From Candidatus Oxydemutatoraceae bacterium (lineage in GTDB: Bacteria > Pseudomonadota > Gammaproteobacteria > Poriferisulfidales > Oxydemutatoraceae), in the NCBI GenBank assembly GCA_965219575.1, contig OZ244779.1:2060769-2124768 (forward strand): DNA of 64,000 bases, read 5' to 3'. The translations under genes and the position numbers were made by a program. Shown piece by piece: positions 1 through 64,000 of the stretch (positions are counted from its first letter, which is position 1; each line of letters begins with the position of its first letter). Under the pieces are notes generated by a model. The model saw only the letters and a list, made by a program, of their open reading frames with translations, did not search any database and was not told where the DNA came from.

Positions 1-1860
1 TGCCATAATGCTTTCAATAACCGGGTTTTCGTTTGCAACCCTATACGGATTGGATCGGATTGTCGTCTCTTGTCCTATATTGTCTACGATCGTTACGTCC
101 AACCTATAAATCGTATCTGCGGCTCGGGCAGCATTAGACAATGGTATTGTATAGGTATCGCTGTTTGCTCCATTTATTATGAGATCATTTCTATACCACT
201 GATAGCTTGTCATGGCGATACCGTTCGCATCCTCTACCGTTGAAGTCTCGATAAGCAACTGCCATTGATCATTGCTATCCGACCCTATGATTATACTGCC
301 GGTCGGTTTCGCATCAACACTTACTGTCAGGGTTGTATCATCGCCGGCTAAACCTTCGCTATCGGTTGCGGTAAATGTGATTGTCGCTGTTCCGGCTTGA
401 CCGGCGGTTAGTGTGAAAGTGATATTCATGTTCGCTGCTATGTCGGGAATCTCCACCGGCATCACCGATACGACAGATTGGTTCGAAGACATTGCTGTCA
501 CATCGACTGTATCGTTCACATCAAAGTTTTGATCCTTCACTAATATCACAATATTCGCAGTACTCCCCGTTTCTATCGTCAGTGTCGACAAGAAAATAAT
601 CTCAAGGGTCGGAGCTTCGTTTTCATCAACGAGGGTAGGAAATTGAGTTGATGTTCCGAAATCCCACACCGACAAACTCCAATTACTATATATTCCGTTA
701 TTAGTCATGGGTGATGTGAGATTCCCGGCAGTTTGTCCTGCAGTATACGAAAGTGGCGAACCTGAACCTATATCGTTAAGCGTAGAACCTGTTGCTCTTA
801 GCCAATAGCTAAAGCTAATAGCATTTGACAAATTATTACCAACCAATCCGCCTACAAAAGAACGGGCACCTGTAACAGAACCCGTTGTATAACTATTCAT
901 AATAGGACTGTTGTTCAAACCGACTAAACCGCCTACATTAGAGTCGGTACCTTCAACAGAACCCGTCGCATAATTATTCATAATGGGGCTGGAATTCCCA
1001 CCGACCAAACCGCCTACATTGGAACGATCCCCGATAATGGAACCCGTCGCATAGCTACTCGTAATGGAGCCGCCAATACTTCCACCGACTAAACCGCCGG
1101 CCCCGGAGCCTACCGTTAGGTACCTGCCTGTAACAAAACCTGTGGCGTAGCTGTCTGTGATAGTCCCTCCGGCATTCCCACCGACTAAACCACCTACAAA
1201 AGAATCGGTTCCTGTGACGGAACATGTCGCATGACTATTCGTGATAGTGCCACCATCATTTCCACCGACCAAACCACCGACATCGGCAGAGGTTCCGGTA
1301 ACCGAACCTGTGGCATAGCTAGCCGTGATGACACCTTCACTCTCGCCGGCTAAACTACCCGCATAAGAAGGAGAAGTAGAAGTTCCTATGACATTTACAT
1401 TTAGCAAACCAATATCAGAAATTTCAGCCCCGCTTCCTACATAGCCGAACAAGCCTATGTGATCAATACTGCTGTTGATCATAAGGTTGGAAATAGTGTA
1501 GCCGTTGCCTTTGAACATTGCGTTGAAAGTATTAGACGAAGTTCCAATCGGTTGCCAGCCTGCTCCCGTAGTCCATCTGTTTCTATTGGCCGGGGCGTTG
1601 CGATAACTTGCATTATTGTTGAAGTCCAAGTGTCTCATCAACTCGTAGCCATTACAACCGTTCGTAGGACAACCCGTAGTAATCTCTACTCCACTTAACT
1701 GCAGACCACTGCCGTCCGGTTGACGGCGTACCGCATCCAAGTCTTCCAAATAATAAATCTCTATCAGACCATCGTCGTCGGTGTCTATGTCGGTGACAGT
1801 CTGCGCAGTAAGATTTGCACTGAATAGTGCAAGTAGAATAATCAACAAGAGGGTTTTCAT
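1..1860 (-). CDS. Secreted GLUG-motif repeat surface protein/adhesin-like, 3' end outside the window
   Basis: Not in the ORF track because it runs off the window. ATG at 1860 reads MKTLLLIILLALFSANLTAQ (signal peptide), then DTDDDGLIEI and GWQPIG, then tandem SYATGSVxG..VGGLVGxN repeats, followed by T/V/D-rich Ig/cadherin-like sequence. Confidence 0.8.
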   Translation of the reverse strand, partial: MKTLLLIILLALFSANLTAQTVTDIDTDDDGLIEIYYLEDLDAVRRQPDGSGLQLSGVEITTGCPTNGCNGYELMRHLDFNNNASYRNAPANRNRWTTGAGWQPIGTSSNTFNAMFKGNGYTISNLMINSSIDHIGLFGYVGSGAEISDIGLLNVNVIGTSTSPSYAGSLAGESEGVITASYATGSVTGTSADVGGLVGGNDGGTITNSHATCSVTGTDSFVGGLVGGNAGGTITDSYATGFVTGRYLTVGSGAGGLVGGSIGGSITSSYATGSIIGDRSNVGGLVGGNSSPIMNNYATGSVEGTDSNVGGLVGLNNSPIMNSYTTGSVTGARSFVGGLVGNNLSNAISFSYWLRATGSTLNDIGSGSPLSYTAGQTAGNLTSPMTNNGIYSNWSLSVWDFGTSTQFPTLVDENEAPTLEIIFLSTLTIETGSTANIVILVKDQNFDVNDTVDVTAMSSNQSVVSVMPVEIPDIAANMNITFTLTAGQAGTATITFTATDSEGLAGDDTTLTVSVDAKPTGSIIIGSDSNDQWQLLIETSTVEDANGIAMTSYQWYRNDLIINGANSDTYTIPLSNAARAADTIYRLDVTIVDNIGQETTIRSNPYRVANENPVIESIMA

Positions 1861-2004
1861 TTTTTAATAAATTATTACAGCTTTGCTAACCGGAATGACC
1901 TTGACTTTCCCCCCAAAATCAGCTTTATTCAAAATCTATATTGTAATAATAAAAATCTTTGTGTCAACTAAATATACGATGCTGTAAGCACAAAGTAGTA
2001 ATGT

Positions 2005-2298
2005 GGGGCTGTTGAAAAAGTACCGCTTTGCACGAATTCAACTGCTTTGCACCACATGTATGATAACCACAAAGTCGTAGGGGCAGACCTGTGTGTCTGC
2101 CCTTAAGTACCGTTCTGCACGACTGTAACCGATTGCGCCATTTGGTTTTGGTTTCCATAAATCGGGTGGATGAATGTATAAATCGTGCCGACCAGCACAT
2201 TACGGGCAGAATAGAGCCACCGATTGAGCCAGTAGGTCAACTGGCTATTCAATTGAAGTCCGCCCCTACATTTTATGGAATACTTTTTCAATAGCCCC
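2005..2298. mobile_element. MITE-like element with GGGGCTGTTGAAAAA terminal inverted repeats and internal GTAG REP palindromes
   Basis: Left end GGGGCTGTTGAAAAAG, right end CTTTTTCAATAGCCCC. Internal GTAGGGGCAGACCTGTGTGTCTGCCC. Flanks are ATGT/ATTT (imperfect 4-bp TSD). Confidence 0.8.
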
Positions 2299-2424
2299 AT
2301 TTTCCGGCGGAAAAAGTGCTTTTCTAGCGGAAAGATTAGGCTCTCAAGAGTCCAATATGTATCCGGCATTATACCGATACTAAATTTGGAGAAAACATCA
2401 AATTGATTAAATGTAGCATGGTTT

Positions 2425-2441
2425 CTTAAGAGTAACAAACT
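2425..2441 (+). other. Putative recombination (inversion) site A, CTTAAGAGTAACAAACT
   Basis: The identical 17-mer lies at the 5' end of all three porins. Similarity to porin 3 stops immediately upstream of it. Confidence 0.7.
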
Positions 2442-2466
2442 TACGCTTTTTCTGGTCGGACTGGCG

Positions 2467-3855
2467 ATGGTAGCAATGCCGTTTACTAATGCTTCCGCCG
2501 ATGCCCATGGCGAGACCTTTAACATCTACGGCTGGCAAAACTGGTCTTATGAGTTCGTTGACGCTGACGGTGTTGATGGCGATGGCGACCCCTTTAAACG
2601 CAACTTTGACCGTTTGAGTAATAATGCTGCGAATCTCGGATTCATGGCGCATATGGACACCGGTATTGAAGGTTTGCAAGTTGGTTTTCGTTGCGAACAG
2701 TTTACTTTCTTCGGACGCAGAAATGAATTCACCAACTGGTGTAACCGTAACTCCAAAATCAGCCTTCGCCATGAAACAATGGGTGAAATTATGTTCGCTC
2801 AGTGGCTACTGCCGTATAACGAAATCGTTGCCCAGTGGGTAGATCCTTTCTACGATGCCGGTGCCGATTCACACTCTAGTATTATGGGTAATATCGGTGG
2901 TGCTGCAGACCGTGCCGGTGGCTGGCTGAGTTCTCTGTTCTACAACGGTGGCTTTGACATCGATGAAGGTGATTTTACCAAGGAATATGGTGCGTTAGCG
3001 TTTAGCCGTCGTCAAGAAGGTATAGTCCAATATGTGTGGCCTAATACTTCGGCGATGGCGAGTCAAACCCGAGACGGTTTCCAATTCCGCTTTGCGATTA
3101 CATCAGGAGATGAGATTGAAAGAGTGGGTGCTGATACCCAGCGACTCACTGGTAGAGATGTTGATCCCCGCATCCTGTCCACCGGTGTTGCCTATCAACA
3201 CAATATGGGCAACAGCCAAATTTGGGTTGCTGCCGCTTATGAGCAACACGAGGATGTTAGTGCGGTCAACCTTGGTAGCAATTCCGATGAAGTAAATGAT
3301 TTGTACTGCGATGACTCAGACGACGAGGGCTATCGAATTGCCGGTCGCTATAAGTTCGATTGGGGCAACGGTCAGTCCACTTGGATTGCGGCGATGTATG
3401 AAACATTGGAATACGATGCAAGTTGTCAATTGGTAACACAGGTCGCTCGACCTGCTATGGGCAACAATCCTGCCACACCTACCATGTTTGGAGACACCGA
3501 TAACACTAATGCTCCCATTTGGTCCGGTGTTGAACGCGATGCATTTATGATTTCCGGCAAGCATGATTTCGGCAACAGTATAGATTTCCGCTTCTCGTAT
3601 ATGGATGCAGACGAGTGGGACTGTGATGCCGATGTTTGTAGAGCGGAAGACGAGCGAGACACCGATGCAGACGCAATCAATGTCGGCTTGTTCTACACGA
3701 TGCCGGCAGGCACCGAACTGCGTGCCACCTATTCCGAGGTCAGCAACGAAAACAACGCCGGTTACGACTTCGGCATTTATCCCGGTGCCAATGGTAATGC
3801 CATAGGTGGAGATATAGAAATGTTCGCCGTCGGTATAGTCCACTACTTCGACTAA
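2467..3855 (+). CDS. Outer-membrane porin paralogue 1, probably a silent cassette lacking the native start
   Basis: Porin-like features: FNIYG motif and C-terminal FAVGIVHYFD. The frame is open upstream as LKSNKLTLFLVGLA, but there is no ATG-AAA or RBS, and an in-frame TGA lies at 2404. Confidence 0.85.
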   Translation: MVAMPFTNASADAHGETFNIYGWQNWSYEFVDADGVDGDGDPFKRNFDRLSNNAANLGFMAHMDTGIEGLQVGFRCEQFTFFGRRNEFTNWCNRNSKISLRHETMGEIMFAQWLLPYNEIVAQWVDPFYDAGADSHSSIMGNIGGAADRAGGWLSSLFYNGGFDIDEGDFTKEYGALAFSRRQEGIVQYVWPNTSAMASQTRDGFQFRFAITSGDEIERVGADTQRLTGRDVDPRILSTGVAYQHNMGNSQIWVAAAYEQHEDVSAVNLGSNSDEVNDLYCDDSDDEGYRIAGRYKFDWGNGQSTWIAAMYETLEYDASCQLVTQVARPAMGNNPATPTMFGDTDNTNAPIWSGVERDAFMISGKHDFGNSIDFRFSYMDADEWDCDADVCRAEDERDTDADAINVGLFYTMPAGTELRATYSEVSNENNAGYDFGIYPGANGNAIGGDIEMFAVGIVHYFD

Positions 3856-3985
3856 ACCATTAAATTAAGAAAAACATATAGACACGGATGTCGCGGAAGC
3901 TTCCCTCCGATTGGAGGGAAGACTTCTGACCTTCCCCCAGTTCCTGGAGGCAAGGTCAAGTCCAATCGCTATGCGGATTAACGTC

Positions 3986-4819
3986 ATGATCATTTCACAT
4001 CAACTCAAAATTATATTTATAAAATGTAAAAAGGTTTCAGGGACATCATTTGAAATAGCACTTTCAAAGTACTGCGATCCCGACGATATAATTACCAGAT
4101 TGAAAGGGGAAGAAGAGGAAAGACGAATTTCTCGGGGGTTTACTAAAGCATCAAACAGTAAAACTTTGCTGGCTTTACAGGGAAAACTAATCATGGCGAA
4201 ATTAAGGATGCGTCCAGGCATAAATAATTGGTGCAAATATAGACCACATATGTCTCATTTAGGAGCATATGAAATTAAAGAAACATCCCCCCCCGATGTT
4301 TGGAATAATTACCTGAAAATAGCGATTATACGCAGCCCCTATCAAAAAGCTATTTCTTATTATTTCTGGAAGAAAAGATCTCAAAAACTAAAATTCGTAA
4401 ACAAAGATTTTGAACAATTTATATCTTTGACATGTCGTAGGCGTAAAAACAATCCGTTAATGGATTACGACTTGATACATATTGCCGGAAAGTCAGTTCT
4501 TGATTTTGTAATTAGATACGAAAATCTAGTCAAGGACATTTCAAAACTAGAAACCAAGATAGCCGTCCCCGGACTATTAGAAACATATCGGAGTATTGGT
4601 GCTAAAAGAAATATCCGTCCGGCAACGAGAACATCTCCTTACGAGGTATATCTGCGTTACCCCAAAGCAAAGCTAATGATAGATCAACTTTATCAGGAAA
4701 ATTACGATAAGTACGAATTATTAAGGAAATACTTTCCGATATATAAATCTGAGATGGAAAGTATTTTAAAAATGAACCCTATCAAAGACACAAACAGTGG
4801 AAAGCTTCCCTCCGAGTGA
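3986..4819 (+). CDS. Sulfotransferase family 2-like protein
   Basis: MIISH..IFIK..KVSGTS PAPS-binding start, IIRSPY and DFVIRYENL motifs. Paralogue of 54025..54753. The ORF track start at 3911 is probably too early. Confidence 0.7.
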   Translation: MIISHQLKIIFIKCKKVSGTSFEIALSKYCDPDDIITRLKGEEEERRISRGFTKASNSKTLLALQGKLIMAKLRMRPGINNWCKYRPHMSHLGAYEIKETSPPDVWNNYLKIAIIRSPYQKAISYYFWKKRSQKLKFVNKDFEQFISLTCRRRKNNPLMDYDLIHIAGKSVLDFVIRYENLVKDISKLETKIAVPGLLETYRSIGAKRNIRPATRTSPYEVYLRYPKAKLMIDQLYQENYDKYELLRKYFPIYKSEMESILKMNPIKDTNSGKLPSE

Positions 4820-4841
4820 TGTTGCCCCAAAAAACTGAGCT

Positions 4842-5660
4842 ATGAAAATACTTCGCTGCAAGCAATCAAAAGCGTTAAGGAATTGGATAAAGAACCGCGA
4901 GTTCAAGAAATACGAATCAACCGAATATTTGCTTAGTTATAAGAAAGGGCGGTCGACGAATAAACTTTATAAATTCCTGCTTGCCGATATTGACTGTCAG
5001 GTTATTATGAAAGTTTCCCAAATAAATAGACCTTTTGAATTGATATTAAAGCATTATTTACGGGATGCCAACCACATGGCTTTTCGTTGTTGCAAGAAAG
5101 CCTATTCCCATAATCTGGCGGCACCCGAACCTTTTGCTTATTGGAGAAAGCGCGATAGTTTGACACAAGTTAAGAGTTATTTTTTATATTAGTATATAGA
5201 GGCAGACTTTCAGGTTGGGGAGATATACGAGAAATAAGTAAAACCAAGCGTTATCGATTCAAAGCAAAAAAAGGCATTAATAAGACAAAAAATCATCAGT
5301 GCGCTTAAATCCCTTCATCGGCAAGGTATACGGCACGGAGATGTAGCAACGCATAATATATTGATGTCTGTCGAAAACACAGACAATTTATCAAGCGCAA
5401 GAGTTTATTTTATAGATTATGAAAAAGCCTCTCTTACTAAAATCAAATATCCGGCTTTTATTAGAAGATTTTTTGATCTAAGAGATTTACGCATAATGAC
5501 AATAGGCAATGCCTCACAGTACGATATGCTTAGGCTTTATTTAGGAAGCGATTATCACTCTTTATGGAATATGGTATTAACTTTTTGGCGGTGGGGGGGA
5601 TTTAATCCTTTCCGATGGCGTAATCCCGACACTCGTAAAATTAGAAAACACATGAGATAA
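4842..5660 (+). pseudogene. LPS/Kdo kinase-like (InaA/WaaP-type) gene broken by one in-frame TAG
   Basis: ORFs 4842..5192 and 5361..5660 are in the same frame. KSYFLY*YIE here matches KSYFLYRYID in the intact paralogue 15114..15938. HGD..HNI and YFIDY motifs lie after the stop. Confidence 0.8.
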
Positions 5661-5686
5661 AAGAAACCGCCGCCCGAAGGCGGCGG
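5658..5686 (-). terminator. Rho-independent terminator of porin 2
   Basis: CCGCCGCC-TTCG-GGCGGCGG hairpin followed by TTTCTTTT on the minus strand. Confidence 0.8.
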
Positions 5687-5751
5687 CTCGTGCTATCCCT
5701 AGCACTTGGTCATTCAATAAAATTTCATCCATGAAATCTATATATGGTATT

Positions 5752-7407
5752 TTAGTCGAAGTAGTGGACTATACCGACGGCGAACATTTCTACGTCCTCG
5801 GCTTCGTTATCATCGGGCACATTCCATAGGTTTGTGCTACCGATACCGAAGTCGTACCCTGAGTTCCTTTCGTTATCTACTTTTGAATAGGTTAAACGTA
5901 GTTCGGTACCTGCCGGCATTGTATAAAACACGCCGACGTTATAAGCCTGAGCGTCGGTATCTCTATCGAGAAAGTAATTGTCGTTTCTCATGCTTTCTGC
6001 GGTTGCGGTGTCATCTCCGACATTCGTGTGACTACGATTAGTGTTGTTAACACGCTGATTACCTGCGAAGCCACCTGCAAATCCTGCATACTCGCTATAA
6101 AAGCCGGGTTCGCCACAGACACCACCGGGACATTCCAAATCGTCGGCATCCATATACGAGAAGCGGATATCAAATCCGTTGCCGAAGCTATGCTTGCCGG
6201 AAATCATGAAAGAATCGCGTTCTACATCGCTCCAGAGCGTATTTATAGGTTGGAGAGATCTGTTCACACCGGTGACGGGGTCAACACGGTTGGTATTACC
6301 ATTATCTAGGTATGTCATACAACCATCGGCATCGTACTCTAATGTCTCAAACATGCCAGCAATCCATGTGGATTGACCGTTACCCCAGTCATGCTTATAA
6401 CGAGCTGCAACGCGATAGGCTTCGTCGTCCGAGTCTTGGCAGAAGACACCGGCACCGTATTGTTCATCGGGAAAACTAGTCGGGCGAGCAAGTTCACGAG
6501 CGGTAACATCTTCGTGTTTTTGATAAGCTACTGCAACCCAGATTTGATCGTTGCCCATATTATGTTGATACGATGCACCGGTTGACCAAATGCGAGGATC
6601 CAGTTCATAACCACCATTCTCTGGTGAGTCTGTATAGCCATCTAATGCCCTGTTCCCGAAATAAGCATTATAATAATTATCGCCGGTGTCGTCTCTGTCA
6701 GCCGCGTCAAAAGTATCTCGAACATCCAAATGTGCTTCATCATAAGCACCGGATGTCATCGCAAAACGGAACTGAAAACCGTCTCGGGTTTGACTTGCCA
6801 TAGCCGAAGTATTCGGCCAGACATACTGGATGATTTCTTCTTGGCGGCGATTAAAGCTCAGTGCGTATAGCCCTTCATAACTGAAGTCTGCCCCCGTACC
6901 TAGCGGGAAAGTGCCACCATTGTAGAAGACACCTCCGAAACCAACATTACCCATAATGCTGGTATGCGAATCGGCACCAGCATCGTAGAACGGATCTACC
7001 CACTGGGCGACGATCTCGTTATATGGCAATAGCCATTGACCGAGCATAATCTCACCCATCGTCTCATGACGAAGACTGATTTTAGAGTTACGATTACACC
7101 ACCCCGACGAAGTAAATCGGTTATGGAATGTAAATTGCTCACAACGAAAACCGACTTGCAGGCCCTGGATACCGGTATCCACATGCGCCATGAAGCCGAT
7201 ATTTGCCGCATTACCTTGAATGCGATCAAACTCTCTTTCATCGGCATGACCACTGAAATAACGATTGTTCTCAAAGGTTCGATCTGCTTCTACATATTCA
7301 TACGACCAGTTTTGCCAGCCGTATATGTTAATAGTCTCGCCATGACCAGCGGCGGAAGCATTAGTAAACGGCGTTGCCATCATCGCTAGCCCGACCAGAA
7401 AAAGCAT
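5752..7407 (-). CDS. Outer-membrane porin paralogue 2 with longer loops, probably a silent cassette
   Basis: Same conserved blocks and C-terminal FAVGIVHYFD. Upstream frame reads GTA-AAA-AAA-CTT-AAG instead of ATG-AAA-CTT-AAG, with an in-frame TAA at 7449 and no RBS. Confidence 0.85.
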   Translation of the reverse strand: MLFLVGLAMMATPFTNASAAGHGETINIYGWQNWSYEYVEADRTFENNRYFSGHADEREFDRIQGNAANIGFMAHVDTGIQGLQVGFRCEQFTFHNRFTSSGWCNRNSKISLRHETMGEIMLGQWLLPYNEIVAQWVDPFYDAGADSHTSIMGNVGFGGVFYNGGTFPLGTGADFSYEGLYALSFNRRQEEIIQYVWPNTSAMASQTRDGFQFRFAMTSGAYDEAHLDVRDTFDAADRDDTGDNYYNAYFGNRALDGYTDSPENGGYELDPRIWSTGASYQHNMGNDQIWVAVAYQKHEDVTARELARPTSFPDEQYGAGVFCQDSDDEAYRVAARYKHDWGNGQSTWIAGMFETLEYDADGCMTYLDNGNTNRVDPVTGVNRSLQPINTLWSDVERDSFMISGKHSFGNGFDIRFSYMDADDLECPGGVCGEPGFYSEYAGFAGGFAGNQRVNNTNRSHTNVGDDTATAESMRNDNYFLDRDTDAQAYNVGVFYTMPAGTELRLTYSKVDNERNSGYDFGIGSTNLWNVPDDNEAEDVEMFAVGIVHYFD

Positions 7408-7408
7408 A

Positions 7409-7425
7409 AGTTTGTTACTCTTAAG
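7409..7425 (-). other. Putative recombination site B, inverted relative to A and C
   Basis: AGTTTGTTACTCTTAAG is the reverse complement of the 17-mer. Confidence 0.7.
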
Positions 7426-7598
7426 TTTTTTTACGGTATAGCGAAGTTAAAATGAAATCGCCTTGCATTGCCGATAAGTTTATTGTCCTTTGTTTTATAG
7501 AGCAACAGCATAGGTATAATAAGCGTGCATTTGCTTATGGCAATTTATACAAATGAGGTTTTCCGACCTCATACTTATTAATAAAAGAGGATCATTAT

Positions 7599-8573
7599 AT
7601 GAAAGAAAAAACTATAGAGATTATGGAAAGATCCGGGCATACCGTCTCGGAGATGATAGACCGCTATATTAAAGAAGTCTCAATCATTCACCCCAACACC
7701 GTAAAAAATCAAGGTAGTCATCTGAAGTGGTGGCAACAAGAAATAGGACATTATCATTTGAGCAGTGTGAGACCTGCGGTGTTGATTGAATACCGAAAAA
7801 AATTATTATGCGAGGTGTGCTGTCGAGGGAAACCTCGTTCTACGGCGACGGTTAATCGCTATTTTTCTACATTGGGTCGTGTTTTTGCCGTTGCGATAAA
7901 AGAATGGGAATGGATGGAAAGTTCACCGTTGCAAAATATCTCCAAGCTGGAAGAGCCTGTCGGGCGCACTCGTTTTTTATCCGAGCAAGAAATCAGCCGC
8001 TTGTTAGATGCGTGTGCCTCTCTGAACCATCAAGATTTATATACTGCGGTTGTATTGGCGTTGAGCACTTGCGCTCGGCGTATGGAGATTATGTCTCTGC
8101 ATTGGCAACATGTAGACCTTGATCTTGGCGTTATCTATTTGCATAAGACTAAAAACAAAACCAGCCGTGCTGTTCCTCTGCAAGGTTATGCACTTGAGTT
8201 AATTCGCGCAAGGTATCAGTCGACGGTCGCTCTGTCGGCATTGGTATTTCCCAGCCGCTTAAAACCCAATCAGCCGGTTAGTCTCAGAACATCTTGGGAG
8301 AAAGCGTTATTGTTATCGGGCATCAAAGATTTTCGCTGGCACGATCTAAGGCATACCGGTGCATCTTATCTTGCAATGCAGGGTGCTTCATTGACGGAAC
8401 TATCTGAAATACTGGGACATAAAACATTGCAGATGGTTAAGCGTTATGCGCATCTCTCGTTACCACACACAATTCAAATTGTCGCCAGAATGAATCAAAC
8501 CCTTTTTGAAAAGTCGGTTAAAAACAAAAAATGGCTCAAAAACCGGCAAAATCCTTACAAATCCAGCAAATAA
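7599..8573 (+). CDS. Tyrosine site-specific recombinase (stand-alone, candidate invertase, Rci-like)
   Basis: Catalytic set: CARRMEI (R), KTKN (K), WHDLRHT (HxxR), LGHK, RYAH (Y). AAGAGG RBS. No phage genes nearby. Confidence 0.92.
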   Translation: MKEKTIEIMERSGHTVSEMIDRYIKEVSIIHPNTVKNQGSHLKWWQQEIGHYHLSSVRPAVLIEYRKKLLCEVCCRGKPRSTATVNRYFSTLGRVFAVAIKEWEWMESSPLQNISKLEEPVGRTRFLSEQEISRLLDACASLNHQDLYTAVVLALSTCARRMEIMSLHWQHVDLDLGVIYLHKTKNKTSRAVPLQGYALELIRARYQSTVALSALVFPSRLKPNQPVSLRTSWEKALLLSGIKDFRWHDLRHTGASYLAMQGASLTELSEILGHKTLQMVKRYAHLSLPHTIQIVARMNQTLFEKSVKNKKWLKNRQNPYKSSK

Positions 8574-8622
8574 AATGTGTTGCTGAAAAACAACACTATT
8601 TGCCGGAATAGTTACTTTTTTA

Positions 8623-8651
8623 TTGAATTATCGGTTAGACAAAACTATAAT
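8623..8651 (+). promoter_or_regulatory. Sigma70-type promoter for the expressed porin
   Basis: TTGAAT-17 bp-TATAAT. RBS AAAGGAG at 8733-8739 precedes ATG 8748. Confidence 0.7.
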
Positions 8652-8747
8652 CTATCCCAATTAAGTAAACCTAGTGTTGTTTATATGGTACTAACTAAGT
8701 CATTAGCTATGCTGTTCACAACACATTAACATAAAGGAGAAAATTTT

Positions 8748-10136
8748 ATGAAACTTAAGAGTAACAAACTGTTAATTTCTCTCGTCGGTCTTGTGATGGC
8801 AGTAGTACCTTTTACTAATGCTTCCGCTGCGGGTCATGGCGAGACTTTTAACATATATGGTTGGCAAAACTGGTCGTATGAGTTCGTTGACAACGATACT
8901 CGCGATTATGACCGCTTGAGCAATAATGCTGCGAATATCGGATTCATGGCGCATATGGATACTGGTATTGAAGGCTTGCAAGTCGGTTTTCGTTGCGAAC
9001 AATTTACCTATTGGGGGCGCTTTAACGAATTCACCAACTGGTGTAACCGTAACTCCAAACTCAGCCTTCGCCATGAAACGATGGGTGAGATTATGGTCGG
9101 TCAATGGTTGCTTCCGTATAACGAGATCGTTGCCCAGTGGGTAGATCCCTTCTACGATGCCGGTGCCGATTCGCACACCAGCATTATGGGTAATATCGGT
9201 GGTAGCACACCGCGTTCCGGTGGTTGGCTGAGTTCATTGTTCTACAACGGTAGCTTTGACAATGCAGCTGATTTTACTTCAGCTTTTGGCACCTTAGCGT
9301 TTAACCGTCGTCAAGAAGGTATAGTCCAATATGTATGGCCTAATACTACGGCGATGGCAAGTCAAACTCGAGACGGTTTCCAGTTCCGCTTTGCAATCAC
9401 CTCCGGAGACGGGATTGAAGCTGCCGGTGTTGATACTCGGCGGACCCTCACTGGTAGAGAGATTGATCCCCGTATTATGTCCACCGGTGTTGCTTATCAA
9501 CACAATATGGGTAACAACCAAATTTGGGTTGCTGCCGCTTACGAGCAACACGAAGATGTCAGTGCGGCCAATCTTGGTGCTGGTACTGGCAGTAATGATA
9601 TCTATTGTGATGACTCGGACGACGAAGGCTATCGCCTAGCCGGTCGCTATAAATACGATTGGGGTAACGGTCAATCCACTTGGATCGCAGCGATGTATGA
9701 AGAACTGGAGTACGACGCAAGTTGCGACATGGTAACAATGCGTGATGCCGATGAAAATCCTACTGCAATTGGTAATTTTAATAATACTAATGCTCCCATT
9801 TGGTCCGGTGTTGAACGCGACGCATTTATGATTTCCGGCAAGCATGCCTTCGGCAACGGCATAGACTTCCGCTTCTCGTACATGGATGCAGACGAGTGGG
9901 ATTGTGATTCAGATGTTTGTACGGCAGCAGCCGAGCGAGACACCGATGCAGACGCAATGAATTTCGGTGTGTTCTACACGTTGCCGGCAGGTACCGAGCT
10001 GCGTGCCACCTATTCCGAGGTCAGCAACGAAGACAATGCTGGTTATGACTTCGGCATAAATGGTACCGTTCCTGCCACTACAGGCGGCCAAGACATAGAA
10101 ATGTTCGCCGTCGGTATAGTCCACTACTTCGACTAA
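8748..10136 (+). CDS. Outer-membrane porin paralogue 3, the currently expressed copy
   Basis: Full signal peptide MKLKSNKLLISLVGLVMAVVPFTNASA, strong RBS, C-terminal FAVGIVHYFD. Confidence 0.9.
   Translation: MKLKSNKLLISLVGLVMAVVPFTNASAAGHGETFNIYGWQNWSYEFVDNDTRDYDRLSNNAANIGFMAHMDTGIEGLQVGFRCEQFTYWGRFNEFTNWCNRNSKLSLRHETMGEIMVGQWLLPYNEIVAQWVDPFYDAGADSHTSIMGNIGGSTPRSGGWLSSLFYNGSFDNAADFTSAFGTLAFNRRQEGIVQYVWPNTTAMASQTRDGFQFRFAITSGDGIEAAGVDTRRTLTGREIDPRIMSTGVAYQHNMGNNQIWVAAAYEQHEDVSAANLGAGTGSNDIYCDDSDDEGYRLAGRYKYDWGNGQSTWIAAMYEELEYDASCDMVTMRDADENPTAIGNFNNTNAPIWSGVERDAFMISGKHAFGNGIDFRFSYMDADEWDCDSDVCTAAAERDTDADAMNFGVFYTLPAGTELRATYSEVSNEDNAGYDFGINGTVPATTGGQDIEMFAVGIVHYFD
8754..8770 (+). other. Putative recombination site C (expression site)
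   Basis: The 17-mer directly follows ATGAAA. Confidence 0.7.
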
Positions 10137-10201
10137 AATACCGTAAAAAGATTTCACGGATGAAATTTGATTGGATGACCCAGTGCTAGGGATAGCACGA
10201 G

Positions 10202-10229
10202 ACCGCCGCTTCCGGGCGGCGGTTTTTTT
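10202..10229 (+). terminator. Rho-independent terminator of porin 3
   Basis: ACCGCCGC-TTCCGG-GCGGCGGT followed by a T-run. Confidence 0.85.
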
Positions 10230-10534
10230 ATCTAGTGCATTAATAGCGGGGCTTTTGAAAAATTATTTCATAAAGTTGTAGGGACGGACTTCATTAAACT
10301 ACCGATTGACCTACCGGCTCAATCGTCGGCTTTATTCTGCCCTTACGGCTTGGTGGTTATTATAAATTCACTGCGCAAGCGGTTGCAGTTGTGCAAAAAC
10401 AGTAGGTACTTGGGGTTGTTGAAAAAGTATTTCATACAATGTAGGGACGGACTTGCATGATGCCTTATTAAAAATCAAGTCGTTTTATTCATTTTTTATC
10501 TCCTTTTGCAAGTATTGATTTAGGACACAGATGC

Positions 10535-11509
10535 TCAACAATAATTCGTGTCAAACGGTTGCTTGTGCGTGGTGACCCCGTAAATAATACGCGTGAGCTT
10601 ATGCGCGCAAGCAACAATAATCTGCTTTTTAGTTAACTCCGGACGGCGGCGACTTAATTGGTCGGCAAATGCACGGATGGTTGGGTTATGAACCCGTGCC
10701 GAGAGTGCTGCCATAAATAGCAGGGTGCGCAGGTCGGCATTGCCCTGTTTAGAGATGGGCGTGGGCGATGCGCAGTTGCCGGATTGCTTGTGCTTGGGCG
10801 TAATGCCGATATAGGCGGCGAGTTGCTTTGGATGGCGAAACGTATTATCATCCAGTACTGCACACAGGGCAGCCGCAGTTTGAGTTCCGATTCCAGGAAT
10901 GGAACACAGCAACTGGTGAAGCTGTGTGAGGTGCTCGTCTTGAGCGATAATTTTGTCCATTGAGACATTAATCTTATCGATCTGCTTGTCATGGTTCTTC
11001 AGGCTAGTGGCTGCCACCTTTTTTTGCTTCGCATCGCGCAGAGTTTTAGCGCAATTGCTTAACATCGTATGACACTTGACTAATTCCCTACGCCATTTCA
11101 GTGCGTCGCGCAAGGCTTGCACAGCCGATGAGGGCTTTTGCCAATCGTTTTCAGGCGGGATAGCAAATACGAAGCGTGCGATGATACGCGCATCCACTCG
11201 ATCGGTTTTACTGCGTATGCCGAGCGAGTCGCGGAATCTAGAGATCAGCACCGGTGCTGCAACGGTGATTGGATGCCCGGTATCATAGCCGGCCATGCAC
11301 AGGTCTAGTTCAAGACCGCCGGTCGCCTCAACACAGATGCGACACTGCTGTGCGCGGTGTTTGGTAGCCCAAGCTAACAACTGCTTAATGCCTTGGGCAT
11401 CACTACTAAATTGTTGTTCGGCAAAACTATTATCGGTGAATAGTATAGCCGCCTCTAAAGTGTCTTTAGAGACATCAACGCCAATCGTGACGGGTTGTTT
11501 GTTTTCCAT
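10535..11509 (-). CDS. IS110-family DEDD transposase/bridge recombinase
   Basis: IGVDVSK, VEATG, KTDRVDA, SIPGIG and the QSG catalytic Ser region. Confidence 0.93.
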   Translation of the reverse strand: MENKQPVTIGVDVSKDTLEAAILFTDNSFAEQQFSSDAQGIKQLLAWATKHRAQQCRICVEATGGLELDLCMAGYDTGHPITVAAPVLISRFRDSLGIRSKTDRVDARIIARFVFAIPPENDWQKPSSAVQALRDALKWRRELVKCHTMLSNCAKTLRDAKQKKVAATSLKNHDKQIDKINVSMDKIIAQDEHLTQLHQLLCSIPGIGTQTAAALCAVLDDNTFRHPKQLAAYIGITPKHKQSGNCASPTPISKQGNADLRTLLFMAALSARVHNPTIRAFADQLSRRRPELTKKQIIVACAHKLTRIIYGVTTHKQPFDTNYC

Positions 11510-11569
11510 AATAAATTACTCCATAAGGGTTGGTTAATGAATGAAATACTAGGTATCAAGCACAGTTTA

Positions 11570-11770
11570 GGAAAGTATGACTACGCCGCCCAAACAGATG
11601 AATACGAGATCTAAAGTCCCAAGCTGCCTTTCGAGCTCTATAGTCATAACGCCGGAGGAGTGCTTCTCATGCAAACAGGCTTTTAATGCCTCGTCCGTCC
11701 TACAGCGTGTCTCCTCCGACTTCCTAGGCACTGCATCTACCTAAGCGTTTATCTTATATCAAATAAGCCA
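11570..11770 (-). ncRNA. Putative IS110 bridge RNA
   Basis: A 5' stem-loop plus two large stem-loops (11651-11720, 11576-11648) whose internal loops match the target and donor junction sequences. Ends are approximate. Confidence 0.7.
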
Positions 11771-12877
11771 GGGTTTAATATATCTGTCCGCCCGTAGCGC
11801 GTTGGGCGGCACGATTTATACATTCATTCACCCGATTTATGGAAACCAAAACCATCCGGCGAAAGCGGTTGCGTTCATACAGAACGGCACTTTTTCAATA
11901 GCCCCGTGTATCTGCACAACATCTTACCGTTTATCTAATATCTGCTACCGTTCATCGAAATGTTTCCCCACACCCTAAATATTGGCTCACTCTATGAGTT
12001 TTAACCAAAACTTATAGGAGGTTTCATGAACAAAGAACAGAAAAAATATTTACCACTGACCAAAGACCGCGTCTTCAAACGATATTTCTCAACTAATAAA
12101 CAGGTACTGCTCTCGCTGATCAAGAGCTTTCTGCCGATCTCCGATAGTGCCTCGGATATGGTGATACTGAACCCCGACAAAGACAACACAGAGTCCGAGT
12201 CTGCAATGCAACCACAGAGTCAATCGGACGATCAGTTGCATCTGGAAGATAGTGTCATCCCACCGAACACGCCGGACGGCAAGCAAGTCGTACTAGACCT
12301 CAATGTCAAATTGAATAGTGGCGAGAATGTTAGCATAGAAATGCAGGTCTATCGTGAGAAACACTTTCTGGGTAGAATGTTGCTCTATTGGGCACAGTTG
12401 CATATGCATGTCGTAAATCGTGGACAAAAGTATAGCAAGATTAGTCCGACCTACTTGCTGGCATTCACCGATTTCACGGTATTTGGCGACACGGACGAAC
12501 ATATAGATCAACTAGAAATCAAATCGATTAAGCATCTGAATAAGAAACTCAAGATGGATTTAACGATAATGATAGTGGAACTAAACAAATTTAATAAGAG
12601 CCACTTAGAGCTAGTTGATATGGCCGATAGGTGGTGCTATATTATGAAACACGCAAAGGACTTGACACCCGAGCAGGTAGCGCATTTATCACAAGACGGA
12701 GAGATAAAGATGGCATTAGAGCATTTAGAGAAGGTATCGGAAGAGGAGATAGAACTGTGGGATTCTATAGCCCACGACAGATACAAGCTGGAATACAACT
12801 TGGAAAGGGAAGGACTGATAGAGGAAGGCATTGAACTGACGTTACCCCATTTTTATTACCATATACAAAGTTAGTTT

Positions 12878-13702
12878 TCATGCTATAGCCTCCGCAAATA
12901 CACTTGGGGGTTGATAACCCAATGCGCTGTGCGGACGCACTTCATTATAATCTATTCGCCAGGCTTCTATAATCTCTCTCGCCTCTTTTATTGAACGAAA
13001 CCAGAACTGGTTCAGACAACCGTCTCGGAACTTGCCGTTGAAACTTTCTACAAAGGCATTCTGGGTCGGTTTGCCGGGTTGGATAAAGTCCAATTCCACC
13101 TGCTGATCTCGGCTCCAGTGAAACATCGCCTTGCATCTAAACTCGGTGCCATTGTCGCAGACGATGCGTGCCGGCTTCACACCGAGCCATTCTATCAATT
13201 CGGATAGATAGTTTGCTACGCGTTGACCGGTGATCGAAACATCAACAATCTGTCCGACACATTCACGGCTGAAGTTATCTACTATGTTCAATACCCGAAA
13301 GCATCTGCCGTCGCTAAACTGGTCATGCACAAAGTCCATTGACCAGCACTCATTCACCGTTGCCGGTGTTTTCGGCACGCCACGCGGATGACACAGCTTC
13401 TTGCGCTTCTTGGTTCTCAATTCGAGCCTGAGCTTCTTATAAAGCCTATAGGTACGCTTCACATTGACGACCCGGCCTTCGCTCTTCAAAAGCGCATGCA
13501 ACATCTTATAGCCATAATGTGGATATTGCTTTGCCTTCTCCAATAACGCAACTTCCAGTTGACGATCTTTATCGGCTTGGTTGCCCTGATAGCGATATGC
13601 AGTGCGACTAATACTGGCAAGGGCACACGCAGTGCGTTCACTATGCCGACCCGCGCTCACTAGATCTTTGACAATCTGCTTGCGTTGCGCCGGCTTTACC
13701 AC
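12878..13702 (-). CDS. IS3 transposase OrfB (DDE integrase core)
   Basis: WSMDF, CDNGTEF and PGKPTQNAFVESFNG motifs. An AAAAAAG frameshift site lies at the orfA/orfB overlap. Confidence 0.92.
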   Translation of the reverse strand: MVKPAQRKQIVKDLVSAGRHSERTACALASISRTAYRYQGNQADKDRQLEVALLEKAKQYPHYGYKMLHALLKSEGRVVNVKRTYRLYKKLRLELRTKKRKKLCHPRGVPKTPATVNECWSMDFVHDQFSDGRCFRVLNIVDNFSRECVGQIVDVSITGQRVANYLSELIEWLGVKPARIVCDNGTEFRCKAMFHWSRDQQVELDFIQPGKPTQNAFVESFNGKFRDGCLNQFWFRSIKEAREIIEAWRIDYNEVRPHSALGYQPPSVFAEAIA

Positions 13703-13962
13703 TTTTTTGATAATACCTCCTTAAGTGTTTCACACTGCATCACCGATTCAGCCAATAGCTTCTTGAGCTTGCTATTATCGGCTTCAAGCTCTCGCAGGCG
13801 TTTAGCTTCTGCCACTTCCATGCCATTATACTTGCTGCGCCAGCGATAAAATGTCTGTTCGGCGATGCCTAGATCACGACAGATATCGATTACTTTCATG
13901 CCGGCTTGATTTGACTTTAATGCCTTAATGATTTGTTCTTCACTAAAACGTTTTCTCTTCAT
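13696..13962 (-). CDS. IS3 transposase OrfA (HTH)
   Basis: MKRKRFSEEQII...TFYRWRSKY...LRELEADNSKLKKL. Confidence 0.92.
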   Translation of the reverse strand: MKRKRFSEEQIIKALKSNQAGMKVIDICRDLGIAEQTFYRWRSKYNGMEVAEAKRLRELEADNSKLKKLLAESVMQCETLKEVLSKKW

Positions 13963-14294
13963 GTTAAGTTCTCCTGTAATGTTTTTAACTTCTCTAGTTT
14001 ATCGGAAAAACTAACTTTAAGCATTAGTACTAAATTTTGGGAGAACGTCAGAACAAGGCATTGAACAGGGTGAGGTTAAAAAAGCCCGAAATATCGCCTT
14101 GAATATGTTGCAGAAGGGTCTGGAGGTTTCGTTGGTTTCCGAAGTGACGGGTTTATCCGCTGAGGAGATTAAACGGCTCGGATAACACTGCGACTTTGTG
14201 GTTATCATAACTATGTGGCGCAAAGCGATTGAATTCGTGCGCAACGGTACTTTTTCAACAGCCCCACTTGACTAGTTTAGGGACAAAATCCCAC

Positions 14295-14969
14295 TCAAAT
14301 ATCCCTTACCATCTTCATTAGCATATCATACTTTTGGGAGGCTGAAAGGTGTCTGTGATTGAATCGCCACTCGCATTCTTTTAGATGAAGGTGGAAATGT
14401 TCTCTAGACACTCCGCAGAACTTTGTTAATCTCCTTTTTGCCCATCCCCAGAAGTTTTCAATGCCATTGATATGTCTAGTACCACTACCCAGTGTCTTTG
14501 AATGATTGATGCGGTAGTATTTGTATCCATTCAACACCAACCCGTCATAAGCTCTCCATTTGTCAGTGTATATAGTACTCTGATGTCCCACCAAACGCTT
14601 GATAATAGGTCGTATCTCGCTCTTTGAAGCATTTCGTATCACCTGCATATAGACCTTCCCATCTCTTTTCAATATGCCGAATACCGGTACTTTGTTCGGT
14701 GCACCTCTACCTCTTTTGTCTCCTTTTTTGCGACCACCGAAGTAGGACTCATCCAACTCTACTTCGCCGGAGAATACGCTCGTCTTCTCGCAGTGTTGTG
14801 CAATTCTTTCTCGGATTATATTGACATATCTATTCACTGTATTTCTATTGACCCCGGCTGCTTGTGCGATTTGGGTTGCACTCAAATCAAGGGCAAAATA
14901 CCTCACAATTTGCCTTATTTTCCTGTTTGAAATATGTGCCCTTCTAAAATGCCTGTTAGGTGTTGTCAT
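14295..14969 (-). CDS. IS1595-family transposase
   Basis: GEVELDESYFGG, VFGIL, IYTDKWRAY, NHS and HINGIENFW motifs. Confidence 0.92.
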   Translation of the reverse strand: MTTPNRHFRRAHISNRKIRQIVRYFALDLSATQIAQAAGVNRNTVNRYVNIIRERIAQHCEKTSVFSGEVELDESYFGGRKKGDKRGRGAPNKVPVFGILKRDGKVYMQVIRNASKSEIRPIIKRLVGHQSTIYTDKWRAYDGLVLNGYKYYRINHSKTLGSGTRHINGIENFWGWAKRRLTKFCGVSREHFHLHLKECEWRFNHRHLSASQKYDMLMKMVRDI

Positions 14970-15113
14970 TGCTAGTTATTTTATCAAATCGTACCCCCTA
15001 AACTAGTCAAGTACCAAACAGTATTTTTCAACAGCCCTATAGCGCACGCATCGCAAAATGCAGAATCGAGGTTTCGGAAAAGTATTCCATACCAACCCTT
15101 AAGCACATATTCG

Positions 15114-15938
15114 CTAGCGTGTTCCCAACCGCCAGAAAGCGAGGACGATGCGCCACACCGGATGATAATCATTTCCTAAATAGATGCCGAGCAAATCGTA
15201 AGGCGAAGCACCGTCTATATGTAATTTGCGTAGATCTCTTAAATCAAAAAATCGTTTAAGAAAAGTGCTTTTCCCCGATCTGGATAAAGTGCCCCTATCG
15301 TAATCTATAAAATAAACTTTTGCTTGTGACAAGTCTGTATTCGGAATGGATATCAATATATTATGTGCAGCCATATCACCGTGTCTGATACCCGAGTCAT
15401 GGAGGCACTTAACGGCATCTATAATCTTTGCCTTCAACAAATCCCTTTGCCGTTGCCACTTATCCTCACCCTCTTTTCTCAATTTCTCGGAAATTTCAAG
15501 AAACGACACACTATCATCAATGTAGCGATATAAAAAATAACTTTTAGCTTGAGTGAAGGATTCGCGTTTGCGCCAATAAGCCAATGGTTTAGGGGCGGCT
15601 AGTCCTTGTTGATAAGCGTGTCGGCAACATTGGAACGCTCTGTAGTTGGCATCCCGTCGGCGATAGTATCTCAGTAATGCTCGTAGGCGGCGTATCCAGC
15701 TGTATTGTTTGTGTACATGCGTCACTTTCATAACGACTCGATAATCTACTGCCGGTGGTATAAATTCATACAGACGGTTATGCGGGCGATTTCTAGAACC
15801 GGACAATATATACCCGGGTGTTTCGTATTGCTCGAAACAGCCGTCGGCAATCCATTTCTCTAATACCTTTAATTGCGACGGCAAAACATTAGATGACGCT
15901 ATCAAGTGGTTCTTTGATGTCTTATTGTTGTATGGCAT
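15114..15938 (-). CDS. LPS/Kdo kinase-like protein (InaA/WaaP-type)
   Basis: LAAPKPLAY, HGDMAAHNIL and YFIDYD kinase-like motifs. Confidence 0.75.
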   Translation of the reverse strand: MPYNNKTSKNHLIASSNVLPSQLKVLEKWIADGCFEQYETPGYILSGSRNRPHNRLYEFIPPAVDYRVVMKVTHVHKQYSWIRRLRALLRYYRRRDANYRAFQCCRHAYQQGLAAPKPLAYWRKRESFTQAKSYFLYRYIDDSVSFLEISEKLRKEGEDKWQRQRDLLKAKIIDAVKCLHDSGIRHGDMAAHNILISIPNTDLSQAKVYFIDYDRGTLSRSGKSTFLKRFFDLRDLRKLHIDGASPYDLLGIYLGNDYHPVWRIVLAFWRLGTR

Positions 15939-16011
15939 ATCGTACGCACCAAGATAATGTGTAACTCGGCATTAGCTCATTGTATAATAAAACAAAGAAA
16001 AAAGGCCCTCT

Positions 16012-16950
16012 ATGCATCTATACGTTTATAAAAGCAAATTCAGTGCAATCTTTCGAAAAGCCGTCCGAGCGTTGTTCCGCTTATATATCGGCATATCGAA
16101 TAAACAGCATATCGTTGCAAGCATAGAACGCCCGTCGCTGGCAAATTATCTCTACGGAATAATCGGAACAGCCTGGTTATGCGAAAAAATGAACATCACC
16201 GTTGAATTCGTGTTTCCTAAAGAGAAGCCATCATTTTTTGCAAACTCCATTTTGTATCAAAGCGATCCGAATAAGACACACCCTAATAAAAGTTTTTCGC
16301 TAAATAGTTCCGACGATTATCTAGCGAGTATCGCACGAAAAGCCGCTAGAAAAGATCTGCCTGCCGAATACGGATACAGAATTATTTCCCGACTATCCGT
16401 CAGCCGAGATATACAAAGCCAAGCCGATATGTGGTTCAACACGCACATTAAAGGCGACTGGGTTGCAGTGCACTACCGCGGCACCGACACCCATACACAT
16501 CCTAGATCCGCAAAAAGAAAAATGTCCATAAATATATATATTGCCTGGTTAAAAGAAGTTTTGGATAATCAATGCGGTATTTTCGTTTGCTCGGATCAAG
16601 CGCAATTTATCGACGAGATGCAACGAGAATTTCCCAATCGTGCTTGTTTTAGAGAAATCGAACGTTCCGCCGACGAAAAACCGATACATCGGTCGGATAA
16701 TAACCAATATAGCGATAAAGATCTATATCGGCAAAAGCGCAATGCCTTGATAGATGCTCTGATATTAGCCAAAGCCGGGCTTATTTATACTACAGGGTCG
16801 GGGTTTATAGATGTGGTAAAAAATTTTAACCCCAAAATAAAAATAGTCTCCTTGGACCGAAGAGGCGAAAGGCGAATTACCTCAAATTATCTTGCTATAC
16901 CCGAAGAATCGTTATTGCGGTCTTTGCAAGAAAATCACCGCCTGTCTTAA
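16012..16950 (+). CDS. NodZ-like fucosyltransferase
   Basis: VAVHYRGTD, IFVCSDQ and ALIDALILAK motifs typical of GDP-fucose-binding inverting fucosyltransferases. Confidence 0.7.
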   Translation: MHLYVYKSKFSAIFRKAVRALFRLYIGISNKQHIVASIERPSLANYLYGIIGTAWLCEKMNITVEFVFPKEKPSFFANSILYQSDPNKTHPNKSFSLNSSDDYLASIARKAARKDLPAEYGYRIISRLSVSRDIQSQADMWFNTHIKGDWVAVHYRGTDTHTHPRSAKRKMSINIYIAWLKEVLDNQCGIFVCSDQAQFIDEMQREFPNRACFREIERSADEKPIHRSDNNQYSDKDLYRQKRNALIDALILAKAGLIYTTGSGFIDVVKNFNPKIKIVSLDRRGERRITSNYLAIPEESLLRSLQENHRLS

Positions 16951-16960
16951 AATAGGTGCA

Positions 16961-17965
16961 ATGAAATTTTCAAGCAACCGTGAAAAAAGTGCCCTATCCA
17001 AGCGTATATACATATTCAGAAGAAAATTCAGCATCGTCTACCGCAACATCGTTAGACTATTTTTTCATATTTATCTCGGCATTTCCGCCAAACATTGCAT
17101 CGTTGCAAGCATAAGGAATCCAACCCTTGCTAACTATCTTTACAGCATCATAGGCATCGCATGGATATGCGAGAAGAAAAACTTAAACCTTAAGTTTGTA
17201 TTTCCGGACGAACTCAAGCCGCTTTTTGAAAATATCCACATAAACAAAAGCTCTCCTTACAAAACCGATTCTAATCAAAAGACATTTTGTATAGACAGCA
17301 TAAATAGCTATTTAGCAAGTACCGGAAGAAGGGCTGCAAGGAAGGATATTTCTGCCGAGTACGGACACGGTGTCATCTCGCAACTATCCATTAGACAAGA
17401 TATACAACATCAAGCGGATGAATGGCTTAACACGCATATTAAAGGAGACTGGGTTGCGGTGCATTACCGAGGCACCGATATGTACACCCATCCTAGATTT
17501 GCCGAACGACTAATGGCAATGGATTCATATATCACCTATCTAAGAGCGATTTTAGACGACCGATGCGGTATTTTTGTGTGTTCGGATCAAGCGCAGTTCA
17601 TAGACAAAGTGCAACTCATATTTCCGAATAGGGTATATTCTAGGGAGATCAGAAGATCCACCGATACCAGAGCTCTGCATCTGCGACATGATAACCACTA
17701 TAGCGACGAAGAAGCATACCACCAAAAATGCGATGCCTTAATAGATGTTTTGATTGCATCTAAAGCTCGGCTCATCTATACAACGGGTTCCCAGTTTATA
17801 GACATCTGCAGATACCTCAATCCGAACATCGGAATTATCTCGTTAAATAGAAATTGGGAGAGAAGGAGTGCTCCGAATTATCTGCCTATTCCACAACGAG
17901 CGTTATTAGAAACGCTAAGAACTAGACAGAGTGATAATTTTCACCAACATCTAAATCGTGATTAA
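16961..17965 (+). CDS. NodZ-like fucosyltransferase, tandem paralogue
   Basis: Same VAVHYRGTD, IFVCSDQ and ALIDVLIASK motifs. Start probably ATG 16961 (ORF track start is 16892). Confidence 0.7.
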   Translation: MKFSSNREKSALSKRIYIFRRKFSIVYRNIVRLFFHIYLGISAKHCIVASIRNPTLANYLYSIIGIAWICEKKNLNLKFVFPDELKPLFENIHINKSSPYKTDSNQKTFCIDSINSYLASTGRRAARKDISAEYGHGVISQLSIRQDIQHQADEWLNTHIKGDWVAVHYRGTDMYTHPRFAERLMAMDSYITYLRAILDDRCGIFVCSDQAQFIDKVQLIFPNRVYSREIRRSTDTRALHLRHDNHYSDEEAYHQKCDALIDVLIASKARLIYTTGSQFIDICRYLNPNIGIISLNRNWERRSAPNYLPIPQRALLETLRTRQSDNFHQHLNRD

Positions 17966-18000
17966 AAGATAGGTTCTATAGAGTCCTATGTCATACCGAA

Positions 18001-19050
18001 CTAAACATATAAGACTTTATATTTTTGTTGGAGAGAATGTTTTTGATAGTCGTAACAACCTACCACACAAGGAGGAGATACGATGCGCAGATTTGCTAGA
18101 CGATTCCCGTGCAAATGCCAAGGAATGCTATCTATTGCTAAGAGACTGCGACTTATAGCCGCCGACTTCCATTCTTTTATTGCTCTTCGGTTTACCAAGT
18201 AAGCCATCCCCGAAGTAGGTCTTTCGGCAGGCTCGGCGATGCAATGATGTGCGTTTATAACTTGACAGCTCGTTTTAGCAGGCAATCCACCCAGTCGACG
18301 CGCTGTATATCCTATCAAATCTTTATACGATTTAAGTGCCTCGGATGTCATTGAAAAGAGCAGCCATACTAGACTTTGTTCGCGGTTGTGCAATTTGACC
18401 ATATTTTTGTATTCATTTATAAAATTCTCTAGTATTTCCATTACGGCTTTTGATTGCTCGGAATATAAAGAAGGCGAGATGCCCAGTAATTCATTTATAT
18501 GTTCGTGCATATATGATTTTTTTCTAGTACGATATTTTATTAATAATACATAATTGTAGGATTTTATAATCCGCCTGTAGATATTGTTGAATCTCTCCAG
18601 TGCTTTGCGAATAGTACTAGAATGGCTGGAAAGCATCAGTATATCCCACTCCAGTATGGATACGGTTTTAAGAACTTCGGAAAAAGTCGGCAACACTATG
18701 GCATCATCTTCCAATACACACGCGACATCGTCGTTATTTTCAAGTATCAAATTGTAAGTTTTAACATGGCTCAGTAAACAGGCAAGGTGACCTAACCTGT
18801 TAAGATTTTGTTCTTTATTCGCTTTGGACACACCGGCAAATTTAGAATACTTGTATTCTAGGTCGGCTTCGTCGATGCCTAAGATGCGGCTAATATCGCT
18901 ACGATATCGAGGTTCTTTCAGATCGAACTTATCAATCGCGTCTACAAACCGATACCTTAAACCAAACGAATCTAATTGTCTTTGTATATGTAGTCTACGC
19001 TCGGGGGTACGTTTTAGATTAATAACATAGATAGGAGGAAGGGTTGCCAT
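18001..19050 (-). CDS. Glycosyltransferase family 25 (LOS/LPS), copy 1
   Basis: IYVINLKRTPERR, CLLSH, VLEDDA, AYLVN and AID motifs. Confidence 0.88.
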   Translation of the reverse strand: MATLPPIYVINLKRTPERRLHIQRQLDSFGLRYRFVDAIDKFDLKEPRYRSDISRILGIDEADLEYKYSKFAGVSKANKEQNLNRLGHLACLLSHVKTYNLILENNDDVACVLEDDAIVLPTFSEVLKTVSILEWDILMLSSHSSTIRKALERFNNIYRRIIKSYNYVLLIKYRTRKKSYMHEHINELLGISPSLYSEQSKAVMEILENFINEYKNMVKLHNREQSLVWLLFSMTSEALKSYKDLIGYTARRLGGLPAKTSCQVINAHHCIAEPAERPTSGMAYLVNRRAIKEWKSAAISRSLLAIDSIPWHLHGNRLANLRIVSPPCVVGCYDYQKHSLQQKYKVLYV

Positions 19051-19092
19051 TATGATTATTCGAACTAAGAATTTACTTCATACTATACATTA

Positions 19093-20154
19093 CTATCCGA
19101 GGCGAGAACTATACTTGAATGAACTATGTGTAGTTGCCGCACAAGGCGGAGTAATTATTCGTAGTTTCGCCTGCGCATTTTTGTATAGCTCCCAAGGAAC
19201 ATCATCTATTGCCAAAGCGTTGTTTGCAAGTGCTTCGTGCTTCCATTTCATTGCAACCTGCTGTTTTACCAAATAGGCTGCAGCGGAGTAAGGTTTATAT
19301 TGGGGTTCGGAGATACAATGATGCTCGGTTATTAAATTCAGACTAGTTTTTTCGGGTAATGCACCAAGCTGCATAATAATATACGGTATTAGATATCTGT
19401 TTAAGGTTTTATATACTTTATACCGTTTATGCTCTAGCATAAAGATACGGCGATTAGCCGGCATAATCGTTTTTGCAATCTCTGCGTATTTACTATCATA
19501 TTCTTTTATGGTGTTTGCGAAACTTTCCTGTTGTTTGCAATATATACTAGAATTAAAACCATACTCTTCCGATAAGCGTTTTATACGATAATCTTTTTCT
19601 TTTTGAGATGATGGGGTTTTCTTGAGTTGACGACTTAAAAATACCAAATCTTTGCTGAAAATACGAATATGTTTAATACGTTTTTTTAGTATTTCCTCGG
19701 AAAATTTAGTTGGGTAATGAGCAAATAGCAGTATATCCCATTCCAGTTCGGGGGCAATTTTAAGAACCTCGGGAAAAGTCGGCAGTAAGGTGGCATCGTC
19801 CTCCAGTATGCACGCCCATTCGATACCCTTTTTGACCATCGAGTCATAAATTCTGATATGGCTTAATACGATAGCAAGCTGACCTAGGTTGGCATTTTTC
19901 CAGTTTTTGTCTTTCTCGGTTTTCGCATGATCGATGATCGCAGCATATTTGTTCTCCAAAAGCGACTTGTCAATACCTAACGATTGGGCAATTCGCATGC
20001 GATATGCTCTGGATTCTATCTCGTATTTATCAATATCGTCTACATCTACAAACTCGCACTCCAAACCGCGCGCATCCATCTGTCTTTGTATATGTAACTT
20101 GCGCTCGGGGTTGCGTTTTAGATTAATAACATAGATAGGAGGAAAGGTTGACAT
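19093..20154 (-). CDS. Glycosyltransferase family 25, copy 2
   Basis: IYVINLKRNPERK, LSH, ILEDDA. Confidence 0.88.
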   Translation of the reverse strand: MSTFPPIYVINLKRNPERKLHIQRQMDARGLECEFVDVDDIDKYEIESRAYRMRIAQSLGIDKSLLENKYAAIIDHAKTEKDKNWKNANLGQLAIVLSHIRIYDSMVKKGIEWACILEDDATLLPTFPEVLKIAPELEWDILLFAHYPTKFSEEILKKRIKHIRIFSKDLVFLSRQLKKTPSSQKEKDYRIKRLSEEYGFNSSIYCKQQESFANTIKEYDSKYAEIAKTIMPANRRIFMLEHKRYKVYKTLNRYLIPYIIMQLGALPEKTSLNLITEHHCISEPQYKPYSAAAYLVKQQVAMKWKHEALANNALAIDDVPWELYKNAQAKLRIITPPCAATTHSSFKYSSRLG

Positions 20155-20196
20155 TATGATTACTTGAACCGGAAATTTATTTCTTACGATAAACGA

Positions 20197-21234
20197 CTAT
20201 TTGATACGAGTACTATACATGAATGAGCTCTGTGTGGGTACCGCACAAGGCGGAGTAATTATTCTTAGCTTTGCCTGTGCATTTTTGTATAGCTCCCAGG
20301 GAACATCGTCTATTGCCAAGGCGTTGCTTGCAAGAGCTTCGTTCCTCCATTTGACTGCAACCGGTTGTCTTACTAAATAGGCTGTAGCCAGAAAGGTGAA
20401 GTATCCCGGCTCGGCGATACAGTGATGGTCGGTTATTAAATTCAGACTGTCTTTTTTGGGTAACGCACCGAACTTCGAAAAAATATATCCTTTTAGATAT
20501 CTGCGCAATGTTCTGTACTTCATATACAACTCAGGTTTAATTAAAAGCAAACGGCGATTAGCCGGCACAATCGTTTTTACAATCTCTGCGTATTTACTGT
20601 CATATTCTTTTATAGTATTTGCGAGACTCTCCGATTGTTTGCAATATGCGTGAGAATTAAAACCGTACTCTTCCATTAAGCATTTTATACGATAATCTTT
20701 TCCTTTTTGGAGTTGACGAATTAAGAATACTAAATCTTTGCCAAAAACACGGACGCGTCTAATAGGATTTTTTAGTATTTTAGCAGGCAATCCGATAGAT
20801 TTATTAACAAGCAACAATATATCCCAATCCAGTTGAGGGGTAATTTTAAGAACCTCGAGGAAAGTCGGCAATAACTTAGCATCGTCTTCTAGTATGCACG
20901 CCACATCGATACCATTTTTAACCATCAAGTCATAAACTTTGATATGGCTTAATATGATAGCAAGCTGACCCATGCCTGCATTTTTCCAGTTTTTGCCTTC
21001 CTCAATTTTTACACGATTTACTATCTTGGCATATTTGTTTGCCAAAATAGCTTCGTCTATACCCAGCGTGCGGCTAATCCGACTACGGTATTGGGACGAT
21101 TGCAAATCAAACTTATCAATTGCATCTACGAATTGATAGTTTAAGCCCAAAGTATCCAGCTGTCTTTGTATGTACAGTCTGCGCTCGGGAGTACGTTTTA
21201 GATTAATAACATAGATCGGAAGAAAGGTTGCCAT
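20197..21234 (-). CDS. Glycosyltransferase family 25, copy 3
   Basis: Same motifs. Confidence 0.88.
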   Translation of the reverse strand: MATFLPIYVINLKRTPERRLYIQRQLDTLGLNYQFVDAIDKFDLQSSQYRSRISRTLGIDEAILANKYAKIVNRVKIEEGKNWKNAGMGQLAIILSHIKVYDLMVKNGIDVACILEDDAKLLPTFLEVLKITPQLDWDILLLVNKSIGLPAKILKNPIRRVRVFGKDLVFLIRQLQKGKDYRIKCLMEEYGFNSHAYCKQSESLANTIKEYDSKYAEIVKTIVPANRRLLLIKPELYMKYRTLRRYLKGYIFSKFGALPKKDSLNLITDHHCIAEPGYFTFLATAYLVRQPVAVKWRNEALASNALAIDDVPWELYKNAQAKLRIITPPCAVPTQSSFMYSTRIK

Positions 21235-21276
21235 GATAGTCTTTGAAATGAGAATTTATTTGTGTTTTACAAAGTA

Positions 21277-22341
21277 TTAGTGACGACGAACACTATGTAC
21301 AAGATAATTATATGTGGCATGCGCACAAGGCAAAGTAACTATTCGTAGCTTGACCTGCTCATTTTGGTATAACTCCCAAGGAATCTGGTCTATTGCCAAG
21401 ATGTCGGGAGCAAGGGCTCTGCGTTTCCACTTCATCGCAACCGATTGATTGACTAAATAGGCTGTAACCGAGTAAGGTGCATGTTGAGGCTCGGCGATAC
21501 AATGATGCTCGGTTATCGATTCCAGACTATTTTGTTCGGGAGAGGCACCGAGCTGAATGGAAGTATATATCCCTAGACATTGACGCACTTTTCTATATCT
21601 TAGGTATCGTTGATGCTTAACCAGAGATAAACGGCGTTTGTCCGGGATGATTTCTTTTATGATTTTCTTATATTTCATGTCGTGTTCTTCGAGAATTTTT
21701 ATAAAACGCTCCAACTGTTTGTCGTATAGATGAGAATTAAAGCCGTACTCTTTCAATGAACATTTTATACGGTAGGCTCTTTGCTTTGAACTATCGGCAT
21801 TGTTGATTTTACGATGACTGAAAAATAGTATATCTTTATCAAAAATACGAACACGCTCAATAAATTTTTTCTGTATAACAGCTGAGGAAAAATTGGAAGG
21901 CTGACTGGCAAGTAGCAGTATATCCCATTCTAGTTTAGGGGCAATTTTAAGAACCTCGGAGAAAGTCGGCAATAAGGTGGCATCATCCTCCAGTATGCAT
22001 GCCCACTCGATACCATTTTTGACCATCGAGTCATAAATTCTGATATGGCTTAATACGATAGCAAGCTGACCTAGGTTGGCATTTTCCCAGTTTTTGTCTC
22101 TCTCGGTTTTCGCATGATCAATGATCGCAGCATATTTGTTTTCTAAAAGGGATTCATCAATGCCTAATGATTGGGCAATTCGCATACGATATGCTTTGGA
22201 TTCCATCTCATATTTGTCAATATCGTCTACATCTACAAACTCATACTCCAAGCCGAGCGCATCCAGTTGTCTTTGTATATGTAGCCTACGCTCAGGGGTA
22301 CGCTTTAGATTGATAACATAGATGGGAGGATAGGTTGCCAT
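21277..22341 (-). CDS. Glycosyltransferase family 25, copy 4
   Basis: Same motifs. Confidence 0.88.
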   Translation of the reverse strand: MATYPPIYVINLKRTPERRLHIQRQLDALGLEYEFVDVDDIDKYEMESKAYRMRIAQSLGIDESLLENKYAAIIDHAKTERDKNWENANLGQLAIVLSHIRIYDSMVKNGIEWACILEDDATLLPTFSEVLKIAPKLEWDILLLASQPSNFSSAVIQKKFIERVRIFDKDILFFSHRKINNADSSKQRAYRIKCSLKEYGFNSHLYDKQLERFIKILEEHDMKYKKIIKEIIPDKRRLSLVKHQRYLRYRKVRQCLGIYTSIQLGASPEQNSLESITEHHCIAEPQHAPYSVTAYLVNQSVAMKWKRRALAPDILAIDQIPWELYQNEQVKLRIVTLPCAHATYNYLVHSVRRH

Positions 22342-22373
22342 TATAGTTTTTGGAATGAATATTTGCTTCTACA

Positions 22374-23639
22374 TTACCGGCGACGAACACTATATTTAAA
22401 GTAGCCGTAAGTAGATGTCGCACAAGGCGGAGTAACTATTCGTAGCTTCACCTGCTCATTTTTGTATAACATCCAGGGAATCTGATCTATTGGCGAAATG
22501 TCGGAAGCAAGGGCACTGCGTTTCCATTTCATTGCCGTCGATTGATTTACCAAATAGGCTGCGGTCGAGTAAGGCGTATACTTCGGTTCGGCAATACGAT
22601 GATGTTTAGTTATTGATTCCAAACTACTTTTTTCGGGTAATGCACCGAATTGCATTGAAGTATGTATATCCAGGGCATTAAACAATTCACCGTATCTCCT
22701 CTTACATGATCTATATTTTATAAAAAATAAAGGGAGGTTATCCGCCATGGCTGCTGTCGTTATATTCTCTTTATTTATATAATGTTCTTCGATCTTTTTC
22801 ATGATGCCTTCCAACTGTCCGGGGTGCGGATCAATTCCGTAATTCTCCAATAAATTTTTTATTTGGTACACTCTTTGCTTTGAATTATTAGAGTTATTAA
22901 TTCGGAAGTTAAAAGGCCATAAATATTTAATAAACTCCTTAAATACAAAATATCTAAAACGCTTTCTCCGTAATAAATTTGAATGCCAAAAGCCGGTAGG
23001 CTGACTTGCAAGTAGCAGTATATCCCATTCCAGTCTGGGAGCAATTTTAAGAACCTCGGAAAAAGTCGGCAATAAGGTGGCATCATCTTCCAGTATGCAT
23101 GCCCGGTCAATACCATTTTTAACCATCGAGTCATAAATTTTGATATGGCTTGATGCGATGGCAAGCTGACCTAAGTTGGCATTTGGGGCTGTTGAAAAAG
23201 TATCCACGAACTATGGGAACGGTACATTCCCCTCCTTTGGAGGGGTGGCAGGCGCAGCCTGACGGGGTGGTTGTGTCCTATCTGCACTATTTTATTCATT
23301 CATCCAATTTATGGAAACCAAAACCAAATGGCGCAAGCGGTTGCGGTTGCAAGCTGACGATACTTTTTCAACAGCCCCATTTTTCCAGTTTTTGTCTTTC
23401 TCGGTTTTCGCATGATCGATTATCGCAGCATATTTGTTTTCTAAAAGCAGTTCGTCAATGCCTAACGATTGAGCAATGTGCATGCGGTATGCCTTGGATT
23501 TCATTTCATATTTATCAATATCGTCTACATCTACAAACTCACACTCCAAACTGAGCGCATTCAGCTGTCTTTGTATGTGTAGCCTACGCTCGGGATTACG
23601 CTTTAGATTAATAACATAAATAGGAGGAAAGTTTGCCAT
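22374..23639 (-). pseudogene. Glycosyltransferase family 25, copy 5, disrupted by a MITE
   Basis: The N-part (MANFPPIYVINL...KNWKN) and C-part (NANLGQLA...) rejoin when 23185..23378 and one ATTT copy are removed. Confidence 0.9.
23185..23378. mobile_element. 194-bp MITE
   Basis: Perfect TIRs GGGGCTGTTGAAAAAGTA / TACTTTTTCAACAGCCCC and 4-bp TSD ATTT. Confidence 0.92.
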
Positions 23640-23696
23640 TATGGTTTTTGAGCCGAGAATTTATTTCTGCATTATAAAGCATTACCGCAACAAACC

Positions 23697-23949
23697 GGGG
23701 CTGTTGAAAAAGTCCCGTTTGGCAAGAACCCAATCGCTTTGCGCTGCATAATTATCCAACCCACCTGTAGGGGCAGACTTATATGTCTGCCTTTAAGTGC
23801 CATTCTGCACAGCCGTAACCGCTTGCGCCGTATGTTTTTGGTTTCCATAAATCGGGTGAATGAATGTATAAATCGTGCAGACATAACGCGTTACGGGCGG
23901 ACATGCCAGTCCGCCCCTACATTGTATGAAATACTTTTTCAATAGCCCC
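23697..23949. mobile_element. MITE copy with REP palindromes, upstream of the GT25 array
   Basis: Both TIRs are present, with GTAGGGGCAGAC..GTCTGCC and GGGCGGAC..GTCCGCCCCTAC inside. No TSD. Confidence 0.8.
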
Positions 23950-23961
23950 ATGTGAATATCA

Positions 23962-24399
23962 TCATGTTTGTAATATAAAAGTAACCGGCCCCTCGTTGAC
24001 CAGCTTGACTTGCATCGTCGCACCGAACTTGCCACGGCTGAGTTTGGAGTATACGCTACGCATGTTTGTATAGAGATGTTCAAACAGCGAGCAAGCAGTT
24101 TCGGGTTTTGCGGCTTTCGTAAAACTGGGACGCATACCTTTGTCCGTGTTCGCAGCTAAGGTGAATTGCGGCACCAGCAATACTTCACCGCCTACTTCCG
24201 TAACCGGTAGGTTCATTTTGCCTTCGTTGTCGGAAAATATACGATAACCTAAGATGCGCTCTCCCATGCGCATGGCACATCGTTTGTCGTCGTCGGGTTG
24301 TACCGCAACTAATACCAGTACACCACGGCTAATCTCGGCAACGATATTGCCTTCTATCCGTACGCAACCATAACTAACTCTTTGTAGCAAAGCAATCAT
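23962..24399 (-). CDS. dtd: D-aminoacyl-tRNA deacylase
   Basis: MIALLQRV, PQFTL, RPSF and NEGPVT motifs. True start is probably 24399. Confidence 0.95.
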   Translation of the reverse strand: MIALLQRVSYGCVRIEGNIVAEISRGVLVLVAVQPDDDKRCAMRMGERILGYRIFSDNEGKMNLPVTEVGGEVLLVPQFTLAANTDKGMRPSFTKAAKPETACSLFEHLYTNMRSVYSKLSRGKFGATMQVKLVNEGPVTFILQT

Positions 24400-24415
24400 C
24401 TCCGTATCACGGATG

Positions 24416-25369
24416 TCATCCGCCGATACGCTCCGCCATTGCATCGGTACTTCGTATCAAACGGTCGGTAATACCGTGTTCAAAAGCCGAATGCCCTGCT
24501 TCTGCAACAATATGTAATTCGGCTTTTTGCCAATGCCGGTGCAATAACCATGCTTGTTCAATCGGACATACAATATCGTAGCGTCCATGAACAATCATTG
24601 CCGGTATATCGGAAAGCCTATTCATGTGGTTTAACAACGGTCGATCCTTTAGAAAAACATGGTGAACAAAATAATGGCACTCTATTCTCGCCAGGCTCAA
24701 TGCGACTTTATCTCGAGTGAAAAAGTCAATCACTTCTGTATTGGAATTTAGATTGGATGTGCATGCTTCCCATCGCGCCCATGCTCTTGCCGCTTGTAGT
24801 CGCACATCTGTATCTTCGCTCGTTAGGCGGCGATAATACGCACCGACCATATCCTTTCGCTCTTCGGGTGGAATGATACTTTGATAATCTTTCCAAAAGT
24901 CCGGAAATATATAGCTTGCGCCATCTTGATAAAACCATGCTATGTCTCTCTCCCTACACAAGAATATGCCTCGCAAAATAAGCCCTAAGCAACGTGCAGG
25001 ATAGATTTGAGCATATGCAAGGGCTAGAGTAGAACCCCACGAACCACCGAATACAATCCATTGCTCAATTCCTGAATCTATGCGTATTCGCTCCATGTCG
25101 TCTATCAAATGCAAGGTGGTGTTGTGGCGTAACTCGGCGTGTGGTGTGGAACGACCGCAACCTCGCTGATCAAATAGAACGATACGATAGAGTTCGGGAT
25201 TAAAAAAGCAACGATGACTCGGCTCGCAACCGGCACCCGGTCCGCCGTGCAGAAAAACAACCGGCAACCCGTTGGGGTTGCCGCTCTCTTCTACATACAA
25301 TACATGGTCGTTATCTACACTAAGCGTGTATTGCTTATAAGGTTCAATCGCAGAATAAAGATGGCGCAT
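24416..25369 (-). CDS. pip: Proline iminopeptidase
   Basis: LHGGPG, DQRGCGRS, GGSWG, GRYD and AGHS motifs. Confidence 0.95.
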   Translation of the reverse strand: MRHLYSAIEPYKQYTLSVDNDHVLYVEESGNPNGLPVVFLHGGPGAGCEPSHRCFFNPELYRIVLFDQRGCGRSTPHAELRHNTTLHLIDDMERIRIDSGIEQWIVFGGSWGSTLALAYAQIYPARCLGLILRGIFLCRERDIAWFYQDGASYIFPDFWKDYQSIIPPEERKDMVGAYYRRLTSEDTDVRLQAARAWARWEACTSNLNSNTEVIDFFTRDKVALSLARIECHYFVHHVFLKDRPLLNHMNRLSDIPAMIVHGRYDIVCPIEQAWLLHRHWQKAELHIVAEAGHSAFEHGITDRLIRSTDAMAERIGG

Positions 25370-25395
25370 AGCTTGTTCCTCTAGGTGCTATAATA

Positions 25396-26286
25396 ATGCT
25401 TAATACTACCTATCAAATACCAAAAATGTTTCGTGAATTTCTTAAAAATTATTTTATACCGGTATTGATCGGTCTATTAAGTAGAAGTAACACCAACTCA
25501 TTTTTATCAACAGGCATTACAGACTTATTATTAAATTTATATATGAACAGGGCGATTGTAAAAAGACAATTTAACCAATATACAAAACAGCACGTTTTTA
25601 ATCATAATGCCTTATGGTCTTTTCCCGGAAGCGGCAATCACTGGGTCCGTTTTATAACAGAGTATCTTACCGGTTGCCCTACCCGTGGTTGCGCATCAAA
25701 TCCAAAAGATATTCCTATATATCTAAATACTTTCCCTAGTGAAGAACACCCATTAGTCCATGTAAATCCGGAAAATCCTTTCATTCTTTATAAATCTCAT
25801 ACCGCTTATACAACGAATTTCAGGAACGCTATTATACTACTGATTAGAAATTACCATAACTATCTTAGCGGGCTATCTCAAGGTGTATTGAGTTTTGAAA
25901 AAAACAGTAAACTTCGTTTTCTATGTGGGGCTATCACTCATTTTGAGTTGATAAATGTCTACGATCGTTTTAGTGGAAATAAAATGGTTATATACTATGA
26001 AGATTTATTGACATACCCGGAAAGAGAAATATCTCGTATTAGATATTTTTTGAATGGATCTCATGAACGTTATGAGGCTTTCATGGAGAACTATGACCAC
26101 TATGCAGAACTTTCTAAGCAAGGAAAAGGTAGAGATTGGCTTCATAATGATGAATACGTCCAAGAGATGAAAAATCAAAAAAAGTTAACCAAGCAGGATA
26201 TAATAGCTAGAAAAAATATCTTTGGGATATTGCTTGCCACCAAACGATACCAAAATGTAAAACCTTATCTCACTAGATACGGATAA
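25396..26286 (+). CDS. Sulfotransferase-domain protein
   Basis: SFPGSGNHWVRF (5'-PSB-like), LLIRN and YYEDL motifs. Start may be ATG 25426. Confidence 0.65.
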   Translation: MLNTTYQIPKMFREFLKNYFIPVLIGLLSRSNTNSFLSTGITDLLLNLYMNRAIVKRQFNQYTKQHVFNHNALWSFPGSGNHWVRFITEYLTGCPTRGCASNPKDIPIYLNTFPSEEHPLVHVNPENPFILYKSHTAYTTNFRNAIILLIRNYHNYLSGLSQGVLSFEKNSKLRFLCGAITHFELINVYDRFSGNKMVIYYEDLLTYPEREISRIRYFLNGSHERYEAFMENYDHYAELSKQGKGRDWLHNDEYVQEMKNQKKLTKQDIIARKNIFGILLATKRYQNVKPYLTRYG

Positions 26287-26484
26287 TTACATCGCAAACC
26301 ACCTTCCTTTGAGTAGTATCCTATATGTCTACTCCTCTGACAAATAACATCCGATTAACCGGACAATTAGCTGTTAAAAAATCGGCACAACAACCTTGCG
26401 TTAATTGTCTAATAGATGATGGTATCATACACTTTTTTCTATATGTTCTACAGTAACCTCAATACTACTTAAAAAATACCATAA

Positions 26485-27312
26485 ATGTTTCGTAAATTAC
26501 TTAAACGTCCGATGTTAGTATTCGCCGGTTTATTATTTAATAAACTTAATAGCAACTCTTTTTTTTCAAGAAAAATAGGAAACTTCTTATTACATTTTTT
26601 TTTAACTACCCAGAAAAAAGAAGCTAACTATTTCAGTAAAAAACTTACTTTTGATCACAATACACTATGGTCGGCTCATAGGAGCGGCAATCATTGGACT
26701 CGTTTTATAGCTGAATATCTTAGCGGTTGTCCTTCTGCAGGATGCATAAGAAATGAAAAAGATGTTCCTATTTATCTAAATACTTTTCCCGGTAAAGAAC
26801 ACCCATTAGCCCATGTGAATCCGGAAAATCCCTTTGTTCTTTATAAATCACATTGGGCTTATAAAATAACTTCAAGGTCGGCCATTTTGCTGATAATTAG
26901 AAATCATCATGAAGCTATTAGCCGTCCAAGTAAACTCAAAGAACTTGTGCTTACAGCTTTTCTATATTTAAACTTAATAGCCGCCTACGATCGTTTTAGC
27001 GGAAATAAAATGGTTATATACTATGAAGATTTATTAACATACCCTGAAAGAGAAATATCTCGCATTAGATATTTTTTGAATGGATCCAATGAACGTTACA
27101 AAACTTTAATGGATAACCATGACCACTACGCAGAACTCATGAGACAAGGAAAAAATAGAGACTGGTATGGCTCCCACTCTGCTAGAGATCTTAAATTTCA
27201 TCAAAAAAAATTAAGCAAGCAAAATCTAATAACTAGGAAAAATGTTTTTCAAGCGTTACTCGCCACTAAACAATATCAATGCGTAAAGCCTTATCTTGCT
27301 AAATACGGATAA
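26485..27312 (+). CDS. Sulfotransferase-domain protein, tandem paralogue
   Basis: SAHRSGNHWTRF, LIIRN and YYEDL motifs. Shares long blocks with the previous gene. Confidence 0.65.
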   Translation: MFRKLLKRPMLVFAGLLFNKLNSNSFFSRKIGNFLLHFFLTTQKKEANYFSKKLTFDHNTLWSAHRSGNHWTRFIAEYLSGCPSAGCIRNEKDVPIYLNTFPGKEHPLAHVNPENPFVLYKSHWAYKITSRSAILLIIRNHHEAISRPSKLKELVLTAFLYLNLIAAYDRFSGNKMVIYYEDLLTYPEREISRIRYFLNGSNERYKTLMDNHDHYAELMRQGKNRDWYGSHSARDLKFHQKKLSKQNLITRKNVFQALLATKQYQCVKPYLAKYG

Positions 27313-27351
27313 TTGCAATGCGAGCCGACCTCCTCCTTCAGAATATCCCAT

Positions 27352-27801
27352 ATGTCTATTCCTCTCACAAATAACATCGGATTAACCAGACGCTTAGCCG
27401 CAATAGTGTATGACTTGATTTTATTGTTTGCGGTTCTGCTCATTGCAAGTTTGCCGTGGGCAATCTCGGGTATACAACAAGGTCAAGCAGGTTATTTGTT
27501 TTATGTGTTTTTTATCTATGCACTAATCCCTCTATACTATATAGGTTTCTGGGTATACGGCGGTCAAACACTCGGTATGAAAACATGGAAAATACGCGTT
27601 GTAGATGTGGAGGGGCATCCGATAGGATGGAGAAAAGCGTTGTTGCGTATCGTTTGTGCCGTTTTATCGTCAATAGTCTGCGGCTTTGGATTTATCCATG
27701 TGCTTTTCGATAAGCAGAATCGTGCTTGGCACGATATTCTGTCAAAAAGCCGATTGATCAGCGTATCACCCTATCCGCATAAGACATTCAGCACAAAGTA
27801 G
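27352..27801 (+). CDS. RDD-family membrane protein
   Basis: RRLAAIVYD, GQTLGMKTW and WHD motifs. Confidence 0.9.
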   Translation: MSIPLTNNIGLTRRLAAIVYDLILLFAVLLIASLPWAISGIQQGQAGYLFYVFFIYALIPLYYIGFWVYGGQTLGMKTWKIRVVDVEGHPIGWRKALLRIVCAVLSSIVCGFGFIHVLFDKQNRAWHDILSKSRLISVSPYPHKTFSTK

Positions 27802-27803
27802 TA

Positions 27804-28886
27804 TTAGCCACAGCGAACACTGTATTTAAGGTATTCGTAAGTAGCCGTTGCACAAGGCGGAGTAACTATTCGCAACTTCACTTGTTCATCTTTGTATAAC
27901 TGCCAAGGAATCTGGTCTATTGCCAAAATGTCGGGGGCAAGTGCTTCGCGTTTCCATTTCATTGCAGCCTTTTGACTTACTAAATAGCTTGTAGCCGCAA
28001 GGGGACAATATTTTGGCTTGGCGATACGATGATGCTCATTTATCCATTCCAGACCGCTTTGTTCAGGCAATGCACCAAGCTGTATAGAAGTATACAATGC
28101 TAGACATTCATGCAATTTTTTATATGTTTCATATCTTATATATCGTTCATGCTTAAACAAAAATAAACGAAGTATAGGCCGGTACGAGAGTTTTATAATC
28201 TCTTTATACCTTATGCTATATTCTTCATGAATTTGTGCGATTTTTTCCGATTGCTTAGGATAGAGATGAGGATTGATACCGTACGCTTCCAATGGGCTTT
28301 CTGCCGGATAAGCTCTTCGCTTTGAATTATTAGAGTTATTAATTTCATGGTTCAAGGATAGTAAATATTTAATAAACTTTTTCAAAAGTAATAAATATCC
28401 GGGTCTGGTCTGTTCTACATATTCTAGGAAGGAAAAACCAGAAGGCTGACTGGCAAGTAGCAGTATATCCCATTCTAACTCGGGAGCCATTTTAAGAACC
28501 TCGGCGAAAGTCGGCAATAGTGTAGCGTCGTCTTCCAGTATGCACGCCCGCTCAATACCATTTTTAACCATCAAGTCATAAATTTTGATATGGCTCAATA
28601 TGATAGCAAGCTGGCCTAGGTTGGCATTTTTCCAGTTTTTGTCTTCCTCGGTTTTTGCATGATCAACTATCGCAGCATATTTGTTCTCTATAAGGGATTT
28701 ATCAATACCTAATGATCGTGCAATCCGCATGCGGTATGCTTTGGATTTCATTTCATATTTATCAATATCGTTCACATCTACAAACTCATACCCCAAACCA
28801 AGCGCATCCAGTTGTCTTTGTATGTGCAACTTACGCTCGGGGGTACGCTTTAGATTGATAACATAGATAGGAGGAAAAGTTGCCAT
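27804..28886 (-). CDS. Glycosyltransferase family 25, copy 6
   Basis: Same motifs as the upstream array. Confidence 0.88.
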   Translation of the reverse strand: MATFPPIYVINLKRTPERKLHIQRQLDALGLGYEFVDVNDIDKYEMKSKAYRMRIARSLGIDKSLIENKYAAIVDHAKTEEDKNWKNANLGQLAIILSHIKIYDLMVKNGIERACILEDDATLLPTFAEVLKMAPELEWDILLLASQPSGFSFLEYVEQTRPGYLLLLKKFIKYLLSLNHEINNSNNSKRRAYPAESPLEAYGINPHLYPKQSEKIAQIHEEYSIRYKEIIKLSYRPILRLFLFKHERYIRYETYKKLHECLALYTSIQLGALPEQSGLEWINEHHRIAKPKYCPLAATSYLVSQKAAMKWKREALAPDILAIDQIPWQLYKDEQVKLRIVTPPCATATYEYLKYSVRCG

Positions 28887-28928
28887 GATAGTTGATTGGA
28901 CCGATACTTTATTTCTGCATTATGGGCC

Positions 28929-30008
28929 TTATCGGCGGCGAACACTATGTACAAGATAACTATATGCAGCCGTTGCACAAGACGGAGTAACTATTCTTAA
29001 CTTCACTCGCTCATTTTTGTATAACTTCCAAGGAATCTGGTCTATTGCCAAAATGTCGGGAGCAAGTGCTTCGCGTTTCCATTTCATTGCTGCCGATTGA
29101 TTTACTAAATAGCTTATCGCTGAGAGAGGACAGTATTTTGGTTCGGCGATACGATGATGCGCATTTATTGATTCCAAACTGCTTTGTTCGGGCAATGCAC
29201 CAAGTTGAATAGAGGTATGAAACACTAAAGCTCCGTATAATTCGCTATGTCTCTTCTTACAATATCTCAACTCGGTCCAAGATAAACGGAGTTTTTTCGG
29301 CATAGCTGTTTTTATAATCTCTTCAAACTTTGCGTCATATTCTTGATAAATTTGTGCGATTCTTTCCGACTGTCTAGGATAAAGGTGGGGATTGATAGCA
29401 TACACTTCCAATAAGCGTTTTACCGGGTAAGCTCTTTGCTTTGCGCTATTAGAGTTATTAATTCTATGGTTCAAAGATAATAAATATTTAATAAACTTTC
29501 TCAAAAATAATAAATATCTAATAGGTTTTGTCTGTACTAGATCTATTAGAGGCCAAAAACCAGAAGGCTGACTGGCAAGTAGCAGTATATCCCATTCTAA
29601 CTCGGGAGCCATTTTAAGAACCTCGGCGAAAGTCGGCAATAGTGTAGCGTCGTCTTCCAGTATGCACGCCCGCTCAATACCATTTTTAACCATCAAGTCA
29701 TAAATTTTGATATGGCTCAATATGATAGCAAGCTGGCCTAGGTTGGCATTTTTCCAGTTTTTGTCTTCCTCGGTTTTTGCATGATCAACTATCGCAGCAT
29801 ATTTGTTCTCTATAAGGGATTTATCAATACCTAATGATCGTGCAATCCGCATGCGGTATGCTTTGGATTTCATTTCATATTTATCAATATCGTCTACATC
29901 TACAAACTCATACTCCAAGCCAAGCGCATCCAGCTGTCTTTGCATGTGCAACCTACGCTCGGGGGTACGCCTTAGATTGATAATATAGATAGGAGAAAAG
30001 GTTGCCAT
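28929..30008 (-). CDS. Glycosyltransferase family 25, copy 7
   Basis: Same motifs. Confidence 0.88.
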   Translation of the reverse strand: MATFSPIYIINLRRTPERRLHMQRQLDALGLEYEFVDVDDIDKYEMKSKAYRMRIARSLGIDKSLIENKYAAIVDHAKTEEDKNWKNANLGQLAIILSHIKIYDLMVKNGIERACILEDDATLLPTFAEVLKMAPELEWDILLLASQPSGFWPLIDLVQTKPIRYLLFLRKFIKYLLSLNHRINNSNSAKQRAYPVKRLLEVYAINPHLYPRQSERIAQIYQEYDAKFEEIIKTAMPKKLRLSWTELRYCKKRHSELYGALVFHTSIQLGALPEQSSLESINAHHRIAEPKYCPLSAISYLVNQSAAMKWKREALAPDILAIDQIPWKLYKNERVKLRIVTPSCATAAYSYLVHSVRRR

Positions 30009-30071
30009 GATAGTCGTTTGAAATGAGAATTTTCTTTTGCATTATAAAGCATTGCCGCAAAAACAATATGT

Positions 30072-30370
30072 GAGGCTGTTAAAAAAGTGAGGGTATCGCT
30101 CAAACCCAATCGCTGTGCGCCGTGAATATTTGTAAACCACCTGTAGGGGCGGACTGGCATGTCCGCCCATAACGTATCATGTTTGCACGATTGACGCGTT
30201 CACCCATTAATATTATGGAAACCATTATTTGTTGGCGCAAGCGGTTGGCATCGTGCAGAACGGTACTTAAGGGCAGACACACAGATCTGCCCCTACGGCT
30301 TGGTGGCTATTATAAATTCACGGCGCAAGCGGTTACCGTTGCACGCTGACGATACTTTTTCAACAGCCCC
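30072..30370. mobile_element. MITE copy
   Basis: GAGGCTGTTAAAAAAG ... TTTTTCAACAGCCCC with 4-bp TSD ATGT and two REP palindromes inside. Confidence 0.85.
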
Positions 30371-30371
30371 A

Positions 30372-30465
30372 TGTGGCTTCGGATTTATCCATGTGCTTTT
30401 TGATAAGCAAAATCGTGCTTGGCACGACATTTTGTCAAAAAGCCGATTGATCAGCGTATCACCCT
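30372..30465 (+). repeat. 94-bp duplicate of the RDD 3' end (other copy at 27679..27772)
   Basis: Both copies encode CGFGFIHVLFDKQNRAWHDILSKSRLISVSP. Confidence 0.9.
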
Positions 30466-31530
30466 CAACAGATAAAAACCCAACAGCGAAAAAAGAATAA
30501 CTGGCAAAAACGCTCCCAGCCATGCCGGGAGATGGTAGCTGATCGATAAATTCCCGAAAATTTGACTCACGATGATATACGACAAACCTAATAAAACTGC
30601 AGTGAAAAATCGCTTTCCCATCGTAGCACTTTGCACCGACCCGAATATCCATGGTATCGCAAGTAATATCACAACCAAGATAGACAACATCGTGCTCAAA
30701 TGGGTCCACAGCGCGAGTTCGTGAACATTGGTGTTTAATTCGGAACGCCTTAAAAATTCGATATACGCGTATAGTTGACGGAAGTTCATGTGTTCTTGCC
30801 TTAGACTTTCGGGCATCGTGTGAGTTAGTTCCGATATCGTAAAAGGAATTTGCAGTTGCTCGGCAATGCGCTTTTGAATACGATTCTCGTTTCCGAATAA
30901 AAAAACTTCGGCATCGTGCAGAATCAATAACTTCTCATCAACCGATGTAACCGCCCGCTTCGCTTCGATATGCCTTAGCAAACGGTAGTTTTGATTCAAT
31001 TCAAACACATTAACATCCAGATATTCGTCGTCGTTTAATAAGGTTTTGAAGTTGATGAAATAATCCCCTTCGCGCAACCAATAACCGGTATCCGATTCGA
31101 AGAAATGCGACTGTTGTTCGCAACAATGTTTAATGTCATATTGCCGATATTGTGCCTTGGGCACGACAAACTCTCCGTAGATAAAAGTGCCTATCATCAG
31201 CAAAGTACCGACCGCTAAAATAGAGTAGGCAATACGCATACGAGTATAACCGCAGGCGCGCAACGCTAAAAACTCAAAATTGACGGCCATGCTTCCCAAA
31301 CCCACCATGCAACCCAATAAAACGGCGATAGGTAATAATTCGTAAGCACTGACGGCAATCTCCAGCACACTATAAAACAACATTGTCCCTATCGGATAGT
31401 CGGCATCCACTTTATCTATTTCATCGAGAAAATCTATCACACCGTCTATGGCAAGCAGCGCGAGCAGAGCCACTGCGATGCCCGTTAGTAGCTGGCGCGC
31501 CAAATAAAAATCTACGATGCAAAATCTCAT
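30451..31530 (-). CDS. lptG: LPS export ABC transporter permease LptG
   Basis: YjgP/Q-type membrane protein with ELLPIAVLLG and EFLALRACG, downstream of lptF. Start uncertain (ORF track gives 31584). Confidence 0.88.
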   Translation of the reverse strand: MRFCIVDFYLARQLLTGIAVALLALLAIDGVIDFLDEIDKVDADYPIGTMLFYSVLEIAVSAYELLPIAVLLGCMVGLGSMAVNFEFLALRACGYTRMRIAYSILAVGTLLMIGTFIYGEFVVPKAQYRQYDIKHCCEQQSHFFESDTGYWLREGDYFINFKTLLNDDEYLDVNVFELNQNYRLLRHIEAKRAVTSVDEKLLILHDAEVFLFGNENRIQKRIAEQLQIPFTISELTHTMPESLRQEHMNFRQLYAYIEFLRRSELNTNVHELALWTHLSTMLSILVVILLAIPWIFGSVQSATMGKRFFTAVLLGLSYIIVSQIFGNLSISYHLPAWLGAFLPVILFSLLGFYLLRVIR

Positions 31531-31543
31531 AACATACATTGCA

Positions 31544-32602
31544 TCAATAAACATCTCGCCGCGCTGCCAAGACAACGGCAACAAAAAACACCGTGAGGTG
31601 CAAAGGCCAAACGCCGATTGCTGCCGGCAACTGTCCGCTTTCTATAAAGCTACTCATCAATATTGCCAAATTCGAATAAACCAAGAACACGACGATACCC
31701 AATGCGAGTTTGGCTTGTTGTCTATAACGCTTCGGCGAAGAACGGCTCAACCATTCCACAAACGGTAGCAACACCAATAGCACCAGAGGTATCGATAAGC
31801 GCATTTGCAATTCGGCTTGTGCCTCCAGACTATCCGCATGCCAAAGCGTCAAAAAATCAAAACTCTCGGGATTATAATTTCTCGGCTGTATTTCTTGTTC
31901 GGGCAGTTGTATGCGGTGGCTTTTATAATCAACGGTATAAAAAGAAACTTCATGGGCGGTGCTCGCATAGCTTCTATAAAAATCGCCGCTTTCTAAATAT
32001 AACTGCTTAACCCCCATCTTATCTCGGGTCTGCCTCCCTTGCTCCGCCGTTGTTATGGTCAGTTGTTCGTCGTCTTCGAGCGCAACGAATACACCTTGAA
32101 GTTCGTTATTCCGTATTCGCTCTACAAACAGCACACCTTGATCTATACGACTGATAGAACCATCCTTGATTATACTTAAATCGGTTCGTTGGCGAGCCTC
32201 TTGTTTAATGAAATCGATGTGCTGCTGTATCATAGGCACTATCTCAAGTATCAGATAAAACAATAATGCGCTCAGCGGCACTACGAACCGTAGTAGTACC
32301 CGATAAATATCGGACTTGCTAATACAAATCGTGTAAGCCGCATAGATTTCGTTATTTTGGTATAGATTTCCGAGCGCAAGAATAATTGCGAGCAATGCAC
32401 AAAAAGGAAGTAAATGAATCATCGTATCGGCAAGCCCTAAAGCTAGAAGCACCGATACGATGTCGGCGGGATAAGAACCTTGCGCAGCTTTAGAAGACAA
32501 TTCAATCAGCAAACGCCCTCCGATAATCAATGCCAAAATGAAAATAACCAAGAATAGACTTTTGAGCAGATTGCGAAATAGATAGTATTCAAAAACTTTC
32601 AT
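31544..32602 (-). CDS. lptF: LPS export ABC transporter permease LptF
   Basis: LLPF..LLAIILALGNLYQNNE and AELQMRLSIPL motifs; divergent from pepA. Confidence 0.88.
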   Translation of the reverse strand: MKVFEYYLFRNLLKSLFLVIFILALIIGGRLLIELSSKAAQGSYPADIVSVLLALGLADTMIHLLPFCALLAIILALGNLYQNNEIYAAYTICISKSDIYRVLLRFVVPLSALLFYLILEIVPMIQQHIDFIKQEARQRTDLSIIKDGSISRIDQGVLFVERIRNNELQGVFVALEDDEQLTITTAEQGRQTRDKMGVKQLYLESGDFYRSYASTAHEVSFYTVDYKSHRIQLPEQEIQPRNYNPESFDFLTLWHADSLEAQAELQMRLSIPLVLLVLLPFVEWLSRSSPKRYRQQAKLALGIVVFLVYSNLAILMSSFIESGQLPAAIGVWPLHLTVFFVAVVLAARRDVY

Positions 32603-32676
32603 CGCAAATTACTACAAAGCCTATGCGGTTATCGGGTAAAATAGTCGGAATGTCAATCAACATAGAGAGGTCAAAA

Positions 32677-34161
32677 ATGCAAATTATTACTAATTCTAAA
32701 GATATTAGCAAATTATATAGTCAGTGTACTGTTATACCACTTTTTGAGAAAAGTAAATCCAAAGTATACGCCCAAGTAGACGAGGTGAGCGAAGGCTTTC
32801 TGAAAAAAACCGTAGCGCATACGGCTTTTGTGCCGAAGTTCAAAAAACAGCTGGTCGTGCATGCACCCCAGACCCGGCACAAAACGATTATTTTAGTGGG
32901 ATTGGGAACCAAAGCTAAATTCAATCAACATCGCTTTAACCAAATCGCTTCGAGTGTCGCCGAACAAATCGTTAAACTTAATCTCAAATCGGTTTTATAT
33001 TGCTTACCCGAAATATCTAGCGGCAGTCTTAACCACGCATGGTGCTTGCGCCAGTCGGCAATCGCACTGCAGCGAGCCTGCTATCGCTATACCGCAACAC
33101 GAAATTCCGACAAAGATAAAAAAATCAATCTGGAAAGTTGTACCTTTCAAGTCGCCGAGGAAAATACCGAAACGAAGCAAGCGGTCAAAGAAGCCGATGC
33201 CATAGCGCACGGTATAAACATCGCTCGTGAGCTGGGTAATCTACCACCGAATACCTGCACTCCCGCCTACATAGTGCAACAAGCGAAAAAGCTGGTGCGT
33301 AGTTCAAAAAAACTGCATCTGCATGTTTTACAGGAAAAAGATATGGCGAGTATGGGAATGGGCGCGTTTTTATCGGTTAGCAAAGGAAGTATCGAGCCCG
33401 GCTATATCGCCTGCATAGAGTATCGTGGTGCCGCCAAGAGTAAGGCACCCGTCGCCATCGTAGGCAAAGGAATCACTTTTGATACCGGGGGTATCTCCAT
33501 CAAGCCGAGTTCTGCGATGGACGAGATGAAGTTTGATATGAGCGGTGCCGGCAGTGTTTTGGGCACGATGGCTTTTTGCGTACGCTTGGGCTTGCCGATC
33601 AATGTCGTCGGCGTACTCGCATGTGCGGAGAATATGCCGGGTGGCAAGGCGAGCAAACCCGGCGACATAGTCAAAACGATGTCCGGACAAACCGTAGAGA
33701 TTCTGAACACCGATGCCGAAGGCAGATTGGTGTTATGCGATGCCTTGACCTATGTGCAACGCTATAAACCCGAATGTATCATAGATATCGCCACACTCAC
33801 CGGAGCTTGTGTCGTTGCTCTGGGACAAGTAACAAGCGGCCTGATGGCGAACGACCAAGCCCTTGCCGATAAGTTAATCGAAGCAGGCAAGGAATCGGGA
33901 GATTCTACTTGGCAACTCCCGATGTGGGATGAATACCAACCTCAACTCGATAGCAATTTTGCCGATATGGCAAATATAGGCGGACGATGGGCAGGGACGA
34001 TTACCGCAGCGTGCTTTTTGTCGCGCTTTACCAAAGAGCAGCGATGGGCACACTTGGATGTTGCCGGTGTAGCATGGTCCACAGGTTCAAAAAAAGGGTC
34101 AACCGGTCGTCCGGTGCCGCTACTTACCCAGTTTTTAATTTCCCATAGCAAATCCGGCTAA
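32677..34161 (+). CDS. pepA: Cytosol (leucyl) aminopeptidase
   Basis: VGKGITFDTGG, MKFDM and NTDAEGRL motifs. Start uncertain (32623-32677). Confidence 0.96.
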   Translation: MQIITNSKDISKLYSQCTVIPLFEKSKSKVYAQVDEVSEGFLKKTVAHTAFVPKFKKQLVVHAPQTRHKTIILVGLGTKAKFNQHRFNQIASSVAEQIVKLNLKSVLYCLPEISSGSLNHAWCLRQSAIALQRACYRYTATRNSDKDKKINLESCTFQVAEENTETKQAVKEADAIAHGINIARELGNLPPNTCTPAYIVQQAKKLVRSSKKLHLHVLQEKDMASMGMGAFLSVSKGSIEPGYIACIEYRGAAKSKAPVAIVGKGITFDTGGISIKPSSAMDEMKFDMSGAGSVLGTMAFCVRLGLPINVVGVLACAENMPGGKASKPGDIVKTMSGQTVEILNTDAEGRLVLCDALTYVQRYKPECIIDIATLTGACVVALGQVTSGLMANDQALADKLIEAGKESGDSTWQLPMWDEYQPQLDSNFADMANIGGRWAGTITAACFLSRFTKEQRWAHLDVAGVAWSTGSKKGSTGRPVPLLTQFLISHSKSG

Positions 34162-34181
34162 TCTCAAAGTTGGAATGTCAC

Positions 34182-34829
34182 GGCTAAAAAAGTATTTCAT
34201 GCGCCGTAGGGCGGACCATTCCCCTCCTGTGGAGGGGTGGCAGGCGTGACATTGTGCAGAACCCTAGCATATATGCAGAATGTAAAGTCTTTCCATGGGG
34301 TGGTTGTGTCGTGGGACCGTTGAAAAAATATTTCATACAATGTAGGGGCGGACATCAAAATTGCCGATTGACCTACTGGCTCAATCGGCGGCTCTGTTCT
34401 GCCCGTAACGCGTTACATCTGTACGATTTATACATTCATCCACCCGATTTATGGAAACCAAAACCATACGGCGCAAGCGGTTAAGTTTGTGCAGGACGGT
34501 ACTTTAGGGCAGACACACAGGTCTGCCCCTACGGCTTGGTGGTTATTATAAATTCACGGCGCAAGCGGTTACAGTTTTGCAGAACAGTATTTTTTCAACA
34601 GTTCCGTCGTATCTGCACTATTTTATTCTCATTCACCCGATTTATGGAAACCAAAACCATACGGCGCAAGCGGTTGGCATCGTGCAGAACGGCATTTAAA
34701 GGCAGACATAGTAGGGGCGGACTTGCATGTCCGCCCGCCCCTACATTTCGTAATTTACATCGTGGTTCTACACAATGTTACGCCGATTGACCTACCGGAG
34801 TAATCGACAGTTCTATTTTTCAACAGCCC
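34182..34829. repeat. Cluster of nested or partial MITE and REP modules
   Basis: Several TIR-like ends (34312, ~34605, 34829), GTAG REPs (intact copy 34711-34736) and CCCCTCC..GGAGGGG. Confidence 0.8.
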
Positions 34830-34844
34830 TATGTCCACAATCGT

Positions 34845-37679
34845 ATGGAAAAAACATATAACCCACAACAAATTGAACAACACTGGTACCGACAATGGGA
34901 AGCATCGGGTATCTTTGAACCGCAAGGCGACGGTGAAAGCTACTGCATCATGATACCGCCGCCCAATGTAACCGGTGTGTTGCATATGGGGCATGCATTC
35001 CAAATCAGCCTGATGGACAACCTCGTACGCTATCACCGCATGCTGGGCAAAAAAGTATTGTGGCAAGTCGGCACCGACCACGCCGGTATCGCCACCCAAA
35101 TGGTCGTAGAACGGAGACTGGAAAACCTGGGCATCAAGCGCAACGAATTAAAACGCGAAGAATTCATCGCAAAGGTGTGGGAATGGAAACGCGAATCCGG
35201 TAACCAAATCACCCGACAACTCAGAAGACTCGGGGCCTCCCCCGATTGGTCGAGAGAATGTTTTACGATGGACGAAAACTTATCGCATGCGGTTCGCGAA
35301 GCCTTCATAATCCTTTACCAAAACGGTCTAATTTACAAAGGGAAACGCTTGGTAAACTGGGATCCGGTGCTACAAACCGCGGTTTCCGACCTTGAAGTTG
35401 TCACCGAAGAGGAGGCGGGAAAGCTCTGGTATCTAAAATACCCGCTGAGTGAGCCTGTCGATAAAAATGACCATGTCATCGTTGCTACCACTCGCCCGGA
35501 AACCATGCTGGGTGATATGGCGGTTGCCGTCAATCCCGAAGACCCACGTTATCGCCACTTGATCGGGCAGCGCATCAATCTACCGTTAACATTGCGCAAG
35601 ATTCCGATTGTCGCCGATACACATGTAGACCCGGAGTTCGGATCGGGCTGTGTAAAAATCACCCCGGCGCACGATTTCAACGACTACGAAATAGGCAAAA
35701 GACACGGACTGCATAGGTCTTCGGATCCGAATATCATAGAAACCGGCGACGAACAAAACTTCGATGCAATCAACATCTTCGACAAACGAGCTTATCTGAA
35801 CGACCAGGTGCCCGAGGCGTATCAAGGATTAGAACGCTACGACGGGCGCACCAGAGTCCTTGCCGACCTTGAGCAACTAAACTTACTCTCGCAAGTAAAG
35901 GACTATCGTATGCACATACCGCGCGGCGATCGTAGCCATAGCGTCATTGAACCGTTGTTGACCGAACAGTGGTTTGCGCGCACCGATAGCATGGCACAAG
36001 CTGCCGTTGTAGCGGTGCAAACAAAGAAGATACGATTTATCCCCGAGCGGTGGCAACAAACCTATTTCTCGTGGCTGGAACAAATACAAGATTGGTGTAT
36101 CAGTCGCCAACTCTGGTGGGGGCATCGTATTCCGGTTTGGTACGACGACCACGGTTCTATCTATGTAGGACACTCGGAGGCGGATGTACGCAAACGCTAT
36201 AACTTAAAAGCCGAATTGACACTAAAGCAAGACGAAGATGTATTGGATACTTGGTTCTCATCCGCCCTATGGCCGTTCTCCACCTTAGGGTGGCCGTACA
36301 AAAACTCCGAACTCAAACACTATTTTCCGACCGATATATTGGTCACCGGCTTTGATATTATTTTCTTTTGGGTCGCACGCATGGTCATGGCAAGCATAGA
36401 ACTCACCGAACAGGTACCCTTCAAAGAAGTGTATGTTCACGGGCTGGTTAGAGATGCCAAAGGGCAGAAGATGTCTAAATCCAAAGGCAATATATTAGAT
36501 CCCATTGACCTGATAGCAGGTATTTCATTGGACGAATTGATTAGCAAGCGCACCGCCAACTTGATGCAGCCCAAGCTCGCCGGTCAGATAGAACGGGATA
36601 CCAAAAAGCAATACCCGCAAGGCATCAAGGCATACGGCACCGACGCGTTGCGCTTTATGTTTACTGCGATGGCATCGACCGGGCGAGATATTAGGTTTGA
36701 TACCAAACGTCTGGAAGGCTACCGCAACTTCTGCAATAAGCTCTGGAACGCAGCACGGTTTACGACCATGCTTTGCGAAAACACAACTCCGAATCCGAAC
36801 ACACGCGATGCCTATCGTTTTGAGCAATACTCGGAACCGGACCGATGGATACAAATACGCCTAGGGCGAACATTACAAAAGATTAAGCAACACTATAAAA
36901 CTTGCCGTTTTGATTTAATAGCCTCGCTACTATACGAGTTTGTGTGGCACGATTTTTGCGATTGGTATTTAGAAATAGTCAAACTGATGCAAGCAGGCGG
37001 TGCGAAACCCGAAATCAAAGAGAGCAACCTTGCTTGTCTGATTACGACGCTCAACCATATACTCAAAGCACTACATCCGATTGTTCCCTTTATCACCGAA
37101 GAAATATGGCATCAGATCAAACCATTGACCGGCGATACCGGCGACAGTATACAAACGCAAAGCTATCCCGAATTACCGAATTATCAAGACGAATCGGCGG
37201 AGCAAACCATAACTTTGCTACAAAGCTATGTAAGCTCTATACGCCAAATACGCTCCGAGATGAATATCTCACCGGCGATCAAAGTGCCGGTTCTAATACA
37301 AGGATATAGCGAACGCGATCGTTTGCTTTTTGAACAATACGGAGAAATCATCAACGCGCTAGCAAAAATAACCGCCGTAGAATATCTAGACGACACCGCA
37401 CAACCGCCACCCAGTGCGACAATGCTCGTCAATGAAGTCAAAGTGCTAATCCCCATAGAAGGATTAATCGATGTTGAAGCGGAACAAAAGCGATTGAAAA
37501 ACGAAAGCGTAAAAATTTCTCAATCAATAGCGAAATTACAAGCGCGAATTAACGATCGGAACTTTATCAACAACGCGCCCCCCGATGTCGTCGGGAAACA
37601 AAAAGAAACCTTGCAAACGATGAAAGTGCAATTAGAAAAATATAATGCGCAACTCGCCTCGTTAGAGGATAATAACTAA
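34845..37679 (+). CDS. valS: Valine--tRNA ligase
   Basis: PPPNVTGVLHMGH, DWCISRQLWWGH and KMSKS motifs. Confidence 0.98.
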   Translation: MEKTYNPQQIEQHWYRQWEASGIFEPQGDGESYCIMIPPPNVTGVLHMGHAFQISLMDNLVRYHRMLGKKVLWQVGTDHAGIATQMVVERRLENLGIKRNELKREEFIAKVWEWKRESGNQITRQLRRLGASPDWSRECFTMDENLSHAVREAFIILYQNGLIYKGKRLVNWDPVLQTAVSDLEVVTEEEAGKLWYLKYPLSEPVDKNDHVIVATTRPETMLGDMAVAVNPEDPRYRHLIGQRINLPLTLRKIPIVADTHVDPEFGSGCVKITPAHDFNDYEIGKRHGLHRSSDPNIIETGDEQNFDAINIFDKRAYLNDQVPEAYQGLERYDGRTRVLADLEQLNLLSQVKDYRMHIPRGDRSHSVIEPLLTEQWFARTDSMAQAAVVAVQTKKIRFIPERWQQTYFSWLEQIQDWCISRQLWWGHRIPVWYDDHGSIYVGHSEADVRKRYNLKAELTLKQDEDVLDTWFSSALWPFSTLGWPYKNSELKHYFPTDILVTGFDIIFFWVARMVMASIELTEQVPFKEVYVHGLVRDAKGQKMSKSKGNILDPIDLIAGISLDELISKRTANLMQPKLAGQIERDTKKQYPQGIKAYGTDALRFMFTAMASTGRDIRFDTKRLEGYRNFCNKLWNAARFTTMLCENTTPNPNTRDAYRFEQYSEPDRWIQIRLGRTLQKIKQHYKTCRFDLIASLLYEFVWHDFCDWYLEIVKLMQAGGAKPEIKESNLACLITTLNHILKALHPIVPFITEEIWHQIKPLTGDTGDSIQTQSYPELPNYQDESAEQTITLLQSYVSSIRQIRSEMNISPAIKVPVLIQGYSERDRLLFEQYGEIINALAKITAVEYLDDTAQPPPSATMLVNEVKVLIPIEGLIDVEAEQKRLKNESVKISQSIAKLQARINDRNFINNAPPDVVGKQKETLQTMKVQLEKYNAQLASLEDNN

Positions 37680-37731
37680 CATCAATATCAAGGATTATAT
37701 GCAAAAATCTGCAAACAGATTTCAATGCAAA

Positions 37732-37989
37732 TTAGTCTTTGTCTTTCTTTTTGAGGCGGTCCTTAAAATCCCAGACAGCATTTAGAAATCTCATCCCTAT
37801 CCATCCGGCGGATAAAACCATAATAATGATGCCCAGAATATAAACTAGAGGATCTTCGGCTGCAAAGCCTGTAATTGATATCGCCATACCGATAGCTCCG
37901 ATGATGATTGCGACCAGTATTTCAACTGCGTCACTACCAGCCTTTAATCGTTTCTGCCTATGATCGGCAGCAAAATCTATATCACTCAT
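37732..37989 (-). CDS. Small membrane protein with two TM segments, hypothetical
   Basis: MSDIDFAADH... followed by two hydrophobic helices. GGGAG RBS before ATG 37989. Confidence 0.55.
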   Translation of the reverse strand: MSDIDFAADHRQKRLKAGSDAVEILVAIIIGAIGMAISITGFAAEDPLVYILGIIIMVLSAGWIGMRFLNAVWDFKDRLKKKDKD

Positions 37990-38035
37990 ATAGCTCCCAT
38001 CTGTTATACTGAAACTACGGATAATATACCACAAA

Positions 38036-38980
38036 ATGTTTAATAATCCCGAATTAAAAACACCCGACCGTTCGTGGCTACAAAACCTGCCTAAAACAAT
38101 TTGTCTCTTAGACCGATTAGGGTTACTGCGCGTCGGCGGCGCGGAAGCAGAGGAATTTTTGAGCAAACTAGTCAGCTGCAAACTGGAATCGCAAAAGAAA
38201 CATGCTCAGCTGTGCTCGCTGTGCAATCCCAAAGGGCGCATCCTCGCCTGTTTTAACGTTTTTTACCGAGACGACGCTATCTACCTACAAATGCCATCCG
38301 AGTTGGTGGAACCTACAATTCAACGCCTCAAGATGTATGTATTAACATCGAAGGTTGAACTCGCCGATGTCGGGAACGATTTATCGGGCATAGGCTATAT
38401 CGGTTTCATTCCCCCGAAAGTAGCGGATAGCGATACGATATTGCAAGCACCGGGGCATCTGCCTCGTTATTTCATTTATGTAAGTACCGACCGAATACGA
38501 GCGGCGTGGCAACGCGGGTTGGATGACGGCTATGCACCTGCCTCGTACGACGCATGGCACTACGCAAGTATCGCTTGCGGAATACCGAACATCTATCCGC
38601 CGACAATCGAAAAACTGACACCACAAATGGTCAACCTAGACCTGATAGACGCAGTGAGTTTCTCCAAAGGATGTTATCCCGGGCAAGAAGTCATTGCACG
38701 CACGCACTATCTAGGAAAGATAAAACGCCGCTGTTATTTGTTTTCCGTTGCAAGCGACACTATAAAAATCGGAGACCCCGTCTATCATCCCGATTACGAC
38801 GAAGCCTGTGGGTTGGTGGTAGACAGTTATGCAACAACCTCCAATTATTCCCTTGCCCTTATCAGCGTACAAGTTAAAACCTTAACCCCTCCCCGACTCT
38901 ATATCAAAACCCAAGACGATCAAACCATCGCACTGCAAACGGAAGAGATGCCCTACTCCGTTGATACCGAAACAAAGTAA
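38036..38980 (+). CDS. ygfZ: Folate-binding tRNA-modification/Fe-S protein YgfZ
   Basis: KGCYPGQE signature. Confidence 0.93.
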   Translation: MFNNPELKTPDRSWLQNLPKTICLLDRLGLLRVGGAEAEEFLSKLVSCKLESQKKHAQLCSLCNPKGRILACFNVFYRDDAIYLQMPSELVEPTIQRLKMYVLTSKVELADVGNDLSGIGYIGFIPPKVADSDTILQAPGHLPRYFIYVSTDRIRAAWQRGLDDGYAPASYDAWHYASIACGIPNIYPPTIEKLTPQMVNLDLIDAVSFSKGCYPGQEVIARTHYLGKIKRRCYLFSVASDTIKIGDPVYHPDYDEACGLVVDSYATTSNYSLALISVQVKTLTPPRLYIKTQDDQTIALQTEEMPYSVDTETK

Positions 38981-38985
38981 TGCCG

Positions 38986-39278
38986 TTTGTCTACCGCTAA
39001 CACAATCGGCGGTTCTATTCTTCCCGTAACACGTTGCTCTCGCATAATCAATACATTCATCCATTTGATCTATGGAAACCATGATTGGGGGATGTGGCAG
39101 TTGAGTTTGTTCGGATACGACGGGGCTGTTGAAAAAGTGCGGACATCGCACAACATCAACCGCTTGCGCCATTTGGTTTTGGTTTCCATAAATTGGATGG
39201 CATACGATTTTATTTATGCTGACACGACGCGTATTCGGGCGGACATACAAGTCCGCCCCTACAAGCTTAATCGGCGGT
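38986..39278. repeat. Partial MITE/REP modules
   Basis: GGGGCTGTTGAAAAAG at 39122, shared internal modules, and GGGCGGAC..GTCCGCCCCTAC. Confidence 0.75.
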
Positions 39279-39341
39279 AGCATTTGGATATAATCCCAAA
39301 ATAGATTAGAATAGCCCTTTTTTATTTGCTATGGAACGTAC

Positions 39342-39902
39342 ATGATAGTTGTAAGACTTGCCAGAGGGGGTGCGAAAAAGCATCCGTTTTATCATATTGT
39401 AGTAACCGACTCGAGGCGGCGGCGCGATAGCGGCTACTTGGAAAGACTCGGTTATTTCAATCCTTTTGCCGTTAAAGACGAAATCCCGGTGCTACTCAAC
39501 CGAGACCGATTTGATTATTGGATATCCAAAGGTGCCAAATCGTCGCCTCGGGTCTCCTCTATTGTCTCAAAGTTGGAAAAAGGGAAATTTGCTATAAAAG
39601 AAAAAGTTCAAAAAACCGATGACGACATAACAAAACCCGCTAAAGCGACTGCGACCGAAAACAAACCGTCTCCGGAAACAGAAGCGACCGCAAAGGTTGA
39701 ACAACCTTCGGAGGAATCAAAACCGGAAACACAAGCAAAATTAGAATTGGAAGATAAACCGGAAAGCACACAGGAAGAAAAGCCGGCAACCTCTCCCGAA
39801 GCAGAAGCTAAGCGCGAGGATGTCAGCGATGTGCTCAATGCAGAAACACCGGCACAAACACCTGAGCCACCCGAAGCAGATAAAGAAGCCAACAATAAGT
39901 AA
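39342..39902 (+). CDS. rpsP: 30S ribosomal protein S16 with a long acidic C-terminal extension
   Basis: MIVVRLARGGAKKHPFYHIVV and ERLGYFNP. Confidence 0.95.
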   Translation: MIVVRLARGGAKKHPFYHIVVTDSRRRRDSGYLERLGYFNPFAVKDEIPVLLNRDRFDYWISKGAKSSPRVSSIVSKLEKGKFAIKEKVQKTDDDITKPAKATATENKPSPETEATAKVEQPSEESKPETQAKLELEDKPESTQEEKPATSPEAEAKREDVSDVLNAETPAQTPEPPEADKEANNK

Positions 39903-39991
39903 CAACGGATCACCCGATTTGTCATGCCGAATACCTCGTGTCGGCGCAATAAACTAAAACCATTTGAAACTTCTCAAAAGAGCGTGATGCG

Positions 39992-40744
39992 ATGAGAATA
40001 GATACGATCTCAATTTTCCCGGAAATGTTCGGCGCATTGCAAAGCGGTGTAATCGGGCGCGCCATTCAAAACGGCACTTTGCAACTGCAAAATTGGAACC
40101 CCAGAGATTATAGCGACGATGCGCATGCAACGGTAGACGATCGTCCGTACGGCGGCGGTCCCGGCATGGTGATGATGGCAAAACCATTATGTTCGGCTTT
40201 GCGCGATGCCAAAGCACAACAACAAGGTTCGTATAAGACTATCTATATGAGTCCTCAAGGTCGCTGCCTAGATCAGCAAACTATCAACTGCTTGGCTCGA
40301 TGCGATGGTTTGGTGTTGCTTGCCGGCCGCTACGAAGGCGTTGACGAACGGTTGATAGAATTGGAAATAGACGAGGATTGGTCTATCGGCGATTATGTAA
40401 TCAGCGGCGGTGAATTGGCAATTATGGTATTGATCGATGCAATCGCACGACAGCACGAAGGCGTGTTGGGCGAACAAGAATCGGCAGCGCAAGATTCTTT
40501 TATGCACGGGCTTTTGGATTGCCCGCATTATACGCGTCCTGCCGATTTTGAGGGTTTGCAAGTGCCGAGTGTCCTACTGAGCGGCAATCATCAAGCGATA
40601 AGGCATTGGCGATTAGAACAATCGCTAATCAGAACTTTGCAAAGGCGACCCGATTTATTTAAGCAATATACCTTAAACGACGAAGAACAGGCTATAATAG
40701 ACGACTATTTAGCAAAACAAGACCATCACCGAACAGGGAATTAA
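39992..40744 (+). CDS. trmD: tRNA (guanine-N1)-methyltransferase
   Basis: [21 protein letters not shown] and [11 protein letters not shown] motifs. Confidence 0.97.
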
Positions 40745-40746
40745 AA

Positions 40747-41091
40747 ATGAGCAATATCATTGAGCAATTAGAAGCGGAGCAAATCAATAAGGAATTGCCC
40801 GATTTTCAGGCCGGCGACACCGTCGTCGTTCAAGTTGAGGTTAAAGAAGGTAATCGCAAACGGCTACAGGCTTTTGAAGGCGTGGTGATAGCAAAACGCA
40901 ACCGCGGTCTCAATTCCTCTTTTACGGTCAGAAAAAACTCGCACGGCGAAGGTGTAGAAAGAGTATTCCAAACCTATAGCCCGCTTGTCAACAGTGTAAA
41001 AGTAAAACGCTACGGCAAAGTCCGACGCGCGAAGTTGTATTATTTGCGAAAATTGAGCGGCAAAGCTGCGCGCCTAAAAGAAAAAATCTAA
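40747..41091 (+). CDS. rplS: 50S ribosomal protein L19
   Basis: [16 protein letters not shown] and [10 protein letters not shown] motifs. Confidence 0.98.
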
Positions 41092-41103
41092 TCGGTGATC
41101 GAA

Positions 41104-41178
41104 GCGGGTGTCGTATAGTGGTTATTACTCCAGCTTCCCAAGCTGGTAAGGAGGGTTCGATTCCCTTCACCCGCTCCA
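41104..41178 (+). tRNA. tRNA-Gly (CCC)
   Basis: Acceptor GCGGGTG/CACCCGC, anticodon arm CCAGC-TTCCCAA-GCTGG, GGTTCGATTC T-loop and an encoded CCA. Confidence 0.96.
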
Positions 41179-41200
41179 TCGATGCGAGCGGCAATTCTGC

Positions 41201-42418
41201 ATGAATATCTCGACTACACAAGCGAAACGAGTTTTATCCGGCATGCGCCCAACCGGTGCATTGCACCTGGGGCATTATCACGGTGTTATAAAAAATTGGC
41301 TGGAACTGCAGCTAACCCACGATTGCTTTTTTTTTGTCGCAGACTGGCACGCACTCACGACGCATTACGACGAAACCGAACACATAGAAGACTACGCGTT
41401 ACAGATGATCATCGATTGGTTGGCGTGCGGCATCAGCCCCGGCAATGCAAAGTTGTTTATACAATCGCAAGTCCCCGAACACGCCGAATTACAACTTTTA
41501 CTTTCGATGATCACCCCGCTGTCTTGGCTGGAACGCGTGCCCAGCTATAAAGACCAGCAAGCCAAACTCGGCGACAAAGACCTGATGACCCATGGTTTCC
41601 TAGGCTATCCTTTGCTACAAGCTGCAGATATTTTGATATATAAGGCGAACTATGTGCCGGTCGGAGAAGATCAAGTCGCGCATATAGAACTCTCTCGCGA
41701 GATTGCTCGCCGTTTTAATTATATCTACGGTTGCGAAAACAACTTCAAAGAGAAAGTCGAAAACGCGATCCGGAGATTAGGCGCGAAAAATGCCGAACTC
41801 TATCTCACATTACGTCGCAAACACCAAGAAAAAGGAGACGACAGAGCACGCGACACTGCGGTCGCACTCGTTGACTCTCAGCAGAATATCTCTTACGGAG
41901 ATCGTCAGCGGCTTTACGGTTATTTAGACGGTCATTCAAAATTGATATTACCGGAACCGGAAGCCTTACTCACTCGAGCAACCAAAATTCCCGGTACCGA
42001 CGGTCAAAAAATGTCCAAGTCTTACGGCAACACGATTGCATTGAGAGAAGCCCCCGAAATGATAGAAAAAAAATTACGCACCATGCCCACCGATCCGGCA
42101 AGAAAGCGGCGCAACGACCCCGGCGAACCTACCAAATGTCCGGTATGGGAATGGCACACTATCTATTCCGATGAAAAAACCCGACAATGGGTACAAGACG
42201 GTTGCCGTAGTGCCGGCATCGGCTGCTTAGAATGTAAAAAGCCGCTGATCGAAGCGGTGCAAGCCGAAGCCGAACCCATACGCAAACGCTCCAAGGAATA
42301 CGAGGACGATAAAGCAACCGTCAAGAAAATAATCGCCGAAGAAAACGAAGCAGTTCGCGATATTGCAAACGATACGCTGGAAGAGGTAAAGCTGGCGATT
42401 AAACTAATACACCGCTAA
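41201..42418 (+). CDS. trpS: Tryptophan--tRNA ligase
   Basis: SGMRPTGALHLGH, VPVGEDQ and KMSKS motifs. Confidence 0.97.
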   Translation: MNISTTQAKRVLSGMRPTGALHLGHYHGVIKNWLELQLTHDCFFFVADWHALTTHYDETEHIEDYALQMIIDWLACGISPGNAKLFIQSQVPEHAELQLLLSMITPLSWLERVPSYKDQQAKLGDKDLMTHGFLGYPLLQAADILIYKANYVPVGEDQVAHIELSREIARRFNYIYGCENNFKEKVENAIRRLGAKNAELYLTLRRKHQEKGDDRARDTAVALVDSQQNISYGDRQRLYGYLDGHSKLILPEPEALLTRATKIPGTDGQKMSKSYGNTIALREAPEMIEKKLRTMPTDPARKRRNDPGEPTKCPVWEWHTIYSDEKTRQWVQDGCRSAGIGCLECKKPLIEAVQAEAEPIRKRSKEYEDDKATVKKIIAEENEAVRDIANDTLEEVKLAIKLIHR

Positions 42419-43212
42419 TGATGAACAAAACATCACAGCCAAAACCGCTACTTGCAGTCGTCGGGAACGAGTCAACCACCGAGTTGCCTCAAGATCTTTA
42501 TATTCCTCCCAATGCGCTACGGGTATTTTTAGAGACTTTCGAAGGACCGCTGGATTTGCTCCTCTATTTGATCAGACGACAAAATTTAGACATTCTGAGT
42601 TTGCCGATTGCTGAAATCACCGATCAATATATCCGCTATATAGAACTGATGAAACAACTGGAAATAGAACTCGCCGCCGAGTATTTGCTGATGGTGGCAA
42701 TTTTAGCGGAAATCAAATCCCGAATGTTGCTGCCGCGCCACGAACAAGACAACGACGACGACGAGGCAGACCCGCGTGCCGATTTAGTGCGCCGCTTAAT
42801 AGAATACGAGCGCATCAAAAACGCCTCCGAGTCTCTAGCTGCGATGCCGCGCAGCGGACGCGAAACCTACGGATTTGAGATACCTTGCGAAGGATTACAC
42901 ATCGTTAAGCCTTTGCCCGAAGTAGAACTGGAAGACTTGGCAACTGCGTATAGAGAGGCACTGGCAAATATAGCACTCTACCGACGGCACCAAATCACCA
43001 CCGAACCTTTATTGGTGAGCGACCGCATCAACCTAGTCCTCAAATTGTTGGATGCCGAACAGCGCGTTGAGTTCAGAAACTGCTTCGCTGCCGAGGAAGG
43101 GCAAGCCGGTGTAGTTGTTGCGTTTCTAGCCTTGCTCGAACTACTGAAGGCCGACATGATAACGATTGTCCAGAGCGGATTTTGGGCACCGATTTATCTG
43201 CGGAGACGATGA
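42418..43212 (+). CDS. scpA: Segregation and condensation protein A
   Basis: FEGPLDLLLYLI and FLALLEL motifs. Confidence 0.95.
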   Translation: MMNKTSQPKPLLAVVGNESTTELPQDLYIPPNALRVFLETFEGPLDLLLYLIRRQNLDILSLPIAEITDQYIRYIELMKQLEIELAAEYLLMVAILAEIKSRMLLPRHEQDNDDDEADPRADLVRRLIEYERIKNASESLAAMPRSGRETYGFEIPCEGLHIVKPLPEVELEDLATAYREALANIALYRRHQITTEPLLVSDRINLVLKLLDAEQRVEFRNCFAAEEGQAGVVVAFLALLELLKADMITIVQSGFWAPIYLRRR

Positions 43213-43871
43213 TGCCGATAACCGAAAAGCATCAATTGAAACAAATAGTAGAAGCCCTGCTGATGGCATCGGCACGCCCCATTAACCTCGGGGAAATGAG
43301 AAAACTACTGCGCGAAAACGGCAAATTGCCGGATGCCGAACTGCTCAAAACGGTATTGAAAGACTTAAGCGAAGATTGTGCGGATCGCGGTATAGAATTG
43401 ATCGAGGTCGCCTCGGGCTATCGTTATCAAACACGCGCCGAACATGCACCGTGGTTGACAAAATTATGGGAATATAAGCCGCCGCGTTATTCCAAAGCAT
43501 GTCTCGAAACTTTGGCACTCATTGCCTACCGGCAACCGATCACGCGTGCCGGTATAGAGGAAGTGCGCGGTGTTTCGGTCGGCACCGGCACGATACGCAC
43601 CTTAGAAGAGCGCGGCTGGATAAAAATAGTTGGACACAAAGAAGTACCGGGCAGACCTGCACTCTATGCCACGACACAAGACTTTTTGGATGATTTCAAT
43701 ATCCGTTCGATAGCCGAATTACCGGAAGTAGAGAGTGTCGAGGAAGTTACGGCAAAAAATCCTCAGCTGATGCTACCCGTTGCCGTCGATGCTTTGCCTC
43801 TCGCCGCTCAAGATGCCGAACATCTGTCGGGATCGAACGATAAACCCGATAGCCCGACCGAGAGAGGATAG
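43209..43871 (+). CDS. scpB: Segregation and condensation protein B
   Basis: LETLALIAYRQPITR and PGRPALYATT motifs. Confidence 0.95.
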   Translation: MMPITEKHQLKQIVEALLMASARPINLGEMRKLLRENGKLPDAELLKTVLKDLSEDCADRGIELIEVASGYRYQTRAEHAPWLTKLWEYKPPRYSKACLETLALIAYRQPITRAGIEEVRGVSVGTGTIRTLEERGWIKIVGHKEVPGRPALYATTQDFLDDFNIRSIAELPEVESVEEVTAKNPQLMLPVAVDALPLAAQDAEHLSGSNDKPDSPTERG

Positions 43872-43883
43872 ATAAACACCGTT

Positions 43884-44621
43884 TTGCAACAAAGATTACA
43901 AAAACTATTAGCCGATGCGGGTGTCGGTTCGCGACGGCGGATAGAGCACCTCATTGCCGATGGACAAATCAAAGTCAACGGTAAAGTTGCCGACCTAGGT
44001 AGTAAAGCAAGCCACAACGATCGTATATTAATCTCGGATAAAGAATTCAATGTATCGGCATATCCGGATCACCGAGTACTCATCTATCACAAACCATTAG
44101 GTACCGTAGTCAGCCGTAGCGATCCCGAGTCGCGCAAAACCGTATTTGAAAATTTACCCAAGCTGAAAAATAGCCGTTGGATATCGGTAGGTAGACTCGA
44201 CATCAATACCTCCGGTTTGCTTTTATTCTGCACCGACGGGCAACTTGCACATCGCCTAATGCACCCGTCGAGTGAAATAGAGCGCACTTACTCGGTGCGT
44301 GTACTAGGAAAGGTTTCCTCCGTTGCCCTAAATAATTTGCGCAGCGGCGTGAGACTGAAGGACGGTATCGCTTGTTTTAAGCGAATAAGCGTGCGCTATG
44401 ACTCCAAGCAGAGACTTTGGTATAAAGTGGTCGTTGCCGAAGGCCGCAATCGTTTGATTAGACGACTATGGTCGAGCCAAGGCTTAGTCGTCGGTAGACT
44501 GATACGCACCGGTTTCGGTCGGTTTGAATTGCCCGATAATTTGTCCGTAGGCGCATATAGACCGATGACCGAAAAAGAACTCGGACATCTTTATCGAATG
44601 GTCGGATTAGCCTTGCCATAA
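43884..44621 (+). CDS. rluB: 23S rRNA pseudouridine synthase B
   Basis: S4 domain RLQKLLA..GSRR, GRLDINTSGL, and position after scpB. Confidence 0.88.
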   Translation: MQQRLQKLLADAGVGSRRRIEHLIADGQIKVNGKVADLGSKASHNDRILISDKEFNVSAYPDHRVLIYHKPLGTVVSRSDPESRKTVFENLPKLKNSRWISVGRLDINTSGLLLFCTDGQLAHRLMHPSSEIERTYSVRVLGKVSSVALNNLRSGVRLKDGIACFKRISVRYDSKQRLWYKVVVAEGRNRLIRRLWSSQGLVVGRLIRTGFGRFELPDNLSVGAYRPMTEKELGHLYRMVGLALP

Positions 44622-44660
44622 TTGAATTATGGCATTATCATAAAATAGGTAACAACCGAT

Positions 44661-46514
44661 ATGGACTCAAAAACCGAAACACAAATGGAAGAGAAAACCA
44701 AATTTTCAGGTGCCGAAATCATTATTCGGACACTTGCGGATATGGGCGTCGATACGATTTTTGGGTATAGCGGCGGGGCGATATTGCCGACTTACGATGC
44801 GATATTTCTCTATAACGAGGCGCACCGCAAAGATCGGGGACGCGACCCGATCAACCTCATCGTTCCCGCCAACGAACAAGGCGCGGGTTTTATGGCGGCG
44901 GGTTATGCGCGCGCCAGCGGGCGACCGGGTGTTGCGTTGGTAACCTCGGGTCCGGGCGCAACCAACAGCGTGACTCCGATACGAGATTCTTTTGCCGATT
45001 CGGTACCTATGGTGCTCATCTGCGGACAAGTGCCGACCGCAGCGATGGGAACCGATGCTTTTCAAGAAGCACCTATCGTCAATATCATGTCGTCGTGTGC
45101 CAAGCATGTATTACTTGTAACCGACCCCGAAAAATTAGAGGCAACCGTTAGATCCGCTTTTGAAATTGCCGGTAGTGGTCGTCCCGGTCCGGTGGTAGTC
45201 GATATCCCCAAGGACATACAAAATTGGCAAGGGTTCTACGACGGTAATACGAAGTTAAATTTACCGGGCTACAAAGCGAGAGTGGATAAAGTCATGCAAA
45301 ACTACATACAACCCCAACATGTCAAGAAATTTTTCTCTTATTTAGACGCATCCAAGCACCCGCTACTCTATGTGGGCGGCGGCATTATAAACTCCGATGC
45401 ATCGGAGGCCTTGCGGGCTTTCGTAAAACGCTATCGTATCCCGGTGGTGACCACCTTGATGGGCATCGGGTCGGTCGACACCACCGACGAGCTCAGTCTG
45501 CATATGCTGGGCATGCACGGCACCGCTTATGCAAATTATGCGGTTGAAGACTGCGATCTATTAATTGCGGTCGGTGCGCGTTTCGACGATCGCGTTGCCG
45601 GTCGTCCGGATGCCTTCGCACCTTCGGCAAAAGCGATACTCCACATCGATATAGACACCGCCGAAATCAATAAGGTCATGACGGTCGATTGGTCCCACAA
45701 CGGCGATGCACGCACGGTGTTATCCGATCTGATGAAGCACGACGACGGCTTCTCCAAAGATTACCGCGAATGGCACGCACATATTGCGCGCCTAAAGCAA
45801 AAGCACAAACTCGACTACGACCACAACAGCAAATTGGTACAACCGTACGAAGTGCTGGAGATACTGAACGAATTAACCTGCGGTGAAGCCATCATCACGA
45901 CCGGTGTGGGACAACATCAAATGTGGGCAGCGCAATATCTAGATTATAAACATCCCAGAAGCTGGCTCACTTCGGGGTCTATGGGGACGATGGGCTTCGG
46001 TTTGCCGGCTGCGATAGGCGCGCAGTTCGCCTGCCCCGATAAACTGGTCTGCGACATAGACGGCGACGGCAGTTTGAGGATGAATATAGGCGAACTGGAG
46101 ACGGTTATTACCTATGACTTGCCGGTGAAAATACTATTGCTCAATAACTACGGCGACGGTATGGTACGGCAATGGCAGAAAACCTTCTTCAAAAACCGCT
46201 TTTCGGGAAGCGACAAATCTCTATTTCGTAAAGACTTCGTGCAAGCGGCCAAGGCGGACGGTTTTCCCTTCGCCAAACGTATCGACAAGCGAGAACAACT
46301 AAGAGCCTGTATCGAGGAATTCGTAGAGGCGAAGACACCCGCATTTTTAGAAGTCATCATAGATCGAGATGCCGGTGTCTACCCGATGGTTAGTCCGGGG
46401 GCAACTTATAGACAAATGATTACCGGTGATTATATCCGTGGCCGCAAAGAAGACGAATATCTATCCGAAGAGGAAGAAATCGTAGACCCGGTTAGCAACC
46501 CGAATGCCTTTTAA
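44661..46514 (+). CDS. ilvB: Acetolactate synthase large subunit (biosynthetic type)
   Basis: TSGPGATN, MLGMHG, GVGQHQMW and GDGS..NN ThDP motif. Confidence 0.85.
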   Translation: MDSKTETQMEEKTKFSGAEIIIRTLADMGVDTIFGYSGGAILPTYDAIFLYNEAHRKDRGRDPINLIVPANEQGAGFMAAGYARASGRPGVALVTSGPGATNSVTPIRDSFADSVPMVLICGQVPTAAMGTDAFQEAPIVNIMSSCAKHVLLVTDPEKLEATVRSAFEIAGSGRPGPVVVDIPKDIQNWQGFYDGNTKLNLPGYKARVDKVMQNYIQPQHVKKFFSYLDASKHPLLYVGGGIINSDASEALRAFVKRYRIPVVTTLMGIGSVDTTDELSLHMLGMHGTAYANYAVEDCDLLIAVGARFDDRVAGRPDAFAPSAKAILHIDIDTAEINKVMTVDWSHNGDARTVLSDLMKHDDGFSKDYREWHAHIARLKQKHKLDYDHNSKLVQPYEVLEILNELTCGEAIITTGVGQHQMWAAQYLDYKHPRSWLTSGSMGTMGFGLPAAIGAQFACPDKLVCDIDGDGSLRMNIGELETVITYDLPVKILLLNNYGDGMVRQWQKTFFKNRFSGSDKSLFRKDFVQAAKADGFPFAKRIDKREQLRACIEEFVEAKTPAFLEVIIDRDAGVYPMVSPGATYRQMITGDYIRGRKEDEYLSEEEEIVDPVSNPNAF

Positions 46515-46552
46515 TATTGTTATACCGTCGCTTGTCCGATTAGGACACGCGA

Positions 46553-46610
46553 GGGGCTGTTGAAAATAGAACCATCGATTGACCTACCGGTTCAATCGGT
46601 GGCTTTATCC
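46553..46610. repeat. MITE remnant
   Basis: GGGGCTGTTGAAAA plus the CGATTGACCTACCGGTTCAATCG module. Confidence 0.65.
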
Positions 46611-46731
46611 TATAAAAAACCGACGGAAAAACAGGTTTAGGATTATGATACAATATGTCCAAAACACACTTTGCATTAAAAATAAACAATAATATCTCAT
46701 TGGGGTTACACATTAAAATAGGAGACAGATA

Positions 46732-48387
46732 ATGAACGGAGCAGAACTTTTTATCCGCTGCCTTGAAAACGAGGGCTTAGAGTATATATTCGGTATTCCG
46801 GGAGAAGAAAACATCCATCTAATGGATGTATTGCTGGATAGCCCTATAGAATTTATTTTGACTCGCCACGAGCAGGGGGCTGCATTCATGGCCGATGTTT
46901 ACGGGCGTCTGACAGGTCGTCCGGCAGTCTGCATGGCAACTTTGGGTCCGGGTGCTTCGAACTTGGTAACCGGCTTTGCCGATGCCAACATGGATAATGC
47001 ACCGATTATTGCGGTAGCCGGACAAGGTGCGACTACCAGAATGCATAAGGAAAGCCATCAAATTCTGGATTTGGTCAGCATGTTTCGGCCTATTTCTAAA
47101 TACAGCATCGGAATTCGTGCACCCGAAGTGATACCCGAAGTAATTCGTAAGGCGTTTAAGGTTTCAAAAGCCGAGAAACCGGGTGGATGTTTTATCGATA
47201 TGCCGGAGAATATCGCCGCAGCCGAAGTTGCGGGACGAGAACCTTTAGCGATTAGAGATGTGACGATTCGGATAGCACGAACCGATTTGATCGACGAAGC
47301 CGCCGAGGTGATAGCCAAAGCCAAATTCCCTATCGTGATGGCGGGCAACGGGGTAATCAGAGGAGACGCTTCCACCCAACTTATGAAGTTTACGGAAACT
47401 CTGAATATCCCGACGGTCAATACCTTTATGGCCAAAGGTTGTATGCCGTTCTCGCACGAACTCAGCATCGGCACGGTCGGCTTGCAAGCGCGCGATTATG
47501 CCACTTGCGGCTTTGAACGCGCCGATGTGGTAATCTGCGTAGGCTATGACATGGTTGAATACCACCCTTATTTGTGGCATCCCGATAAAAACAAACACAT
47601 TATACATATAGACGCAACACCTGCCGAAGTAGACGAGCACTACAACGCCGAGTATAGAGTGCTCGGTGATATCGCTTCGTCGCTCGAACAGCTTACCCAG
47701 GCCGTCCTCGATAAAGGCGGCACCAATACGAATTATAGTTCCAGTTATAGAGAAACCTTGAAAACGATGATCGAGGAAGATTTCTGGGCTTGTGCAAACG
47801 ACACCGGCTGTCCGGTAAAGCCCCAAAAAATATTATGGGATGTACGGCAGGTACTAGCTAACGAAGATATACTCATCTCCGATGTCGGCGCGCATAAAAT
47901 GTGGATTGCCCGTATCTATCAAGCCGAGGCTCCGAATACTTGTATCATTTCCAACGGTTTCGCCTCTATGGGTATCGGCGTGCCGGGTGCCATCGCCGCC
48001 AAGATGATTTGTCCCGAGCGTACGGTGCTGACCATCACCGGCGATGCCGGGTTTATGATGAACTCACAAGAATTGGAAACGGCGATGCGTTATAACATAC
48101 CGATTATCGTGATGATTTGGAGAGACGACGAATACGGGCTGATAAGGTGGCATCAGCAAAAGGCTTTCGGTCGAGCGAGCCATATCAGCTTTAATAACCC
48201 CGATTTTATCAAGTACGCGGAGAGCTTCGGTGCCAAAGGTTTTCGCGTAGAAGATGCCAAGGATTTACAAGCGGTCATCAAAGAAGCCCGAGACTGCGGT
48301 ACGGTTGCAGTGATCGACTGTCCGGTAGACTATTCGGTCAATATGCAATTTACCGAAAAGATGGGAAAACTCGTATGCCCGATTTAA
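46732..48387 (+). CDS. ThDP-dependent acetolactate-synthase-like enzyme, possibly a 2-oxoglutarate decarboxylase
   Basis: FGIPGEEN, RHEQGAAFMADVYGRLTG, DVGAHKMW and GDAGF motifs. Confidence 0.8.
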   Translation: MNGAELFIRCLENEGLEYIFGIPGEENIHLMDVLLDSPIEFILTRHEQGAAFMADVYGRLTGRPAVCMATLGPGASNLVTGFADANMDNAPIIAVAGQGATTRMHKESHQILDLVSMFRPISKYSIGIRAPEVIPEVIRKAFKVSKAEKPGGCFIDMPENIAAAEVAGREPLAIRDVTIRIARTDLIDEAAEVIAKAKFPIVMAGNGVIRGDASTQLMKFTETLNIPTVNTFMAKGCMPFSHELSIGTVGLQARDYATCGFERADVVICVGYDMVEYHPYLWHPDKNKHIIHIDATPAEVDEHYNAEYRVLGDIASSLEQLTQAVLDKGGTNTNYSSSYRETLKTMIEEDFWACANDTGCPVKPQKILWDVRQVLANEDILISDVGAHKMWIARIYQAEAPNTCIISNGFASMGIGVPGAIAAKMICPERTVLTITGDAGFMMNSQELETAMRYNIPIIVMIWRDDEYGLIRWHQQKAFGRASHISFNNPDFIKYAESFGAKGFRVEDAKDLQAVIKEARDCGTVAVIDCPVDYSVNMQFTEKMGKLVCPI

Positions 48388-49844
48388 CCGAACAAGAAAA
48401 CAACATGAAAACGATAGAACCCTTACTGCTCGACGGAAAGGCATGCGACTATATAGAGGTCACACAACCGTGGGATGAGCAGGCTATTGCTCGCATAGGC
48501 TTGGTAGATCGTGATACCGCACTGGGCGCACTCGATGTTGCGTATAAAACTTTTTGCGACAAGCGTGCTTGGTTGCCGCGTACGCAACGCATAGAAATAA
48601 TAGAAAAAGTCTGCTCTTTGCTTAATAAACGCAGAGATGAACTTGCAACACAGGCAGCCGCGGAAGGCGGCAAACCGTTGGTCGACTCAAAAGTTGAATT
48701 AGACAGAGCGGTGATATCTTTGCAGAGTTGTGTCGATTATCTGCGTAGTGTCGACGCCGACGGCAGGCGCATCACCATGGATATCAACGCCGCGTCTCAA
48801 GGACATCTCGCTTTTACTATCAAAGAACCACGCGGCGTAGTTGTAGCATTCAGCGCATTCAATCATCCGATGAATTTGATCGCCCATCAGATAGGTCCGG
48901 CGATTGCTGCGGGATGTCCGGTAATCGTAAAACCGGCTGCGGTAACGCCGTTGTCGTGCTTCGCCTTGGTAGAATTATTTTATGAGGCGGGATTGCCGCG
49001 CGCATATTGCCAAGCATTGTTGAGCGACAATCACCGAACCTCCAATGAATTAGTCTCCGATCCGCGCCTGTCGTTTTTCAGCTTTATAGGTAGTGCGAAA
49101 GTGGGCTGGTCCTTGCGCTCGAAACTACCCGAAGGTGCCGGTTGCGCGCTGGAACACGGCGGGGCGGCACCGGTGATTATTATGGACGATGCGGATTTGG
49201 ACGACAACCTGCCGCGTCTCGCCAAAGGAGGCTTCTATCACGCCGGTCAAGTTTGCGTATCGGTACAGCGCGTATACGCGCACCGCACCGTTGTCGATAC
49301 AGTGGCAACACGCCTGGCCGAGCTGGGAAAAGCAATGAAAATAGGAGACCCTACCGAAGCGGATACCGAAGTAGGTCCGCTAATCAAGCGTAGCGAAGTA
49401 GACCGAGTTGACGATTGGGTGCAGCGTGCCGTCGCCGACGGTGCAAAGCCCGTGTCCGGCGGCAAACGTTTTTCGGATACCGCCTACGAATGTACGGTAC
49501 TACTCAATCCTTCGGATACCGCAGAAGTTAGCTGCAAGGAAGTATTCGGACCGGTGATTTGCGTATACGCCTTCGACGATGTAGACGATGCACTACGTCG
49601 TTCGAACGCGCTGCCTTTCTCGTTTCAAGCTGCGGTGATTACTCGCAACATCGATAACGCATGGTATTGCGCAAAACACCTCAATGCAACTGCGGTCATG
49701 ATTAACGAACACACTGCTTTTAGGGTGGATTGGATGCCTTTTTCCGGACGCATGCACTCGGGGTATGGAACCGGCGGCGTTCCGTACACCATAGAGGAGA
49801 TGCAGCTGGAGAAAATGCTGGTGATGCGCTCTAAGCATCTATAA
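48375..49844 (+). CDS. Aldehyde dehydrogenase family protein
   Basis: FNHP, KPA, FIGS, LEHGG, GQVCVS and EVFGP motifs. Confidence 0.92.
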   Translation: MPDLTEQENNMKTIEPLLLDGKACDYIEVTQPWDEQAIARIGLVDRDTALGALDVAYKTFCDKRAWLPRTQRIEIIEKVCSLLNKRRDELATQAAAEGGKPLVDSKVELDRAVISLQSCVDYLRSVDADGRRITMDINAASQGHLAFTIKEPRGVVVAFSAFNHPMNLIAHQIGPAIAAGCPVIVKPAAVTPLSCFALVELFYEAGLPRAYCQALLSDNHRTSNELVSDPRLSFFSFIGSAKVGWSLRSKLPEGAGCALEHGGAAPVIIMDDADLDDNLPRLAKGGFYHAGQVCVSVQRVYAHRTVVDTVATRLAELGKAMKIGDPTEADTEVGPLIKRSEVDRVDDWVQRAVADGAKPVSGGKRFSDTAYECTVLLNPSDTAEVSCKEVFGPVICVYAFDDVDDALRRSNALPFSFQAAVITRNIDNAWYCAKHLNATAVMINEHTAFRVDWMPFSGRMHSGYGTGGVPYTIEEMQLEKMLVMRSKHL

Positions 49845-49846
49845 AA

Positions 49847-51136
49847 ATGATTGTAGATCACAGAAGGGGATGTGATTTTGGTTTATCGAGCGATTGCATT
49901 TCACAAGAAGCACTCAAAGTAGTAAAAGTCTTACAAAAAGCAGGCTACAGTAGTTATATCGTAGGCGGCGGAGTACGCGATCTATTGCTCGGCAGACAAC
50001 CTAAAGATTTTGATATCGCCACTGCGGGACACCCCGAAAAAATTCGCCGCCTATTCAAACATTGCAGACTGATCGGCAAACGGTTTAGACTGGCTCATGT
50101 AATCTATAACAGACACATATTTGAAGTGGCAACATTCAGAGCCAATCACTCGAACAAAGCGCGAGATAATCTGCCGATTAAAAAATGGTGTGTCGCCGAT
50201 GATAACAAATACGGCACTCTGGAGGAGGACTTGGTGCGGCGAGATTTCACTATCAATGCAATGTACTACGACCCTTTCAGCGACGAACTGATATGCCATC
50301 CGAGAGCAATATCCGATTTGGAGAATCGATGCCTTCGTGCAATCGGCAACCCGTTACAACGCTATCGGGAAGATCCGGTACGAATTTTGAGAGCCTTGCG
50401 CTTGGCAACCAAGCTCGACTTAAGCGTGGAAACCGAAACCGAAGCACAGATTATTCCAAACCGTATGTTACTAATGAACATGCCGCATGCTCGTTTGTTC
50501 GAAGAGTGCAAAAAGTTATTTTTCTGTGGTTCGTCACTGAAACTTTTTCAACAACTCGAACACTTCGGATTATTTGAATTACTATTCCCTCAAACTGCGG
50601 ACGCAATGAAAAATCACCGAAAAACCGAAGCTTTTAGGCACTTCTTAGAGCTTCTGTTCGATGCGACCGACAGGCGAATCGCTTTATCGGAGCCGGTGAC
50701 ACCGGCATTTATACTCGCCGGTTTATGGTGGCTACCGGTGTATATCGGAGTAGGAAAACATTCCGGGAAAAGATACAGTCTTGCTAGAATCAGGGAAAAA
50801 GAGGTCGGCAAGGTGGCTATGATACAACGTTCACGCATCGCTATACCCAGATATATACTCAACATCGTATACGATATATATAATTTACAACCCCATTTCG
50901 GTAGCCGAAATAAAAAAGAAATCAACCAATTAATTAATGCGCATCGTTTTCGTGCCGCTTATGACTTTTTAGGCTTACTCTCCAAAGCCGGACTAGCCGA
51001 TGTGAGCAGTTACGAATGGTGGAAAAAATTTCAACAACTCAACAAGAAACAACGCGATTTAATGATAGCCGACAAAACCAAAAAGCATTATAAATACAAA
51101 TATCACAAACATACAAGACAAAGCGTGCAATGTTAG
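49847..51136 (+). CDS. pcnB: Poly(A) polymerase I
   Basis: VGGGVRDLLLG..KDFDI, LIGKRFRLAHV (PAP signature), RRDFTIN and FRAAYDFL motifs. Confidence 0.93.
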   Translation: MIVDHRRGCDFGLSSDCISQEALKVVKVLQKAGYSSYIVGGGVRDLLLGRQPKDFDIATAGHPEKIRRLFKHCRLIGKRFRLAHVIYNRHIFEVATFRANHSNKARDNLPIKKWCVADDNKYGTLEEDLVRRDFTINAMYYDPFSDELICHPRAISDLENRCLRAIGNPLQRYREDPVRILRALRLATKLDLSVETETEAQIIPNRMLLMNMPHARLFEECKKLFFCGSSLKLFQQLEHFGLFELLFPQTADAMKNHRKTEAFRHFLELLFDATDRRIALSEPVTPAFILAGLWWLPVYIGVGKHSGKRYSLARIREKEVGKVAMIQRSRIAIPRYILNIVYDIYNLQPHFGSRNKKEINQLINAHRFRAAYDFLGLLSKAGLADVSSYEWWKKFQQLNKKQRDLMIADKTKKHYKYKYHKHTRQSVQC

Positions 51137-51630
51137 CGGCGATTGCATTGGGTGCAAACTTAGGGTCGCCCACTACCACCTTAAGCGCAGCGATTAAGAA
51201 GGTATCGCGCCTGCCGGCGAGCAGATTAATCGCTCGTTCGAGTTCGTACCGTAGCCGTCCGCAAGGGCCGTTGAGACAACCCGATTATATCAATAGGGTG
51301 ATACTGATAGAGACTTGTTTGGCACCGCTCGCACTGCTCAAGCACCTACAAAGTATAGAACGAAAATTCGGACGGCAGCGCGGTGTGCGCCAAGGACTAC
51401 GCTGGGGACCTAGAAATATAGATCTCGATATCATCGCTTACGGCAATAAATCTATACATGGCAAAAGGCTGATCGTTCCTCACCAATCCGCCGACAAACG
51501 CCTTTTCGTGCTTAAACCGCTTGCCGAAATCGCCCCCCGATTATCGCTTCCGGGCAAAGGGAAAGTCTGCGATCTGTTAGCTGCGCTGGGGGATGATGGA
51601 ACATGTCGAAGAATTCACAATGTCGGCTGA
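51130..51630 (+). CDS. folK: HPPK (2-amino-4-hydroxy-6-hydroxymethyldihydropteridine diphosphokinase)
   Basis: IALGANLG, RWGPRNIDLDI and VPH motifs. Confidence 0.95.
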   Translation: MLAAIALGANLGSPTTTLSAAIKKVSRLPASRLIARSSSYRSRPQGPLRQPDYINRVILIETCLAPLALLKHLQSIERKFGRQRGVRQGLRWGPRNIDLDIIAYGNKSIHGKRLIVPHQSADKRLFVLKPLAEIAPRLSLPGKGKVCDLLAALGDDGTCRRIHNVG

Positions 51631-52288
51631 GAAAAGAATAGATTACCTCGCTATCGAAGGCCCTATCGGGGTCGGAAAAACCAGTCTCGCCGCTAAACTT
51701 GCAGAGGATTTCTCTGCCGAACTATTACTCGAACAAGTAGACGAAAATCCGTTCTTGCAACAATTTTATAAAGATATTAAAAATTTCTCTCTACCCACAC
51801 AACTGTATTTTTTGTTGTCGCGTGTAGAGGCACTACAAAAATTACGGCAAAGAGAGGTATCGAGTTCGATGATAGTGAGTGACTTTTTACTGCAGAAAGA
51901 TCAACTATTCGCCCGTCTTTTATTAGACGACAAACAGCTTGATCTTTACCGAAAGATATACGAAAACCTGCATATCCCCGATATCAAAGCCAACCTAGTC
52001 GTTTATCTGCAGGCACCGGTATCGGTGCTGATCGAGCGTATACGAAAGCGCGGGCGAGACTTCGAGAGACCCATAGATGCCGAGTATCTCAACCATCTGA
52101 ACAACGCCTATCTTGATTTCTTCTACCATTATAAAGACTCTGCGGTGTTAATCGTCAACACCACAGATGTCGACTTTATAAACGACAACGATGAATACTA
52201 CAGACTTAAAGAACACATTCTGAATGTAGAATCGTCAAAATGCTACTATAATCGACCACTTTACGAATTGCAGAAACATGGAAAATAA
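51620..52288 (+). CDS. Deoxynucleoside kinase
   Basis: IEGPIGVGKT P-loop and RIRKRGR..E. Located between folK and panB. Confidence 0.9.
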   Translation: MSAEKRIDYLAIEGPIGVGKTSLAAKLAEDFSAELLLEQVDENPFLQQFYKDIKNFSLPTQLYFLLSRVEALQKLRQREVSSSMIVSDFLLQKDQLFARLLLDDKQLDLYRKIYENLHIPDIKANLVVYLQAPVSVLIERIRKRGRDFERPIDAEYLNHLNNAYLDFFYHYKDSAVLIVNTTDVDFINDNDEYYRLKEHILNVESSKCYYNRPLYELQKHGK

Positions 52289-53075
52289 CCACGATAGCAA
52301 AATAACGTTGGCTACTTTGCAACAAATGAAGGCCTCGCATCAACCGATTGCCTGCCTCACCGCTTACGATGCTTCTTTCGCCCGTATCATAGACGATGCC
52401 GGTGCCGATCTCGTGCTGGTCGGAGATTCTCTGGGAATGGTAATACAAGGTCATGCAACGACCGCTAAGGTGACTATGGACGATATGGTCTATCATTGCC
52501 GGTGCGTTGCTCCCCATATAAACCGAGCATTCTTCGTTGCCGACATGCCTTATGCAAGCTATTCGTCGGTTGATTTAGGCTTGCATAATGCGCTGCGTTT
52601 GATCGACGAAGGAGGTGCCGAAATGGTGAAACTCGAGATAGTATCGGATACCAGCGTAGATGTGACACGAGCACTCGTCGATAAAAAAATACCGGTATGC
52701 GCACATATCGGTTTCTGCCCGCAAACACTCTCCGACACCGACTCGCCTTACACTTCCGGCAAGCCGAAAGTAGCAAGCAACACGGTGTTGCAGCAAGCGA
52801 CCGATTGCATAGCCACAGGTGTCGATTTGTTATTGGTCGAATGTGCCGCCAAACACTTAGGCAAGCAAATTAGTTCGATGGGTGATGTGCCGGTCATCGG
52901 CATCGGGTCGGGGGTTGATTACGACGGACAAATCCTCGTGATGCACGATGTCCTGGGAATTAGCAGTCATCCGCCTAAATTTGCCGAGAATTTTCTAGTC
53001 GACAAAGACTCCGTATCGGCGGCGTTTACAGCTTATATACGAGCGGTCAAAACAAAGCATTTTCCCCCACCTTGA
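52278..53075 (+). CDS. panB: 3-methyl-2-oxobutanoate hydroxymethyltransferase
   Basis: LTAYD, LVGDSLGM, ADMP, VKLE and IGIG motifs. Confidence 0.96.
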   Translation: MENNHDSKITLATLQQMKASHQPIACLTAYDASFARIIDDAGADLVLVGDSLGMVIQGHATTAKVTMDDMVYHCRCVAPHINRAFFVADMPYASYSSVDLGLHNALRLIDEGGAEMVKLEIVSDTSVDVTRALVDKKIPVCAHIGFCPQTLSDTDSPYTSGKPKVASNTVLQQATDCIATGVDLLLVECAAKHLGKQISSMGDVPVIGIGSGVDYDGQILVMHDVLGISSHPPKFAENFLVDKDSVSAAFTAYIRAVKTKHFPPP

Positions 53076-53088
53076 CTTCGTCCTTATC

Positions 53089-53955
53089 ATGTTGATCGCC
53101 GGAGATATTATGCAGGTGCGCAAACAGATGGCGCAATGGCGGCAACAATCGCACAGCGTTGCCTTCGTGCCGACGATGGGTGCCTTACACGAAGGGCACT
53201 TTAGGCTACTCGAGCGGGCGCACGATGTTGCCGATAAAGTCGCAGCGAGTATTTTTGTCAACCCGGTACAGTTCGACAGCATGGAAGACTTACAAACCTA
53301 TCCCAGAGACGAGGCGCAAGACATCGAGGCATTACGGCGTTTTAAGGTAGAACTTGCTTTTGTGCCTACAGCGGAAGAGATGCACAGCAAAGATTTATCA
53401 TCGGGCGTGCGCGTTATAGCCGGCAGTTTGTCGGATGATTTATGCGGTGCTTTCAGACCTAAACACTTTGACGGCGTAGCAACCATCGTTGCCAAACTAT
53501 TAAATATATTCCAACCCGATGTGATCGTGCTGGGGCAGAAAGATTATCAACAACTCTGTATCGTCAGAGAACTGGTACGCAATTTATCGTTCGATGTCGA
53601 AGTCGTGTCGGTCGAAACGGTGCGCGCTGCCGACGGCTTGGCGTTGAGCTCCAGAAACGCATACCTTTCCGAACACGAGAGAAAACAAGCACCCGCTTTA
53701 TACCGTGGCTTAAAACAAATAGCCGATTGCATAAAACAAGGTAGGGACGATTTAGAAAATTTGAAAAAAGAGGCTGTCGCACTGATGACGGCCGAAGGCT
53801 TAAACACCGAATATGTAGAAATTAGATGCGCACACTCGCTCAAAATTCTGCATCGAAGACAATTCCCTCTGGTCATACTGGCAGCCGCACGGCTGGGGAA
53901 AGCGCGTCTGATCGACAATGTACTGATAACCGACACACCTTTTGTAATATCGTAA
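53089..53955 (+). CDS. panC: Pantoate--beta-alanine ligase
   Basis: PTMGALHEGH, GQKDYQQ, LSSRN and RLIDN motifs. Confidence 0.96.
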   Translation: MLIAGDIMQVRKQMAQWRQQSHSVAFVPTMGALHEGHFRLLERAHDVADKVAASIFVNPVQFDSMEDLQTYPRDEAQDIEALRRFKVELAFVPTAEEMHSKDLSSGVRVIAGSLSDDLCGAFRPKHFDGVATIVAKLLNIFQPDVIVLGQKDYQQLCIVRELVRNLSFDVEVVSVETVRAADGLALSSRNAYLSEHERKQAPALYRGLKQIADCIKQGRDDLENLKKEAVALMTAEGLNTEYVEIRCAHSLKILHRRQFPLVILAAARLGKARLIDNVLITDTPFVIS

Positions 53956-54024
53956 ATCTTTATGATACTTCTCCGGATCTAATTGCCACATCAGACGGTA
54001 TTTATCACTTTATTCGTGTCTCTT

Positions 54025-54753
54025 TTATCCACTACCGTCCAACATCCGCTCCAATTCGGATTTGTGTTTGAGCCAATGACTCCTCAACAACTCATACTTA
54101 TCTATATGCTTGTACAAATCCTCGTCTATCGTTGACTTGGCCTCAGGATATGTAGAGTATGTTTTATACAGAGAACCTTTTTGCTTAGACCTAAACTCTG
54201 AATTAAACGAATATTTCTGTATCTCTTCCGATAAACCCGGGCAAGCTATCTTTGTTTCCAACTTTTTGATATCCTCAATCAGGTGTTCGTATCTAATGCA
54301 AAAATCAACGACTAACTTACCATCTATATGAATAGGTGCATATAGAAAGGAAGCAATCCGTCCCGATTTTTTAAATCTTTTTTCAATCCACTCTCCAAAG
54401 ACCGGCATGTCCTTCTCTTCGGTATTTCGGTGGCAATCATAATATTTAGAAATCATTTTATCGTAGGGACTTCGTATGGTCGCTATCTTCGTATAGCCTT
54501 CCCAAATGTCTGCCGAAATATTATTTTTTATGATGGTTGCACTATTATGTTGCTTATATTTACGGTCTTCACCTTCCCCGATATTTTGCTCTCCATAATA
54601 TCCTAAAGACTCCCTTATTTCATCCTGTCCACGCCCTAGTCTAGTTATTAAATCTTCAGGCCCACAATACTTTGAAAGTGCCATTTCAAACGACATACTT
54701 GCAACTTTTTGAAGCCTTATATATATAACTTTTAGCCTATGTGAAATAATCAT
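54025..54753 (-). CDS. Sulfotransferase family 2-like protein
   Basis: MIISHRLKVIYIRLQKVAS..FE.ALSKYC, IRSPY and DFCIRYEHL. Paralogue of 3986..4819. Confidence 0.7.
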   Translation of the reverse strand: MIISHRLKVIYIRLQKVASMSFEMALSKYCGPEDLITRLGRGQDEIRESLGYYGEQNIGEGEDRKYKQHNSATIIKNNISADIWEGYTKIATIRSPYDKMISKYYDCHRNTEEKDMPVFGEWIEKRFKKSGRIASFLYAPIHIDGKLVVDFCIRYEHLIEDIKKLETKIACPGLSEEIQKYSFNSEFRSKQKGSLYKTYSTYPEAKSTIDEDLYKHIDKYELLRSHWLKHKSELERMLDGSG

Positions 54754-54986
54754 TTTATCGACACCTAGATAGCTACGGAACTCACTGTATCAATCGTATA
54801 ATTATATTATAAATTGAATAAGTATTCCGTATACCGTAAGGGAGAGTTAACATTGCGATTTTGTATGAGTTCACGCCGATTGACCTACCCGCTCAATCGG
54901 CTCTTTTATTTTTCAATAGCCTCGGTTCCATATTCGCAATTTATTAGTATAATGATTCCCGAAATATAATACGTGGAGGTATTGAC

Positions 54987-57293
54987 ATGACATTGTATAC
55001 AAAATCTGAAGCACCCGAAGGACATTCATACCATCATATGTGTTGTCCGCACGATTGTCCGGATACTTGTTCTATCTTGGTAACCCGAAACGACAAGACG
55101 GGTAAAGTCGTCAGAGTGCAAGGCGACCCGACTCACCCTATCACCAAAGGCTATCTCTGCAACAAAGTAAATCATTATGTTGAATTAGTCTATAACGACA
55201 ACCGAGTTCTCTATCCACACAAACGAGTAGGGCCCAAAGGTCCGAACGCAAAATTCGAACGCATCGGTTGGGACGAAGCTTTGGATACGATTACCGACAA
55301 CATGAAGGAAGTCATATCCGAATACGGTTCCGAAGCCGTGCAACCGTATTCGTATTCGGGAACACTCGGCATGCTGGGTTACTGGGGCATGGATCAACGT
55401 TTCTGGAACAGAATGAACGCTGCCAGACTGGAGCAATCGATCTGCATCTACGCAGCGATGTGGGCGGGTATTTATACCTACGGCATTGCCAACGGCCCCT
55501 CTATACACGAAGCGTGTTCGGAGGCGGAAGTCATTATATTATGGGGGACCAATTTGGTTAGCACCGGCGTGCATGCGATACCTTTTATACAAAAAGCGCG
55601 CAAGCGCGGTGTCAAACTAATCGTCATAGACCCACGCGTAACGCGTACTACGATGATGGCGGATTGGCATATACAACCGCGCCCCGGCACCGACGGTGCA
55701 TTGGCATTAGGGATGATGAAGATCATCGTCGACGAAGGTCTACACGATTTAGATTTCCTAAAAGAACAAACCGTAGGCTGGGAAGAGTTTTTAGAGAAAA
55801 AGTTACCCGACTATCCACTTGAGAAAGTCGCAGAGATTACCGGGTTGGATGCCGAGACGATTAAAACGCTGGCTCTAGAATACGGCAGTACGAAAAAAAG
55901 CTATATTCGTGCAAATTACGGCTTGAACCGCCACCAAAATGCAGGGCAGATGTGCCGTTCCATCTTGGTGTTGCCTTGTGTCACCGGTGCCTGGCGCGAG
56001 AAATGCGGCGGGGTCGCTTTCGGTACACTGGAAGAAATGTGGTTGAAATTCCCGTTGGGCAAATTACAACGCCCGGACTTAGGAAACCGTGCCGAAAAGC
56101 GTATCGTCAATATGGTGCAGATCGGACGAGCCCTAGCCGACGATATCGGTGCCAACGAGGAGAAACTGGATCCACCGATTAAACATCTATTCGTTTATAA
56201 CTCGGATCCGGCAAACTGCGCACCGAATTCCAATAATGTGCGCAAAGGACTGATGCGCGATGACCTGTTCGTTGCAGTACACGATACTTTCTGGACCGAT
56301 ACTTGTAAATACGCCGATATTGTGATCCCTGCCGATACGCAGTTTGAGCGAGCCGATTTGCATGCAGCCTACGGGCATTATTACTTCAATATGAACAAGC
56401 CTATCATAGAGCCGTTGGGTGAAAGTGTGCGCAACACCGAAATGTTTCGTATGCTCGCAAAGAAAATGGACTATGTCGAGGCAGGCGATAATGCTTTCAC
56501 GCAGACCGACGAGGAAATGATGAGAGAAATCGTAGACGATACCGAAAATCCTCTGATGGAAGGCATCACCTACGAGGAACTCGAAAAAAACGGCTGGGCT
56601 CGAGGTAGCGTAGAATCCGAACGACGCGACTTCCTGAATAAAGGTTGGCCGACCGAAAGCGGAAAAATAGAAATCTATAGCAAGACTTTAGCCGACCAAG
56701 GACAAGACCCTATGCCGACCCACAACCCCGAGGTTGAAGGACAAGAAGATCACGAGCGTCGCAAGGATTATCCGATACAGGTGATCAGTAGCGCAACCCA
56801 TTACTTTATAGGTGATTCGTTCCAGTCGGTGCCGCGCCTACAAGCGATGATGTCGCGTCCCACCGTCGAATTAAATCCCGAAGATGCAAAAGCACGCCAT
56901 ATCAAAGATGGCGATTTAGTACGTCTTTATAATGATCGCGGCGAGACTTTTTGTTATGCGGTAATCGTCGACGGCTTGTTGCCCGGTGTTTGTGGAACCC
57001 AAAAGCAATTTAAGGGAAGCCATACTCCGGGCGGTGTCAACGCAAACGGATTGAACTCCGAGATGTTGACCGACTTCGGCATGAGCCCGTGTTTTTATTC
57101 GGTGCTGGTAGAAATAGAGAAAGCGGAGGCAGCGGATAAACTAACCGCACAAAAATTAAAGCAAATGGGAGGAGAAGCCGGCTATATCAAAGCATGGCGT
57201 TCCGACCCGCGCAACCAAGACGCCAAGATGAGCGACGAAGAGATCATTGCGTATGCAAAATCGCAAAATCCACAAGCATTTACGGAGGTTTAA
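54987..57293 (+). CDS. Molybdopterin (bis-MGD) oxidoreductase family protein, no Tat signal
   Basis: N-terminal CPHDCPDTC..C Fe-S motif, IDPR..T, DIVIPA, and a C-terminal molybdopterin-dinucleotide-binding domain (NPEDA..R.I.DGD.V). Confidence 0.88.
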   Translation: MTLYTKSEAPEGHSYHHMCCPHDCPDTCSILVTRNDKTGKVVRVQGDPTHPITKGYLCNKVNHYVELVYNDNRVLYPHKRVGPKGPNAKFERIGWDEALDTITDNMKEVISEYGSEAVQPYSYSGTLGMLGYWGMDQRFWNRMNAARLEQSICIYAAMWAGIYTYGIANGPSIHEACSEAEVIILWGTNLVSTGVHAIPFIQKARKRGVKLIVIDPRVTRTTMMADWHIQPRPGTDGALALGMMKIIVDEGLHDLDFLKEQTVGWEEFLEKKLPDYPLEKVAEITGLDAETIKTLALEYGSTKKSYIRANYGLNRHQNAGQMCRSILVLPCVTGAWREKCGGVAFGTLEEMWLKFPLGKLQRPDLGNRAEKRIVNMVQIGRALADDIGANEEKLDPPIKHLFVYNSDPANCAPNSNNVRKGLMRDDLFVAVHDTFWTDTCKYADIVIPADTQFERADLHAAYGHYYFNMNKPIIEPLGESVRNTEMFRMLAKKMDYVEAGDNAFTQTDEEMMREIVDDTENPLMEGITYEELEKNGWARGSVESERRDFLNKGWPTESGKIEIYSKTLADQGQDPMPTHNPEVEGQEDHERRKDYPIQVISSATHYFIGDSFQSVPRLQAMMSRPTVELNPEDAKARHIKDGDLVRLYNDRGETFCYAVIVDGLLPGVCGTQKQFKGSHTPGGVNANGLNSEMLTDFGMSPCFYSVLVEIEKAEAADKLTAQKLKQMGGEAGYIKAWRSDPRNQDAKMSDEEIIAYAKSQNPQAFTEV

Positions 57294-57294
57294 T

Positions 57295-58416
57295 GTGAGC
57301 AATCCAAGCACCAACTTTTACGATCCTGTCCGACAACTGGCTCAAATACCCTACCCCGATAAGACGCTCTACGGTGGTCGGGCAATAACCAACCAATGCA
57401 AGATCAAAAGTATGAAAAAGCTAACTTACGATACTTGCGAATTGGTTATCAAGGCCGAGGAAGGCTCGCAACCGATAGCACGTAGCGCAGGGCAATACGC
57501 GATATTAAAAATAGACGGCATTGAAAAACCCCGCGCCTATTCCTTCGCACGCTCTCCGAAATGTGAAGAGACCGGCGAGTATTCATTCTTCATACGCCAA
57601 GTGCCGGGAGGTCAATTTTCGGGCTGGTTGTTCGATGCCGACCGCAGCGGGCAACCCATTACCGTTCAAGGACCGCTCGGAAAATTCGGTATAGATCCAT
57701 CCGATCTGCAAATGGTTTGTATCGCCGGGGGTAGCGGCATGAGTGCTATCTTCGCACTGCTTGAAGATGGCTGCTTTAGACAAATACAGAGAAATGTATT
57801 ATTCCTATACGGTGCGCGCACCCAGAGAGACCTCTATTGCATTGAAGAAATCAAAACATTAAAAGAGAAGTGGCATTCGGATTATCAATTCGAGTTTGTC
57901 CCGGTATTGTCCGAAGAACCCGAAGACAGCGACTGGCAAGGCGCACGCGGCATGGTGACCGATTATCTAAAGAAAAACTACTTGGATGCCGGAAAAGTGT
58001 CGTTGACCGAAGCCAAAGCCTATTTCTGCGGACCGCCACCGATGATAGACGCGGGCATTGCGGTATTAACCGACCTCGGGATGTCGGAAAACGACATCTA
58101 TTACGATAAATTCGAAGACATCAGATCACCGGCACCGGTAGTTGATAATGCAACCTGCGTGTTATGCGACGAATGTCTTTTTGTCTGTCCTATACCCAAG
58201 TGTATTATCGAGGCATCGAATTTACGCAAAGACGGCGACGGCATCGTCTACGAAGAAGTGGATCCCTATAAGACATCGGGTCTCTATTACAACACCCTGT
58301 ATATAGACCCCAAACAATGTATCCGTTGCTACGCTTGCGTCGATGCATGTCCGGCGGGTGCAATAGATCCTAAAAATCCTGCTATGCCTAAAATGATACG
58401 GCGTATCGACGGCTAG
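57295..58416 (+). CDS. FAD/NAD(P)-binding reductase fused to a C-terminal 2x[4Fe-4S] ferredoxin
   Basis: RAYS, GGQFS, AGGSGM and CGPPPM motifs, then CVLCDECLFVCP and CIRCYACVDACP. Start probably GTG 57295. Confidence 0.85.
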   Translation: MSNPSTNFYDPVRQLAQIPYPDKTLYGGRAITNQCKIKSMKKLTYDTCELVIKAEEGSQPIARSAGQYAILKIDGIEKPRAYSFARSPKCEETGEYSFFIRQVPGGQFSGWLFDADRSGQPITVQGPLGKFGIDPSDLQMVCIAGGSGMSAIFALLEDGCFRQIQRNVLFLYGARTQRDLYCIEEIKTLKEKWHSDYQFEFVPVLSEEPEDSDWQGARGMVTDYLKKNYLDAGKVSLTEAKAYFCGPPPMIDAGIAVLTDLGMSENDIYYDKFEDIRSPAPVVDNATCVLCDECLFVCPIPKCIIEASNLRKDGDGIVYEEVDPYKTSGLYYNTLYIDPKQCIRCYACVDACPAGAIDPKNPAMPKMIRRIDG

Positions 58417-58483
58417 AGGCACCAACGCCTTTCCCTCTTTGGGAGGGGAATGTACCGACACCGTACCTTGTGCAGATATTTCT

Positions 58484-58741
58484 GGGGCTATTGAAAAAGT
58501 ATTTCATAGAGTAGTAGGGGCGGACTTATATGTCCGCCCGAACACGTGTCGTGTCAGCATAAATAAAATCGTACGCCATCCAATTTATGGAAACCAAAAC
58601 CAAATGGCGCAAGCGGTTGAGTTTGTACAGAACGGTATTTTTGGGCAGACACACAGGTCTGCCCCTACGACTTTATGGTTATCATACATGTGGCGCATAG
58701 CGGTTAGATTTATGCAGTATCAATACTTTTTCAACAGCCTC
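58484..58741. mobile_element. MITE copy with two REP palindromes
   Basis: GGGGCTATTGAAAAAG ... CTTTTTCAACAGCCTC. Confidence 0.8.
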
Positions 58742-58831
58742 GGTGTGTCTGCACAGGTATAGTGCTAGTCCATTCCCTCCTGTAGAGGAACAGTTCAATG
58801 TATAATAACCGAGTAATTTCAAAGTTCGGTC

Positions 58832-59470
58832 ATGTATATTTTTTTGACTATCGCAGCAATCCTTATCTTGCTGCTGCTTATCCGTTGGATTAGGCTACAA
58901 CCTAAGGAAAATCGCTGGCGTTATTATCTGTATTTGCTGATTGCCTTGCTCGTGGGCATGGCATTAACCGGCAGATTACATTGGTTCGTCGTTGCCGGCG
59001 GAGCCGCAATACCCCTCATAATGAAGCTGTTCACCTTTCTACGCTGGACACCCTTCATATTCCGTTTATACCAAAGAATCAAGCCCGGCAGCTCCGGTCC
59101 CGGTTTGTTCGGATCGGCAAACGCTTCCCCCGAGATGGTACAGAATTTGTTGCGTCGCTTAGCCTCTCTGAACGAGCAAGAAATGCGGGTTCTGATAGAA
59201 ATTCTGAAAAAAAGGGATCCGCAAGCAGCGAGTTTTGTGGAAGCATACTTTAAGCGACAACCTCACAACCGACGACAGAGTGCCGCGCCCAAGAATATCA
59301 CAAGCAAAGAAGCCTATAAGATTTTAGGCGTTGAAGCCGGTGCGACACGCGAACAAATCATAGACGCACACCGAAAACTCATGCAAAAATTCCACCCCGA
59401 CCGCGGCGGCACACCTTATATGGCGGCGATGATCAACGATGCAAAACGCGTCCTTTTGGATCAACTATGA
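58832..59470 (+). CDS. Membrane-anchored DnaJ-domain protein
   Basis: N-terminal TM helices and a C-terminal J domain, EAYKILG..HPDRGG. Confidence 0.88.
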   Translation: MYIFLTIAAILILLLLIRWIRLQPKENRWRYYLYLLIALLVGMALTGRLHWFVVAGGAAIPLIMKLFTFLRWTPFIFRLYQRIKPGSSGPGLFGSANASPEMVQNLLRRLASLNEQEMRVLIEILKKRDPQAASFVEAYFKRQPHNRRQSAAPKNITSKEAYKILGVEAGATREQIIDAHRKLMQKFHPDRGGTPYMAAMINDAKRVLLDQL

Positions 59471-61668
59471 CACCGGTGCTCTATCTCAAACGAGCACTCG
59501 ACGGCATCGTTGCGCTTTATAAGCGAGCAAATGCCTCGAAGACCGTAGAACGAGGACCCTCTTCGACCGATTACGGCGGTATGGGTGAGCGTGAAATACA
59601 ACTGCGTTTAGAATTGTTGATAGACCTGCCGAACAAGGATTTATCCGAACTGTTTCAAACCGCAAAATCATTGACCCGTTTCGGCATGGCAGACCAACTG
59701 AGACTACTGAACGCAGCGCAAGAGCTAAGCCTCGTTTCGACCGAGATTACACACGAGTTTTGCTGCCGAGCCATAGTCGCACTAAAACATCTGGACGATA
59801 AAAACTGGCGCATATGGGTCGACGAAATTAAATCTCTGACATTAAATAAAGGTGTGTCGGATGCAATGGCTTATCTCGCACAAACCGACGATTATGTTGC
59901 GTCGCTCCGGCCCGAACCGGCCACCGTAATACTCGAGCAAGTACGCCCGGTAATAGAGTATTTGATCACCGGCTTCGGCAAAGCACGGCTCAAAATCGCT
60001 CCCGGTACGGAACTCTACACCGATACCGCAACGCTATTCTTACCCGAAAAATATACCGGCTTCGATAGCATCGATAAAAATTTCAGTTTCTATAAATTGG
60101 CAACCACCTATCTATGGGCGCAGAGCTGGTTCGGTACATGGCGTATCGACATTCCGCGACTGCTATACGAACACAACGATCCCGAGCGTGCGATAAACAT
60201 CTTCCAAGCATTGGAAACCTTACGGCTCGCACATTGCCTTGCGCGCACCCTGCCCGGCATCGTGCGATTGGAAAGTATGCTTTACGGCACACGCTGGCAA
60301 CCACCCGATACACCTGCGTGGCGTAATGCCGATACAAAACTTGCCCAAGAATATGCGCGCTCCGAAGACAGCTTAAACCTGATAAACTCGGTGTATACCG
60401 AACCCACACCCGAACTGTATCCGTGCCACGGTGTATACAAACCGGGACGGGTCTATAAGGTGATTAAAACTCGCGTCGACGATAACCAAAGGCGGCTTGC
60501 GGAAATGCTGGACAGACTACGCGAACAACTACAAAAACAAAATAAAATTTCTGCCAAAACTTCGACCCCGTTCACATTGAAGTTCTACGAACAAGCTTTG
60601 ACACCCGACGAATACGGGTTCGTACTAAACCGCGATGGCGAAGATATAGAAATTCCCGAAGACATGCTCGAATTATTCGAACAGCTAGGACAAGATTTAG
60701 GCGCAATACCCGAATCGTTATTGTCGGAATCCGCCTCGGATACCGAAGCTCCCGATCTTAGCGACGAAATCCCCGAGGTGAAAGAACACGAGGCGGCAAA
60801 GCCGATGCTACCCGAATGGGATCATGCAATTCAAAAATATCGCAAAGATTGGTGCCATATCTATATAGAATCGCTCGACGAAGGCGACTCCGACTTTGTA
60901 TCCCGAACACTCGCCGAACACTACAATATCGTCAACCGACTGCACCGCACATTCGAGGCGTTGCGCAACGACGACAAATTACTACGCAAGCAAACACACG
61001 GAGACGAAATAGATCTAGACGCCGTCGTCGAAAGTTGGGTGGATACACTGGCTATAAAAACCGAACTCAACGACAACATTTTCATCAGAACCAATAAAGA
61101 AGAACGCGATGTTGCGGTGATGTTCCTCATAGACATGAGTGCCTCTACACGCGGCTGGATCAACAGACTTGAAAAAGAAGCCTTGGTGCTGTTGTGCGAA
61201 TCTCTGGAAACCTTGGGCGACCGCTATGCAATCTACGGCTTCAACGGACACACCCGAAAGCAATGCAAGATATATCCCGTCAAAACCATCGACGAAGATT
61301 ACGGCAAAACGGTACAGGAAAAAATCGGTGCAATCAAAGCCGAATTGTATACCCGTATCGGCGCAGCGGTTCGTTATGTAGGAGAGCAACTGCAATGTAT
61401 AGAGGCTAAAACCAAAATACTCATCGTGTTATCGGACGGCAAACCCGACGATGCCGACGGCTACCGCGACAGCTACGGCATAGAAGACACCCGCAAAGCA
61501 TTGTTCGAGTTACGCGCCAACGGTATACACTCGCATTGCATTACGATCGACAAAGCGGCTATGGAATACCTACCTTATATGTACGGACACACCCGCTTCT
61601 CTATCATCAACGAAATAGAAAAACTTCCGCTCAGAATGGCAGAAATCTACCGTCAAATTACATGCTGA
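59467..61668 (+). CDS. VWA-domain protein of the CbbO/NorD family
   Basis: PEWD, GDEIDLDA, LIDMSAST (MIDAS), TRIGAAVR, LSDGKP and YGIEDTRKAL motifs. Confidence 0.85.
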   Translation: MTPVLYLKRALDGIVALYKRANASKTVERGPSSTDYGGMGEREIQLRLELLIDLPNKDLSELFQTAKSLTRFGMADQLRLLNAAQELSLVSTEITHEFCCRAIVALKHLDDKNWRIWVDEIKSLTLNKGVSDAMAYLAQTDDYVASLRPEPATVILEQVRPVIEYLITGFGKARLKIAPGTELYTDTATLFLPEKYTGFDSIDKNFSFYKLATTYLWAQSWFGTWRIDIPRLLYEHNDPERAINIFQALETLRLAHCLARTLPGIVRLESMLYGTRWQPPDTPAWRNADTKLAQEYARSEDSLNLINSVYTEPTPELYPCHGVYKPGRVYKVIKTRVDDNQRRLAEMLDRLREQLQKQNKISAKTSTPFTLKFYEQALTPDEYGFVLNRDGEDIEIPEDMLELFEQLGQDLGAIPESLLSESASDTEAPDLSDEIPEVKEHEAAKPMLPEWDHAIQKYRKDWCHIYIESLDEGDSDFVSRTLAEHYNIVNRLHRTFEALRNDDKLLRKQTHGDEIDLDAVVESWVDTLAIKTELNDNIFIRTNKEERDVAVMFLIDMSASTRGWINRLEKEALVLLCESLETLGDRYAIYGFNGHTRKQCKIYPVKTIDEDYGKTVQEKIGAIKAELYTRIGAAVRYVGEQLQCIEAKTKILIVLSDGKPDDADGYRDSYGIEDTRKALFELRANGIHSHCITIDKAAMEYLPYMYGHTRFSIINEIEKLPLRMAEIYRQITC

Positions 61669-61675
61669 AGATTGC

Positions 61676-62869
61676 ATGCCGATGACTAAGCAATTTCAAT
61701 CTCTTAGAATGACGGTCGTAGAAGATGCGGTCATACCGATAGTCAATACATTAATACGCAAACACCCTGACACGATCTCTCTGGGGCAGGGAGTGGTCTA
61801 CTATCCGCCGCCGCCCGCCGTCTCGGACGCGATTAAAAAAGTGATGTCCTGCACCGAATACCATCTCTACGGCCCGGTTGCCGGATTGGATGAACTACAA
61901 ACGGCATTGAAAGACAAACTGCAAAACAAAAATAACATCGTATTGAGCGACGAACAATGCCTGTTCATAACCGCCGGTGCGAACATGGCATTCAATGCAG
62001 TCGTACTTGCGCTGTGCGACCCGGGCGACGAGATTATCGTGTCGGCACCCTACTACTTCAACCACAAAATGACTATAGAAATGTGTAGCTGTAAAGCCGT
62101 CATCGTCGATACCGACGAAAATTATCAGCCGGTAATCGCACGCATAACGAGGGCTATCACCACCAAAACTCGTGCAATCGTCAGCATATCGCCGAATAAT
62201 CCCAGCGGATGCATATACTCGGAACAAACACTCGGCGCAATAAATGCGCTGTGCGCCGAACACCGAATTTATCATATCAGCGACGAAGCCTACGAAGATT
62301 TCACCGATGAAACGCATACACATTTCTCGCCCGGCTCGCTCCCCGATTCGGCTACGCATACTATATCGATATTCTCCTTTTCCAAAAGCTACGGTCTCGC
62401 ATCGTGGCGTGTAGGCTACATGGTAGTGCCTTACGAACTCGATGCGGCAATCCACAAAGTACAAGACAATATAATCATCTGCCCACCCACCGTGTCGCAA
62501 TTTGCCGCACTGGAGTGTCTGAAATCGGGAGCGGATTATGTCAAAGACCGGATGAAACAAATCGCCGCCAATAGAGAACTATGCAGATCGATGCTCGGAG
62601 CCCTCGCCGACAAAGGTTTAATCGAACCACCGCACATAGAGGGCGCGCTTTACGCTTTTATCACCTTGCCCGATACAGTCTGTGATATCGCGACGATAGA
62701 AAAATTGATTAACGATTTCGGCGTCGCAGTCATACCGGGCTACGCCTTCGGCATGCAATACAAAAACTGTATCAGAGTATCGTACGGTGCATTATCCACC
62801 GAACGATTGGAGGTCGGATTGACACGCTTGGCCGAAGGGTTGAGTGAAATATCAACCCAAAAACCGTAA
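61676..62869 (+). CDS. Class I/II PLP-dependent aminotransferase
   Basis: SPNNPSG, DEAY and SFSKSYGLASWRVGY motifs. Confidence 0.92.
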   Translation: MPMTKQFQSLRMTVVEDAVIPIVNTLIRKHPDTISLGQGVVYYPPPPAVSDAIKKVMSCTEYHLYGPVAGLDELQTALKDKLQNKNNIVLSDEQCLFITAGANMAFNAVVLALCDPGDEIIVSAPYYFNHKMTIEMCSCKAVIVDTDENYQPVIARITRAITTKTRAIVSISPNNPSGCIYSEQTLGAINALCAEHRIYHISDEAYEDFTDETHTHFSPGSLPDSATHTISIFSFSKSYGLASWRVGYMVVPYELDAAIHKVQDNIIICPPTVSQFAALECLKSGADYVKDRMKQIAANRELCRSMLGALADKGLIEPPHIEGALYAFITLPDTVCDIATIEKLINDFGVAVIPGYAFGMQYKNCIRVSYGALSTERLEVGLTRLAEGLSEISTQKP

Positions 62870-62964
62870 GGATGAACTATATTTCATTCTAATGTATTGA
62901 CCCTCGTATTAAGAATTGTCGGTGGCAAAAAGTAAAATAAGGCGACTGATATAAAGCTGTTGCG

Positions 62965-64000
62965 TCACAATGTCATCAGCGTGGAATAAATGTGAAAGCC
63001 GCCGATGTAGGTACCGATTGCCGACCCGATAGTGCTCAATACGAAAATCATGATAACTCTAGCTACTCTATTGTGTCGCCACCCCGACAATTTCGTAGTG
63101 TCTTTCTTGAGGGTTGCAAAATCGGAGACTCTGGGCTTTTTCAAATAAAGTTCCACCGCCGCAGCCACCACACCGACACCGATCGTAGGATTGATAGAGG
63201 TCAGCGGTGCTGCCAGAAAGACCGATACGATGGTCAAAGGGTGCGCCGCTGCGATCAAAGCACCCGTCGCTGCCAACCCCCCGTTGATTAGTATCCAGTC
63301 TATTACCAGATCGATACCTACCTGGGTCTCCTTAGAAAAACCGTAGGCAAATCCGGCAATTATCACCGACACGATTAGCCACGGTAGCAGACGAGTGAAC
63401 CTTTTTTTCTGCGGGATTTTTTCGTACTCGCTAATCGTCGCTTCCGGTTCGCTACTCGCTTGTTCAATCTCGCGCACGGTGCCCTTCAGATGTGCCGCAC
63501 CTATGATGAGTAGCATGGATTTCGGCTTATGTTCCGCTATGAATTGCCGCACCTTGGCTGCCATATAAGCGTCGCGTTCGTCGAGCAATATGTTTTTGAT
63601 GTTGCGAATTGACATCGGCAGTTGCTCGAAAATTGCCTCTAAGGTTCGCCCCTGCTTGATACGTTCTACTTCTTGGATTGAAACTTTTTCGGTATAAAAC
63701 AGGCTTGCAATCAGCGCATTGAACAACATCAGTTTTCTCCACCACGACAAACTGCCGTAGAGCCGCTTAAAAGTTAAACCGATATCACGATCGACGACAG
63801 CCAAAGATAGGTTACGTTCTTCGGCAATTCGCAACGCTTCCTTGAACTCCACACCGGGCTCCACTCCCAGTTGATCGGCGAGACGTTGCTGATAACCTCC
63901 CAATATCAATATTGCCACCACTCTAAAGACTTTGCGTTGCCGTATCACCTCACCCAAATCCATATCCAAAAAACTGTTCGGTGATACCAATGTTTTGTGG
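62965..64000 (-). CDS. TraB/GumN (pheromone-shutdown-type) family protein, 5' end outside the window
   Basis: PGVEFKEA, DRDI..T..R, ERDAYMA and GAAH motifs, with C-terminal TM segments (APLTSINP). Confidence 0.85.
   Translation of the reverse strand, partial: HKTLVSPNSFLDMDLGEVIRQRKVFRVVAILILGGYQQRLADQLGVEPGVEFKEALRIAEERNLSLAVVDRDIGLTFKRLYGSLSWWRKLMLFNALIASLFYTEKVSIQEVERIKQGRTLEAIFEQLPMSIRNIKNILLDERDAYMAAKVRQFIAEHKPKSMLLIIGAAHLKGTVREIEQASSEPEATISEYEKIPQKKRFTRLLPWLIVSVIIAGFAYGFSKETQVGIDLVIDWILINGGLAATGALIAAAHPLTIVSVFLAAPLTSINPTIGVGVVAAAVELYLKKPRVSDFATLKKDTTKLSGWRHNRVARVIMIFVLSTIGSAIGTYIGGFHIYSTLMTL

What the first reader, a model, noticed from the sequence alone, without database searches (positions are those of the whole stretch)
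2425..10136. Candidate porin shufflon: one promoter/start, three porin cassettes and a dedicated tyrosine invertase
Seen: three porin paralogues (+, -, +) with conserved strands and very different loops. Each begins with an identical 17-mer CTTAAGAGTAACAAACT: A 2425-2441 (+), B 7409-7425 (-), C 8754-8770 (+). Only porin 3 has a TTGAAT-17-TATAAT promoter, an AAAGGAG RBS and ATG-AAA before the site. Porins 1 and 2 have the site in frame (LKSNKL) but no native start or RBS, and an upstream in-frame stop. A stand-alone tyrosine recombinase sits with the promoter between B and C. Inference: a B x C inversion flips the ~1.3-kb recombinase+promoter segment and fuses ATG-AAA onto porin 2. An A x B inversion flips ~5 kb and swaps porin 1 into that slot. 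Any one of three porins could then be expressed exclusively, giving antigenic or phage-receptor switching. Established analogues: the R64 Rci/sfx shufflon (sites conserved on one side only, as here) and Dichelobacter nodosus omp1 inversions. I do not know of this specific porin/recombinase system being described.
Basis: partly seen in the sequence, partly recalled or inferred. Interest (0 to 1): 0.92.

Follow-up and report, generated by a model that had tools for sequence, protein, structure and literature searches.

The report
Invertible porin-gene switch in sponge symbiont
A sulfur-oxidising sponge symbiont keeps three versions of its only general porin gene but just one promoter and start codon, and a recombinase gene sits where it could flip DNA to choose which version is made, a known kind of surface-variation switch in a new form.

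Summary
Three porin genes (2425-3855 +, 5752-7425 -, 8748-10136 +) become homologous exactly at an identical 17-mer. Only the third has a promoter-like site, an RBS and ATG-AAA. An intact tyrosine recombinase (7599-8573) lies with that promoter between two inverted sites.

The genome is a 'Ca. Porisulfidus' MAG (SUP05-clade sponge symbiont, judged from its relatives' record titles). The porin(-)|recombinase|porin(+) layout recurs in 5 further genomes of two genera.

Key evidence: compared with sister genome G003, the promoter side (96% identical) and the recombinase-5' side have swapped porin partners reciprocally. The break lies inside the 17-mer, too short for RecA. Relative to an orthologous outer flank, the recombinase/promoter segment is inverted.

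Supporting contrasts:
- G004 has one cassette and a truncated recombinase.
- G014 lacks the recombinase, and its two porins each have their own start.

Not shown: switching today. Assembled contigs of three DNA runs show only the reference orientation (raw reads were not available). Nothing tests the A x B inversion or exclusive expression.

Best reading (0.75): a tyrosine-recombinase multiple-inversion switch for the cell's only general porin. It works like D. nodosus omp1, Mycoplasma vsa or the R64 shufflon, but I could place it in none of those families. New variant of a known kind.

The parts
2425..2441 (+). Site A: the 17-mer at the 5' edge of the porin 1 cassette
   Evidence: Exact match. 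Homology with the other cassettes starts here. The in-frame upstream sequence has a stop and no start codon.
2425..3855 (+). Porin 1 cassette (short type), silent in this orientation. It lacks a promoter, RBS and the first two codons.
   Evidence: Pfam Porin_4 1.2e-10. 78% amino-acid identity to porin 3 by tblastn. The first in-frame ATG (2467) leaves only MVAMPFTNASA of the signal peptide.
3911..5660 (+). Passenger genes inside the A-B segment: a sulfotransferase-like gene (3911-4819), orf116 (4842-5192) and orf99 (5361-5660)
   Evidence: PF03567 7e-6 and phrog_3347. orf116 and orf99 have no family hit. The same gene pair lies convergent to porin 3' ends in G003, G001, G004 and at window 15123-15875.
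5664..5689 (-). Terminator-like hairpin after porin 2
5752..7425 (-). Porin 2 cassette (long type, with 31- and 35-residue loop insertions), silent in this orientation
   Evidence: 55% amino-acid identity to porin 3. Alignment. A TAA stop lies three codons before the site, and the first in-frame ATG is at 7407.
7409..7425 (-). Site B: the 17-mer, inverted relative to A and C
7426..8753 (.). Proposed invertible segment of about 1.3 kb carrying the recombinase gene and the only porin promoter, RBS and ATG-AAA
   Evidence: Bounded by inverted sites B and C. It is orthologous in G003, G001 and G004, but joined there to different cassettes.
7599..8573 (+). Tyrosine recombinase (324 aa)
   Evidence: PF00589 5e-32. 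The catalytic R-K-H-R-H-Y residues are invariant in 6 orthologues. Nearest solved relative is HP1 integrase, 4.6e-13. No NCBIfam model is passed.
8623..8651 (+). Promoter-like TTGAAT-17-TATAAT
   Evidence: 10 of 12. The 100 nt before site C are 83-96% identical in G003, G001 and G004.
8733..8753 (+). RBS AAAGGAG, spacer, and ATG AAA (the only start codon for any cassette)
   Evidence: The same sequence precedes the site in G003 and G001, and G004 has a near-identical version.
8754..8770 (+). Site C: the 17-mer
8748..10136 (+). Porin 3, the cassette at the expression site in this assembly
   Evidence: Complete ORF starting MKLKSNKL. Porin fold. Three contigs of an RNA library lie at 8800-9563.
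10199..10226 (+). Terminator-like hairpin after porin 3
3815..3856 (+). 42-nt 3' end, identical in all three cassettes (also 5751-5792 on the - strand and 10096-10137 on the + strand)
   Evidence: The copies are near-identical within each genome but differ by 3-8 nt between genomes, which indicates concerted evolution.

Best explanation
This is a multiple-inversion expression switch for the cell's only general porin.

One promoter, RBS and ATG-AAA sit on a 1.3-kb segment that also encodes a tyrosine recombinase. Each porin cassette begins with a 17-bp site that encodes signal-peptide residues 3-8.

Proposed mechanism:
- Recombination between inverted sites B and C flips the promoter/recombinase segment and fuses ATG-AAA to porin 2 instead of porin 3.
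- Recombination between A and B flips the 5-kb segment and brings porin 1 into the slot next to the promoter.
- The three porins differ mainly in surface loops, so the switch changes what the cell shows to phages and to the host.

What is shown: the anatomy, an intact enzyme, conservation of the layout, and one evolutionary B x C-type exchange with its break inside the site.

What is inferred: that this recombinase does it, that it still happens, that A takes part, and that only one porin is made at a time.
For: 1. Anatomy. There are three exact sites at the homology edge, arranged + - + with the recombinase and the start signals between B and C. The silent cassettes are otherwise complete, with terminators after porins 2 and 3, but lack any in-frame start.

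2. Reciprocal exchange at the site.
- G000_C against G003_C is 96% identical in the 100 nt to the left and 77% in the 100 nt to the right.
- G003_C then follows G000_B (85-100% per 20-nt window, apart from two windows at 55 and 70%, over about 420 nt), and G003_B follows G000_C.
- The sequences differ immediately after the 17-mer, so the break lies within 17 bp.
- In both genomes the short porin faces flank R (window 15124-20184, 85% identity over 5 kb), but the recombinase/promoter segment has the opposite orientation.

3. A second, independent case. G001 and G004 share the promoter side at 97%, yet carry different signal-peptide patches (+17 to +60) directly after the site.

4. Conserved linkage. 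A recombinase orthologue (57-94% identity) occurs in 6 of 19 genomes of the family, and always beside this porin. In contrast, 0 of 157 loci holding more distant homologues (52% or less) have a porin nearby.

5. Natural controls.
- G004 has 1 cassette and a recombinase lacking residues 1-79.
- G014 has no orthologue, and its 2 porins lie in direct orientation, each with its own RBS and ATG.
- G009 has 1 porin with its own start.

6. Spread. Of the 19 groups with 2 or more copies, 12 have exactly one copy with the full start, 4 have none and 3 have two.

7. Concerted change of the site. Both G001 sites carry the same C>T change.

8. RNA-library contigs lie on porin 3, at 8800-9563.
Against: - No strand-changing joint at any site was seen in Logan contigs of 3 DNA runs. 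In X1 (depth about 20) and X2 (depth about 500), single contigs bridge B and C (5763-9056) and A (2165-2754) in the reference orientation. Contigs drop rare variants, so this excludes only a large alternative subpopulation.
- Nothing bears on A x B. The flank upstream of A has no orthologue in the relatives examined.
- Sites A and C are direct repeats, so the same enzyme could delete 6.3 kb including its own gene. The model needs either a bias towards inversion or selection against that product.
- The signal-peptide/body mosaics (G001) and the rearrangements at the 3' flanks (G001 against G000) show that homologous recombination also reshapes the locus.
- I found only weak dyad symmetry, in inconsistent register, around the sites.
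- The enzyme passes no curated invertase family.
- A promoter-like site points at porin 2, and porin 2's ATG at 7407 keeps a hydrophobic signal core. Some expression of porin 2 cannot be excluded.
Confidence: 0.75

Rival explanations
1. The cassettes exchange by RecA-dependent homologous recombination or gene conversion between the inverted porin repeats, as I recall for Campylobacter fetus sapA. The recombinase would be a bystander or serve another purpose.
For: Long inverted repeats of 80-89% identity exist between cassettes. The 3' ends evolve in concert: the 42-mer is identical in all 3 copies in G000, including a TGG>TAC change that the relatives lack. G001 shows signal/body mosaics, and its whole porin-recombinase-porin block is inverted relative to flank R.
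Against: The G000/G003 exchange has its break inside 17 bp, with unlike sequence on both sides. From general knowledge of RecA requirements, that is too short for RecA. This rival also does not explain why the recombinase gene stays between or beside the cassettes across two genera, down to 57% identity, or why it is truncated where only one cassette is left.
Confidence: 0.12
2. A fossil. The locus once switched (or merely duplicated), but it is now fixed with porin 3 on, and porins 1 and 2 are decaying spare copies.
For: Only the reference orientation is seen in contigs of X1, X2 and X7. G004 shows that such loci do decay. IS110 and PD-(D/E)XK transposase genes have entered next to the locus.
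Against: All three cassettes are open to the stop codon. The three sites are identical and the recombinase keeps all catalytic residues. The lineage-specific TGG>TAC change shared by all 3 copies shows recent exchange between cassettes.
Confidence: 0.08
3. Three independently expressed porin paralogues. Porins 1 and 2 would start at internal ATGs, and the shared 17-mer would be only conserved coding sequence.
For: Porin 2's ATG at 7407 is preceded by AAGAG about 10 nt upstream (read) and keeps a hydrophobic core. A promoter-like pair points at it. Three-way identical runs of 17-18 nt also occur inside the genes.
Against: Porin 1's first ATG leaves 11 residues of signal peptide. The silent copies in G003 and G001 have no comparable ATG. 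In the recombinase-free genome G014, both porins carry full starts and homologous upstream regions, which shows what independent paralogues look like in this family.
Confidence: 0.05

Closest known systems
Dichelobacter nodosus omp1 multiple-inversion locus (Moses et al. 1995; not held. Seen only through passages in PMC4196234, PMC3241671 and PMC11852207)
   Same: [quoted passage not shown] Site-specific inversions are proposed to decide which form is made.
   Different: Its crossover sites are listed among the 26-bp sites of Din-family serine recombinases (PMC3241671, section 11 passage). Here the only recombinase in the locus is a tyrosine recombinase, and the conserved part of the site is 17 bp. 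Homology between Omp1 and these porins was not tested.
R64 shufflon (Rci / sfx)
   Same: A tyrosine recombinase and several inverted sites that are conserved on one side only (7-bp core plus right arm), with a variable left arm (PMC11852207, introduction passages). The 17-mer here likewise has unlike sequence to its left in all three copies.
   Different: The shufflon swaps 3' ends of pilV, whereas this locus swaps whole genes onto one 5' start. Rci has an extra C-terminal domain. The recombinase here is 324 aa with only a short Lys-rich tail, which is missing in the genus-g4 orthologues. Homology to Rci was not tested.
Mycoplasma surface-lipoprotein switches (M. pulmonis vsa/HvsR; M. agalactiae vpma/Xer1). 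Details are recalled; vsa is named in a PMC11852207 passage.
   Same: As I recall them: one expression site holding the promoter and the start of the gene, silent copies lacking that 5' part, a tyrosine recombinase encoded at the locus, and sites at the 5' end of each copy. This is the closest match in logic.
   Different: Those are lipoproteins of wall-less bacteria. Here the cargo is a 16-strand general porin of a Gram-negative chemosynthetic symbiont, and the recombinase rides on the invertible promoter segment. Relatedness of the enzymes was not tested.
Campylobacter fetus sapA promoter inversion (named in a PMC11852207 passage; mechanism recalled)
   Same: A promoter-bearing segment lies between two oppositely oriented cassette genes and flips to express one or the other.
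   Different: As I recall it, that inversion is RecA-dependent, runs through long conserved 5' regions, and has no dedicated recombinase. Here homology to the left ends at a 17-bp site, and a recombinase gene sits in the segment.
fim-type promoter invertons (tyrosine invertases FimB/FimE; abstract of PMC6083910 seen)
   Same: A tyrosine recombinase flips a promoter-bearing element.
   Different: Those give ON/OFF control of one operon. Here the flip carries the RBS and the first two codons and chooses between alternative genes. The FimB/E-type NCBIfam models score far below cut-off (33.8 bits against 222).

Membership tests
Tyrosine recombinase superfamily (PF00589) | Catalytic domain with the R...K...HxxR...H/W...Y residues | tested here: met
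   PF00589 5.3e-32. R160, K185, H248, R251, H274 and Y283 are invariant in 6 orthologues, and the catalytic domain aligns with HP1 integrase.
Curated Xer, integron-integrase or FimB/E invertase families (NCBIfam) | Score above the curated cut-off of the model | tested here: not met
   The best hit is XerA_Arch at 80.6 bits against a cut-off of 220. XerC and XerD score 65 and 57 bits against about 330. The tyrosine-type DNA invertase model scores 33.8 bits against 222.
Rci-type shufflon invertase system | Sites conserved in the core and one arm only, with the other arm variable | tested here: met
   The left flanks of A, B and C are 47-57% alike, which is background level. The site itself is identical and the right side 76-88% alike.
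Rci-type shufflon invertase system | Sequence homology to Rci and its extra C-terminal domain | not tested
   No Rci sequence was used. The protein is 324 aa, and its Lys-rich tail of about 20 residues is absent from the g4 orthologues.
Rci-type shufflon invertase system | Inversions observed between multiple sites | tested here: inconclusive
   Contigs of 3 DNA runs show no alternative junction. A cross-species comparison shows one reciprocal exchange at the site.
D. nodosus omp1-type (Din-family) inversion system | Serine invertase and 26-bp Din-type crossover sites | tested here: not met
   Of the 10 ORFs of the region scanned against Pfam, the one between sites B and C is a tyrosine recombinase; the only other recombination genes lie outside the finding (IS110 and PD-(D/E)XK transposases); no serine recombinase was found. 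The definition of the site class is taken from a PMC3241671 passage.
General (OmpF/PorB/Omp32-type) porin | 16-strand beta-barrel with an inward-folded constriction loop, and a Porin_4 signature | tested here: met
   Porin 1 hits PF13609 at 1.2e-10. Many homologues carry PF13609. The model matches 2fgq Omp32 at 1.2e-18, with TM-score (normalised to the target) 0.78. A trimeric state was not tested.
Single-expression-site cassette switch (working definition) | Only one copy per locus has a promoter, RBS and start codon | tested here: met
   This holds in G000, G003, G001 and G007. G017's silent copy has an ATG but no RBS. Of the 19 multi-copy contig groups, 12 have exactly one full start.

The most novel reading that the evidence does not exclude
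A previously undescribed clade of tyrosine invertases is dedicated to switching the single general porin of SUP05-clade symbionts among 2-4 full-length cassettes. It acts at an asymmetric 17-bp site that overlaps codons 3-8 of the signal peptide.

The system would be conserved across at least two genera and many MAGs. It would work together with homologous exchange between cassettes to generate mosaic porins. Porin identity in a chemosynthetic symbiosis would then be a phase-variable trait, for phage escape or host recognition.
Probability: 0.6. Interest if true: 0.72.

Novelty: new variant of a known kind. Interest (0 to 1): 0.64.

Why it matters
General porins are the main phage receptors and the main surface antigens of Gram-negative cells. 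They are normally varied by mutation or regulation, not by a built-in DNA switch.

If this switch is real, an uncultured sponge symbiont carries a programmed way of changing its whole porin, and the same locus in related symbionts suggests steady pressure from phages or from the host. It would also add a compact tyrosine invertase with a short asymmetric site to the small set usable for DNA shuffling tools.

The system is directly testable with existing long-read data and a simple E. coli reporter.

Tried and rejected
Reads. Only Logan contigs were served, not raw reads.
- No joint or loose end at any 17-mer appeared among the rows shown (56 loose-end rows and 564 contig pieces were not shown).
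- The RNA-library run X13 gave no contig on 2000-8799 or 9564-10600.
- X7 (a close strain, 1 difference in 1661 nt of the recombinase segment) has no cover at 95% identity over most of the porin 2 body (about 6018-7165).
- X7's contigs end exactly 30 nt into sites A and B. That is what a shared k-1 word produces, so it says nothing about linkage.
- X7's joint 5654|10233 (opposite strands, depth 62.7, 57 nt on the shorter side) could mean a flipped porin-recombinase-porin block, or merely a porin-3-like 3' flank on a divergent cassette. I left this ambiguous.
Their word shares are not used.

Other steps that led nowhere:
- Metagenome scan with the 23-mer (ATG AAA plus the site): 0 hits.
- Scan of metagenome contigs with the recombinase alignment: the best relatives are 51% identical or less, and none has a porin nearby.
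- Dyad-symmetry search around the sites: partial dyads (8-10 of 10-13 positions) in differing registers. I judged this not distinguishable from chance in AT-rich sequence.
- Rfam and tRNA scans of 1-16000 and 1-20000: nothing, so there is no sign of a tRNA-targeted integrative element.
- Sequence search of the PDB with porin 3: 0 hits. The fold search was needed instead.

Literature. No paper holds 'SUP05' + porin + inversion + recombinase or sulfur-oxidizing + symbiont + porin + 'phase variation'. Of the 2 papers for porin + shufflon + 'tyrosine recombinase' and the 15 of 38 listed, none describes a porin switch, judged from listings and abstracts only. Moses et al. 1995 is not held. Supplements are closed, and the site table and supplement of PMC3241671 might show the D. 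nodosus sites.

I considered a frameshift-prone A7 tract that would let a small upstream ORF (MQGDF...) read into porin 2. It is not conserved in G003 or G001, so I kept it only as a side note.

Full report
**What is there**

The 17-mer given in the finding occurs exactly three times in the window, at 2425-2441 (+), 7409-7425 (-) and 8754-8770 (+). No further copy appears at up to 3 mismatches, and there is no other copy in the 2.37-Mb single-contig genome.

Each copy opens a porin reading frame: 2425-3855 (+), 5752-7425 (-) and 8754-10136 (+). An alignment of the three 5' regions shows unrelated sequence upstream. Homology starts at the first base of the 17-mer.

Only the third copy is preceded by expression signals: TTGAAT-17-TATAAT (8623-8651), AAAGGAG and ATG AAA. 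In frame before sites A and B there is a stop and no start codon.

Between B and C lies a 324-residue tyrosine recombinase. It hits PF00589 at 5e-32, and all catalytic residues are present.

Terminator-like hairpins follow porins 2 and 3. The A-B segment also carries a sulfotransferase-like gene and two small ORFs of no known family.

**A caution on the statistics**

Because the three genes are paralogues, the shuffle test is not the right null. Three-way identical runs of 17, 17, 18 and 42 nt also occur inside the genes. The 17-mer stands out by its position at the edge of homology, not by its length.

**The proteins**

- Porin 1 passes Pfam Porin_4.
- A model of porin 3 built on 51 homologues (pLDDT 82, pTM 0.82) matches Omp32, PorB, OmpF and other 16-strand general porins (best E 1.2e-18).
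- Across the three cassettes, 72% of strand positions are invariant against 51% of other positions (Fisher p 8e-6). The large insertions of porin 2 (31 and 35 residues) and of porins 1 and 2 (14 residues) fall outside strands.
- No further paralogue of this porin exists elsewhere in the genome. The locus therefore holds the cell's only porin of this type.

**Organism and spread**

The closest genomes are MAGs titled 'Ca. Porisulfidus'. That name appears in papers on SUP05 bacteria and in a sponge genome note (listings and abstracts only).

In the 19 genomes of the family held here, an orthologous recombinase (57-94% identity) occurs in 6, and always next to this porin:
- G000: three cassettes.
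- G003, G001 and G007: porin(-)|recombinase(+)|porin(+).
- G017: two convergent cassettes with the recombinase beside them and the promoter/RBS at the far end. This has the same geometry as the A-B segment here.
- G004: one cassette and a recombinase lacking residues 1-79.

Genomes without the orthologue behave differently. G014 has two porins in direct orientation, each with its own RBS, ATG and homologous upstream region. G009 has one ordinary porin gene. G002 and G018 have two porins, but their assemblies break inside the locus.

More distant recombinase homologues (52% identity or less; 157 loci from genomes and metagenomes) never have this porin nearby. In the 13 such loci checked for repeats, no inverted repeat spans the recombinase gene.

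Of the 19 groups with two or more copies, 12 have exactly one copy with the full MKLKSNKL or MSKKL start, 4 have none among those listed, and 3 have two. One of those three is G014 (tallied by eye).

**Evidence that recombination happens at the site**

The 100 nt left of site C are 96% identical between G000 and G003, but the 100 nt to the right are only 77% identical. Instead, G003's promoter-linked cassette follows G000's porin 2 (85-100% per 20-nt window, apart from two windows at 55 and 70%). G003's recombinase-side cassette follows G000's porin 3.

The sequences differ from the first base after the 17-mer. The exchange is therefore reciprocal, with its break inside 17 bp.

Against the outer flank R (window 15124-20184; 85% identity over 5 kb), both genomes have the short porin facing R and the long porin on the far side. 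The recombinase/promoter segment, however, points the opposite way. This is exactly the predicted B x C inversion.

A second pair gives similar evidence. G001 and G004 share the promoter side at 97%, yet carry different signal-peptide patches (+17 to +60) directly after the site.

Both G001 sites share the same C>T change. Across genera the core stays recognisable: AGAGTAA-N-AAACT in the silent-side copies, with the expressed g4 copies agreeing only from GAGTAA onward because their ATG lies within the site.

**What was not seen**

Only assembled contigs, not raw reads, were available for laying.
- In X1 (depth about 20) and X2 (depth about 500), one contig bridges sites B and C and another bridges A, all in the reference orientation. 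No strand-changing joint lies at a site. This rules out a large alternative subpopulation in those samples and nothing more.
- X7, a close strain, has a divergent porin 2 allele. Its joint 5654|10233 is ambiguous (see Tried and rejected).
- Three contigs of an RNA library lie within porin 3, at 8800-9563.

**Other recombination at the locus**

- The last 42 nt of all three cassettes are identical in G000. They include a TGG>TAC change that no relative has. Within each other genome the copies are also nearly identical, while differing by 3-8 nt between genomes.
- G001 carries swapped signal-peptide/body combinations, and its whole porin-recombinase-porin block is turned relative to R.
- Homologous exchange between cassettes is therefore also at work. 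It cannot explain a break inside 17 bp or the conserved recombinase.

**Mechanism and rivals**

My best reading (0.75) is a tyrosine-recombinase multiple-inversion switch.
- B x C moves the promoter, RBS and ATG-AAA from porin 3 to porin 2.
- A x B swaps porin 1 into the neighbouring slot.
- The outcome is one of three porins with different surface loops.

The rivals are:
- RecA-type exchange alone (0.12);
- a now-fixed fossil (0.08);
- three independently expressed paralogues (0.05).

A weakness of the model is that A and C are direct repeats, so a deletion of 6.3 kb that includes the recombinase is possible. The one-sided conservation of the site resembles Rci's sfx sites, where such asymmetry is thought to restrict the enzyme to inversions (PMC11852207, passages). 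Whether that applies here is untested.

**Comparison with known systems**

The logic matches several known systems:
- D. nodosus omp1, four linked major-OMP genes with proposed inversions (PMC4196234 passage);
- the R64 shufflon;
- the Mycoplasma vsa/vpma switches (recalled);
- C. fetus sapA (recalled).

It is not a member of the omp1 class, whose sites are Din-family serine-recombinase sites (PMC3241671 passage). It passes no curated Xer, integron or FimB/E model. Homology to Rci, HvsR or Xer1 was not tested.

Four literature searches found no description of a porin switch of this kind or of this locus.

**Verdict**

This is a new variant of a known kind, with interest 0.64.

Noticed in passing
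window 3815-3856 (+), 5751-5792 (-), 10096-10137 (+): The last 42 nt of all three porin cassettes (13 codons, the stop and one further base) are identical. They include a TGG>TAC (W>Y) change that no relative has. In each related genome the copies also match each other more closely than they match other genomes. This is concerted evolution of the 3' end, possibly marking a second exchange zone.
   Followed up: partly
window 2000-2300, and inverted partial copies at 10411-10454 and 11787-11892: A repeat element of about 300 nt has 73 matches in the genome. Contig depth over it is far higher than over single-copy sequence (67,343 against about 500 in X2). Partial copies bracket the porin locus in inverted orientation. 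It looks like a MITE-type element.
   Followed up: partly
window 10535-11509 (-) and 12026-12874 (+): An IS110-family transposase gene and a PD-(D/E)XK transposase gene lie between porin 3 and the conserved right flank. G004 has that flank directly after its porin, so these are insertions.
   Followed up: partly
window 4842-5660 (+) and 15123-15875 (-); L024 6710-8415; L025 7165-7917; L026 13130-13882: A pair of small ORFs (116 and 99 aa; no Pfam, NCBIfam or PHROG hit) always lies convergent to the 3' end of a porin cassette, in several paralogous copies. Function unknown.
   Followed up: partly
window 7426-7470 (- strand): On the recombinase-5' side, a small ORF (MQGDFILTSLYRKKT*) runs through an A7 tract and stops inside site B, one base out of frame with porin 2. 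In a related MAG protein (P0002) the same peptide is fused in frame to the porin. It is not conserved in G003 or G001.
   Followed up: partly
window 5654 / 10233 (run X7): A close strain has a contig that joins the end of orf99 to the reverse complement of porin 3's 3' flank. It also has no 95%-identical cover over most of the porin 2 body (about 6018-7165). This means either a flipped porin-recombinase-porin block or a divergent third cassette with a porin-3-like flank.
   Followed up: partly
window 1-1860 (-): A large secreted-looking protein has GLUG motifs, a weak Big_9 hit and 81-nt repeat units. A 44%-identical relative lies on the other side of the locus in G003.
   Followed up: no
L106 9638-10552 (G004:C2): G004 has a second recombinase of this clade (61% identity, 304 aa, catalytic residues intact). 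No porin and no flanking inverted repeat lies within 10 kb. Its target is unknown.
   Followed up: partly
L105 591-5329 (G017): In genus g4 the start codon lies inside the conserved core of the site (ATG AGT AAG AA...). In G017 the recombinase sits outside the invertible pair of convergent cassettes, a second geometry of the same system.
   Followed up: partly

What the first reader, a model, noticed from the sequence alone, without database searches (positions are those of the whole stretch)
10441..11793. IS110 bridge recombinase aimed at a REP, with guides and junction promoter visible
Seen, on the minus strand: the target is GGGCGGA-CA-TGCAAG and the circle-junction donor is TAAGGCAT-CA-GATATA. 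The upstream non-coding end has a 5' hairpin and two larger stem-loops. The first (GTCGGAGGAG/CTCCTCCGGC) contains GGACGGAC (left target, one mismatch) and TTGCATG (reverse complement of core + right target). The second (TATGACTA/TAGTCATA) contains AAGGCAGC (left donor, one mismatch) and ATCTG (reverse complement of core + right donor). Circularisation creates TTGATT-17 bp-TATATT. Established: IS621-type IS110 elements use such a bridge RNA, target REPs and form a junction promoter; IS621 has a CT core. Inference: a new orthologue with a CA core that is potentially reprogrammable.
Basis: partly seen in the sequence, partly recalled or inferred. Interest (0 to 1): 0.75.

Follow-up and report, generated by a model that had tools for sequence, protein, structure and literature searches.

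The report
IS110 insertion sequence with bridge RNA
This is a small mobile DNA element whose own RNA appears to guide it into the loop of a repeated hairpin found about 200 times in the genome; it is a clear natural example of an already known mechanism.

Summary
Window 10458-11786 (minus strand) holds a 1,327-bp IS110-group element: a 275-nt left end, an intact 324-aa DEDD/Tnp recombinase, a 75-nt right end, and a CA dinucleotide at both junctions. The genome has 7 copies, all at the same position of a dispersed GC-rich hairpin repeat. The same repeat has 201 uninterrupted copies, which fixes the element's boundaries.

The left end folds into a 5' hairpin plus two stem-loops. All four in the right order occurred in 0 of 20,000 shuffles.

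Natural covariation is the strongest evidence. Six bridge-RNA variants in 28 loci from four genomes of one genus have target and donor sequences that change with the guides. Two natural chimeras (RNA module of one lineage, recombinase of another) sit at the target that fits the RNA.

The circle junction would form TTGAYT-17-TATATT in 9 of 9 variants. The recombinase is about 31% identical to an IS621-family transposase, and the core is CA rather than CT.

Expression, circles and activity could not be tested. Verdict: a genuine bridge-RNA IS, a new member of a known kind, of moderate interest.

The parts
10458..11786 (-). Whole IS110-group element including the CA core at both junctions (1,325 bp plus one CA = 1,327 bp inserted)
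   Evidence: 7 copies share these ends. 201 uninterrupted target sites carry a single CA.
11785..11786 (-). Left copy of the CA core (junction of left target and right donor)
10458..10459 (-). Right copy of the CA core (junction of left donor and right target)
11510..11784 (-). Left non-coding end (LE), 275 nt, which encodes the bridge RNA
11566..11770 (-). Predicted bridge RNA (ends approximate): 5' hairpin, closing helix, target-binding loop and donor-binding loop
   Evidence: Fold, consensus fold, pair counts, covariance model hits
11753..11767 (-). 5' stem-loop CTTAT/ATAAG
11651..11720 (-). Target-binding loop: outer stem GTCGGAGGAG/CTCCTCCGGC, inner hairpin GGC-AUUAAAA-GCC
   Evidence: helices 2-4 have compensatory pairs
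11693..11700 (-). Left target guide GGACGGAC. It equals the left target plus the first core base (GGGCGGAC) at 7 of 8 positions.
   Evidence: It changes with the left target in other variants.
11668..11675 (-). Right target guide TTTGCATG, the reverse complement of CA-TGCAA (7 of 7) plus a G:U wobble
   Evidence: The subfamily with TTAGCATG sits at CA-TGCTA.
11666..11667 (-). Candidate handshake bases of the target loop (AG). The A can pair with donor position 7 (T).
   Evidence: Position by analogy with IS621; sequence; weak
11576..11648 (-). Donor-binding loop: outer stem TATGACTAT/GTAGTCATA, second stem, inner hairpin
   Evidence: helices 5-7
11623..11630 (-). Left donor guide AAGGCAGC. It equals the left donor plus the first core base (AAGGCATC) at 7 of 8 positions; the mismatch is at donor position 7.
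   Evidence: The variant in L029/L032/L041 has AAGGCATC (8 of 8).
11595..11599 (-). Right donor guide ATCTG, the reverse complement of CA-GAT
   Evidence: ATC goes with GAT in 11 loci and ACC with GGT in 17 loci (28 of 28).
10535..11509 (-). Recombinase gene, 324 aa. DEDD RuvC-like and Tnp domains; D12, E61, D103, D106, S243.
10460..10534 (-). Right non-coding end (RE), 75 nt, carrying the left donor AAGGCAT
10473..10478 (-). -35-like hexamer TTGATT in the RE
   Evidence: TTGAYT in 9 of 9 variants
11777..11782 (-). -10-like hexamer TATATT in the LE, 17 nt from the -35 only after the ends are joined
   Evidence: No equivalent promoter was found in the integrated form.
11786..11793 (-). 5' arm of the target hairpin (GGGCGGAC), part of a dispersed repeat
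10445..10452 (-). 3' arm of the target hairpin (GTCCGTCC here; GTCCGCCC in most copies)

Best explanation
This is an IS110-group insertion sequence of the IS621 type.

Proposed mechanism:
1. Its DEDD/serine recombinase is guided by a bridge RNA of about 200 nt encoded in the left end.
2. One internal loop pairs with both strands of the target, GGGCGGA-CA-TGCAA. That target is the 5' arm and loop of a GC-rich hairpin repeat.
3. The other internal loop pairs with the joined ends of the element, AAGGCAT-CA-GAT.
4. Recombination at the shared CA dinucleotide inserts the circular form without a scar.
5. Joining the ends creates a sigma-70-type promoter that would transcribe the RNA.

Shown here: the anatomy, the boundaries, the site specificity, the complementarity, guide/target and guide/donor covariation, structural covariation, and homology of the protein.

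Inferred: transcription, RNA-protein binding, circle formation and current activity.
For: Protein:
- Pfam PF01548 and PF02371.
- Full-length alignment to ISCro4 and IS621 transposases (E 7.9e-45 and 1.3e-43).
- D12, E61, D103, D106 and S243 lie in the columns of the IS621 catalytic residues.

Boundaries and site:
- 7 of 7 copies lie between GGGCGGA-CA and CA-TG[CT][AT]AG-TCCG.
- 201 uninterrupted sites GGGCGGA-CA-N6-TCCGYCCC exist in the genome. Five are in the window, against 0 expected.

Guides:
- All four segments occur in order in the LE. This happened in 0 of 20,000 shuffles.

Covariation (28 loci, 6 RNA variants, 4 genomes):
- The right donor guide matches the right donor in 28 of 28 loci (ATC with GAT in 11, ACC with GGT in 17).
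- The right target guide matches core+5 nt by Watson-Crick pairing in 20 of 26 loci that have a right junction. Three more match with one wobble, and 3 have one true mismatch.
- The left target guide changes from GGACGGAC to CGAGGGC or GAGAGGAT where the left target changes from GGGCGGA to AGAGGG or GGGAGGG.

Within this genome:
- Both copies with RTG TTTGCATG sit at TGCAAG sites (39 of 201 empty sites).
- Of the 5 copies with TTAGCATG, 4 sit at TGCTAG (34 of 201) and 1 at TGTTAG (a wobble).

Chimeras:
- c3: the LE is 218/219 identical to c4, and the ORF is 937/970 identical to c1.
- L026: the LE is 224/225 identical to L018, and the ORF is 955/967 identical to L029.
- Both sit at the target that fits their RNA.

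Structure:
- 94.3% of cells are paired and 14 of 42 pairs changed on both sides. Slid controls give 34-44% paired and 1-4 such pairs.

RNA family:
- The model R1 hits, full length and directly upstream of the transposase gene, 3 of 5 other distant IS110 elements searched besides IS621 (E 5.6e-9, 3.1e-6, 7.8e-4).

Promoter:
- TTGAYT-17-TATATT across the joined ends in 9 of 9 variants.
Against: - No experimental or read-level evidence. No RNA run holds the stretch. The four runs laid are assembled contigs and show no circle junction.
- The RNA model did not reach significance on the IS621 locus (best E 0.39; a 33-nt match at the left end scored E 0.71). Rfam has no matching family.
- The single-sequence fold is only modestly better than shuffles (z = -1.95).
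- The left target guide and left donor guide each carry one mismatch in this copy.
- The loci are related. Many agreeing loci descend from a few events, so 28 of 28 overstates independence. In addition, the right donor guide and the right donor lie about 190 nt apart on the same DNA.
- The handshake positions fit only partly. In L019 the donor-loop bases do not fit.
Confidence: 0.88

Rival explanations
1. The recombinase alone recognises the hairpin repeat. The structured left end would then be a regulatory leader (for example, control of transposase translation or stability) and not a guide.
For: The target is a hairpin. For ISPpu10 a target stem-loop is reported to add specificity beyond base pairing (abstract). 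The guide matches in this copy are imperfect: 7 of 8 twice.
Against: Variation in the LE is concentrated in the four guide segments, while the stems are invariant within a lineage. Guides and sites change together. In two chimeras the site follows the RNA module and not the recombinase clade. All four guide matches in order occurred in 0 of 20,000 shuffles.
Confidence: 0.04
2. The copies are fossils. The bridge-RNA reading is right historically, but the element no longer moves in this genome.
For: No circle junction or excision allele was seen in the contigs laid. In the sister genome G033 the family is visibly decayed: 8 RNA-model hits but no transposase match at E <= 1e-40.
Against: All 7 copies have open frames of 326-336 aa without stops. 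Copies within a subfamily are 98-99.9% identical in the ORF part of the alignment. The place downstream of the orthologous porin gene in G036 has neither repeat nor IS.
Confidence: 0.1
3. The IS did not choose the repeat. A repeat that already carried an IS was multiplied, or the conserved flanks belong to a longer element.
For: The flanks are conserved for about 70 nt on the left and about 45 nt on the right in most copies.
Against: The flanking repeat gave 227 left-flank and 122 right-flank matches without the IS. 201 uninterrupted hairpins have exactly one CA at the insertion point. Sequence beyond the repeat differs among the 7 copies. Relatives sit in variant repeats that fit their own guides.
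Confidence: 0.02

Closest known systems
IS621 of Escherichia coli (IS110 group; bridge RNA; Durrant et al. 2024, PMC11208160; Hiraizumi et al. 2024, PMC11208158)
   Same: - Domain pair and catalytic residues.
- Long LE and short RE.
- 5' hairpin plus two stem-loops with internal loops.
[quoted passage not shown]
- 2-nt core at both ends.
- Junction promoter.
- A repeated palindrome as target.
- The same local layout can be read in an IS621-family copy fetched here (L047): guide, small hairpin ending CCTG, TT, second guide.
   Different: - The protein is only 31% identical by tblastn.
- The core is CA, not CT.
- The donor is AAGGCAT-CA-GAT, against ACAGTAT-CT-TGT.
- The right target guide pairs with 7 nt plus a wobble.
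- The RNA model built here does not detect the IS621 RNA.
ISCro4 / IS622 of Citrobacter rodentium (preprint 10.1101/2025.05.14.653916; PDB 9t56)
   Same: It is the best solved-structure match (E 7.9e-45, residues 8-321). It is the same kind of two-component system.
   Different: It has a CT core and is a close relative of IS621 (88% recombinase identity according to the preprint). The element here is a distant lineage.
ISPpu10 and ISPpu9 of Pseudomonas putida (IS110 family; REP or stem-loop targets)
   Same: Multiple copies are inserted at one position of a repeated intergenic palindrome. A target stem-loop lies next to the paired region (abstract; listing).
   Different: No sequence comparison was made here. 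In this element the crossover lies at the boundary between the 5' arm and the loop of the hairpin, so the guides cover one arm and the loop.
IS1111 group (RNA in the right end, long subterminal inverted repeats)
   Same: Same recombinase family.
   Different: Here the LE is 275 nt and the RE 75 nt, and the RNA is in the LE. The subterminal inverted repeat is short (TTTAATA / TATTAAA, read). That places the element in the IS110 group as described in PMC11208160.

Membership tests
IS110 family, IS110 group (IS621-type bridge recombinase system) | [quoted passage not shown] | tested here: met
   E 6.3e-20 and 1.1e-24, both above the curated cut-offs
IS110 family, IS110 group (IS621-type bridge recombinase system) | Catalytic D, E, D, D and the conserved serine | tested here: met
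   D12, E61, D103, D106 and S243 lie in the IS621 catalytic motifs in the alignment. Residue list; positions.
IS110 family, IS110 group (IS621-type bridge recombinase system) | LE much longer than RE, with the non-coding RNA encoded in the LE | tested here: met
   LE 275 nt, RE 75 nt. The RNA model hits lie in the LE.
IS110 family, IS110 group (IS621-type bridge recombinase system) | [quoted passage not shown] | tested here: met
   94.3% of cells paired and 14 of 42 pairs with compensatory change, against 1-4 in slid controls.
IS110 family, IS110 group (IS621-type bridge recombinase system) | First loop complementary to both strands of the target, core included | tested here: met
   GGACGGAC against GGGCGGAC (7 of 8). 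TTTGCATG against CA-TGCAA (7 of 7, plus a wobble)..
IS110 family, IS110 group (IS621-type bridge recombinase system) | Second loop complementary to both strands of the joined ends (donor) | tested here: met
   AAGGCAGC against AAGGCATC (7 of 8; the mismatch is at donor position 7, the position reported as mismatch-tolerant in IS621). ATCTG against CA-GAT (5 of 5)..
IS110 family, IS110 group (IS621-type bridge recombinase system) | Guides covary with target and donor across orthologues | tested here: met
   (28 loci, 6 variants); chimeras. The loci are related, so the independent events are few.
IS110 family, IS110 group (IS621-type bridge recombinase system) | Scarless insertion at a dinucleotide core present at both junctions | tested here: met
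   CA at both ends and a single CA in 201 empty sites. The core is CA, whereas IS621 has CT.
IS110 family, IS110 group (IS621-type bridge recombinase system) | Sigma-70 promoter rebuilt across the RE-LE junction | tested here: met
   Consensus level only: TTGAYT-17-TATATT in 9 of 9 variants. Function was not tested.
IS110 family, IS110 group (IS621-type bridge recombinase system) | Sequence/structure similarity of the RNA to known bridge RNAs by covariance model | tested here: inconclusive
   No Rfam family matched. Model R1 hit 3 of 5 other distant IS110 left ends searched besides IS621 (E 5.6e-9 to 7.8e-4) but not IS621 (best E 0.39; LE match E 0.71).
IS110 family, IS110 group (IS621-type bridge recombinase system) | Handshake bases 3' of each top-strand guide pair with positions 6-7 of the other partner | tested here: inconclusive
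   In the target loop the first base A can pair with donor T7 in all variants. The donor-loop UU fits GA only with a wobble, and L019 does not fit.
IS110 family, IS110 group (IS621-type bridge recombinase system) | RNA is expressed, binds the recombinase and is required for recombination | not testable with these tools
   No RNA run holds the stretch. Only contigs could be laid.
REP (repetitive extragenic palindromic) elements | Short GC-rich imperfect palindrome present in hundreds of dispersed copies | tested here: met
   201 copies of GGGCGGA-CA-N6-TCCGYCCC. The 9-mer GGGCGGACA occurs 268 times against 13.2 expected. Extragenic location was not checked systematically.
REP (repetitive extragenic palindromic) elements | A cognate REP-associated Y1 transposase (RAYT, PF01797) in the genome | tested here: not met
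   0 matches in a genome that is 98.9% complete. The same search rings in 6 of 14 control genomes. The target is therefore called REP-like.

The most novel reading that the evidence does not exclude
In this genus the bridge-RNA module behaves as an exchangeable cassette. It has been swapped by recombination between recombinase lineages that are only about 68-72% identical (c3, L026). One- or two-base changes in the right target guide divide one hairpin repeat family into separate landing sites for co-resident elements. Orphan target-loop-only copies (G000:C1:2280587-2280715 and a similar one in G036) could be trans-acting or domesticated half-bridge RNAs rather than debris.
Probability: 0.3. 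Interest if true: 0.55.

Novelty: new member of a known kind. Interest (0 to 1): 0.36.

Why it matters
Bridge recombinases are being developed as programmable genome-rearrangement tools, and most work rests on IS621/IS622, which have a CT core.

This element offers a distant natural orthologue (about 31% protein identity to an IS621-family transposase) with three useful properties:
- a CA core;
- a 7-nt right target guide;
- a built-in natural experiment, namely two co-resident subfamilies, two RNA/recombinase chimeras and about 200 graded target sites in one genome. This setting shows target choice following the RNA.

It could widen the usable core and sequence space and gives a ready cross-compatibility test. 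It does not change the known mechanism.

Tried and rejected
- **Rfam scan** of 10300-11950 at E <= 10: only a chance hit (psRNA6, 13.8 bits against a gathering score of 60), and no bridge-RNA family.
- **Model R1 on the IS621 locus L047:** no significant match, so direct RNA homology to IS621 remains unshown.
- **Sequencing runs:** no RNA holder listed. The four runs laid (X1, X2, X3, X6) are Logan contigs. They show no joint from the right end back to the left end. The loose ends at 11785 read as uninterrupted repeat copies, which cannot be assigned to this locus because the flank is a repeat with roughly 100-fold higher summed depth. This says nothing for or against circles or expression.
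- **Promoter scan of the integrated copy:** 1 site against 2.2 expected, overlapping the start codon, so it is not informative.
- **Synteny test:** the left-flank gene (12026-12874, PDDEXK_2) is multi-copy in the relatives and useless for synteny. The porin side gave one orthologous place in G036 without repeat or IS.
- **Strand bias against replication direction:** all 7 copies are on the minus strand, but 5 lie in one replichore and 2 in the other by GC skew. I dropped this as an explanation.
- **Dropped or misread loci:** L044 and L046 (fragments) were dropped before the table. L035 and L038 have no right junction. In L031 the script took the outer of the two left junctions.
- **First guide tables:** the regular expressions failed and the register was off by one. 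One search replaces both.
- **Literature:** 'CA core' together with 'bridge RNA' gave 0 papers. That does not show that CA cores are unknown.
Full report
**What is there.** On the minus strand of window 10458-11786 lies a compact element.
- A CA dinucleotide (11786-11785).
- A 275-nt non-coding left end (11784-11510).
- An open reading frame of 324 aa (11509-10535).
- A 75-nt right end (10534-10460).
- A second CA (10459-10458).

The protein carries Pfam DEDD_Tnp_IS110 and Transposase_20 above their cut-offs. It aligns over residues 8-321 with the solved ISCro4 and IS621 transposases (E 7.9e-45 and 1.3e-43). D12, E61, D103, D106 and S243 sit in the motifs that hold the IS621 catalytic residues D11, E60, D102, D105 and S241 (residue list from passages of PMC11208158; positions). 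Identity to an annotated IS621-family copy is 31.3% by tblastn. The best plasmid-borne relative is 35.8% identical.

**Boundaries and target.**
- The genome (2.37 Mb, one contig) holds 7 full copies. Three are 96-100% identical to the window copy and four are 80% identical. There is also one 59-nt fragment.
- All 7 lie between ...GGGCGGA-CA and CA-TG[CT][AT]AG-TCCG....
- The conserved flanks belong to a dispersed repeat, not to the element. The left and right flanks gave 227 and 122 short-BLAST matches.
- The uninterrupted form GGGCGGA-CA-N6-TCCGYCCC occurs 201 times (98 on the plus strand, 103 on the minus), against 7 occupied sites.
- Five such sites lie in the window itself, where shuffles give none.
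- The site is a hairpin: arms GGGCGGAC and GTCCGCCC with a 6-nt loop. The crossover dinucleotide lies at the junction of the 5' arm and the loop.
- No Y1 (RAYT) transposase was found in this 98.9%-complete genome. I therefore call the target REP-like rather than a REP in the strict sense.

- GGACGGAC (11700-11693) equals the left target plus the first core base at 7 of 8 positions.
- TTTGCATG (11675-11668) is the reverse complement of CA-TGCAA, plus a wobble.
- AAGGCAGC (11630-11623) equals the left donor plus C at 7 of 8 positions.
- ATCTG (11599-11595) is the reverse complement of CA-GAT.

[quoted passage not shown] The single left-donor mismatch falls at donor position 7, the position reported there as mismatch-tolerant. 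In 20,000 dinucleotide shuffles of the left end, all four matches co-occurred once and never in the right order and spacing.

**Natural covariation, the main new evidence.** The two subfamilies in this genome differ at exactly the guide positions.

| Copies | Right target guide | Target occupied | Right donor guide | Left end |
|---|---|---|---|---|
| c1, c2 | TTTGCATG | TGCAAG | ..ATCTG | GATATA |
| c3-c7 | TTAGCATG | TGCTAG (4), TGTTAG (1, a G:T wobble) | ..ACCTG | GGTATA |

Among the empty sites, TGCAAG makes up 39 of 201 and TGCTAG 34 of 201. By my own arithmetic from these counts, such sorting would arise by chance about once in 10,000.

Relatives of the recombinase at E <= 1e-40 occur in 4 of 53 genomes searched in the order (G000 included), all in one genus. 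One of them is a named Candidatus Porisulfidus MAG. Of the 30 loci returned, 28 went into the table, and they show six RNA variants.
- The right donor guide fits the right donor in 28 of 28 loci.
- The right target guide fits core+5 by Watson-Crick pairs in 20 of the 26 loci with a right junction. Three more need one wobble, and 3 have one true mismatch.
- Where the left target is AGAGGG or GGGAGGG instead of GGGCGGA, the left target guide reads CGAGGGC or GAGAGGAT.

These loci are kin, so the number of independent changes is small.

**Chimeras.** A recombinase tree shows that RNA variants do not follow protein clades.
- Copy c3 has a left end 218/219 identical to c4, but an ORF 937/970 identical to c1 and only 748/970 identical to c4.
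- G036 locus L026 has the left end of L018 (224/225) and the ORF of L029 (955/967).
- In both, the occupied target fits the RNA module.

This amounts to a natural guide swap, with one observation each.

**Structure.**
- The single sequence folds into a 5' hairpin and two long stem-loops inside a closing helix (-68.3 kcal/mol, z = -1.95).
- Within the close relatives the stems are invariant, and variation is confined to the guide segments.
- A more diverged, decayed lineage in genome G033 supplies the missing variation.
- On a MAFFT alignment of 15 sequences, 94.3% of cells pair and 14 of 42 pairs changed on both sides. Slid controls give 34-44% paired and 1-4 such pairs. Most of these changes separate just two lineages.

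**Relation to known RNAs.**
- Rfam has no matching family.
- A covariance model of this RNA (R1) finds exactly the 7 copies plus one orphan in the own genome.
- It gives full-length hits directly upstream of the transposase gene in 3 of 5 other distant IS110 elements on plasmids (E 5.6e-9, 3.1e-6, 7.8e-4). A fourth scored E 0.29.
- It gives no significant hit on the IS621 locus.
- By eye, the IS621-family copy L047 has the same layout: guide, small hairpin ending CCTG, TT, second guide. Its core is CT.

**Promoter.** TTGATT in the right end and TATATT in the left end come to lie 17 nt apart only when the ends are joined. TTGAYT-17-TATATT holds in 9 of 9 variants. The integrated copy has no comparable site upstream of the RNA. 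This is a consensus match, not evidence of transcription.

**What could not be shown.** No RNA run holds the stretch. The runs that hold it are assembled contigs and cannot show circles, starts or rare alleles. Activity is suggested only indirectly:
- 7 of 7 frames are open;
- copies within a subfamily are near-identical;
- the IS is absent downstream of the orthologous porin gene in G036.

**Comparison and novelty.** The element meets every sequence-level criterion of an IS621-type bridge recombinase system. It differs in its CA core, its donor sequence, a longer right target guide, and a protein about 31% identical to an IS621-family transposase. In the large protein collection only 18 clusters reach 45% identity or more, and the next is at 39%.

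The mechanism is known, so this is a new member of a known kind. Whether a CA core is new I cannot say. One text search found nothing, and the relevant supplementary catalogues were closed.

**Papers seen.**
- PMC11208160, PMC11208158 and 10.1101/2025.05.14.653916: passages only.
- 10.64898/2026.03.19.712850: outline and abstract.
- All other titles: search listing only.

Noticed in passing
outside the window: G000:C1:2280587-2280715 (+), locus L060 1501-1629: An orphan copy of the target-binding stem-loop (model R1, E 4.7e-6). It has the same outer stem but a different loop sequence, an extra inner hairpin, no donor loop and no transposase, and it is preceded by TATAAT. Similar weak hits occur in G036 (585547-585702, among others). 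It could be debris or a stand-alone RNA.
   Followed up: partly
L075-L080, L082 (genome G033, same genus): A diverged lineage of the same RNA (56-127 bits), with different loop sequences in each copy and no intact transposase. Two copies lie at contig ends. One transposase is cut after about 87 residues by a second copy, and another stops after about 51. Two left junctions read GCCAGAAA-CA beside a loop reading CCAGATAT, a non-REP target in a register shifted by one. L082 joins the first half of the RNA directly to a right end, giving a miniature derivative.
   Followed up: partly
L023 (G034) and L031 (G035): A full element is preceded by the first ~85 or ~62 nt of another copy's left end, joined at a CA inside that left end (after GGAGGAGA in the stem, and after GGTAGATG). 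This suggests recombination at pseudo-targets within the element itself.
   Followed up: no
whole genome G000: All 7 copies are on the minus strand, although the empty sites are split 98/103 between strands. The GC skew puts 5 copies in one replichore and 2 in the other, so replication direction does not explain it.
   Followed up: partly
window 12026-12874 (+) and 12878-13702 (-): The element is next to a PD-(D/E)XK nuclease-family transposase gene (PF12784) that gives 45-55 matches in each related genome. It is also next to an IS3-type integrase gene (rve, rve_3, HTH_21). This is a patch rich in mobile genes.
   Followed up: partly
window 8748-10136 (+): A 462-aa protein with a signal-peptide-like start and a beta-rich, porin-like sequence has no Pfam match. 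It is 85% identical in DNA to a gene in G036. I call it a porin from the look of the sequence only.
   Followed up: no
window 10280-10330 (-) and the genome at large: The hairpin is one module of a longer mosaic repeat. Left and right flank modules also occur separately and in tandem arrays (for example six left-flank hits spaced about 195 bp apart at 470107-471112).
   Followed up: no
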